DNA from: Bugula neritina
Taxonomy: Eukaryota; Animalia; Bryozoa
Assembly (NCBI GenBank): GCA_964035545.1
Contig: OZ037770.1
Coordinates: 1,488,001 to 1,552,000 of the forward strand
DNA: 64,000 nt
Direction: 5' to 3'
Made by a program: the position numbers and the translations under genes. Under the pieces are notes generated by a model. That model was given only the letters and a program-made list of their open reading frames with translations. It was not told the DNA's origin and made no database searches. Shown one piece after another: positions 1 to 64,000 of the stretch (position 1 is the stretch's first letter; each line of letters opens with the position of its first letter).

Positions 1-42
1 TATGCTTTACTTTTCTTCGTTTAGGAATTACTATAGCTGTGC

Positions 43-340
<298 letters not shown>

Positions 341-360
341 TAAGTAAAATTACCCATGGA

Positions 361-471
<111 letters not shown>

Positions 472-1535
472 TGGTCCCAAAACTACCTATTTACAGATAT
501 TATATTACCTAATTGACTCTACTATAGCTTAGTAGTTGCACCAGTCACGGCTCTAGCACTTGACCTATATACCACGGCTAAGCTAAATCTAAATCAAAGT
601 TAATCTACAGCTTTCAAGCATCTATAATACGTATACTAACTATTTATTCATCTGTCAATGGGCAATGGGATGGTAGTATTAGAAAGAACTCAGTGATGGC
701 TGATTGACATGAGGCCCCCAAGATTGCTTTGTTTCGGTTGAAAAAGGGCAAAGGCTATAACAATGGGATGACTGAACTTGCTCATATATTCTATGCAACA
801 TGTTATGTTTGTGAGAAGTTTTTAAAATATATTGTTTCAATAAAATAATCTAGCTTGATATTTTACAAACAAGTAAAACCTAAAACATTACTATATAATT
901 GTGTATCCCATTTCTGTTAAAATTTGCAAGTATTTAGTTTTTTTTAAATCAAAATATAATTATAGTAATAATTGTATAGTAGTTATTATAGAGAAAAACA
1001 TACACAGCCTTGTATTTAGCTATATTTGCTATTTGCTCCAATTCAAATAATTTAAAATACGTTTGTTAGAAAAATATATAATATTTCAATAAACTGACAA
1101 TAACTTATTTAAATTTTTTAGCAATTATTACTCTGAAATCAAAACGGAAACTCACACAGTCTGCTAAATTTATTTACATTAGGATTCAAAAAATACTTTT
1201 GGCACACTTATAATTAACAATATTTCAACTGATGAGTTCAGACCTAGAATATTGAAATTTTTTCATGTATTTACATTTGGTAACAAAAAGTTGTGGTATA
1301 GTAGAAAATAATATATGCATATCATTGATCTTAAAAACAGAATATCCTTGGAGTGCATTCATTTTTTCTATGTTGACAAACATATCTTGGTCTGCAAAAT
1401 CTCAATCTTCTGAATCTTAATTCTCTTCGGTCTGCAAATCTTAACCTTAGAGTTTCCTATGAAAATAAAATTCAAAAATATCTTTAACATTCAAAAACTA
1501 TTGAGAGTGCATAAAACACGTCAATCAGCATTACA

Positions 1536-2420
1536 TAATAGACCATGTAAAACTCAGCCAATCAGCAAAGTGTACCAGGTCAATGTCTTACCATTGTAAC
1601 TGATATAAAATTCTGCAAGTTCAATTGCAAAATGCATGCTTCTAAAAGCTAGTTGTGCAACTTTTTTTTCATGCATTATTTAATTTCATATCTTAAATTG
1701 ATGACTCTTGAAATGATTTTTTAAAATGTCTAAATTAAGTGTTTATAAAACGCAAATAAAAGTTGCATGTCTAGAAAAATGACCTGGTACACTTTTGCAA
1801 CTTAAGGCCAATTATTACATAACTGCCAGCTTAGTAGTTATTTGTTGTTGCAGCTTGAATGGGTTATTGTTTAGCATTGGAAGCTTGCAGTAAACATCTG
1901 TGAATTTGGTACATGACTTTGATTGGCTGGTTTTTGAATGGCCCTTTAGTATATGCATCTGGATGGCTGGGTAGTGTAAACTCCGCCTACATCTAGCTAA
2001 TGTAAAGTAGCCAATCCACAGTAGTATTACAAAATTTCTGTTTAACAAATGAAATATTCTGGTCATTTGTTTTGTACTTTACAATAGTAAATATTCTATT
2101 CAACTAGAATTTTATTGTATGTAAGCCATGGGAACTACTAAGAGGTTAAATCAACCACCCATGCTGGTAATATTGTTGCTCGCAGTAATAGCAAGTCCAC
2201 ACCGTATAAATATACACATAAGCTATTATGTGCAGCTTATAAATGCTGAAATGACCCCATTTCTTACTTACAATTTGAAAAAAATTGTATTACATATTCT
2301 GCCACTTCTGCACCAAGAATTTGTTTTCCTTTTAAATTTTGAAAATAGTAGTCAGTTTCTGCAGCAGTCAACTGCATCCACAATAAAAAACGTAAGCTTT
2401 CAAATAAACTATAAGTATAT
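1536..2420 (-). repeat. Left arm of ~885-bp inverted duplication (partner 4158-5031)
   Basis: Reverse complement matches 4158-5031 with few differences; mirrored ORFs 1815-2066/4502-4753 and 2128-2430/4204-4440. Confidence 0.97.
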
Positions 2421-2519
2421 GAAATATTAAGTGTGGAAACAATGTAATTTAGTTCTTGCTATGATGAAAATTTAAAGAATATTATATTATAAAAGCTAGA
2501 TATAGATTTCTATAAAATG

Positions 2520-4640
2520 GCACAGGTGAAAATAACACATTTTTACTTCAAATTCTAAATTTCATCAGTCACCAATGGTGGCTGTAGATTACAAAGAGCA
2601 TAGCAGACTATCATAATCATAAGGATGGTCAGCCCACTGAGCAAAATCCAACTCCAACCTTTCATTTGGGTTACCAACGCACTAAAGCATATAATGTAAG
2701 ACGAACAAAAAACAGTGGTTTTAATGAAACATGTGAAGGAAGCGAACAGAAAACGTTATCAACAGAGTCAGCTGATATAGAGCAACAGAACTCATCTGAC
2801 AGCCATCCTCATAGTCAGACTTCATCAGAAGTAACTGAGTTACCAGAATCATCAACTACTCAGAAAAAAAGATCTGCACATTCTATTGATAGACGAAAAT
2901 CAAAAGTTGGAAGAAAAGGCTCAAAAAGATCCACGTTTAAACAAAAAGCAGCTATTGAAAAAGTAAAAGTTTTTAAAACTTTCACCACTACAGATGAGCA
3001 AACTAAATTCTATACTGAAATACCTACACGTTCTCTATACTATTTTTTAGCAAGGTGAAAATTATGATTTTCTTATTGCAAAAATAGACTATGGTTTATT
3101 ACAAATAAACAATGCAAGTCTCACTATGCTAAAATTTCTACATTGATTAAATTTGATGTGTAGTAAAACTGTCATTTTAATTAAATTTGTTGCAGTGTGA
3201 GTACATCATTCATACATTTTTTATTAAAGATGTTGTTTTATGTAAGATATTCATAAATACCACAGTGGACATCTGTATGCTTTGACTTATTTAGTTTAGG
3301 GTTTTATTTAAACAAGCAGCAGTATTTTATTTGTGGACAAATTGACTCACTTTCTCTAGGAAAAGTAAATTGTTTTGACTTAAATTTTCCTTGGTTATTT
3401 TAAAGCTTATCAAAAGTGGCCTCCTAATCTAATTTTTAGCTGAAACTAACTCAGTGTTTAAAACTAAAATGGTTTACACTTGTTACTAGTTTCACTTATT
3501 CACAAACATTATTAAATACTATTCTAGAAATAATATGGGTTTGAATTAGTTATAGTATAATTATAAAATGAAGAAATAATTGTTTGTCCACAGTATTTGT
3601 TTAAACTCATAACTTCATTCAAAACATGTATTCATACAACTAGCTTACCATGTACTGTTACAGTATTATGTAACACATGTTGACACACATTACATTCTGT
3701 TTGGATGGTGATATATTGGGTCAAGCCTTCAGCTAGCAGTTCTTGAACTTCATAGTTGTTGCAAAATATAACTGAAGCTACTTACCAGAGGGTAAAAACT
3801 GCTGAATGAATACAAACTAAGCACAAAATTTATTTAGCACATACATTATAATTTGAATCATAATTTAATTTTCATTCTTTATTTTCTATATTTAGATTTA
3901 TATGTCCGAAGATGAAAGTTCTTATTCTCCAAAAAAAGTTAACAAGACAAGATGAACTTTTATTGGCTTTGATGAAGCTGCGTCAAGGTTTACAGTTTCA
4001 AATACTTGCTGGCCTTTTTTATATCTCTAGATTGCTAGCAAGCAAAACCTTCAAAAACACATTAGATATTTTAGCAAGAGAACTGAAGAATCTAATAGTT
4101 TTTCCAACAAGAGAGAAGCTGAACATCCCTCTGAGCTTTCAAAGCCAATATGCTACCATATATTTATAGTTTATTTGAAAGCTTACGTTGTGGATGTTGA
4201 CTGCTATAGAAACTGACTACTATTTTCAAAATTTAAAAGGAAAACAAGTTCCTGGTGCAGAAGTGGCAGAATATGTAATACAATTTTTTTCAAGTTGAAA
4301 GTAAGAAATGGGGTCATTTCAGCATTCATAAGCTGCACATAATAGCTTATGTGTATATTTATACGGTGTGGACTTGCTATTACTGCGAGCAACAATATTA
4401 CCAGCATGGGTGGTTGATTTAACCTCTTAGTAGTTCCCATGGCTTACATACAATAAAATTCTAGTTGAATAGAATATTTACTATTGTAAAGTACAAAACA
4501 AATGACCAGAATATTTCATTTGTTAAACAGAAATTTTGTAATACTACTGTGGATTGGCTACTGTACATTAGCGAGATGTAGGCGGAGTCCACACTACCCA
4601 GCCATCCAGATGCATATACTAAAGGGCCATTCAAAAACCA
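2520..4640 (+). pseudogene. Decayed intron-containing THAP-HTH-(DDE) transposase, PIF/Harbinger-ISL2EU type
   Basis: In frame upstream of ORF 2666: NHKDGQPTEQNPTPTFHLGY (THAP C-terminal-like); DEQTKFYTEIP motif before a GT donor at ~3055; after an AG at ~3895, KLTRQDELLLALMKLRQGLQFQILAGLFYISRLLASKTF...FPTRE, an HTH_Tnp_4-like segment. Frameshifts and stops follow; only vague remnants of the DDE part. Confidence 0.75.
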
Positions 4641-5031
4641 GCCAATCAAAGTCATGTACCAAATTCACAGATGTTTACTGCAAGCTTCCAATGCTAAACA
4701 ATAACCCATTCAAGCTGCAACAACAAATAACTACTAAGCTGGCAGTTATGTAATAATTGGCCTTAAGTTGCAAAAGTGTACCAGGTCATTTTTCTAGACA
4801 TGCAACTTTTATTTGCGTTTTATAAACACTTAATTTAGACATTTTAAAAAATCATTTCAAGAGTCATCAATTTAAGATATGAAATTAAATAATGCATGAA
4901 AAAAAAATTGCACAACTAGCTTTTAGAAGCATGCATTTTGCAATTGAACTTGCAGAATTTTATATCAGTTACAATGGTAAGACATTGACCTGGTACACTT
5001 TGCTGATTGGCTGAGTTTTACATGATCTATT
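4158..5031 (+). repeat. Right arm of ~885-bp inverted duplication
   Basis: Reverse complement of 1536-2420. Confidence 0.97.
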
Positions 5032-5064
5032 AGCATTACATAATTATGTAGAAAGAATAATGAT

Positions 5065-5302
5065 AGTCTCAAAACTACCAAAGCATAATTATTATTATCA
5101 AAAACATCTATCATGTATATAACATATATAAAGAATTCGACACAGAAACAAACCTGTTAATCAGCATTACATAATTGTCTAAAAAGAATAATGATATATA
5201 AGAAATTGAATGAACCCTGAAAATGTTATTATATATAGCAACATGAGTCTCGAAACTACTAAAGCATAATTATTATCATCAAATACATTTATCATGTATA
5301 TA
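5065..5302 (+). repeat. Imperfect ~57-bp direct repeat (5065-5122, 5246-5302)
   Basis: agtctcRaaactacYaaagcataattattatYatcaaa..tatcatgtatataa twice. Confidence 0.7.
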
Positions 5303-6352
5303 ATATGTAAGGATGGGTAACCTTGTAAACATTGGAAGAAGAAACAACTATGGACAATGGAATTTCACTTACAAGCCAAGGTCGTCTGTCACGTCTCAAT
5401 CTAGAATCTCTTGGTCCCCTACTTTTGATTTGTTGGAAACATAAGAATAACATCAAAATGACTAGAATCTTACTTGTAGCACTTAAACACAGATTCATAT
5501 CCAATATGTTTATCCTGCATGCAGGAACCAAGGAAATATTTGCAAAGCCTGTTTTTTACAAGCACTACCTGAATGCATAAACAAAGTATTCCGAGTAGTA
5601 ACAATGAAGTAGGTATGAAAACATTCTCTTTATATATACCATCAAATGCAGACAGTTTAATGAAACAACTTTTTAGCAAAATATTTATTAATCTTTTTAA
5701 GCTTTGACCTCAAAGTTCCTTTAATTTTGCATAAATTACCGGTTTATATTATTTACTCTAAGTAACTAGCTCTTATATAAGCTAGCCGCCATTATATTTA
5801 CATAACACAAATTTTTTCTCATTATCAATACATTTCGTATTATTGGTTTGAAGTTTTACAATAAATAGGTTCTGGTGCTATAATTAAATTGGTTGTCAGT
5901 ATAGTATGAGTCATGCCTGAAGTAGAAAGATTTTTCAACCACCTGATTTAACAAAATGAACCATAATAAATCTAACTTAAACTGATTTTAATGGTGACAC
6001 GCACCTGGCTTCCATGGATACATTTGCAACTATTTAACTTGTTTGCCTTGTCATAATTAAATTTATATAATACATAGAGCTGGCCGCAAGAAGGCTTAGC
6101 TCAACAGACACACCGAGTGATGACCTCAAATGCTTCCGCATATGCAGATCACTGATAGGACTCAGAAGTCATCAAGTCATCAAGTCATCATTCACAAACA
6201 GCTGCAGGCAGACATCATACTCTACTTAGAGGATAGCAAAGAGAGAGAGACAATATTATAATACTGAACCAGTTGTATTTGATGAATCTTGTTTATTAGA
6301 CTCACCCCAACAATTGAAGCTGTCATTTTAACTGTTCGATATAATATGTTAA

Positions 6353-7120
6353 AGGATTGCTCTATCTTAGTTTATTACAATCACATTATAATTATGAACT
6401 ATAATCTAATGTGTATGCAAACAATTGTGACTTTGCAAAGGGATATATGCCTAGAAAACAGCTTTTCAAAATTCCAATTATGAGGGAGGTAAAATTTTCA
6501 GCCATGAAAAAGAATAGCCTAATACGTGACGTGTGAACGCCAGTAACTATGCTGCACGTGCTAACTATAACGCTAGTATTCAAGGTTGCTGAGCGCAACA
6601 TCAACCAATAACGCTCAAGCAGTTACAGTGCGCTATATAGGTCAGCTTTGGTACGCCCGCAATATTACACAATCTGACCTAGTTTAGATCGATCGCAGGC
6701 ATTCATCCTAAAGAATGCATGTTTTTGCAATGCTTTTTTCTATGTTTACAAGCAAAATATGGCCTAATGTTATCACATACATGTTATTTAACATGTCAAA
6801 AAACTATAGATTGAGATAATTCACATTTGCACTTCTATAAATATACAAATTACGAGCTGAAAGATCACATCTCACAGTCATATTTCTATAGTTATTCATT
6901 TGTATAGCCACGTGACCAGCAGGAATGCTGGCGCTGTTACGTCACATTTCCCAGCTCATTTCAAAATCGGCGTTTTGGCTGTTACCAATCTACACCCTCA
7001 ACTTCAACTAACTTTTTCTACCTTTGGTCAAATGCTTTTTGTCAATGCATGCTTAGAAAAACACAATATTATGTGTGTTTGACCTAAATGGCCATTTATT
7101 AGACAAGATAGAGCACTCCT
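6353..7120 (+). mobile_element. 768-bp non-autonomous DNA transposon, TTAA TSD, Kolobok-like
   Basis: TTAA|AGGATTGCTCTATCTT ... AAGATAGAGCACTCCT|TTAA; second copy at 13254-14021. RR termini with TTAA TSD fit Kolobok. Confidence 0.88.
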
Positions 7121-7730
7121 TTAAGAAAATTTTACACCAGGAAGAACTTATTCAGCAGTTTTACCAGCAAGTCATAGTTATTAGTGTATTTATATAACAA
7201 AAATTTGCCTCCTGCACAGTAATTTGGTTTGAAGTTTGAAAAGATATGCTCTGTGATACAAAAAGTGGCTGATAATATAAACATATTTTATTTAATTGGC
7301 TGTCACTTTAGATTTCAAAATTATGACTCGTGATTTCTCTAAAAACATGTAATTAGCTGAGCACTAGACCCAATTAAGGATATATTTATATATACGCATA
7401 ATCATGCTATAGAGTCTAGTTGGTTTCCATGGTAACGATCCACTAGATTAGTTTCCGTTTGACTAAAATGACTATTTCAGAGAATATATTATATATAAAC
7501 CAACAAATACTGTGTAAATTATTATACTCTGTGTAACTAGCAGTTATATAAGCTAGTATTTAATGTATTTGCATGACTCAAAATTTTATAGCATTTTGTA
7601 TGTGCTTTTGTGGCTAAATCATTACAGGTGAGTTTACTGCCCGATTGAAAGCCAATTTATCTGTCAATAAAATGACTCATTATAATATTTATATACACAT
7701 ACACATACAACATAATATAAGAATATTTAG

Positions 7731-7800
7731 GGAGCAGCCGTGGTCTAGGGGTTAGAGCGTTTGCCTTATAGTAAACACGAAGGTCATGGGTGCGAGATCA
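7731..7800 (+). mobile_element. tRNA-like (SINE-head-like) fragment
   Basis: A-box-like TGGTCTAGGGG and degenerate B-box GGGTGCGAGATC; no complete cloverleaf; ends at the arm A breakpoint. Confidence 0.55.
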
Positions 7801-9047
7801 GGGAGTACTACAAACAAATAAGAAAAGTTCTAGATTCAAAACTGAATAGTGAGAACACAATCAAAGCAATAAACACATGGGCAGTAACAGCAGTGCATTA
7901 CACAGATAGAATACTTGACTGGACTGTTTCATGAGCTAAAAAATATGGACTGAAAGACAAGGAAGCTAATGACAACAAACCGTGCACCCTATCCGAGAGC
8001 AGATGTAGACAGGCTGTATTTTAGCAGAAGGGAAGGCGGTAGAAGAATGTTGTCAACTGAAAAATGCATAAAGATTGAAAACTGCAGCATGTCAGACTAC
8101 ATAAATATAACATAGACTGATAGAAACACCACACTGAATACCTTCCTAAAAGACAGAACAGCGGTAGAACTAAATAATGATAAAGTGATAGAAAGAACTG
8201 ATGAGTGTAAAGAAAAGCTTCACGTGGTCAATACATCAAAATGGTGGAAGACATGAAAGCATTTTCCTGGAACTGGTTGAAGTATGGTTGGCTGAAAAAG
8301 GAAACAGAAGGACTGCTGACAGCTGCGCAAAATCAACTATTCACTACTAGAAATTATAAAGTGGCTATGATGAGAGAACAGGGTAGCAAGAAGTGTGGAA
8401 TGTGTAACGCAAGAGACAAAACTTCGATGCACGTATTGAGTGAGTTTGAGAAGGTAGCAGAAAGAGAATATAAGAAAAAACACAACCTTTTGGCATTGAT
8501 AATTTCAATAGTAGTTGTGTGAACTTCGTGGGTTTCAGAAAAGTAAGAATTGGTACGGCCATCAAGCAGAATAAGTACTGGAAAATGATAATGTGAAAAC
8601 CTTGTAAGATTTTAACATACACACTGACGTAGTCATCAAAGTTAGGAGACCCGATATATTAGTAGTTGACAAGCATAATGCTGAAACAACGATAATTGAT
8701 ATCACAGTCCCTGTTAACTACAGAGTGAAAGAAAAAAATTCGAAAAGTTAGGAAAATATCAGAATTTAGCTCTAGAATAAACCCGCCTTTGGAAAACATC
8801 AAAAAAGTCATCCCGTTGTAACTGGAGCCTTTGGAGCTTTATACAAGATTGTAGACTGGCTGACACTACTTGGAGTAGCTGAAAACAAATGCTCATTAAT
8901 TCAGCAGACACCCTTACTAGGATCAGGATAAGCTGACATCCTGAGGAAAGTTCTAGCCATTTCAGCCTAGTATAACTAGGCTAATGGTAAAAGGTTACAC
9001 CAGCTAAAAAACTACGGTCAATCAACAATAATAATAATAATAATAAT
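7795..9047 (+). mobile_element. 3' fragment of R4/Dong-clade non-LTR retrotransposon (pseudogenised)
   Basis: WLKYGWLKKETEGLLTAAQNQ..TRNY..KCGMC...H zinc-knuckle region, then RRPDILVVDK..IIDITVP..EK..KY restriction-like endonuclease; ends in (TAA)n. Confidence 0.88.
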
Positions 9048-9049
9048 AG

Positions 9050-12000
9050 TGCAGTTGGTTCTATTATTAGATTAGCATATCGATTATGACTTTTCGATTG
9101 CCACCCTGATACTATGAGTAAAATGTACAAGCATACGTGAAAGTATAGATATGATCATAAGTATAAAAATAGGTATAAGTATAAATATAAATATAGGTAC
9201 AAGTATAAAACGAATGATTATATTATTAATAATATTAGTCAGTGATACCTATAACCGTAATGGTTTTTAGACTTACAGTTATCATTAACATTAGCTGAGT
9301 AATATGATTAGTTAAAATAATGGTATTCATTATTATATCATAGTTATAAGTTATAACTCTAGTCTCTAAAGAGCAACAGCAAGTGTAATTGGGATATTCA
9401 TATTAAATTTCATATTCACATAGTGAAATGTTTATGTTATGAACTAATTTATTCCTTCAACATTTAACTATAAATATGATTAACACTAACTTTGACCAGC
9501 AGTATTACTAAAAGAAGCGTATTACAAATATAAGATAATAAAATTCTAGTAGTAGGACTAATAGTATTACTAGGTCCAGTATTATTCTTGTTACCTTATT
9601 CATCATTCATGAGTTATCAAATTTAAAATTACTACTTATTAGCATCAGCATATAAAAAGTAAGATCATTAGGAATAATTATCATGAGGTATGATCTATGA
9701 TTTGCATTATCCATATATAGTTTAATATCAATATGATATATTATTATTGCTGATAGTCTATGTTATAGTTAAATTTATACTTATCTTTACAGTTACCTAT
9801 AGTAGCACTTATTAGTTATTTGTGGTAGCCAAACTAATGTTTAATATTAATAAATTAAACTGAGTATCATAAAAGTGTTACTAAAAATTTTAATTGTAAT
9901 CGTAATGGTGATCATATTACTTTATTATAATTATTATATTTTATCATTAATGCTAAACTGAGTTAATGTATATACTTTGAGTTTTACTATTACTCATTAT
10001 ATTTACACTTATAGTAAAACTAAATATGTAAAAGTTATACTTATACTATTATTATTCGCATTTCATTAGACTTACATCTAAGATCGCAGTCCTATTACTA
10101 CCACCACTGATACTAGTACTACAACTAGTACTAGTACTGCTACTAGTACTAGTACTACTACTACTACTACTAATAGTACTGTTACTACTACTACTACTAG
10201 TACTACTACTAGGTCTACTACTGTACCAGTACAACTACAAACTTTGAAAATAACTGCAAGAAAGGTATGACTTACTCTTTTTCTTAGTCTTACTGTGACT
10301 CTCAGTCGTAACGGTAATGTAAAATAAAATTGTGAACTGTAAAGTTAAACCCAAGGCTAAAATTTATTTAATTAAATTTAGACAATCTGAATCATTGGCT
10401 CAATCTTTGAGTTTGACTATCACTATTATTATTAGTGTTACGATTGTGATTATCATTGGCATTATGCCATTATGATTATCATTATGATTGTAATTGTGGT
10501 AATTCTAACATTAATTATAATCATAAATTAAAAGGTAATGAATAATGATAATTATTTTCATTTTGTAATCACAATGATAATCATAATGATGTAAATTTTG
10601 ATTTAAAACCAAAATACTAAAACTAAAAGTAAAAGTTATAAAATTAAATTATAAAATATTATAATGATAATTATTATATTTATTATATTATTATTGAATA
10701 TATTATTTCATTAGAAAATAGGTTGCAGCTTAGCATGATTAAAATTCAGTAAAAATTAGTTTACCAACAGCAAACATGCATGCGTCTTGTCAACATTCAA
10801 TTCGTAGTGTCATAGCGAAGCCAGATTACTTGTAGTACGACTACTAGAACTACTACTACTAGTGATGGATTACAGATACTTGGCGATTTTAGCTGTGAGT
10901 GACCTTCACCTCACATTCTCGTCATGTGCGCGGCATTAGACTAAGTAGAGGGTATGAAGCACTGAGCTGGAAAAGAAAGAATATATTTTAATTATAGGTA
11001 ATACTAATAGTAATATAATTTATGGTAATATATAGGTAATATTATTGAGTTCATTGGTATGGAGTATAGACCTATCACTGATAGTATCAGTATCAACTAC
11101 CACTTACGTACTACTTCAACTTATAACTTACCTTCAACTCAAACTGAAACTGCTTGGAATCATTTGTCTTTGATCATATTGGCATTGTCATTGTGATTGT
11201 AATAACTATTAATATTTTTAGTTCAACATCAATGCCGAACATATTGTAATAACTAATAAGATAATCATAAGGTTGATATATTTTGCTAATACTAATACTA
11301 ATACTAATAGTTATAGTAATAGTTATAGTAATTCAGTGTCACTCTCACTCTGGTGGAGTGAGACTCAGACTTAGAGTTAGAGACAGAGTGAGTCCGAGTA
11401 AGTCTGAGTGTTGGTAATAGTAATAGTCATATAAATTTAAATTATATTTACTTATTTCTAGCAATCACAATGGCAATAGTTATAGTAACTTTCACTTACT
11501 CTTAAATCATTGAACCTGAACTAAAAGTAAAATTAAGCATTATGATTATCATTATGATAATACCTATGATTTTATTATGTTTAAATTAAAAATCAATATC
11601 ATGATAATATCATAGTGATAGACATATTATTGATAAATGATAATATAAAAGTAATTTGATAAATTATACATTTATTTTGAATTAAGGTAATACTGATACT
11701 AGACCGGTACTGAAAGTGATAGTAATACTAATACTAATAGTAATAGTAATAGTCATATAAATTTAAGTTATATTTACTCATTATCGGCAATCACAATGGC
11801 AATAGTAACTTAAACTGTAACAGTAATGGTATGGGTATGTTTGAAATTGTCACTATCAGTATTGCTATGAATCAAAATATAATGCTATCATACCAATAAT
11901 TTAAAATAATATTACAAAGCTTCAGTAGCAACTTTTACTTGTACCAGTTTGGAATTTTGAATTATACATATTCTTAGTTAAAGTCTTCAAGTTTATTGTC

Positions 12001-14660
12001 AAAATGAACTTGAAATTAAAGACTTAGTAGTAAAAATTAAACTAAGACTGACTGTAAGTGACTAAGATTAAAAATAAGTAATTTTAAATATCGATGTAGT
12101 ATTTTTCTTACTCTTTGTCCTAAAATTGACTTTTATTTTGCACCTACTCCTGGTCAATGATTCTTTTTTCTATTTATATTACTATTGCTATTAGTATAAT
12201 TGACTTAAATTTAATAATAGATATGATTATATCTTTATAAATGTGATATTTGATTTTATGAATAGTAATTCGAAAACTCTTTGGTATTATTTATTTTTGA
12301 TCATTGTAGTTATTATCATTATATTTGTATAATAATTATGATTATCAAATTCAATATCGATATTTGTATTATGGTATGAATATCTGCCTCCATCCCATGT
12401 TCTGTTTTGCAGTGCCTTTTTACATTCACGTCTAGGTTCACATTGCGATGGTCATACTGATAGCACTTGGGGACAGTGATGAGCATAATGATTATCACTA
12501 ATATTAGGATTATCGTTATTAGGATTTAGAATAATTTAATAAACAAGCAACTTAAAACAAATGTTTTTACTAATATACATATTAATTACTAATATAAATA
12601 TACTACTATGAATATTATAATTATTATACTTTACAATTCAAAGTAAGATAATCATAATACGAACTGGTAAAACTAAATATAAAGTAAATGTAATAATACT
12701 AATAGTAGTTATCCATTCCCCTTTGGTTTCACATACTAATAATTGGAAACCTCTGTCCTAATATTATTTCTATTAATATTGCTCAAAGTTTGATCCCTAT
12801 TTAATTTTATAGTTCACTCACCAGCTACATAATTTTATTAAAATACATGTGGTATTGGTTATAGTACTAGTGAAACTTGAAGTTGAATAGCATGCTTGTT
12901 ACTCACTGCTCTTTGCTTACATTATTAGGGTTACTCTTTAGTCTTAGAGATACCCTAACATAAACTTGAAAGCTGGAGGTAGTACTAGTCTAGTGCTGTG
13001 TTAATCCTACACTGTTGACTTATCAACACTGTGACTATAATTATGACTCCTAAGTCAAAGTCATTTTCATATAGTAGTAATCACTATGACAGACTGAAAG
13101 TCAGGAAGACTAAATATAATGGTAAAGTGTGTAAGAATAAATCATACTTAATCAATTACTTTTAGTTTTGTTACCAGTGTTGGGTCAACTTTCAGAATAA
13201 AGAATAAATATAATTATAAAGATAAATGGATAAAAATTCCAATCATGGTTTAAAGGATTGCTCAATCTTAGTTTATTACAATCACATTATAATTATAAAC
13301 TATAATCTAATGTGTATGCAAACAATTGTGGCTTTGCAAAGGGATATGTGCCTAGAAAACAGCTTTTCAAAATTCCAATTCTGAGGGAGGTAAAATTTTC
13401 AGCCATGAAAAAGAAGAGCCTAAAACGTGACGTGTGAACGCCAGTAACTATGCTGCACGTGCTAACTATAACGCTAGTATTCAAGGTTGCTGGGCGCAAC
13501 ATCAACCAATAACGCTCAAGCAGTTACAGTGCGCTATATAGGTCAGCTTTGGTGTGCCTGTAATATTGCACAATCTGACCTAGTTTAGATCGATCGCATG
13601 CATTCATCCTAAAGAATGCATGTTTTTGCAAGGCTTTTTCTAATGTTTACAAGCAAAATATAGCCTAATGCTATCACATACATGTTATTTAAAATGCCAA
13701 AAAACTATAGGTTGAGATAATTCACATTTGCACTTCTATAAATATACAAATTACAAGCTAAAAGATTACATCTCACAGTCATATTTCTATAGTTATTCAT
13801 TTGTATAGTCACGTGCCCAGCAGGAATGCTGGCGCTGTTACGTCACATTTCCCAGCTCATTTCAAAATCGGCGTTTTGGCTGTTACCAATCTACACCCTC
13901 AACTTCAACTAACTTTTTCTACCTTTGGTCAAATGCTTCTTGTCAATGCATGCTTAGAAAAACACAATATTATGTGTGTTTGACCTAAATGGCCATTTAT
14001 TAGACAAGATAGAGCAATCCTTTAATGTGCCTATTTTAAGCTGTTAATTTAATTACTATAATATAAGTGCTCAAAATACAACTTTTGATTTTCATAATTA
14101 TGTTTTAATTTAATACAGATACCATAGTATCATATACAGTAGAATCAGTTGTATCTTATTTAATAATGAAGTAACTTATTGGAGCTTTCACAGTTATTAA
14201 TTATTTACTTGTTAGTCTTTGAACTGGGACAATGTTTAAAACTTGAAGTAGAATGAAGTTTGATTTCAGTTACCGCAATGGTATCTGCAGTCACAATAGG
14301 AATACAAATATAACTATGTTTATATTTGTGAAAAATATATAGTCAAAACTAGATAAGGTAATAGTAATTATAATTGGTTTCACTTTTAATATATTCCTAT
14401 AAACTGGAAAATAGACAGAAGCATTTAATCATGAAAGTAAACCTAGTGGAAGTAAATCAATTCACTAAGTATAGTAAAATATTTACTATTCAGTAAGTTT
14501 ATTTACTTTAGTTAATTGTACTTGATTATTTCTGTCGGTTTTTCAGTTGATTTTTCTACCTTTTGCTATAGCATATCAAACTACCACAAAGTCATGCTTC
14601 CGTATTACAATTATAAACATAGTGTTACTGTGTAATGTTATAGTAATGTAATAGTAATAT
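9050..14660. repeat. Long cryptically simple AT-rich domain of decayed 3/6-nt periodic repeats, incl. (CTA)n at 10092-10240
   Basis: Runs such as actaatactaat, agtaatagtaat, gagtgagactcagact; internal ~70-bp direct repeat near 11415 and 11745; mirrored at ~52390-57280. Confidence 0.75.
13254..14021 (+). mobile_element. Second copy of 768-bp Kolobok-like element
   Basis: TTAA on both sides; the paralogous site in arm B (53033-53036) has a single TTAA. Confidence 0.92.
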
Positions 14661-15545
14661 TTGGATCATTGTAAGTATTTCTGTTGTTGTACTGATTGAT
14701 GAATATTTTTTAGTTTGCATGGATATTTGCAACGATCAAGATGTCATTTGAACCTGGACTGGAATAAAGATGGAAAATCGAGAAGCTAGCTACAATTATT
14801 CTGTAGAAAAAAACTTGGTAAGCAAAAATAAGCTGCAGCATTAAGCAGTTAGCAATATGACGATGAACTTTGCTTGATTTTGATTGACCTTAAAATATCT
14901 GGTCACCTTTCACCAACGTGGCGGGTGACCTTAAAATGTCTGTTGCACGTAAAATATATTTTGTGACAGTCAAAAGTATGCTGATCTTTTTCGTATTTCA
15001 GTGCATCGGTGTCTTAGCTTAAGAGCTGAACCCAACAATTATGATCTAAAGCTGTTTTTTACTAGAAAGTGATTTTACTGTCTTTCTGATTATTCTTGGT
15101 TTTTCAGCTTGATGAATTGAATAAATGGATTTGATTTCGGGTATTATGTAATGGATGAAAGAAATTTTTCTTAAATTTGTACTGAGCAATTTTTGCTATT
15201 GCTATGATGTTTAGTGATAAAATTGCACCCTTAATAACCCTGAAAACTTTCATTACTAGCATTTGTTTATGTTCATTTTTAGGAAATTAAAATGAAGACA
15301 CAACTCACCAATGCTATCTCACTGTGCCTGCATGCAGTTTATCTAAAAAGGTACTCCTATTAGCTGGCTCTTGCCCAATACCTGGTTGTCTCTGTAACTA
15401 TTTTTTGCTCGCAGATGAGTTTTTTGAACTTGACATTTTATTGATTTTGAAAGTTATAGTGAGCTTTGAACTTGCTAGCATCGTTTTTAAAGACTTGCTG
15501 CAGTTTTTATCAACATTTTTTCAGTCAATGGTGTTAGTTTGGAAG

Positions 15546-15848
15546 CTCTCTCACTCCTCTCTCTGTCTCTTTCTCCCACACCTTCCACTCAACCTCTCTC
15601 TCTTTCTCCCCCTCTCTCCCACCCTCCCTTTCTCCCACCCTCCCTCTCTCCCACCCTCTGTCTCTCCCACCTTCTCTCTCTCCCACTCTCCGTCTCTCCC
15701 ACCTTCTCTCTCTCCTAACCTTTCTCTCTTCCCTTTTCCACTATCTCTCTGACTCTCTCCCTTTCTCTCTTCTACCCCATCTCTCTTCCATCCTCTCTCT
15801 TAACGTTTCTCTCCCACCCCTCCCCTCTCCCACTCTCTTTCTCTCTCT
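15546..15848 (+). repeat. CT-rich polypyrimidine tract (mirror GA-rich tract 51196-51498)
   Basis: ~300 bp of almost pure C/T; produces the LPLSP pseudo-ORF. Confidence 0.95.
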
Positions 15849-17474
15849 AGTTTGCATGGCTTTACCCAATTTTGGTTTATTTTTTTATTTTGTTTCAGAG
15901 TATCCAAAAGGAAAGCTAAAATTTATTTAATATATATTATACCAACTTGAGCTTTGCATATAATATCAAATAAATGCTGTGTTTTGTTAAAACAATGTTT
16001 GCAACTTTGTAGTATATTCAAATTCATAATTTATTTGTAGAGTCACACAACAAGACACTACTCTGACACACTCACAAGTTGCCACTGATCCAGCAGTATA
16101 GATGATTGTTTTCTCCACTGGCTATGCTATCACGCTTTACTGTTGTGGTGTTTGAAACAAACCAATTGTTTGCCTACGCAGATTAGGGTGAGAAAAAAAG
16201 TGAGAAATGAAAGCTGTTTTTAATACCAACTACACTTAGTTTTTATTGAATGAAAAACAAAGTGAAATCATTAGTTATCCGTTAAATGACTAAATCATTG
16301 TTTATAAAGATGAAACACAAATAATCTTATAATATGCTAATGAAATTTGGCTTTCAAATAGCTTTTTTCTGTATATTTGTTGAGGAAGTTTATCTTCAAC
16401 AAAACTTCGTAGCTGTTGAATATGTGGAGAGTATTTTATATTGCATAAATTTATAGAGTAAAAGGTTCTCATCAAACTTTTACAACTTAGCTCATCGACG
16501 GTTTAAAAGTGTGAGTCACCCTTCACACTAGAGTTTTATAAAGTTTTAATGAATGTGCAGTATTTTATAAAATATTGTGTGTCTCGTAAATTTAGCTATT
16601 TCTACCTTTTCAGTGAGATTGGAGTAAACACACCTCAAAATTCACATCTGGTATCACATTGATTTATCGCAAGTCAAAGTACACCTACTAACTCTTCCTT
16701 CCTTAATACCTGCTTGATTTTGCACTTCTACTCATTTCGTATACCTAACATTTCTCTTGCAGATGAATTACATCTTTTAAGTTGTAAAAGCCTTAAATAG
16801 CATGAAATTAATGAGGTTTAAACCGTGGCCACACTAACTATTGATGCGTTTATTGATGGGTTAAATTACACGAAAATATTGTCTCTTTCTTTTTAGTTTC
16901 ACCTAAAGTATTACATACTATTGATGGAGGCTTTGCTGAAGTTTTTGGGTGATGATTTGTCAATAATTTTCCAGAGAAGATGATGCCACGGTGGCTGGCA
17001 TCATTATGCAGTTTCCAAATTTCTTTCAGCTTTGCTCTAGTGAAAATGTTGAAAAACAATCAACAAAAAGGTTTGTACCATAAACGAAGTTACTGTGTGC
17101 GTGTTGTCAAAGCATAAAGTGTGTTGGAAATTTTTGGGTTTCTGTTGAGATGCGTTTTTGCTTTTCCTGCATGAAAAAAGTTCCAGTTTCAGTTAATATC
17201 ACTAGCGGAGTGCCCACCTATATTTTAAATCATATTGATGCATAAGTTCTTTTTGTAATATTAAAAGTATAACTTGCTTAATTGCTATTCAATGCCCTTT
17301 GAAGTTTCCAACTGTAATTAATTAGTTGATTTGGCAGCATAGTATCGATGATTGATGAAGGCAGCCGATATAATTATAAGCATAAATATCTATATCTACA
17401 TGAAGATGTCATTCCCAATGATTGTTATTCTGAAATCAGCTGATTAAGTTATCACAAACTAAACATTTTGACCA

Positions 17475-20048
17475 CACAGTTGGTTTAAGGTCATGCTTTT
17501 CATTTTCTGGCTCTTTGCCAGGTGCTTTATGTTCTATATGAACAATGTTCCACTGATAGCTCGAACAGGTTGAATGTCACAGGAACAAAAAAAATATAAA
17601 AAGATAAAGAAACTTATGTTCTCCAATATACTTTTTTATTTTTTTCAAAAGCCAATTCATGTTTAAGTTATAGCTTGTTGAAAAACATAGTCCCCCTTCC
17701 ACATTCTTTTCAATTTATACGCTCCTGACTTGTTATTGTGTCTCAATATGCCTTGTATTTGAGTGCTTGTTAGTCTCGCTTCACTAACTTTGCCTATACT
17801 TCACAAGTGCCAGTGCTGCTGGCTCAAAAGCTAAATGTTATAAACTGTCAGCTAAAACCCAATCTTGTATTCCTAGGTTGGTTGGCCTAAATAAAACAAT
17901 AGTCAAATCATGATTTCATGTTTTAAAAATTTACTCTATTCTAACCTGCTGCCTAGCTAGTTCTATTTTTGATGTATAATTACAAAATTTGTGATACATT
18001 TTTTTGGCAACCATGTAATTTATAAAATGCAGTAATGGTACTTATAATATTATATTATTATCATTATAATATATTATATAGTATTATGTGTGTTTTTATT
18101 ATCCTGCATAATATCTAATTTATTATTGTTGTTGTGCAAACAAGTGCAATTAACCTAGTTTTCAAAATGTACCTCTAAATTATCAGAATATCAGTTTAGA
18201 TATTTTCATGCTTTGTAAGGTAAACCTAAAAAAAGAGGCTGTATTCTCAAAGTAAAGGGTGTTGAACTATGAACTATATTAGATTAGCCACTCTGCTACC
18301 AAGTGCATCAGTATAATATTATATAAATAGCTCTGATGCTTTGTCTCCGGTGGCTGGCTGCGATATGATAACTTGGCCAACTTCCAAGAGTTTAAAATTG
18401 GCGCAATTATTCAAGAGGTTACATACTGCACAAAGCTAGCAGTGATAGTAACCTTGCTATTGGCAGTACTTATTACAACTGCCAGCATATAAGCTGCATT
18501 GTAGAATGCCGTTGGGGCAGGCTAGTAAAACCAAATTCTGCTCTCTAATATACCTTAGACAAAATGCAGCAACATAATTTTTAGTTTCAAATTACATTTG
18601 CCACCCTTACATGAGCTGTGGGCTTCATAAAGATTCATATGATTAGAGATTTATGCTATAGGCCCTATCTGTGCTAGTGTATGATGAAAATAACACACCA
18701 TTGTCAAAGTTAACTTCAAGTATGTTGTTTTCCAGAAACTCAGTAATGTCCATTTATCTCTCGCATACAAATACTTATGTAATACCATACAGTTTAAGTT
18801 TTATTTTAGAGCACATCTGCAAACTCTACAATAAGAGCTTGCTTTACCAGTCTATTTCAGACCTGTTTTTGTAGCTAGTAATACGCAAGCTACTTATTTT
18901 TAAACTTTTGGGTTATTTGTTCAAAACCATTAGCTTTGCTCGTAACCCGAGACTATTGCAACAGTTGACTGCTATCAACATGAATTGACAGCCTAATAAT
19001 TATAACCCTTTTGCGCGCGAAATATTCATGTAATGATAGTTACTCATATAGTGCGCGTCTTATTAACGATGACTGCGTGGTCTAGAGGTTAGAGGCGTCA
19101 GCGAGGAGTTAGTTGGTTATGGTTCAACCCTGTTTTGTCGCAATTTTTTTTGTCAACTTATGCAAATCCTACGCATGTATAATAAATATGGCTATAATTG
19201 TAAAGTTTTTTTTAACTTTTGTTAAACAGTAAGACAACATACATGCATAATAATTAGATCTGAACACTGGACTAAACCTTAAATTGATCTTATAGAATAC
19301 AATGTACTTAAAATAATCATATGTGAATTAGAGAAACTGAAAGTACACCTGCTGCTCTATAGACAGACCTTTACTGACAAGACTGCAAAGTGAAGTGATT
19401 TAGCTGAAATTAACTCTGCCAAACAAACAAAGAATTATGTTGTGCTGAGGCATTTTCAATATATTATTGTAACATAGTGAGATGATTCAGCTAAGTGCTA
19501 ATGTAAAACAGGGAACATTATATTGGCAGAAATCCAATAGACTGCCAATTTGTGCGAGAGGGTACTATATGTTATTGTGATAGCGCAGAGCGGCAAACGT
19601 ACTAGGAATGTTATAATTAGTCACAGGAGCGTAGCTAGAACCACCATATGAAGAATTTAGAAAATTGCAGTGAAACTTGCAAAATGGTGTATGTTTTTAC
19701 CAAATTGTGAAGAGCATAAACAGAATTTCAAAAAACAAAGAAAGTATATTAGAGAAAACATATCAAGGGATGTCAAGTTTAACTTTTATACTTTATAAAA
19801 TGAATCCCCTGTGCTACAGCAGTGGAACATGGAGGGTGTAAAATTTTACTTATTATGCAACAACTTTCTCAAAAAAATTTTTATTGAAAAATTAAAAAAG
19901 TATATGAAAGAGGAATGCAAGAGCTATCTTTTCATGTAAAATTTGTTAATGTGAGACAAAAACTGTTCGAGCTATCCCCTGGAAACCGTTTATATATAAC
20001 ATAAAGCAGTGCCTGAATCTGGAAAGTAATGACCTTAAACCAACTGTG
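17475..20048 (+). mobile_element. 2574-bp non-autonomous CACAG-terminal element, EnSpm/CMC-like, 2-bp TSD (CA)
   Basis: Perfect 20-bp TIR CACAGTTGGTTTAAGGTCAT; flanks gacCA|...|CAgtgg; arm B empty site (~49570, reverse strand) reads gacCAgcgg. Confidence 0.88.
19004..19563 (+). mobile_element. Old nested piggyBac-like MITE containing a tRNA-like A/B-box segment
   Basis: Imperfect TIRs aacccttttgcgc / gtgcgagagggta; internal GTGGTCTAGAGG...GGTTCAACCC at 19077-19130; also present at ~46444-47011. Confidence 0.45.
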
Positions 20049-21825
20049 CAGTGGCTTGCAATGCAATTGGTGAAATTTCAGACCTAGATAAATTGAATTT
20101 CTTACTGAAAATCGTGAAGGTGTTAAAGTTTAAAGTGAAAGTTTAAAGGGTCATCTCTCTGCGAATTCTAATAGCATGGTGCCAATTAGACTTGAAAAAA
20201 TTTCAAGGCACTACAAAGCACTAAGCCCATTCTTACAAGTAGTTTCAAAGTGCACTGGAATTTCAGTTTACTTGTCATTGTATAGAATCCTGATCTACAC
20301 TATATAGCATTCACTATTGCCTGCTTCTTCTAAGCATCTATAATGTATTAACTACAGTTTGCTTTGAGAAGTGAATTTCTACTTGGTATTTTTTCCTTAT
20401 CATTCCGTTGTTTGCCAGTAGTCTTAATTTAATGGATTTTCCCTTTTCAAAAGTGGTTGTGACAATCAAAACACATCATGCAGCCTGCAACTACACAATC
20501 AGTCAGTAATTTCTTCCATTAAAGTAGCTCTTCTGGTTACTCTTGCTCACCTAAAAGCCTGAGCCTCATTCAAATTGCAATTTTTTAGAGTTGTTAGTTT
20601 TTCATGCAGTCTTTCATTTTTTTTTTGTTAGGCACAAAATTAGTATTCACTAGACCTAATCTTTCATCTGCATGTATGCCTATTGTTTGTTCATTAAAGA
20701 AAAACCTCTGCTGAGTATTGAACTAATAATGAAAATAAATTCCCTAAACTAAAAGTAGCAGTGTGATTTTGGTATTACAATTAGTTGTTAGCATAGAGTC
20801 AAGTTATTGACAGGAATTTTCAAATTGAAATGAATGAATTTCATTGTAAGTCAGCAAGATTTGGTCTAAGTAAACATAGCATTACATCGTGTTTTATTTA
20901 GCATTTGCAGAAGGCAACATATATTTTAAGGATTATTGTAAACTTAAATGTAATTTTAAGTACTTTCCATGTTTGTTATTGTAGATGGTCTTGTTCTTTG
21001 GGATGGATGTGACAACTCCTTGTGTCAAGCTTAACTGATTGACTACTGAATCCCAATCATATGTTTTGCCAAAAAATGTGAAAATGGAGTGCATGTCTAC
21101 TTTATTTGAGAAAATATTAAAAATACTTTTGAAACTTCTTCTAGCCAAACAATACAACAGTTTCATTTCATTAAAAAATATCATTTGCACAGAAATGTAT
21201 TATGTAATCAAACAATTTCTAGAAAAAAAGTGCTTTCCTCCAGTTTTGCTAATGAACTACATTTTTCATTATATGCTTGTCTATATAATTTTATTAATTG
21301 TTTTTTCTAGTGAGTCAATTAAAGTCAATTCAACCTAGAAAAGTCTGAATTTCAGACTTAATTTCAAGCTAGAATATTCACATTTTTAGGTCTGCGTTTG
21401 CAAAAATTGTTGTGTTACTTTACTTTTTATATTTTTTGAAATAAATATCTTTTTAGCTTGTGCCTATTCATGATTAGAATAGTATAATAATATTTAACTT
21501 TTCTTCAATTTCAATAGATGAAAATGTTGATCAGTTGGAGTATTCAGTTTAGCTGAATTTTACTTGCTTCTGCGAAAACAATCTTTTGGAGTTGTCTGCC
21601 CTCTCTTTAGGTAATTTTTTGACCTATGGTCAACGCAATAATTATAACTTTTTAAAGATGCTTGTGAACCTAACAATATAGCATAACTATCAAACCACAT
21701 TATTCAATATCTGCATAAAATTTAGCCGATAAGCTGCCACCCAATGAGCTTGAAAAGATATTAGAATTCTAGCTCAGTGCTGCCATCAATGTAGATATTT
21801 ATAATGATATAAAGCCAAAACTCAT

Positions 21826-21854
21826 TATTTATAATGATATAAAGCCAAAACTCA
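21826..21854 (+). repeat. Second unit of a 30-bp tandem duplication (atttataatgatataaagccaaaactca), present in both arms
   Basis: Repeated from ~21797; mirrored at ~47767-47824. Confidence 0.8.
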
Positions 21855-24800
21855 ATATTGCATGAAATTATCTAACCATTCCTGACAAAGACTCGAGATA
21901 ATAACTCCAAAGTTGGTCAGTTGAAACCACAGCAATAATACTTTAATCCTTATAATTGTCAGGTTTAATTTTATACCAAGCCCCAATAAGTATATATCAC
22001 TATGACAACACAGCCTAAGCACCTCCAATGCAAGAAATTTAGTATTGTGGTGCTGCAAATCCTCCAGTTACAAATGAGTAGAGCTTTCATGATTATTGGT
22101 CTACCATAATGTTTATTTAGTTTTAAGGACTAGCATAAATGCTATTATATGTGGGAGGTATTTGAAAAGCTTCCAACTCCATCTTCAACTACGGGCTATT
22201 ATAATTATGCCGATAAACGAGATACTACACTCAGACTGCCCTGTTATAGTACTATGATTGGCTACTGCAAAATTTTTGCCGATAGACAACATTTAATTAT
22301 GATGTAATGTATCTCGTATTGGTACATAAGTGTTATGTCTGAGGACGAGATACTGTGAAATTATGCCCTGCATTTGAGAACAAGTTTTTGTACACATATA
22401 CTGCTAATTTCCTTTACTGCTTACACCAATTTATAATGTTGATAGCTTACTACATGTTGTGCACTTTCAGTCTACTAGCTCAGTAAGAGCTTCACTACAG
22501 TTTCAAGCTAATTCCAGCAGTAGACATCAGAATAGCTATATAGGCCTAGCTTGTTTGTATTGAATATGTGACTTCTAATCTAATTAAATTATAACTAAAG
22601 GAGTGGAGTATAGTTGTGGTATTATGAAGGGGGTGTTCAAATTTTTATCAATCATCTTCTTTTAAAAACAAAATAGTAAAATAAATAAATAGCTGTTTTT
22701 TTTCAAGTAAATCATCATTTATAAAACAATAATTTATATTTTGTATAATAATGATTAAAGCAAATGATATCATAATGCTTTCAAAAAAGCACGTAGAACG
22801 TTTATAATTCACATCCACCCCCACCCGGAAAAACCTACCCTAGTCATGCCACAGCTGCAGTGCACTGTCCTCAAACAAACCGCTCTGTGTAATATCATAC
22901 GTAGTAGCTGCATCTTGCCGTATTGGAGATGTTACTAGTAAAAGCTATCTCGGTAAATAAAATATTCGATGTTAAAACGCAATCTGTGAAGTGAACTTGC
23001 CAACTGGCGGTGGGATTATCATTATAAAATTGAGTGAAAAACGTCTTTTACCTCTCAAACCTAGGATGAAAGAGTGTACTTTGATTAACTTAAAAAGTTT
23101 AACTTCAAGGGTAAGTGAGTACATACTGCTTCCTTCAGCAAATTCGCATATTTCATATTGCTTACAAGCAATAATATATTTAATTTTATAGTATTTGTAT
23201 AGTTGTACTATTAGTATTACGGTAGGCCTATACTGCATGCGTATTACTATTACTATTACTATTACTATTACTATATTATTATTATTATTATTTGTATTGC
23301 ACAGTATCACTGAACTTCAAAATTGAGTTTTATATTCATAAAATGTATAGTAATATAGTCATTCATTAATGGTAGAACTATTACAAAGACTGTAAAACTA
23401 GATCTAAATTGTTCGTTCATTTCATCATTATGTAATTAACTTTAAGAAAAATTGCCAAATTTATTATTGACTATTATTTTTTTCTTCAATATTTAAAGTT
23501 CTGTAGTTGAGTAGGCACATAGAAAATATAATATTGCACTGAGGAGCTTTTGTTTAGTAATTCTAATTGTACTACTACTTGCATACCAAACTACATTTAC
23601 TGTGAGTGACCAACTTGAAATACATTATAAGCATATGTTTCAAAAAAATTGTAGTGGTCATGGCAATCATATCTACTGAGAAATTATTTGAAAAATACAA
23701 TTTCAAGGGAGCATTCAACATATTAATTGTAATTATGAGCTGTGTCTTTTATAAAGTTACCAGCAGGCAGCTTTGATCTGATTACAGTATAGGTAGATTT
23801 TACAGAATATAGACTACTATAATAGTACCTGTACTAGCTGTGGTGTATGAACATGTTAAATCAAATTTCAAATGTTGAAAATTACTTTTGAATGTATTGA
23901 GAAATCTGCTATTGTATTTTTAGATGATGCCCCAAAACAAGTGGCTTATACTAGAGGATTAAGTTTTGCCAATGAAATGCTATAGTATGTGTAATCAGGA
24001 CATCTTTTCAATGTCAGCTGCAGCTCTTAGGATTTTTTGATCTTCTACTCTTGCAAGACGATATCTTTTTATGTTTAAAAAGCATAATACTCTACAATTG
24101 ACACCTATATATCAAGACTCTACCTGCAAGAATAGGACTTCTATCCACGAATATAAAAACTAAAATTATTAATAGTTGACAGGACTAATTACCCTAGCAA
24201 TGTGCCTTTTAGTTAGGCTTTTGCAGCTTGAATTTTTATAGATTCTGCTTTTTTACAAAGTCAGTTTGACATTTAATATCGTAATGTTTGCTAAAGAAAA
24301 GTAATTAGGGAACTAACCTATTATTTCCCCCAAGTTTGTAATATATTTATAGGATGTATTGCTATAAAAAGGCCTGACTTATTTCTTCACAATAGTACAC
24401 ACCTGTTACACCTTCTGCATGTTCACATTATTCATTGAACTTGCTACTTCTATGCCTGATCATACGTGTATATATATTATATTATGTTTGAAAATCCAAA
24501 CTGATTTTTGTTGTGATCTTTAGCAATGGCTATCTGGTATTTACTTGAATAAAACTGAAAGATTTGTTGCATATGCCTAAATTCTCAAGTCAATTCTTGT
24601 TATGGAATATTATAACTGCAGCATCAAAATAATAGATAATGCATTGCTAGTTATATCTGAGCTGATTAACTGACACCTATCAGTCTGGAAACAAAACTGA
24701 ATTCACTGAACATCTGTTTTTATCTTAAGGAGGTTTTCTTTTCAAATTCTCAATACTTGTCTAGCTAAGATTAAAACTTTTCATCGTGGATGTTTCACTC

Positions 24801-25899
24801 GGGCAAGCATGCATAGTGTCGGTCAGTCAGTCTAACTAGACACAGCTTTTTCTATTAGATGCTAAATTTAGAAACATAAAATAGTTGATAATCTTGGCTC
24901 TGAGTTGGTATACAAACCGATGATATGCTTGAGTGAACACTGCGCAGCTATGATAACCAACTATTGATAGTAGCTGCCAGGAGTATAAAAGGAGCCCAGT
25001 TGTTTGCTGGCCTCAAATTTATTTCTCAGTGCAAGGCAACAAGATACAGCTCATAGCCAATTTTTGGACATTTAGATAGAAGCCATTTAGGCTTGATTGG
25101 ATCTTTAAAAGTTTAGACTGTATACAGCAGAGAGCAAATAGAATATACTTAAAGCACAGGCTCATGGTCTAACCTTTTATATAGTTCCAAGTTCCAACTC
25201 ACTTCAATAAGTGTTGATTATTGCTTATATACTAATGTACAATGGGACCACAAAAGTACCTACTAGCTTTATTAGACATTTTCAGCAATCAAATCCTTTA
25301 CCCAAACCATCTAAACTCAAAGTGGCCACACAAGATTCTGCATATCTGCCCTTCACAGCTACCAACAAAATCTCGCACATGACTATCTGACCTATATACA
25401 AGTCTCTTTACTATTCTAATCTATTGTGCAGAGTCTGTAACTGATTGTAATAGTTTAGCAGTGAGAAGTGTTTTTACAACTAGAAGAGGATTTTAATGAT
25501 GAAGGTAATTTTGGTTTTAAGTTAGTCAATGGTAGTGAACAGATAGATTAATAGTCTAGCCTAAAAACATTATGCTTTGAGAAAAGAGCATCTCTAAATT
25601 ATTTGTTATGACTGCCTTTTACAGTATTTAAATAATAACTGCATTAAAATTTCAAAGGTTGTAGTCAAGCCTGTAATTATTAACAACTTTATTAGGCTAG
25701 CCAAATGGAAGAACATTGAGTTAGCATTAGCATTTAGCTTGCTTCCAGAATCTGAAATAGTTTTACATTGTTTGTTGAAAAAGCAGTTATGAAAATTATC
25801 TTCCTTTGTACATCAAGTACATTGCACATGAAACGAACCACTGGTGTCTTGTAGTAATAATAATGCTTAGCCTTGCCATGACCACATACTTGCTCAATA

Positions 25900-26091
25900 G
25901 ATTGTTGCGATAGTTGTAATATGAACAGGTGCAGCCCTAGCTAATTTGATGGTCTGTTGGCAATTGTTCAAACTCATGCTAAAATATGACAAGTAGGCAA
26001 TACGCATGCCGCCCACAGAGCAATAGCAACTAGGAACTGAGCCTAGATTATAAGATGATATTTTGCTGGGAATGACCTTAACTATGCTGTG
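25900..26091 (-). mobile_element. One end of a CACAG-family MITE abutting the tandem array
   Basis: Minus strand begins CACAGCATAGTTAAGGTCAT and contains tgtgggcggcatgcgtattgcctacttg, matching the 39161 element; other end not found. Confidence 0.65.
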
Positions 26092-26093
26092 TA

Positions 26094-29000
26094 TCATAGG
26101 TGCAATTACATGGACAGCACTCTAAAACACTCAGCACAGCAGATAAAGAGTTTTCTTATAGATTGACAAAAGGGGAGTGATGTACACTATAAGTATTAAG
26201 TAAAGGTAAATATAGATTATACTACTTTCAACTTATAGGATTTCTTCACATCCTATTGAAAACATATAGAGAAGTAGTGCTCTCACCTGGCTGATATCCG
26301 GACTTTTTTCAGTCCTGGTAGTGTCTCCCCAACTAGGTTCAAATACCTAAAGGAATCTTTAAAATTATTAAATGAGCAAAAGTTTTTTTGTGATGAGCTA
26401 GCAAAATATGTAGGTTATCCTTAGCGTTGTCCACTATATATAAGTTAAAATTATTATGTAAACTTAGATAAAGATTATGCCAAAACTTTTGACCAGTAAT
26501 TTTATAACATCTTGAAAATTTATAGACATGATGCTCCCACCTTGCTCTTGTGACTCTCTGACATTCTAGAATTTGATAGGTCGCTTTTTATTGAAGCAAA
26601 AACAGTTTCCTAAAAGTAAATTTAATAATCTCAGAATTCTGCGGATAGTGCTTTTCACAATTTGCAGAAACGATGTATTTTGAAAGTCTGTTAAAGTGAT
26701 TTTTGTCAATATTTTTGGCATCTTTTCAGTTGATTTACAAATTTTATGAACAATATTTTAAATCCGACAGAAGGAATCTCACAATTGCATAAAATGTCGA
26801 AAGACAAAGTAAGTCACGTTCTCAAATTATGGAGTTTTTTATTTTTCTTGCAATCCAATTTCTAATTAATTAACAGCATGTTGAAACATCGAGCTCTATT
26901 GACATTTTCATCCACACGTGATTGCCCCCGTCTCAAAATTCTCTGGCAATCTTATGCTATGGAAATTTAAAGCTCCATCAAACTATATCATAGGTGCAAT
27001 TACATGGACAGCACTCTAAAACACTCAGCACAGCAGATAAAGAGTTTTCTTATCGATTGACAAAAGGGGAGTGATGTACACTATAAGTATTAAGTAAAGG
27101 TAAATATAGATTATACTACTTTCAACTTATAGGACTTCTTCACATCCTATTGAAAACATATAGAGAAGTAGTGCTCTCACCTTCCTGATATCCGGAATTT
27201 TTTCAGTTCTGCTAGTGTCTACCCAACTAGGTTCAGATACCTAAAAGAATCTTTAAAATTATTAAATGAGCAGAAATTTTTTGTGATGAGCTAGCAAAAT
27301 ATGTAGGTTATCCTTAGCGTTGTCCACTATATATAAGTTATAATTATTATGTAAACTTAGATAAAGATTATGCTAAAACTTTTGACCAGTAATTTTATAA
27401 CATCTTGAAAATTTATAGACATGATGCTCCCACCTTGCTCTTGTGACTCTCTGACATTCTAGAATTTGATAGGTCGCTTTTTATTGAAGCAAAAACAGTT
27501 TCCTAAAAGTAAATTTAATAATCTCAGAATTCTGCCGATAGTGCTTTTCACAATTTGCAGAAACGATGTATTTTGAAAGTCTGTTAAAGTGATTTTTGTC
27601 AATATTTTTGGCATCTTTTCAGTTGATTTACAAATTTTATGAACAATATTTTAAATCCGACAGAAGGAATCTCACAATTGCATAAAATGTCGAAAGACAA
27701 AGTAAGTCACGTTCTCAAATTATGAAGTTTTTTAATTTTCTTGCAATCCAATTTCTTATTAATTAACAGCATGTTGAAACATCGAGCTCCATTGACATTT
27801 TTATCCACACGTGATTGCCCCCGTCTCAAAATTCACTGGCAATCTTATGCTATGGAAATTTAAAGCTCCATCAAACTATATCATAGGTGCAATTACATGG
27901 ACAGCACTCTAAAACACTCAGCACAGCAGATAATGAGTTTTCTTATCGATTGACAAAAGGGGAGTGATGTACACTATAAGTATTAAGTAAAGGTAAATAT
28001 AGATTATACTACTTTCAACTTATAGGATTTCTTCACATCCTATTGAAAACATATAGAGAAGTAGTGCTCTCACCTTCCTGATATCCGGAATTTTTTCAGT
28101 TCTGCTAGTGTCTCCCCGACTAGGTTCAGATACCTAAAAGAATCTTTAAAATTATTAAATAAGCAGAAATTTTTTGTGATGAGCTAGCAAAATATGTAGG
28201 TTATCCTTAGCGTTGTCCACTATATATAAGTTATAATTATTATGTAAACTTAGATAAAGATTATGCTAAAACTTTTGACCAGTAATTTTATAACATCTTG
28301 AAAATTTATAGACATGATGCTCCCACCTTGCTCTTGTGACTCTCTGACATTCTAGAATTTGATAGGTCGCTTTTTATTGAAGCAAAAACAGTTTCCTAAA
28401 AGTAAATTTAATAATCTCAGAATTCTGCCGATAGTGCTTTTCACAATTTGCAGAAACGATGTATTTTGAAAGTCTGTTAAAGTGATTTTTGTCAATATTT
28501 TTGGCATCTTTTCAGTTGATTTACAAATTTTATGAACAATATTTTAAATCCGACAGAAGGAATCTCACAATTGCATAAAATGTCGAAAGACAAAGTAAGT
28601 CACGTTCTCAAATTATGAAGTTATTTAATTTTTTTGCAATCCAATTTCTTATTAATTAACAGCATGTTGAAACATCGAGCTCCATTGACATTTTTATCCA
28701 CACGTGATTGCCCCCGTCTCAAAATTCACTGGCAATCTTATGCTATGGAAATTTAAAGCTCCATCAAACTATATCATAGGTGCAATTACATGGACAGCAC
28801 TCTAAAACACTCAGCACAGCAGATAAAGAGTTTTCTTATAGATTGACAAAAGGGGAGTGATGTACACTATAAGTATTAAGTAAAGGTAAATATAGATTAT
28901 ACTACTTTCAACTTATAGGATTTCTTCACATCCTATTGAAAACATATAGAGAAGTAGTGCTCTCACCTTCCTGATATCCGGAATTTTTTCAGTTCTGGTA

Positions 29001-32000
29001 GTGTCTCCCCAACTAGGTTCAAATACCTAAAGGAATCTTTAAAATTATTAAATGAGCAAAAGTTTTTTTGTGATGAGCTAGCAAAATATGTAGGTTATCC
29101 TTAGCGTTGTCCACTATATATAAGTTATAATTATTATGTAAACTTAGATAAAGATTATGCCAAAACTTTTGACCAGTAATTTTATAACATCTTGAAAATT
29201 TATAGACATGATGCTCCCACCTTGCTCTTGTGACTCTCTGACATTCTAGAATTTGATAGGTCGCTTTTTATTGAAGCAAAAACAGTTTCCTAAAAGTAAA
29301 TTTAATAATCTCAGAATTCTGCGGATAGTGCTTTTCACAATTTGCAGAAACGATGTATTTTGAAAGTCTGTTAAAGTGATTTTTGTCAATATTTTTGGCA
29401 TCTTTTCAGTTGATTTACAAATTTTATGAACAATATTTTAAATCCGACAGAAGGAATCTCACAATTGCATAAAATGTCGAAAGACAAAGTAAGTCACGTT
29501 CTCAAATTATGGAGTTTTTTATTTTTCTTGCAATCCAATTTCTTATTAATTAACAGCATGTTGAAACATCGAGCTCTATTGACATTTTCATCCACACGTG
29601 ATTGCCCCCGTCTCAAAATTCTCTGGCAATCTTATGCTATGGAAATTTAAAGCTCCATCAAACTATATCATAGGTGCAATTACATGGACAGCACTCTAAA
29701 ACACTCAGCACAGCAGATAAAGAGTTTTCTTATCGATTGACAAAAGGGGAGTGATGTACACTATAAGTATTAAGTAAAGGTAAATATAGATTATACTACT
29801 TTCAACTTATAGGATTTCTTCACATCCTATTGAAAACATATAGAGAAGTAGTGCTCTCACCTTCCTGATATCCGGAATTTTTTCAGTTCTGCTAGTGTCT
29901 ACCCAACTAGGTTCAGATACCTAAAAGAATCTTTAAAATTATTAAATGAGCAGAAATTTTTTGTGATGAGCTAGCAAAATATGTAAGTTATCCTTAGCGT
30001 TGTCCACTATATATAAGTTATAATTATTATGTAAACTTAGATAAAGATTATGCTAAAACTTTTGACCAGTAATTTTATAACATCTTGAAAATTTATAGAC
30101 ATGATGCTCCCACCTTGCTCTTGTGACTCTCTGACATTCTAGAATTTGATAGGTCGCTTTTTATTGAAGCAAAAACAGTTTCCTAAAAGTAAATTTAATA
30201 ATCTCAGAATTCTGCCAATAGTGCTTTTCACAATTTGCAGAAACGATGTATTTTGAAAGTCTGTTAAAGTGATTTTTGTCAATATTTTTGGCATCTTTTC
30301 AGTTGATTTACAAATTTTATGAACAATATTTTAAATCCGACAGAAGGAATCTCACAATTGCATAAAATGTCGAAAGACAAAGTAAGTCACGTTCTCAAAT
30401 TATGAAGTTTTTTAATTTTCTTGCAATCCAATTTCTTATTAATTAACAGCATGTTGAAACATCGAGCTCCATTGACATTTTTATCCACACGTGATTGCCC
30501 CCGTCTCAAAATTCACTGGCAATCTTATGCTATGGAAATTTAAAGCTTCATCAAACTATATCATAGGTGCAATTACATGGACAGCACTCTAAAACACTCA
30601 GCACAGCAGATAAAGAGTTTTCTTATCGATTGACAAAAGGGGAGTGATGTACACTATAAGTATTAAGTAAAGGTAAATATAGATTATACTACTTTCAACT
30701 TATAGGATTTCTTCACATCCTATTGAAAACATATAGAGAAGTAGTGCTCTCACCTGGCTGATATCCGGACTTTTTTCAGTTCTGCTAGTGTCTCCCCAAC
30801 TAGGTTCAGATACCTAAAGGAATCTTTAAAATTATTAAATGAGCAAAAATTTTTTGTGATGAGCTAGCAAAATATGTAGGTTATCCTTAGCGTTGTCCAC
30901 TATATATAAGTTATAATTATTATGTAAACTTAGATAAAGATTATGCCAAAACTTTTGACCAGTAATTTTATAACATCTTGAAAATTTATAGACATGATGC
31001 TCCCACCTTGCTCTTGTGACTCTCTGACATTCTCGAATTTGATAGGTCGCTTTTTATTGAAGCAAAAACAGTTTCCTAAAAGTAAATTTAATAATCTCAG
31101 AATTCTGCGCATAGTGCTTTTCACAATTTGCAGAAACGATGTATTTTGAAAGTCTGTTAAAGTGATTTTTGTCAATATTTTTGGCATCTTTTCAGTTGAT
31201 TTACAAATTTTATGAACAATATTTTAAATCCGACAGAAGGAATCTCACAATTGCATAAAATGTCGAAAGACAAAGTAAGTCACGTTCTCAAATTATGAAG
31301 TTTTTTAATTTTCTTGCAATCCAATTTCTTATTAATTAACAGCATGTTGAAACATCGAGCTCCATTGACATTTTTATCCACACGTGATTGCCCCCGTCTC
31401 AAAATTCTCTGGCAATCTTATGCTATGGAAATTTAAAGCTCCATCAAACTATATCATAGGTGCAATTACATGGACAGCACTCTAAAACACTCAGCACAGC
31501 AGATAATGAGTTTTCTTATCGATTGACAAAAGGGGAGTGATGTACACTATAAGTATTAAGTAAAGGTAAATATAGATTATACTACTTTCAACTTATAGGA
31601 TTTCTTCACATCCTATTGAAAACATATAGAGGAGTAGTGCTCTCACCTGGCTGATATCCGGACTTTTTTCAGTTCTGCTAGTGTCTCCCCAACTAGGTTC
31701 AGATACCTAAAAGAATCTTTAAAATTATTAAATGAGCAGAAATTTTTTGTGATGAGCTAGCAAAATATGTAGGTTATCCTTAGCGTTGTCCACTATATAT
31801 AAGTTATAATTATTATGTAAACTTAGATAAAGACTATGCTATAACTTTTGACCAGTAATTTTATAACATCTTGAAAATTTATAGACATGATGCTCCCACC
31901 TTGCTCTTGTGACTCTCTGACATTCTAGAATTTGATAGGTCGCTTTTTATTGAAGCAAAAACAGTTTCCTAAAAGTAAATTTAATAATCTCAGAATTCTG

Positions 32001-35000
32001 CCAATAGTGCTTTTCACAATTTGCAGAAACGATGTATTTTGAAAGTCTGTTAAAGTGATTTTTGTCAATATTTTTGGCATCTTTTCAGTTGATTTACAAA
32101 TTTTATGAACAATATTTTAAATCCGACAGAAGGAATCTCACAATTGCATAAAATGTCGAAAGACAAAGTAAGTCACGTTCTCAAATTATGAAGTTTTTTA
32201 ATTTTCTTGCAATCCAATTTCTTATTAATTAACAGCATGTTGAAACATCGAGCTCCATTGACATTTTTATCCACACGTGATTGCCCCCGTCTCAAAATTC
32301 ACTGGCAATCTTATGCTATGGAAATTTAAAGCTCCATCAAACTATATCATAGGTGCAATTACATGGACAGCACTCTAAAACACTCAGCACAGCAGATAAA
32401 GAGTTTTCTTATCGATTGACAAAAGGGGAGTGATGTACACTATAAGTATTAAGTAAAGGTAAATATAGATTATACTACTTTCAACTTATAGGATTTCTTC
32501 ACATCCTATTGAAAACATATAGAGAAGTAGTGCTCTCACCTGGCTGATATCCGGACTTTTTTCAGTTCTGCTAGTGTCTCCCCAACTAGGTTCAGATACC
32601 TAAAGGAATCTTTAAAATTATTAAATGAGCAAAAATTTTTTGTGATGAGCTAGCAAAATATGTAGGTTATCCTTAGCGTTGTCCACTATATATAAGTTAT
32701 AATTATTATGTAAACTTAGATAAAGATTATGCCAAAACTTTTGACCAGTAATTTTATAACATCTTGAAAATTTATAGACATGATGCTCCCACCTTGCTCT
32801 TGTGACTCTCTGACATTCTCGAATTTGATAGGTCGCTTTTTATTGAAGCAAAAACAGTTTCCTAAAAGTAAATTTAATAATCTCAGAATTCTGCGCATAG
32901 TGCTTTTCACAATTTGCAGAAACGATGTATTTTGAAAGTCTGTTAAAGTGATTTTTGTCAATATTTTTGGCATCTTTTCAGTTGAATTACAAATTTTATG
33001 AACAATATTTTAAATCCGACAGAAGGAATCTCACAATTGCATAAAATGTCGAAAGACAAAGTAAGTCACGTTCTCAAATTATGAAGTTTTTTAATTTTCT
33101 TGCAATCCAATTTCTTATTAATTAACAGCATGTTGAAACATCGAGCTCCATTGACATTTTTATCCACACGTGATTGCCCCCGTCTCAAAATTCTCTGGCA
33201 ATCTTATGCTATGGAAATTTAAAGCTCCATCAAACTATATCATAGGTGCAATTACATGGACAGCACTCTAAAACACTCAGCACAGCAGATAATGAGTTTT
33301 CTTATCGATTGACAAAAGGGGAGTGATGTACACTATAAGTATTAAGTAAAGGTAAATATAGATTATACTACTTTCAACTTATAGGATTTCTTCACATCCT
33401 ATTGAAAACATATAGAGGAGTAGTGCTCTCACCTGGCTGATATCCGGACTTTTTTCAGTTCTGCTAGTGTCTCCCCAACTAGGTTCAGATACCTAAAAGA
33501 ATCTTTAAAATTATTAAATGAGCAGAAATTTTTTGTGATGAGCTAGCAAAATATGTAGGTTATCCTTAGCGTTGTCCACTATATATAAGTTATAATTATT
33601 ATGTAAACTTAGATAAAGATTATGCTAAAACTTTTGACCAGTAATTTTATAACATCTTGAAAATTTATAGACATGATGCTCCCACCTTGCTCTTGTGACT
33701 CTCTGACATTCTAGAATTTGATAGGTCGCTTTTTATTGAAGCAAAAACAGTTTCCTAAAAGTAAATTTAATAATCTCAGAATTCTGCGCATAGTGCTTTT
33801 CACAATTTGCAGAAACGATGTATTTTGAAAGTCTGTTAAAGTGATTTTTGTCAATATTTTTGGCATCTTTTCAGTTGAATTACAAATTTTATGAACAATA
33901 TTTTAAATCCGACAGAAGGAATCTCACAATTGCATAAAATGTCGAAAGACAAAGTAAGTCACGTTCTCAAATTATGAAGTTTTTTAATTTTCTTGCAATC
34001 CAATTTCTTATTAATTAACAGCATGTTGAAACATCGAGCTCCATTGACATTTTTATCCACACGTGATTGCCCCCGTCTCAAAATTCTCTGGCAATCTTAT
34101 GCTATGGAAATTTAAAGCTCCATCAAACTATATCATAGGTGCAATTACATGGACAGCACTCTAAAACACTCAGCACAGCAGATAATGAGTTTTCTTATCG
34201 ATTGACAAAAGGGGAGTGATGTACACTATAAGTATTAAGTAAAGGTAAATATAGATTATACTACTTTCAACTTATAGGATTTCTTCACATCCTATTGAAA
34301 ACATATAGAGAAGTAGTGCTCTCACCTTCCTGATATCCGGAATTTTTTCAGTCCTGGTAGTGTCTCCCCGACTAGGTTCAGATACCTAAAAGAATCTTTA
34401 AAATTATTAAATGAGCAGAAATTTTTTGTGATGAGCTAGCAAAATATGTAGGTTATCCTTAGCGTTGTCCACTATATATAAGTTATAATTATTATGTAAA
34501 CTTAGATAAAGATTATGCTAAAACTTTTGACCAGTAATTTTATAACATCTTGAAAATTTATAGACATGATGCTCCCACCTTGCTCTTGTGACTCTCTGAC
34601 ATTCTAGAATTTGATAGGTCGCTTTTTATTGAAGCAAAAACAGTTTCCTAAAAGTAAATTTAATAATCTCAGAATTCTGCCGATAGTGCTTTTCACAATT
34701 TGCAGAAACGACGTATTTTGAAAGTCTGTTAAAGTGATTTTTGTCAATATTTTTGGCATCTTTTCAGTTTATTTACAAATTTTATGAACAATATTTTAAA
34801 TCAGACAGAAAGAATCTCACAAATGCATAAAATGTCGAAAGACAAAGTAAGTCACGTTCTCAAATTATGGAGTTTTTTAATTTTCTTGCAAACCAATTTC
34901 TTATTAATTTACAGCATGTTGAAACATCGAGCCCCATTAACATTTTTATCCACACGTGATTGCTCCTGTCTCAAAATTCACTGGCAATCTTATGCTATGG

Positions 35001-35025
35001 AAATTTAAAGCTCCATCAAACTATA
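26094..35025. repeat. Tandem array of ten 893/894-bp units, followed by diverged partial units to ~36010
   Basis: tcataggtgcaatt recurs at 26094, 26988, 27881, 28774, 29668, 30561, 31454, 32347, 33240, 34133 and ~35025. Confidence 0.99.
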
Positions 35026-38000
35026 TAGGTGCAATTACATGGACAGCACTCTAAAACACTCAGCACAGCAGATAAAGAGTTTTCTTATAGATTGACAAAA
35101 GGGGAGTGATGTACACTACAAGTATTAGGTAAAGGTAAATATAGATTATACTACTTTCAACTTATAGGATTTCTATATATCATATTGAAAACATATTTAT
35201 TTAGAAGTACTCACCATCCCGATCTCCTTACACGTTTCAATTTTGTGAGTGTTTCCCAAAATAGGTTTGGACACCTAAAAAAAATTCTTTGAAATTATTG
35301 AATGAGTAGAAATGTTTTGTGATGAGTTAGCAAAATATGTAGATTATTTTTAGAGTTGTCCACTATATATAAGTTATATATATTATGTAAGCTCCGATAA
35401 AGATCATGATATAAATTTTGACCATGCAGTATTTTTATATCATCATGAAAATTTATTGAATTGATGCTCCTACCTCGCTCTTGTGAAATGATGAAATTCC
35501 ACTGAAACTCATTGAACCAATGTCAGGTACCTAAAATAGACTTTTCTTATAGATTGACAAAAGGGGAGTGATGTACATTATAAGTATATTAGGTAAAAAG
35601 ATAAATATAGACTATACTACTTTCAACATATATGATTTCTTTATATCATATTGAAAATATATAGAGGAGTAGTGCTCTCACATTTTTGATCTCTGGACAG
35701 GTTGCAATCCCGCTAGTGTCTCCCAAAATAGATTTAGATGCCTAAAAAAAATTCTTCAAAATTACCTAATGAGTAGAAATTTATTTGTGATGAGCTAGCA
35801 AAATATGTAGATTATCCTTAGCGTTGTCCACTATATATAAGTTATAATTATTATGTAAACTTAGATAAAGACTATGCTATAACTTTTGACCAGTATTTTT
35901 ATAACATCTTGAAAATTTATAGACATGATGCTCTCACCTTGCTCTCGTGACTCTCTGACATTCTAGAAGATGATTGGCAGTGTTCCATTGGATTAAAGCT
36001 AGCTCCCTACAATAATTTTTTGTACTAAATTTGTAATAATATCATAAATAATATCATACCTAAATCAGCGGATATTTAAAAGTTGAAAAAGTTGTATTCA
36101 TAAGTCTTCAAAAGTTGTCTTTTTCTGTTTTTGGCATTTTTTTAACTGATTTGCATATTCTCTGGACAACACTCTAGTAATGCATGTGAGAAATGCAGAG
36201 ATAGAATTGAAATATAAATTAGGTCATGTCTTCCAGTGAAATTCAAATTTTCTCGAAAACTCGTTGTTTTTTCAGTTTGCAGCATGTTGAAAAATATAAG
36301 CCCTTATTGAAATTTCTGCACACACGCATACAAGCGCTTGACCCAGCTTTGGATGGCTACATTATTATACTGTTTTTGAGTGTTTGGGAGTCAAGCTTCT
36401 CTTGGTTACATTACATTATGTACATTGCAAGCACAACTGCTAGAAACATGTAATATCTGAGGTTTGGGAAAATTGATTGTATTAACAGCTATAGATCTTA
36501 CTATACCCAAGCTACTAATAGTTCTATAATATTTGATATAATTGCTAATCTTGTCTGCCAATTCTCCTATTTACAGCATTTAATCTTGTATTAAAGAATT
36601 ATAAGATTAATTTATCAGCAAATTTTTTTTATACCAGTTTAATGCTATTCAATAAAAAAACATCACGTATTAAAATCATATTTGATTTTCGGTATTCGTA
36701 GTACGATTAAGTCTACAATTTTCAAAGTGTATATATACTGATTACGGCTCTTAACTCCCTATCATTACATGTACTGCATAATATTTGCTTGCAAACAATT
36801 AACCATTTATGTCAGACTATATACATGCGTTCATCAAAAATCTTGGTTTACTATCTGCTTTCTTATGCATAATATATAGTAGTATAAATGTTTTGTCATG
36901 CCTTTTTATGTCACACTTTGAAAATTTTTATGCAATGTTGTAGCTGCATCAGAACATACAACTGAAACAAGTTTTACCAATAATACCAGCTTTTGAAGAA
37001 TCTCCATATTATTGTTGGTAAACTTGATTGATTTTCTGGCAACTGCCTATCTGGTTTTTTCATAAAATAATTATTGTAGTACTAAATAAAAAGTATGTCT
37101 ATCATCCTATACTATTATTTTAGAGGTATAGAGAACTTTAGGGCAATCAGTAGTAATATATAGTCATCGTATTGAATAATCGCATGCAACCACAGATATG
37201 TTAAATTTGTACTCTTTGGAATATTGGTTAAATTTATTTTCTACTGAAAAACCATTTCCAGCAAATGACTAAAACAATTACTGCTAGCAAAAAATAAATT
37301 TTAGTTTAGAAAGCATATATATATTATCTTAGCAAATAAATTATATCACATCTACAAAATATTGTTATTACTGGAATTTATATATATAATTGTCTTTTCT
37401 ATAATTATACAATTTATTGATGGAATATTGCACTTTCGTTGTTCTCTTCAAACAGTTGCTTTTCAAAAATGTACCCTTTACGATCGAAGAAACTATAAGT
37501 GCATATGCAACTGAAAAAAACTTTCACATTTTCAACCCGGCAGAAATTATGTTTGATTGAAATTGTTGTACAGTATCACTACTATGTAAGATTGAATAAG
37601 TATTTTACTACTTTCAACTTATAATATTAAAACATATAGAAATAATTTTTTCACTTTGCTTCGTTGATATTTTTGTATTCTAAAAAACTTCTTCAAACCT
37701 AGTGCAGGTATCTCCAAAATTGAAATTAATAATGAAATTTAAAACTATCGAATTAGCAGAAACTACTTTCGAGAAGTTGACAACAAAGTGCAAGTTCTAC
37801 CTATTATTGTACATTATAAGTATTATGCATAGTTATTGGTGAAGGGCATGCTACTTTACATTAGTATTTCATTTTATTATATTGAAAGTGGTTAGACATA
37901 GTGATCCGGCACATCATGACATGCTTGCATTTATTGAATTGATCTCTCATCTCCAGTCAAAATAGATTTATGTGCCTAAAGTAACCTTTAACTTGTTGCA

Positions 38001-40999
38001 ATAGAGCAGTATGCAGTGCCTACTCGAACAGTTTAAGCTCTTGTTTCTCATTCCATGGAATAAATTATAAATAGCATTCTATTGAAATCTCAGTTATCGG
38101 ATGGGCAGCTAGCATATATACAAGCCAACTGGTTAACAAACACTGAGCAAAATTTTATTTTTGTTTCAAATTAAAGTTGAGAGAGGTGCATGAATATAAA
38201 AATAGGAAAATGTTTGGGTTCTAGCTTAAAAATTAGCATAGAAAATTATTTTCATGTAAGAGCTGGTATATATAAGCAAATTCAAACTAAATTTTAATAC
38301 GAAAATTAAAGAACTTGGCCTATTGAAACGTCTCCATGACTGCTAGCAGCTGTTTCCTTATTGTGAAAACCCTGAGGAAAATAATGGCAATTAAAAAAAA
38401 AAATTGCAGTATATTATGCAGCTTTGAGGGTGATCATTTTAGAGTTTAATTATAAATGTACTTGGCGAAAAAAAAAGAATCAATGAATTTGCAAAAAATA
38501 ATATTTTCTATTTCTATACGGACTTTTTCAGGTACTTTTGCTCCATGAGCCTCTTTTTATTTTGTTGATTTTAAGGAGATGATGTAGTACTGCTGTACTT
38601 GACAAAAGTTTACTAAAAAGAGTGCAGAAAATGAGATAGGAGATTAGGGTCACAGTATCTCGACCGAATAGCCCAATGTTCACCCAAGCTAAACCTTGTT
38701 CAATAGAGATTATGGCAATGAAGGGTGCTTTTCAATACTTAAGTAAGGTACTAATGTGGTGGTTTGTGACGTCACCCGTATAATATAAAAGGGAAAGTGT
38801 TGTTCCCCCTTTCTAAAGAATACTGTAATCATCATGCACATGGAGGTGACATGATCATGATGAACTAGCCAATAGGAACAGTTTGGGGTCATGTGAACAA
38901 TTAGTAAGAGTTCCCGCGTAGAGTGTTGTGGTGAGTGAGGACTCAAGTTGTAAACACGTATTGTGAATGTGTACTATTGTGGATTGACAATGTTTTTCTC
39001 ATGTACTTCATTTTATAAATATAGTGTTCTATTATCCGGCTACTTATACCTTGTTAAATTGATTAGATTGGAGCAAATGTACTAATTGATTATACACACT
39101 GATAACCCCCATAAGTGAAAATCAACAACAGTATAATAGGGAATATATATGAAGAATTACCACAGGATAGTTAAGGACATCCTCACTAAGAATATCATAA
39201 ATAATTTCTCTCAAAATGTAGTTTAGGTTTTTGAATAATATGGCTTTGTGGGTGGCATGCGTGTTGCCTACTTGCAATTGTTTAGCCTAAGATCAAACTA
39301 CAACCAATAAGCAGCAACCTTTATTAGGGCTGCGTAATCTATCAACATTCCATTATGGGTGCTACATAAACAAAGTACAAAGCAAGCTATTCATTATAGC
39401 CTGCCAGCTAGTAAGCCTGTAATTATTATGTACGCGCCAATATCTTCTCATCTCTACGTGCTCATTGAAGCGTAAAGTGCTGCGCGCTGCTAATTTTCTA
39501 TGAAAAAATATAGTATATTCAGTGTATAAATCACCAATTTATGGGCAATCTAGAAGAGTTATTGGAAAAAAAAAAGATTTGCACTGGAGAAATATCTCAG
39601 GATTCCAGCAGTGCAATTTTTATTCAGATATCATGTTTTCCTGCTGAGTTATTTTACTGGCACTGAAAAGTCAGCTTTTCAGGCAAAATTGGCCAAAATT
39701 GGGCAGTTTTCTGTCTATAACTTTGCAAAAAAAATGAAAATTGAAATTTCCAAAAAACTTACACTGGAGAAAAAGAAGATCTACAACATAGTTTTTAAGT
39801 TTTGACTCTAGCACAATTAGGTGAGATTTTATTTTACTGGCAGTGAATTCTTGTATGATTAAAATGCAAACCTCAGCAAGGCAGTTGCAGGTAAAATGTT
39901 GCCCTTAACTATCCTGTGAGAGTCAATGCTTTTGTAATGTTGGTCGTAACTACAGCCCATTTGACTAAATATAATGTTCATTTTGCTTACTTTACCTTCC
40001 TTTCATATTTGAGTCCATAATTAGTTGAATTATGAGAAGCCTATATAGGGAGGTCTACGAATGACTATAAATGAAAGAACAATCTCGTGTTATTTTAGCA
40101 CGAACTTCAATATAAAGAAAACATTGAAAACACAAATCTTTAAAGCTGAATAATATTTAAATACATTTAACAAAATGACTTACTAATATTTTATGGACCT
40201 GTTTGCTAAAGACTCATAAGCGTCCTACGTTGCTTAATTTTAAAGTCGTTTGTTTCAGGCTAAGACACTATATTATATAAGCAAATCAATAGGTTTAAAA
40301 AAATGCTAAAAAGTTAGTTATTTTAACTGGTTAGCTGTTATCCAATGTGAAGAGTATAGGAATATTTCACTAAGTGCTTAGAATAAATCAAGAAAAAAAT
40401 ATTTTTTTATTAGAAAGCTACACAGTCAGAGATATTATTTTTGTGATGAAATTATCTTTGTTCAAATTGTTGTACTCGCTGTGCATTCACTTTCAATAAT
40501 GTTTTCAACATGTAAAGATTTACTTATCTCACCTTGCTCTGTGAATCACGTGCGCTATTCATCTAAAATAAATTAAAAACAAATGCAACTCAAACGATGT
40601 TTACAAGTTGACGAAGTAGTATACTATACACAAACAGTTTAAGGGCATGTTTCTTAGGTCTTGGCATCTTTCTAGCTATGTATGACATCAAAAACATTCC
40701 ACAGAATATGCTAGATGAAAAAAAATTATATAGTATTTTTTTGAGCAAACATGAAAGATTTGCGAAACATTTTATAATAATATAGTTATAGTTATGCAAA
40801 TGAGAATTATATTGTAAAAAATATATTGCAGATAATATTGTTCTCACAAGAGCAGTTCTTTACTTTTAATAAGTGTTTACACTGAAATTTGACAAACCTC
40901 AAGTATTTTATGTCAAAATCAGAAAAAAATAACATATTCTATTTGAACTAATTTCCTGCGATTACAAACCAATCTAGAAAAGAAATCCTTGCCGTCCAT
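26287..40999 (-). CDS. Predicted micro-exon gene encoding an unknown Ser/Lys-rich repetitive protein; 3' end unresolved
   Basis: Candidate exons: 40999-40970 MDGKDFFSRL; 40881-40848; 40675-40632; 40562-40533 MNSARDSQSK; 40267-40229; 40040-39996 ASHNSTNYGLKYERK; 37711-37655 (weak acceptor); 36006-35938; 35741-35682; 35530-35474; 35274-35215; then 10 x (69 nt ETVFASIKSDLSNSRMSESHKSK + 60 nt VSEPSWGDTSRTEKSPDISQ variants), last pair 26609-26541 and 26346-26287. All AG/GT bounded and jointly in frame. The 5' exons are less certain than the array exons. Confidence 0.65.
38591..39130 (+). mobile_element. Possible solo LTR
   Basis: TGCTGT...ACAACA ends, flanks gtac/gtat (1 mismatch), internal TGACGTCA and TATAAAAGGG, higher GC than surroundings. 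Confidence 0.4.
39161..39918 (+). mobile_element. 758-bp CACAG-terminal MITE (EnSpm/CMC-like)
   Basis: 16-bp perfect TIR CACAGGATAGTTAAGG; TSD not intact (ac/ag). Confidence 0.75.
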
Positions 41000-41060
41000 T
41001 GCGGTGTTTCTATTCTCAGTTAAAGGCTCAGGAAATGATCACCTGAAAAAGAGTCATTTG

Positions 41061-41385
<325 letters not shown>

Positions 41386-41388
41386 ACA

Positions 41389-43510
<2,122 letters not shown>

Positions 43511-43555
43511 GTTCATATATAATATATAATATCTAATATATATATAATATATATA

Positions 43556-43646
<91 letters not shown>

Positions 43647-43675
43647 AATATATCTTTACGAGCTAGTAATTTGAT

Positions 43676-43871
43676 TATAAATAGGTATACGAGAAACATT
43701 GTTATTTATTACGTTATTAGGTAAAGTAATTACACTGATATTTCGGGTACCACTTTACCCATCTTCAGAGTAGCATTCATTGCTACTCTGAAGATGGGTA
43801 CAGCGGTACCCGAAATATCAGTGTAATTACTTTACCTAATAAAGTAATAAATAACAATGTTTCTCGTATAC

Positions 43872-43880
<9 letters not shown>
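43676..43880. mobile_element. ~205-bp fold-back element, Penelope-like terminal repeats in inverted arrangement
   Basis: Two ~100-bp inverted arms around a ttcat loop (43776-43780), three mismatches seen; AATAAA in each arm; (TA)n on both sides. Confidence 0.8.
43779..43827 (+). ncRNA. Minimal type I hammerhead ribozyme motif (mirror copy on minus strand 43729-43777)
   Basis: attgctact-CTGAAGA-T-GGGTAC(agcg)GTACCC-GAAA-TA-TC|agtgtaat: core boxes, 6-bp stem II, bulged stem I, palindromic ATAT in place of stem III. Confidence 0.65.
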
Positions 43881-43959
<79 letters not shown>

Positions 43960-43972
43960 GTATATGTATATC

Positions 43973-44015
<43 letters not shown>

Positions 44016-44081
44016 GTATGTATATGTATATGTATATGTATATCTATATGTAAATGTATCTATATACATGCATATATATAT
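43878..44081. repeat. (TA)n + (TATATG)n microsatellite
   Basis: Direct reading. Confidence 0.98.
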
Positions 44082-44862
44082 ATGCTGTGTGCATGTGCTT
44101 GTGCGAGTAATTACTATTGAAGTAGCATTCAATATCTCTCATATTAAATCTCAATTCACCTTACTCGCCATTGATGATGTCATAGAAAGCAGATAAAGTT
44201 CACATACAATTATTACCAGACACACAAAAAATACTAAACATAATGCCTCTCCGACCTAAAACTGTTATTTAATAAATAATTTGTCACAGTGATAGGAGTA
44301 TTTAACGTAGACATGAGCTATATAGTCAAGGAAATCTTCAGAGAAAGATACAGCTCTACAAGTCAATGATTGGAGGGATGCACTTTCGATTAATAGTACT
44401 GAACACTTACCTATTAGCCAAACACAACTTTTTGATGCAGCTTGTTTCTAGTATAACTAGTATAAGTTCCAGATGTTCCACCTTGTTCAGCACTTCTTAT
44501 TTTGCACTCGTTTCCAGAAAAAAGTTTTACACACTGTTTTACTTTTTTTCTTGCCAAAGACTTTACAGAGAGTCAAACGAATGGCTGCCTCTAGGTAGGA
44601 TGCCCAACTAAGTCGAAGAACTCTTTTGAAGTGAGCCAATTCAAGGTTATAAAATTATGTGAAAATTCTTGTACAAGTTGCCTATTCTACTCTATTATTC
44701 AAACTCAATAATGCACATGATTTCTATATTTTGTTTTGTGGGCACAAAACACACTTGTTGTTTTAATGATTACTGGAAGTTTCCAAAACAATTGGCTTTA
44801 TTGCTGATATACTTGTTGTAATTTAAACAGGTATAAAAGCTAAATTATTGGAAACTTCCAAC

Positions 44863-47250
44863 CATAGTTAGTTTAAGGTCATGTTTTCTTAGTTCCTGGC
44901 TTTTTGCCAGGTGCTTTACGTTCTATAGGAACAATGTTCCACTGATAGCTCGAACAGGTTGAATGTCACAGCAACAATAAAAATATGAAAGATAAAGAAT
45001 CTTATGTTCTCCAATATTCTTTTTTAATTTTTTCAAAAGCCAATTCATGTTTAGGTTATTGCTTGTTGAAAAACGTAGTCCCCCTTCCACATTCTTTCTA
45101 ATTTATACGCTCCTGACTTGTATTGTATCTCAATATACTGCATTTGAGTGCTTTTTAGTCTCACTTCACTAACTTTGCCTATACTTCACAAGTGCCAGTG
45201 CTGCTGGCTCATAAGCTAAATGTTATAAACTGTCAGCTAAAACCCATTATTGTATTCCTAGGTTGGTTGGCCTAAATAAAACAATTGTCAAATCATGATT
45301 TTATGTTATAGGAGTATACTCTATTCCAACCTGCTGCCTAGCTTTTTTTTTTTCCTATATCATAATCTTTGATGTAATTACAGAATTGGTGTGTCACATT
45401 TTCTTTGGCAACCATCCGAGTTATAAACAGCAGTAATGGTACCTATAATATTATATTATTATCATTATAATATAATATATAATATTATGTGTTTTTTTAT
45501 TTATTGCATAATATATATTTTATTATTGTTGTGCACACAAGGGCAATTAAACTAGTTTTCAAAATGTGCCTCTAAATTATCAGAATATTAGTTAAAATAT
45601 GTTCATGGTTTGTTAGGTAAACCTAAAAAAGGATGCTGTATTCCGTAAGTAAAAGGGTGTTGAACCATAATGAACTACAATAGATTAGCCACTCTGCTAC
45701 CAATTGCATCAGTATAATATATGGCTAGCTGTGATGCTTTTGTTTGTCTCCGGTGGCTGGCTGCAATATGATAACTTGGCCAACTTCCAAGAGTTTAAAA
45801 TTGGCGCAATAGTTCAAGAAATTACATACTGCACAGAGCTCGTGGTGATAAAAACCTTGCTATTATCAGTACTTATTACAACTGCCAGCTTACGAGCTGC
45901 ATTGTATAATGCCGTTTAGGCAGACTACTAAAACCAAATTTTTCTCCATATAAATATACCTTAAACACAATGCAGCAACATAATTTTTATTTTCAAATTA
46001 CATTGCCACCCTTACATGAGCTGTGGGTTTCATGCATAAAGATTCATATGATTAGAGAGTTATGCTATAGCCTATAGGCCCTAACTGTGCTAGTAAATGA
46101 AGAAAAAAACACACCATCGTCAAAGTTTACTTCAAGTATGTTGTTTCTCAAAAACTCAGTTTTGTCCATCACTCTTTTGCATACAAATACTTATGTAATA
46201 GCATACAGTTTAAGTTTTTTTTTGGAGCACATCTGCAAACTCTACAATGATAGGCAAGATCATGCTTTACCAGTTTATTTCAGACCTGTTTTTGTAGCTA
46301 GTAATATGCAAGCTACTTACTTTTCAACTTCTGGGTTATTTGTTCAAAACCATTAGCTTTGCTAGCAACCTGAGGCTATTACAACAGTTTTTGAAAATAG
46401 CTAGCCACTGGTAGTCAACATGAATTGACAGCCTAACAATTATAACCCATATTTTGAGGCTCCAAATATGATTTATGTAATGATAGTTTTTAATATAATG
46501 CGCTTTTCATTCACCAAGACTAAGTGGTCTAGAGGTTAAAGGTGCCAGCGATGAGTTGATTGGTAGTGGTTCAACCCTTTTCTGTGGCAATTTTTTTTTG
46601 TCAATTTATGCAAATCCTACTCATGTATAATAAATATGGCTATAGATTTAGCATTTCTTCACCCTTGGAAACATTATTCAACAATAGGACAACATATATG
46701 CATACTAATTAGATACTGAGCACTGGGCTAAGCCTTAAATTGATTTTATGGAATACAATGCACTTAAAATATTCTTATGTGAATTAGAGAAACTGAAAGT
46801 ACACCAGCTACACTATAGATAGACTGTTACTGACAAGACTGCAAAGTGAAGTGAGGTGATTTAGCTGAAATTAACTCTGCCAAACAAACTAAGAATTATG
46901 TTTTGCTGAGACATTTTCAATAGAATGTAACATAGTGAGAAGATGCTAATGTAAAATAGGGAACATTATATTGGCAGAAATCCAATAGATTGCCAATTTG
47001 TGCGAGAGGGTACTATGTTATTGTGATAGCGTACAGAGCGGCAAACATACTAGGAACGTTATAATTAGTCACACAGGAGCGTAGCTAGCAGACTTTAGAT
47101 AAATGCAGTGAAACTTGCAAAATGGTGTACGTTTTGACCAAATTGTGAAGAGCATAAACAGAGTTTCAAAAAACAAGGAAAGTATATTAGAGAAAACATA
47201 TCAAGGAATGTCAAGCTTAAATTTTAGACTTTATATAATGAATCCCTTCT
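44863..47250 (+). mobile_element. Older, diverged, 3'-truncated copy of the 17475-20048 element
   Basis: Starts CATAGTTAGTTTAAGGTCAT, collinear with 17475-~19810, clearly more diverged than the arms; cut off by the start of arm B. Confidence 0.9.
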
Positions 47251-50200
47251 CAGGGCATAATTTCACAGTATCTCGTCCTCAGACATAACACTTATGTACC
47301 AATACGAGATACATTACATCATAATTAAATGTTGTCTATCGGCAAAAATTTTGCAGTAGCCAATCATAGTACTATAACAGGGCAGTCTGAGTGTAGTATC
47401 TCGTTTATCAGCATAATTATAATAGCCCGTAGTTGAAGATGGAGTTGGAAGCTTTTCAAATACCTCCCGCATATAATAGCATTTATGCTAGTCCTTAAAA
47501 CTAAATAAACATTATGGTAGACCAATAATCATGAAAGCTCTACTCATTTGTAACTGGAGGATTTGCAGCACCACAATACTAAATTTCTTGCATTGGAGGT
47601 GCTTAGGCTGTGTTGTCATAGTTATATGTACTTATTGGGGCTTGGTATAAAATTAAACCTGACAATTATAACGATTAAAGTATTATTGCTGTGGTTTCAA
47701 CTGACCAACTTTGGAGTTATTATCTCGATTCTTTGTCGGGAATGGTTAGATAATTTCATGCAATAATGAGTTTTGGCTTTATATCATTATAAATAATGAG
47801 TTTTGGCTTTATATCATTATAAATATCTACATTGATGGCAGCACTGAGCTAGAATTCTAATATCTTTTCAAGCTCATTGGGTGGCAGCTTATCGGCTAAA
47901 TTTTATGCAGATATTGAATAATGTGGTTTGATAGTTATGCTATATTGTTAGGTTCACAAGCATCTTTAAAAAGTTATAATTATTGCGTTGACCATAGGTC
48001 GAAAAATTACCTAAAGAGAGGGCAGACAACTCCAAAAGATTGTTTTCGCAGAAGCAAGTAAAATTCAGCTAAACTGAATACTCCAACTGATCAACATTTT
48101 CATCTATTGAAATTGAAGAAAAGTTCAATATTATTATACTATTCTAATCATGAATAGGCACAAGCTAAAAAGATATTTATTTCAAAAAATATAAAAAGTA
48201 AAGTAACACAACAATGTTTGCGAACGCAGACTTAAAAATGTGAATATTCTAGCTTGAAATTAAGTCTGAAATTCAGACTTTTCTAGGTTGAATTGACTTT
48301 AATTGACTCACCAGAAAAAACAATTAATAAAATTATAAAGACAAGCATATAATGAAAAATGTAGTTCATTAGCAAAGCTGGAGGAAAGCACTTTTTTTCT
48401 AGAAATTGTTCGATTACATAATACATTTTTGTGCAAATGATATTGTTTAATGAAATGAAACTGTTGTATTGTTTGGCTAGATGAAGTTTCAAAAGTATTT
48501 TTAATATTTTCTCAAATAAAGTAGACATGCACTCCATTTTCACATTTTTTGGCAAAACATATGATTGGGATTCAGTAGTCAATCAGTTAAGCTTGACACA
48601 AGGAGTTGTCACATCCATCCCAAAGAACAAGACCATCTACAATAACAAACATGGAAAGTACTTAAAATTACATTTAAGTTTACAATAATCCTTAAAATAT
48701 ATGTTGCCTTCTGCAAATGCTAAATAAAACACGATGTAATGCTATGTTTACTTAGACTAAATCTTGCTGACTTACAATGAAATTTATTCATTTCAATTTG
48801 AAAATTCCTGTCAATAACTTGACTCTATGCTAACAACTAATTGTAATACCAAAATCACACTGCTACTTTTAGTTTAGGGAATTTATTTTCATTATTAGTT
48901 CAATATTCAGCAGAGGTTTTTCTTTAATGAACAAACAATAGGCATACATGCAGATGAAAGATTAGGTCTAGTGAATACTAATTTTGTGCCTAACAAAAAA
49001 AAATGAAAGACTGCATGAAAAACTAACAACTCTAAAAAATTGCAATTTGAATGAGGCTCAGGCTTTTAGGTGAGCAGGAGTAACCAGAAGAGCTACTTTA
49101 ATGGAAGAAATTACTGACTGATTGTGTAGTTGCAGGCTGCATGATGTGTTTTGATTGTCACAACCACTTTTGAAAAGGGAAAATCCATTAAATTAAGACT
49201 ACTGGCAAACAACAGAACGATAAGGAAAAAATACCAAGTAGAAATTCACTTCTCAAAGCAAACTGTAGTTAATACATTATAGATGCTTAGAAGAAGCAGG
49301 CAATAGTGAATGCTATATAGTGTAGATCAGGATTCTATACAATGACAAGTAAACTGAAATTCCAGTGCACTTTGAAACTACTTGTAAGAATGGGCTTAGT
49401 GCTTTGTAGTGCCTTGAAATTTTTTCAAGTCTAATTGGCACCATACTATTAGAATTCGCAGAGAGATGACCCTTTAAACTTTCACTTTAAACTTTAATAC
49501 CTTCACGATTTTCAGTAAGAAATTCAATTTTTCTAGGTCTGAAATTTCACCGAGTTGCATTGCAAGCCGCTGGTCAAAATGTTTAGTTTGTGATAACTTA
49601 ATCAGCTGATTTCAGAATAACAATCATTGGGAATGACATCTTCATGTAGATATAGATATTTATGCTTATAATTATATCGGCTGCCTTCATCAATCATCGA
49701 TACTATGCTGCCAAATCAACTAATTAATTACAGTTGAAAACTTCAAAGGGCATTGAATAGCAATTAAGCAAGTTATACTTTTAATATTACAAAAAGAACT
49801 TATGCATCAATATGATTTAAAATATAGGCGGGCACTCCGCTAGTGATATTAACTGAAACTGGAACTTTTTTCATGCAGGAAAAGCAAAAACGCATCTCAA
49901 CAGAAACCCAAAAATTTCCAGCACACTTTATGCTTTGACAACATGCACACAATAACTTCGTTTATGGTACAAACCTTTTTGTTGGTTGTCTTCCAACATT
50001 TTCACTAGAGCAAAGCCGAAAGAAATTTGGAAACTGCATAATGATGCCAGCCACCGTGGCATCATCTTCTCTGGAAAAGTATTGACAAATCATCACCCAA
50101 AAACTTCAGCAAAGCCTCCATCAATAGTATGTAATACTTTAGGTGAAACTAAAAAGAAAGAGACAATATTTTCGTGTAATTTAACCCATCAATAAACGCA

Positions 50201-53200
50201 TCAATAGTTAGTGTGGCCATGGTTTAAACCTCATTAATTTCATGCTATTTAAGGCTTTTACAACTTAAAAGATGTAATTCATCTGCAAGAGAAATGTTAG
50301 GTATATGAAATGAGTAGAAGTGCAAAAGCAAGCAGGTATTAAGGAAGGAAGAGTTAGTAGGTGTACTTTGACTTGCGATAAATCAATGTGATACCAGATG
50401 TGAATTTTGAGGTGTGTTTACTCCAATCTCACTGAAAAGGTAGAAATAGCTAAATTTACGAGACACACAATATTTTATAAAATACTGCACATTCATTAAG
50501 ACTTTATAAAACTTTAGTGTGAAGGGTGACTCACACTTTTAAACCGTCGATGAGCTAAGTTGTAAAAGTTTGATGAGAACCTTTTACTCTATAAATTTAT
50601 GCAATATAAAATACTCTCCACATATTCAACAGCTACGAAGTTTTGTTGAAGATAAACTTCCTCAACAAATATACAGAAAAAAGCTATTTGAAAGCCAAAT
50701 TTCATTAGCATATTATAAGATTATTTGTGTTTCATCTTTATAAACAATGATTTAGTCATTTAACGGATAACTAATGATTTCAATTTGTTTTTCATTCAAT
50801 AAAAACTAAGTGTAGTTGGTATTAAAAACAGCTTTCATTTCTCACTTTTTTTCTCACCCTAATCTGCGTAGGCAAACAATTGGTTTGTTTCAAACACCAC
50901 AACAGTAAAGCGTGACAGCATAGCCAGTGGAGAAAACAATCATCTATACTGCTGGATCAGTGGCAACTTGTGAGTGTGTCAGAGTAGTGTCTTGTTGTGT
51001 GACTCTACAAATAAATTATGAATTTGAATATACTACAAAGTTGCAAACATTGTTTTAACAAAACACAGCATTTATTTGATATTATATGTAAAGCTCAAGT
51101 TGGTATAATATATATTAAATAAATTTTAGCTTTCCTTTTGGATACTCTAAAACAAAATAAAAAAATAAACCAAAATTGGGTAAAGCCATACAAACTAGAG
51201 AGAGAAAGAGAGTGGGAGAGGGGGGGGTGGGAGAGAAAGGTTAGGAGAGAGGATGGAAGAGAGATGGGGTAGAAGAGAGAAAGGGAGAGAGTCAGAGAGA
51301 TAGTGGAAAAGGGAAGAGAGAAAGGTTAGGAGAGAGAGAAGGTGGGAGAGACGGAGAGTGGGAGAGAGAGAAGGTGGGAGAGACAGAGGGTGGGAGAGAG
51401 GGAGGGTGGGAGAGAGGGAGGGTGGGAGAGAGGGGGAGAAAGAGAGAGAGGTTGAGTGGAAGGTGTGGGAGAAAGAGACAGAGAGAGGAGTGAGAGAGCT
51501 TCCAAACTAACACCATTGACTTAAAAAATGTTGATAAAAACTGCAGCAAGTCTTTAAAAACGATGCTAGCAAGTTCAAAGCTCACTATAACTTTCAAAAT
51601 CAATAAAATGTCAAGTTCAAAAAACTCATCTGCGAGCAAAAAATAGTTACAGAGACAACCAGGTATTGGGCAAGAGCCAGCTAATAGGAGTACCTTTTTA
51701 GATAAACTGCATGCAGGCACAGTGAGATAGCATCGGTGAGTTGTGTCTTCATTTTAATTTCCTAAAAATGAACATAAACAAATGCTAGTAATGAAAGTTT
51801 TCAGGGTTATTAAGGGTGCAATTTTATCACTAAACATCATAGCAATAGCAAAAATTGCTCAGTACAAATTTAAGAAAAATTTCTTTCATCCATTACATAA
51901 TACCCGAAATCAAATCCATTTATTCAATTCATCAAGCTGAAAAACCAAGAATAATCAGAAAGACAGTAAAATCACTTTCTCGTAAAAAACAGCTTTAGAT
52001 CATAATTGTTGGGTTCAGCTCTTAAGCTAAGACACCGATGCACTGAAATACGAAAAAGATCAGCATACTTTTGACTGTCACAAAATTTATTTTACGTGCA
52101 ACAGACATTTTAAGGTCACCCGCCACCCGCGAAGGACCACGTTGGTGAAAGGTGACCAGATATTTTAAGGTCAATCAAAATCAAGCAAAGTTCATCGTCA
52201 TATTGCTTACTGCTTAATGCTGCAGCTTATTTTTGCTTACCAAGTTTCTTTCTGCAGAATAATTGTAGCTAGCTTCTCGATTTGCCATCTTTATTCCAGT
52301 CCAGGTTCAAATGACATCTTGATCGTTGCAAATATCCATGCAAGCTAAAAAATATTTATCAATCAGTAAAACAACAGAAATACTTACAATGATCCAAATA
52401 TTACTATTACATTACTATAACATTACACAGTAACACTATGTTTATAATTGTAATACGGAAGCATGACTTTGTGGTAGTTTGATATGCTATAGCAAAAGGT
52501 AGAAAAATCAACTGAAAAACCGACAGAAATAATCAAGTACAATTAACTAAAGTAAATAAACTTACTGAATAGTAAATATTTTACTATACTTAGTGAATTG
52601 ATTTACTTCCACTAGGTTTACTTTCATGATTAAATGTTTCTGTCTATTTTCCAGTTTATAGGAATATATTAAAAGTGAAACCAATTATAATTACTATTAC
52701 CTTATCTAGTTTTGACTATATATTTTTCACAAATATAAACATAGTTATATGCGTATTCCTATTGTGACTGCAGATACCATTGCGGTAACTGAAATCAAAC
52801 TTCATTCTACTTCAAGTTTCAAACATTGTCCCAGTTCAAAGACTAACAAGTAAATAATTAATAACTGTGAAAGCTCCAATAAGTTACTTCATTATTAAAT
52901 AAGATATAACTGATTCTACTGTATATGATACTATGGTATCTGTATTAAATTAAAACATAATTATGAAAATCAAAAGTTGTATTTTGAGCACTTATATTAT
53001 AGTAATTAAATTAACAGCTTAAAATAGGCACATTAAACCATGATTGGAATTTTTATCCATTTATCTTTATAATTATATTTATTCTTTATTCTGAAAGTTG
53101 ACGCAACACTGGTAACAAAACTAAAAGTAATTGATTAAGTATGATTTATTCTTACACACTTTACCATTATATTTAGTCTTCCTGACTTTCAGTCTGTCAT

Positions 53201-56115
53201 AGTGATTACTACTATATGAAAATGACTTTGACTTAGGAGTCATAATTATAGTCACAGTGTTGATAAGTCAACAGTGTAGGATTAACACAGCACTAGACTA
53301 GTACTACCTCCAGCTTTCAAGTTTATGTTAGGGTATCTCTAAGACTAAAGAGTAACCCTAATAATGTAAGCAAAGAGCAGTGAGTAATAAGCATGCTATT
53401 CAACTTCAAGTTTCACTAGTACTATAACCAATACCACATGTATTTTAATAAAATTATGTAGCTGGTGAGTGAACTATAAAAATTAAATAGGGATCAAACT
53501 TTGAGCAATATTAATAGAAATAATATTAGGACAGAGGTTTCCAATTATTAGTATGTGAAACCAAAGGGGAATGGATAACCACTATTAGTATTATTACATT
53601 TACTTTATATTTAGTTTTACCAGTTCGTATTATGATTATCTTACTTTGAATTGTAAAGTATAATAATTATAATATTCATAGTAGTATATTTATATTAGTA
53701 ATTAATATGTATATTAGTAAAAACATTTGTTTTAAGTTGCTTGTTTATTAAATTATTCTAAATCCTAATAACGATAATCTTAATATTAGTGATAATCATT
53801 ATGCTCATCACTGTCCCCAAGTGCTATCAGTATGACCATCGCAATGTGAACCTAGACGTGAATGTAAAAAGGCACTGCAAAACAGAACATGGGATGGAGG
53901 CAGATATCCATACCATAATACAAATATCGATATTGAATTTGATAATCATAATTATTATACAAATATAATGATAATAACTACAATGATCAAAAATAAATAA
54001 TACCAAAGAGTTTTCGAATTACTATTCATAAAATCAAATATCACATTTATAAAGATATAATCATATCTATTATTAAATTTAAGTCAATTATACTAATAGC
54101 AATAGTAATATAAATAGAAAAAAGAATCATTGACCAGGAGTAGGTGCAAAATAAAAGTCAATTTTAAGACAAAGAGTAAGAAAAATACTAAATCGATATT
54201 TAAAATCACTTATTTTTAATCTTAGTCACTTACAGTCAGTCTTAGTTTAATTTTTACTACTAAGTCTTTAATTTCAAGTTCATTTTGACAATAAACTTGA
54301 AGACTTTAACTAAGAATATGTATAATTCAAAATTCCAAACTGGTACAAGTAAAAGTTGCTACTGAAGCTTTGTAATATTATTTTAAATTATTGGTATGAT
54401 AGCATTAATTTTGATTCATAGCAATACTGATAGTGACAATTTCAAACATACCCATACCATTACTGTTACAGTTTAAGTTACTATTGCCATTGTGATTGCC
54501 GGTAATGAGTAAATACAACTTAAATTTATATGACTATTACTATTACTATTAGTATTACTATCACTTTCAGTACCGGTCTAGTATCAGTATCACCTTAATT
54601 CAAAATCAATGTATAATTTATCAAATTACTTTCATATTATCATTTATCAATAATATGTCTATCACTATGATATTATCATGATATTGATTTTTAATTTAAA
54701 CATAATAAAATCATAGGTATAATCATAATGCTTAATTTTACTTTTAGTTCAGGTTCAATGATTTAAGAGTAAGTGAAAGTTACTATAACTATTGCCATTG
54801 TGATTGCTAGAAATAAGTAAATATAATTTAAATTTATATGACTATTACTATTACCAACACTCAGACTTACTCGGACTCACTCTGTCTCTAACTCTAAGTC
54901 TGAGTCTCACTCCACCAGAGTGAGAGTGACACTGAATTACTATAACTATTACTATAACTATTAGTATTAGTATTAGTATTAGCAAAATATATCAACCTTA
55001 TGATTATCTTATTAGTTATTACAATATGTTCGGCATTGATGTTGAACTAAAAATATTAATAGTTATTACAATCACAATGACAATGCCAATATGATCAAAG
55101 ACAAATCAAAATGATTCCAAGCAGTTTCAGTTTGAGTTTGAGTTGAAGGTAAGTTATAAGTTGAAGTAGTACGTAAGTGGTAGTTGATACTGATACTATC
55201 AGTGATAGGTCTATACTCCATACCAATGAACTCAATAATATTACCTATATATTACCATAAATTATATTACTATTAGTATTACCTATAATTAAAATATATT
55301 CTTTCTTTTCCAGCTCAGTGCTTCATACCCTCTACTTAGTCTAATGCCGCGCACATGACGAGAATGTGAGGTGAAGGTCACTCACAGCTAAAATCGCCAA
55401 GGATCTGTAATCCATCACTAGTAGTAGTAGTTCTAGTAGTCGTACTACCAGTAATCTGGCTTCGCTATGACACTACGAATTGAATGTTGACAAGACGCGT
55501 GCATGTTTGCTGTTGGTAAACTAATTTTTACTGAATTTTAATCATGCTAAGCTGCAACCTATTTTCTAATGAAATAATATATTCAATAATAATATAATAA
55601 ATATAATAATTATCATTATAATATTTTATCATTTAATTTTATAACTTTTACTTTTAGTTTTAGTATTTTGGTTTTACATCAAAATTTACATCATTATGAT
55701 TATCATTATGATTACAAAATGAAAATAATTATCATTAATCATTACCTTTTAATTTATGATTATAATTAATGTTAGAATTACCACAATTACAATCACAATG
55801 ATAATGGCATAATGATAATGGCATAATGCCAATGATAATCACAATCGTAACACTAATAATAATAGTAATAGTCAAACTCAAGGATTGAGCCAATGATTCA
55901 GATTGTCTAAATTTAATTAAATAAATTTCAGCTTTGGGTTTAACTTTACAGTTCACAATTTTATTTTACATTACGACTGAGAGTCACAGTAACTGTAAGA
56001 CTAAGAAAAAGAGTAAGTCATACCTTTCTTGCAGTTATTTTCAAAGTTTGTAATTGTACTGGTACAGTAGTAGACCTAGTAGTAGTACTAGTAGTAGTAG
56101 TAGTAACAGTACTAT

Positions 56116-56171
<56 letters not shown>

Positions 56172-58520
56172 CTAGTACTAGTAGCAGTACTAGTACTAGT
56201 TGTAGTACTAGTATCAGTGGTAGTAGTAATAGGACTGCGATCTTAGATGTAAGTCTAATGAAATACGAATAATAATAGTATAAGTATAACTTTTACATAT
56301 TTAGTTTTACTATAAGTGTAAATATAATGAGTAATAGTAAAACTCAAAGTATATACATTAACTCAGTTTAGCATTAATGATAAAATATAATAATTATAAT
56401 AAAGTAATATGATCACCATTACGATTATAATTAAAATTCTTAGTAACACTTTTATGATACTCAGTTTAATTTATTAATATTAAACATTAGTTTGGCTACC
56501 ACAAATAACTAATAAGTGCTACTATAGGTAACTGTAAAGATAAGTATAAATTTAACTATAACATAGACTATCAGCAATAATAATATATCATATTGATATT
56601 AAACTATATATGGATAATGCAAATCATAGATCATACCTCATGATAATTATTCCTAATGATCTTACTTTTTATATGCTGATGCTAATAAGTAGTAATTTTA
56701 AATTTGATAACTCATGAATGATGAATAAGATAACAAGAATAATACTGGACCTAGTAATACTATTAGTCCTACTACTAGAATTTTATTATCTTATATTTGT
56801 AATACGCTTCTTTTAGTAATACTGCTGGTCAAAGTTAGTGTTAATCATATTTATAGTTAAATGTTGAAGGAATAAATTAGTTTATAACATAAACATTTCA
56901 CTATGTGAATATGAAATTTAATATGAATATCCCAATTACACTTGCTGTTGCTCTTTAGAGACTAGAGTTATAACTTATAACTATGATATAATAATGAATA
57001 CCATTATTTTAACTAATCATATTACTCAGCTAATGTTAATGATAACTGTAAGTCTAAAAACCATTACGGTTATAGGTATCACTGACTAATATTATTAATA
57101 ATATAATCATTCGTTTTATACTTGTACCTATATTTATATTTATACTTATACCTATTTTTATACTTATGATCATATCTATACTTTCACGTATGCTTGTACA
57201 TTTTACTCATAGTATCAGGGTGGCAATCGAAAAGTCATAATCGATATGCTAATCTAATAATAGAACCAACTGCACTACTATTATTATTATTGTTGATTGA
57301 CCGTAGTTTTTTAGCTGGTGTAACCTTTTACCATTGGCCTAGTTATACTAGGCTGAAATGGCTAGAACTTTCCTCAGGATGTCAGCTTATCCTGATCCTA
57401 GTAAGGGTGTCTGCTGAATTAATGAGCATTTGTTTTCAGCTACTCCAAGTAGTGTCAGCCAGTCTACAATCTTGTATAAAGCTCCAAAGGCTCCAGTTAC
57501 AACGGGATAACTTTTTTGATGTTTTCCAAAGGCGGGTTTATTCTAGTGCTAAATTCTGATATTTTCCTAACTTTTCGAATTTTTTTCTTTTACTCTGTAG
57601 TTAACAGGGACTGTGATATCAATTATCGTTGTTTCAGCATTATGCTTGTCAACTACTAATATATCGGGTCTCCTAACTTTGATGACTACGTCAGTGTGTA
57701 TGTTAAAATCTTACAAGGTTTTCACATTATCATTTTCCAGTACTTATTCTGCTTGATGGCCGTACCAATTCTTACTTTTCTGAAACCCACGAAGTTCACA
57801 CAACTACTATTGAAATTATCAATGACAAAAGGTTGTTTTTTCTTATATTCTCCTTCTGCTACCTTCTCAAACTCACTCAATACATGCATCGAAGTTTTGT
57901 CTCTTGCGTTACACATTCCACACTTCTTGCTACCCTGTTCTCTCATCATAGCCACTTTATAATTTCTAGTAGTGAATAGTTGATTTTGCGCAACTGTCAG
58001 CAGTCCTTCTGTTTCCTTTTTCAGCCAACCATACTTCAACCAGTTCCAGGAAAATGCTTTCATGTCTTCCACCATTTTGATGTATTGACCACGTGAAGCT
58101 TTTCTTTACACTCATCAGTTCTTTCTATCACTTTATCATTATTTAGTTCTACCGCTGTTCTGTCTTTTAGGAAGGTATTCAGTGTGGTGTTTCTATCAGT
58201 CTATGTTATATTTATGTAGTCTGACATGCTGCAGTTTTCAATCTTTATGCATTTTTCAGTTGACAACATTCTTCTACCGCCTTCCCTTCTGCTAAAATAC
58301 AGCCTGCCTACATCTGCTCTCGGATATGGTGCACGGTTTGTTGTCATTAGCTTCCTTGTCTTTCAGTCTATATTTTTTAGCTCATGAAACAGTTCATTCA
58401 AGTATTCTATCTGTGTAATGCACTGCTGTTACTGCCCATGTGTTTATTGCTTGATTGTGTTCTCACCATTCAGTTTTGAATCCAGAACTTTTCTTATTTG
58501 TTTGTAGTACTCCTTGATCT
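47251..58520 (-). repeat. Arm B of large inverted segmental duplication
   Basis: Begins cagggcataatttcacag (reverse complement of 22370 end); homology with arm A ends at tgatct 58515-58520. Confidence 0.97.
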
Positions 58521-60210
58521 TATTTTTCATTTCATATATTTGTATTCCATCAATCTCAAGAACTCCTAGATATTTATACGACTTCTCACCCAGATCTTTG
58601 ATTACCTGTTCATCAGGCAAACTGATTCCTGTGTCCTTAATTTTCTTTCCCTTTCAAATTTCATTTCTATATTCCTTGTGAAGATCCCGGCAGTGTTTAC
58701 CAAAGCTTCCAGTTCCCACTTTGATTTCCTATTTACCTTCAGGTCATCCACATATAGGAGATGGTTTGTTTTCTGTCTCGTCGAAATTTGCATCATTGAG
58801 CCGCTTCTGTCATGCGAATCGGTAGTTGGAGAAAAGGGATAGAGATAAAGAGTCTCCTTGGAAAATTCTTAGTTTGATCTTTATTTCTCCTATCTTTTCT
58901 TCCAGGTATTTCAGTTGTGTTATCCAGGTTTCATGCTTTTTCTTATCAACCTTATGACATTAATTGCTATTCCAGTTGTTTGCATCGTTTCTAAGATCTA
59001 ATTTCCTTGTCTTTACATATGCTCCAATTTGTTGCTAACTTTATTTAATCATTCTGCATTGGTATTATTTTTAGTTGGCTGACCCCATATATTTTATCAG
59101 AATGCTTTTGATTTCCTTGTCAGGTGCCTCTTTAGATGTACGTATTCATTTCCTCGTAATTCTTGATAAAAGCGCTTATCATTGTAAACATTGTGTTCTG
59201 ATTATATTGATCAACTCATTCTGTATATCTGTTTATCTTCTGGCTTACAGCTCTCAGGTTTTGCTTAAGTTTTTCAATCACTACACCACACTCTTTGTTC
59301 TTTATCCTATATTTTTCTTCAACCATTCTTCTCAATGAATCATTGTAAGCTCTACTTTTTCACTCTGCTATTTTACTTAAGTCTGATCTAATTTCTTTTT
59401 ATTTCTTCTGCAGTCGTATTTTCCATACTTGTACATTGTCAGTTTTTCTTTTTCCTTTTTGTTACACACTTGTTCTGTTACTATTTTTCGCACAAGCCAT
59501 GGTGGTGTTATTAAGCTCAATGGTATTAATAATCTCAACACAGTTTAGCACATCATTAATCTGTTTTACTGCCTGTAGTAATTTGACCCTCTCAATGTGC
59601 CTAAGGGCTCTTAGTGTTGGTCGATCATTAGATAGTTTGTTATGCTCATTTATAATTTTTCTACTAACACTTTTTCTACCTCTGAACTAGGTACTCTTAA
59701 AATTCTCATGGCTGATTTATATGCTATCTCATGTTGTACTATAACATCCTCTATTTGCAAATTTAGCTCTTCATTATATCTTCTTCACCAATTGATGTGC
59801 CTAGTTCTTGCAAGGTTCCTTCTTCAATCTTATGGAGTTCTTCTTCCATAAAATGCTTGTGTTTCTTCATAGTTCTTGCTTAATCCGCTAGTCTCTATTC
59901 GCTGATGTTAAACTCTCCTCTGTTTTCCAGCGTTTGCACATTCTTTTTAAATAATTCTTTGATCCGGGTCTACAGAGCTCATACATTGTTTTTCTATAAC
60001 CTCTCAATTTGGGTGCACTTTTGAAGCAGCATTTCATGACAACTTTGTTTTCTTCTCTTGAGTATTTTCTTTTAGTTGTGCCATTAACGGGTTGACGGCC
60101 GTAGGTTGCCTGGCCCTCCACATACCCACTGCCAGACGAGACATGCCATGTTTAGTTGGACATACCATTAACGTCGTTGGCTTTATTAGTTCTATTTTAA
60201 TGGATCATAT
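57281..60210 (-). mobile_element. R4/Dong-clade non-LTR retrotransposon, both ends present, internally deleted and pseudogenised
   Basis: N-terminal KYSREENKVVMKCCFKSAPKLRGYRK, RT motifs IFQGDSL and NHLLYVDDLK, zinc knuckle and endonuclease; TAA repeats at both ends; front half of RT apparently missing near 59000. Confidence 0.88.
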
Positions 60211-62283
60211 TATTATTTTTAATTATTATTATTATCACTATCAGTAGCAAATAAATAATTTTATATTTGTTATTAGTTACTACTTATAGAAATTGAGTGC
60301 CACAGCTTGAGGGTTATAAAGTCAGTCTTAGTCAATGTAATGGGGATGCTGATACTGACATTTGGCTTTGAGCTCATAGTTAAATTGCTAACAACTATAC
60401 CTAAGGATAACAGGAGTGTTAAAATGTTAGTTTATAAGGATTATAACCTTAGAGTGGAGATATTATTCTCAATTTATTTAGTTTTTACTTTACTAACTTT
60501 TATTTTATTCATCAACCTTACTGTCTATTTAAATAGCAAACTAAAGAATAATTATGAAGGCCTTTGAATTGAAGTACTTTTCTGTAGCTGCATGATTAGA
60601 TTTCAAGTATTAAAATAACATACTAAGACAGAATACCATTATATGAGCTAGATTTATAAAGTAAAGAAGATTTCTTTGTTAATCAAAATATAGGTGTCAC
60701 ATATGCCTATTTTTAAGATTATGTTCTTATATGTGCTGTCTTTTTAATATTTTTAAAGTGCTACATTTTGAGGGTAGCCTACATCAATATGACTGCCCTG
60801 TAATTGCTTGTCAACTATAAGAGTTAGACCTATAAACTGTCTCATTTTCAAATTATCTTTACTTTTCTAATTGATGTTAACATGACTATTCCTATTAGTA
60901 TTTTGGTGTTTACCATTAGTAATGTTTGAACTAACATCAATATCATTGTTAATTTGTCTAATTATTCAAATTTTAATATTCATCATTTGTGAACAGTAAT
61001 AAAATTTTGTCTTTCTTAAATTAATGTGATGCTAGATTAGCTACTCTAGCAAGTGTGTATTGTGCAATGAGTACTAATGCCATATTTTTGCACTTCTTGT
61101 TCTATATAATTTAGATTTAAGGTAACAATTCCTAAAGCTATCACATAATGCTGCTATCAGTTATAAAGATGTCACTGATCCAAACATTGAAAACCAGCTG
61201 AGTGCATGCAAGGTTGAAAACTTATTTTCTCTGGTTAGGTAAGTAGAAAGGTATTTGCTGTAATTTACAACTATTTTGTTTTCAACATCCTTGATGTCCA
61301 TCTCTAAAAGATAAGTAGCACATAATGGTACCTGTTTTACTTAGCAGAAGAAATTATTGTCAAAGCTCTATTACTACATTTTAAATTGTATGACACTCTT
61401 TTGACTACATTTGATTTCATATCTCAAATAATTATATTTCTGACTCATGAAACTGTAACCACACACTTGAGAACAAAATAAATAATGATATGGAAGCTTT
61501 CTTTAACTTTGTCAATTTAGTCAACAGCCAATGACTGAAAACATGTTTTGTACACTATTGATTGCCTCTCTATTTCCGCTATAAGGCAGAAATTTTAATC
61601 TCAAAATTTAAGACACTGGCAATTCTTCCCAATAATACGTTGTTCAAAACAAATATTTTTTGCCAAGTAATATAGTATTTAATTATATTTTTTAGTCAAA
61701 GAAATTTGTTTGGTTTCTTGTGTCATCTTGAATAGGTTGTTATTCATTATCTTTTTCTTCGTGTTATGGCTATGAGTGTATATAACCTTTGCTGACAGGT
61801 TTTTCCCCCATCACTATATGTTTCTCTGTTTACTCTCTAACAGTTTTATTTCCGTTCATTTTTTAGAGTTTACTAAAATGACATGGGTGTGCTTTGTTGT
61901 GGCTCCTAATTGAGCGCATCCGTTGAGATTATTGGAAGTTTTGTTGAAACTGAGCTGAGGCCTCTTATTCCTAAAGGCAAGAATTTGAGTCATCTTAGCT
62001 ACTTGTAGCATATCAACATCGAACAGCACCATTCCACTACTCTAAGCTTACGGTTTTGGCTGCATTAGATCAACAGGTAAGTTTAATAGTTTGTATTTCG
62101 TACACTATTTCATGATGTCTGTTCAGCATTTACTTGGTAGCACACATTTATAGATTTTGCATTCTTTTAGTTTTTTGCAGTACAACTTTTCTACGCAACT
62201 ATTACACTGTTGTTGCTGTTAATTGTAGTTTATTCTGCTTGACCATGCAATTATTGAATTATGTTGCAAAGGTGATTGAGTCC

Positions 62284-62668
62284 TTTTATTTAATTTAGTA
62301 CACACTGGAAATCTGCAGTTTTTAGCCATTTTTACATTTTAGCTGCTAATGAACAATGCTTTTTGCTTAAAATTAGTGAGACATCAAGAAATACACCTAA
62401 ATAATCAAGGTTCTTCTTAATTTTGCATGATTTCTCATGTTTTTTCCTATTTATTCATTTTATTTGGATTGCCTACTGTTACAAACTAACCGTGGCGATC
62501 CCCAGTCAGAAGTTGCTGTAATTAGAAAAAAAGCATAGGAAATCAAAGAAAATTAAAAAGAGCCTTGATTATTTAGGTGTATTTATTGATATTTTTTTAG
62601 TTTCGGGCCAAAACTCATGTTCATTAGCAAAAACTTGAGATCTTCAGTATGTACTAACTTAAATAAAA
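62284..62668. mobile_element. Old fold-back MITE with ~160-bp imperfect inverted arms
   Basis: aatacacctaaataatcaagg / ccttgattatttaggtgtatt; tgctaatgaaca / tgttcattagca; ttttatttaa / ttaaataaaa. Confidence 0.75.
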
Positions 62669-64000
62669 TGAACCAATCCCAGTAAATTTCTGCATTTTCT
62701 AATACTTCTTAAATTTACACCTAAAATAGTGCTGTCTTAAGAAAATGACACTAGCTGCTGTTTTCATGTATGTGCCCCAATTGTATATAATGCTGTTGAT
62801 TTGTTTAGTGCTTTTTCTATTTGTTTGTTATATAACTTTTCTTTTATGGTTGTTGCCAGCACCTAAAGCATTATTCATTAGTGTCAATTAATTTCTACTC
62901 ACAGTTTTACTGTTACATAGTTTATAAAGCCCTTGTGTCAACTTTTCTAAATATCCTGGTTAAAATTGTTCTACTTGATGAATGGCATAGGGCATATGCA
63001 ATAGCAAAACAGTTGCAGGCTGTTTTGGAAAAAAAATTGTGCATATAACCTTTATTTTATACACGTTATTTAGGCTTTGGTAGAACTGTTGGAGAGCCTT
63101 CCTCTTGAATAAAGCTACTCAACTTCCCGGATTCTACTTTATTGACATTAACCCACTACCTACAAAACGCCTTGAAATTTAGCTAATAAATTATGTATTT
63201 TGTGATTTTTTTTAAATGTACAATGTTATGTATAAATTACAATCAGTTTATATATATATACATATCTTTTACTACTTAGTATTACAGTGTAAAAAGCATT
63301 TCAGGGTTAACAATTTAATTAATTGGCCCTAACAGTAATTATGTATAATACAGATTTGCAGATGCTTTAAATGAACCCAAAAAGCTGATGTTGTTAAACA
63401 GTGTACAAAATAGTCACCTCATATCAGCCAGACATGCTTAGTCATTACCTAGCATTAAAATCATATTATGAATGCAGTCAAGTTTTGATATACATCCCTA
63501 TTATTGATAGTTTGTGAACCAGCAATTAAATATCAAGAAGCAATATTACTAACCAATGTGCTGGTTAAAGAGTTTCAAGTTGTAGTTATAGTATCAAACT
63601 ATTATAATGGCATAAAAACTATCAGTTAAAACATCTTATTAATATTTACTACAGGAATACATATTATAGGTGTGCTAAAAATCTGGTAGAAGCATCAATT
63701 ATTTTAGATGTTTTGGATTTAGTATCTCTGTACTATAATGTAATATACAGAACATCAGGTGCTGTCTCCACAGTGCATTGATGGCACTAATGAATATTGA
63801 TACATGCAGGCAGTGTTGGTAATGATTTATTGAAATAGGAGTTTAAAAACTGTTTAAACAACAATAAAAAGCCTGAGATTAGTCCAAGGAGAGGGGTATT
63901 TCAAGCTAGCAGATGAGCAATATAGATGTGAAAGTCTTGCCTAAAAATCATTATTGTTATATCTAGTCATTAATTTCTTGCAATAGATCAATTTCACTAT

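Follow-up and report, generated by a model that had tools for sequence, protein, structure and literature searches.

Introduction

Parasites, fungi, spiders and humans already provide examples of genes built from tandem blocks of exons and introns. The polymorphic mucins of Schistosoma mansoni (SmPoMuc) contain up to 20 exon-plus-intron repeats of ~1 kb, which undergo concerted evolution, have introns that are >93% identical and exons that differ, and vary in number between individuals (PMC2576457). Spider silk genes, in which introns are more homogenised than exons, and the SOWgp gene of Coccidioides, with its concerted repeats, are included here as far as that paper describes them (PMC2576457). 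In humans, the KIV-2 unit of LPA is 5.6 kb long and variable in copy number, with >40 size isoforms (PMC6314250), and it encodes a folded kringle with little sequence variation in the account of PMC4378929. Two further systems also diversify proteins. Oyster sperm bindin has a single gene copy and owes its diversity to repeat number, recombination and positive selection (PMC5712786), and schistosome micro-exon genes (MEGs), all with signal peptides, have mostly non-repetitive exons no longer than 36 bp and obtain diversity by skipping them (PMC8293314).

Here we describe a locus in the bryozoan Bugula neritina that is apparently a new, undescribed gene of this known architecture, in a phylum of which few genes have been studied. 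Bugula neritina is a species complex studied for its cryptic species and its bryostatin symbiosis. A literature search, incomplete in coverage, found no bryozoan gene of such an exon-intron-block kind described. The window, i.e. the whole stretch of DNA that was analysed, comprises 64,000 nucleotides of contig OZ037770.1 (assembly GCA_964035545.1, positions 1,488,001 to 1,552,000), and all coordinates below refer to it.

The closest architectures are those of SmPoMuc, spider silk and LPA KIV-2. As in the exon-intron block tandem-repeat genes of SmPoMuc, SOWgp, silk and LPA type, the repeated units of the Bugula locus include introns, are homogenised and recombining with diverged copies on the 5' side, and differ in make-up between individuals. 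Its working is most like that of SmPoMuc, with which it shares a protein repeat that comes from tandem exon-plus-intron units with homogenised introns and differing exons. In SmPoMuc, however, each unit has a single 27-bp exon, the repeat is 9 aa long, and several genes encode secreted proteins with a signal peptide, a conserved C-terminal region and demonstrated O-glycosylation, whereas the Bugula locus is a single one in a free-living host animal, with two exons per unit (69 + 60 nt) and a 43-aa repeat. Its exons, searched singly, have no detected sequence relation to SmPoMuc, and with its 43-aa two-exon repeat it stands outside the SmPoMuc family proper. With spider silk and SOWgp, to the extent that PMC2576457 covers them, it has in common genomic exon-intron repeats under concerted evolution. 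Like LPA KIV-2 it would be a copy-number-variable genomic unit within one gene, but the Bugula unit is without a known domain and has hypervariable exons. KIV-2 has two exons per unit, and silk exons are long and Gly/Ala-rich in contrast to the short, charged and Ser-rich exons of Bugula. Oyster bindin is a further parallel as a diversified single-copy gene, but its repeats are F-lectin domains with shown alternative splicing, neither of which applies to the Bugula locus.

Structure of the array

Self-comparison of the window shows the array plainly, although its period of 893 bp exceeds the range of the tandem-repeat finder. Ten tandem units of 893 bp each (one of 894) lie from 26092 to ~35020, and weaker homology to them continues past this end to 35977. 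On the minus strand the units (26092..34647) consist of exon A of 69 nt, an intron of 193 nt, exon B of 60 nt and an intron of 571 nt, which amounts to 43 codons per unit and 430 for the ten. The ten A exons (26541..34647; 23 aa each) have their first bases at 34647, 33754, 32861, 31968, 31075, 30182, 29289, 28395, 27502 and 26609; those of the ten B exons (26287..34385; 20 aa each) are at 34385, 33492, 32599, 31706, 30813, 29920, 29026, 28133, 27240 and 26346.

The initial annotation, made from the sequence alone, had read this apparent satellite as a row of small exons flanked by the motifs ttttag/69 nt/gtggg and tttag/60 nt/gtgag. Both motifs occur on the minus strand in all ten units, and both segments are open in phase 0 in every one. 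The stops that it noted in alternative frames are also there, in exon A in frame +1 of 10/10 and frame +2 of 8/10 units and in exon B in frame +2 of 10/10 and frame +1 of 2/10. The only variant of exon A, TCT/TCG (31075 and 32861), is synonymous as claimed. What had gone unmentioned is exon B, where 7 of the 8 sites that vary among units are non-synonymous and yield six different peptides, so that the array is not conserved-looking at the protein level. Two such exons were found in none of 2000 dinucleotide shuffles of one unit, and one exon in 1.2% of them.

Upstream of the array on the minus strand, four diverged exons have the coordinates, lengths and peptides that were originally given for them. 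In the order of transcription they are A0 (35938..36006, 69 nt), B-1 (35682..35741, 60 nt), C (35474..35530, 57 nt) and B0 (35215..35274, 60 nt), followed by the ten-unit array. Shuffling the 1-kb block that holds these four exons produced more than one exon in 0/1000 trials. A0 and C belong to the same exon family as A, and B-1 and B0 to that of B, which lets the whole block be read as twelve A/B pairs. All 24 exons, of 57-69 nt, are multiples of 3 and in phase 0, and the splice sites are identical across the 20 exons of the array. Still further upstream, 37523..38103 on the minus strand holds the decayed remains of starts of B-type exons and of their introns, with no intact exon.

The apparent satellite is probably the spliced coding middle of a gene that has grown by copying a two-exon block ten times. 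An ancestral exon pair would have been duplicated into at least 12 pairs, of which the last ten probably arose recently by unequal crossing-over and are being mixed by gene conversion.

Transcription and copy number

Reads were compared over 34295-40290 with two runs that are RNA by their assumed label (X1 and X2) and one DNA run (X3). X1 and X2 come from one sample, labelled symbiont metagenome RNA-Seq from 2016, and were used as contigs, not raw reads. Introns 35937-35742 and 35681-35531 are removed exactly, with GT-AG ends, in both X1 and X2; these joints connect A0 to B-1 and B-1 to C. The spliced joints have 16-28 times the depth of intron contigs in X1 and X2, contig depth being a rough guide only. 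In unique parts the DNA run matches the reference without a difference, and the two splice joints are missing from it.

Six further loose ends, mapped back to the window, join exon to exon. Three run from C into B0, from B0 into A and from A into B; the other three run from B into C, from a C-like exon into B, and from a further A-like exon into A0 at position 36006. Those on both sides of B0 are in run X2; A exons are reached from B0 and lead on to a B-type exon, and B-type exons have loose ends on either side. The segments are therefore exons spliced in the order A-type, B-type, A-type. No B to A joint between two array units was among the joints listed (15 of 26). The central proposal, a gene whose 43-aa repeat is expanded as exon-intron blocks, is backed by both the joints and the loose ends.

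The introns of the RNA sample diverge from the reference by ~6%, which identifies it, judging from sequence, as another population or a sibling species. Its possible identity with the ovicell RNA of PMC5041132 is a guess. The array of the colony that gave the RNA is a different one; the ten-unit allele is probably transcribed through all its units. As for copy number, contig depth in X3 is 406 in the long intron of the array vs 49 in unique DNA, 8.3 times the unique level where 9 copies are expected. This supports about 8-9 copies of the unit, and with such agreement with the nine assembled intron copies the array is not an assembly error.

Divergence of exons and introns

The units differ from each other by 1.4% on average, at 33 variable sites. 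In a four-gamete test, 35 of 171 informative site pairs were incompatible with one tree, so that the units are mosaics, as expected under unequal crossing-over and conversion. Variation is concentrated in exon B, where 8/60 sites vary as against 25/765 in introns (P 0.0016); the exon changes are mostly transversions, and their excess is not of CpG type. The same holds for the older copies: B-type paralogs are 67-70% identical vs 87-94% for the flanking introns (Fisher P 1e-5, 2e-5 and 4e-4 for three comparisons that are mutually non-independent). When the RNA colony is set against the reference, B-type exon ends show 11 differences, of which 10 are non-synonymous, and 8/58 sites of B0 differ vs 6% in introns (P 0.03, with orthology assumed).

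Purifying selection on the exons, implied by the initial annotation, is not supported, as the exons differ more than the introns and pN ~ pS. Tests of non-synonymous versus synonymous changes for dN/dS >1 in the exons gave no significant result (P 0.16-0.5). The older paralogs have accumulated ~58 substitutions without a stop (P ~0.05). These patterns describe an amino-acid sequence free of constraint within a frame that is constrained. Homogenised introns alongside persisting exon differences point to selection for a varied repeat, or at least to none on its exact sequence. The excess of exon over intron divergence suggests, short of proof, diversifying selection, and we lean slightly towards selection that keeps the exons different.

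Product and possible role

The product of the ten units, 430 aa, has 24% Ser, 10% Lys, 9% Glu, 8% Thr and 5% Pro with a net charge of +2. It is probably a long, Ser-rich and charge-balanced protein that would be disordered, as its composition indicates. Homology searches were run exon by exon, and queries of 20 aa are weak. A profile of the B-type exon against 1.84 billion proteins returned three matches at E ~5e-4, which were rejected as unrelated 10-aa repeats aligned over 8-10 positions. One exon queried against the ESM Atlas reached 0.75 at best, which is uninformative, and five single exons had no match in Pfam. No second locus of the gene was found in the genome. With such short queries its status as an orphan is provisional, and on present comparisons it would be a lineage-restricted, single-copy gene of Bugula neritina. 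The locus illustrates how a strongly spliced orphan gene can lie inside sequence that repeat masking would remove.

By analogy with SmPoMuc, we tentatively suggest that the product may be a secreted or surface polymorphic protein involved in recognition or coating. Exons that outrun introns and a colony-specific repertoire would make the locus a candidate for recognition or host-microbe interaction. A more specific version, which we hold to be improbable, is a bryozoan gene for self/non-self, gamete or symbiont recognition whose specificity would lie in a series of exchangeable phase-0 exon cassettes particular to each colony, with unequal crossing-over, and perhaps skipping as well, doing the reshuffling. 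Among the points against the explanation that we prefer are that the RNA is from one other colony and in the form of contigs, that pN ~ pS, that a transposon interrupts the last intron, and that 5% Pro is low for a mucin.

The strongest alternative concerns function and is compatible with the structural part of the preferred explanation. The repeat could be a neutral spacer in an intracellular disordered phosphoprotein, for which length, frame and rough composition alone matter, with introns that look conserved through conversion and splicing constraint. Near-equality of pN and pS, the Ser/Lys/Glu-rich composition, and in-frame Met codons without a signal peptide after them in the two candidate upstream exons (44255 and 40562) agree with this reading, which is about as probable as the secreted or surface protein. 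However, conversion that homogenises both flanks of a 60-nt exon should homogenise the exon too, unless selection preserves the differences, and the exon excess, which is not of CpG type, also speaks against the spacer.

Ends of the gene

Two candidate exons lie upstream on the minus strand. Exon D (40533..40562, 30 nt, phase 0) begins with ATG, has a 3' end like that of A-type exons and carries the strongest upstream splice-site pair; it is outside the read-comparison stretch. A predicted 5' exon of 96 nt in unique DNA (44160..44255) is open in phase 0, has moderate splice scores, and encodes a hydrophobic stretch (19-aa hydropathy 2.99) followed by two Met codons, with no well-supported Met exon upstream of it. 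Judged by its sequence, this stretch is possibly a signal or a membrane anchor. A high-copy MITE (39161..39918, strand not assigned) sits in an upstream intron and is absent from the corresponding site in the RNA colony. Rfam at gathering score gave no match in 22000-47500. A reading of the exons as the last part of neighbouring RING/B-box/NHL genes was discarded, as those genes have their own NHL-type exon.

At the other end, a multi-copy transposon with a terminal inverted repeat of the same kind as that of the MITE (22371..26091, strand not assigned; 49 genomic matches at 74-98% identity) has inserted at a TA within the intron that follows B10, the last B exon; this intron stops at 26092, where its TA abuts the terminal repeat. 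The transposon is in turn cut at 22370 by a 20-kb element that has six copies nearby. A search of 324 kb around the locus found no 3' exon of the A/B family, and the remainder of the intron was not found elsewhere in the assembly. With its last intron cut by a transposon, the reference allele may be truncated, or may end in an unrecognised exon.

These ends bear on a second alternative, that the gene is real but its reference allele is broken or partly used, with its 3' end lost to the transposon and rearrangements, most units skipped or untranslated, and a satellite grown from the gene. Besides the interrupted and unrecovered intron and the transposon that is itself cut, the decayed relics at 37523-38103 fit such a history, and the open frames of the ten young units say little against it, as 9 changes leave a 62% chance of no stop. 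Against this, the splice sites are the same in all 20 array exons, variation concentrated in exon B is not what a non-coding satellite would give, splicing in the other colony runs through B-type exons and on to other units, and the terminal exon may have diverged or been taken from the transposon. We consider this alternative unlikely.

Array make-up and exon skipping

The array of the RNA colony differs in make-up from that of the reference, with a C+B unit and with exons that the reference lacks. A joint at intron level, from 35536 to 34655, defines a unit of 882 bp in which C replaces A, and the spliced B to C end of the same colony agrees with it. Back-splicing as the origin of the B to C end was rejected, as the intron-level joint has the same order. 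Two exons of the RNA colony have no close match in the reference, and the exon spliced upstream of 36006 was found neither in 324 kb around the locus nor genome-wide with 3 mismatches. The relics at 37523-38103 are missing from its contigs, as a skip of 581 nt in X1 and X2. Under the preferred explanation the number and kinds of exons would vary between colonies, and with every exon in phase 0 the gain, loss or swap of units would preserve the frame, so that variation would be made mainly in the genome and not by skipping.

A third alternative, close to the likeness to MEGs that had originally been drawn, is that the array makes many isoforms per individual by combinatorial skipping of exons. 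The locus does resemble MEGs in its symmetric exons, fast evolution and transposon-rich surroundings (PMC8293314). Skipping would keep the frame in a set of phase-0 exons, and the low depth of exon B0 in X1 could be an instance of it. However, exons of 57-69 nt exceed the 36 bp of MEGs, the 30-nt candidate D being the only one in their range, and no skipping joint is among the supported joints listed (15 of 26), contigs being prone to drop rare variants. Every end observed is accounted for by the order of the exons or by a swap of units in the genome, and the low depth of B0 also fits its 14% divergence, which is at the 85% identity limit of read placement. The likeness to MEGs thus fails on exon size, and the alternative itself is quite improbable. 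That the pattern is an artefact of assembly, or that splice-like motifs arose by chance in a satellite without coding function, has nothing in its favour beyond the general difficulty of repeats and is refuted by sites that differ between units, DNA depth that fits the copy number, exact RNA joints, and shuffles that never reproduce the pattern.

Transposable elements and repeats at the array locus

The introns of the array gene contain insertions of a transposon family whose members differ in position between colonies. In the RNA colony (run X1), the MITE occupies a TA site at window position 35119, within an intron that follows a B exon, whereas the reference carries the same MITE at 39161 rather than at 35119. 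The family has inserted into array introns twice, independently. A palindromic element at 43676-43880, bounded by TA runs, would also lie in an intron of the array gene. This placement resembles that of the intronic hammerhead in the SmPoMuc genes of Schistosoma mansoni (PMC2576457); the parallel is probably coincidental, and the element had no match in Rfam at gathering score. A 1.3-kb tandem duplication (41065-43653, 91% identity) has a GC-rich core, TA microsatellites at its borders, and no other genomic copy.

Genomic surroundings

The array locus is surrounded by six copies of a 20-kb element in both orientations, with approximately 98% mutual identity: one at 7795-22370, one running from 47251 to past 64000, and four further copies within 130 kb either side of the window. 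With CAG at its start, CTG at its end, and an 8-bp target duplication at one copy, this element resembles a giant non-autonomous hAT element. The flanks of the remaining copies do not match, which suggests local rearrangement. Copies of the 20-kb element are interspersed with TRIM-like (RING/B-box/coiled-coil/NHL) genes and fragments, which are clustered at approximately 71000-129000 in window coordinates, with fragments also present left of the window. Members of this cluster share 83-96% identity, and the cluster is a product of recent duplication. A decayed non-LTR retrotransposon (57100-60000) is nested in the 20-kb element. Among other repeats, a 2.4-kb element is present in two copies (17475-19808 and 44863-47246, 85% identity), one of them directly upstream of the candidate first exons of the array gene, and an element with 886-bp inverted ends (97%) at 1536-5032 contains broken transposase-like ORFs.
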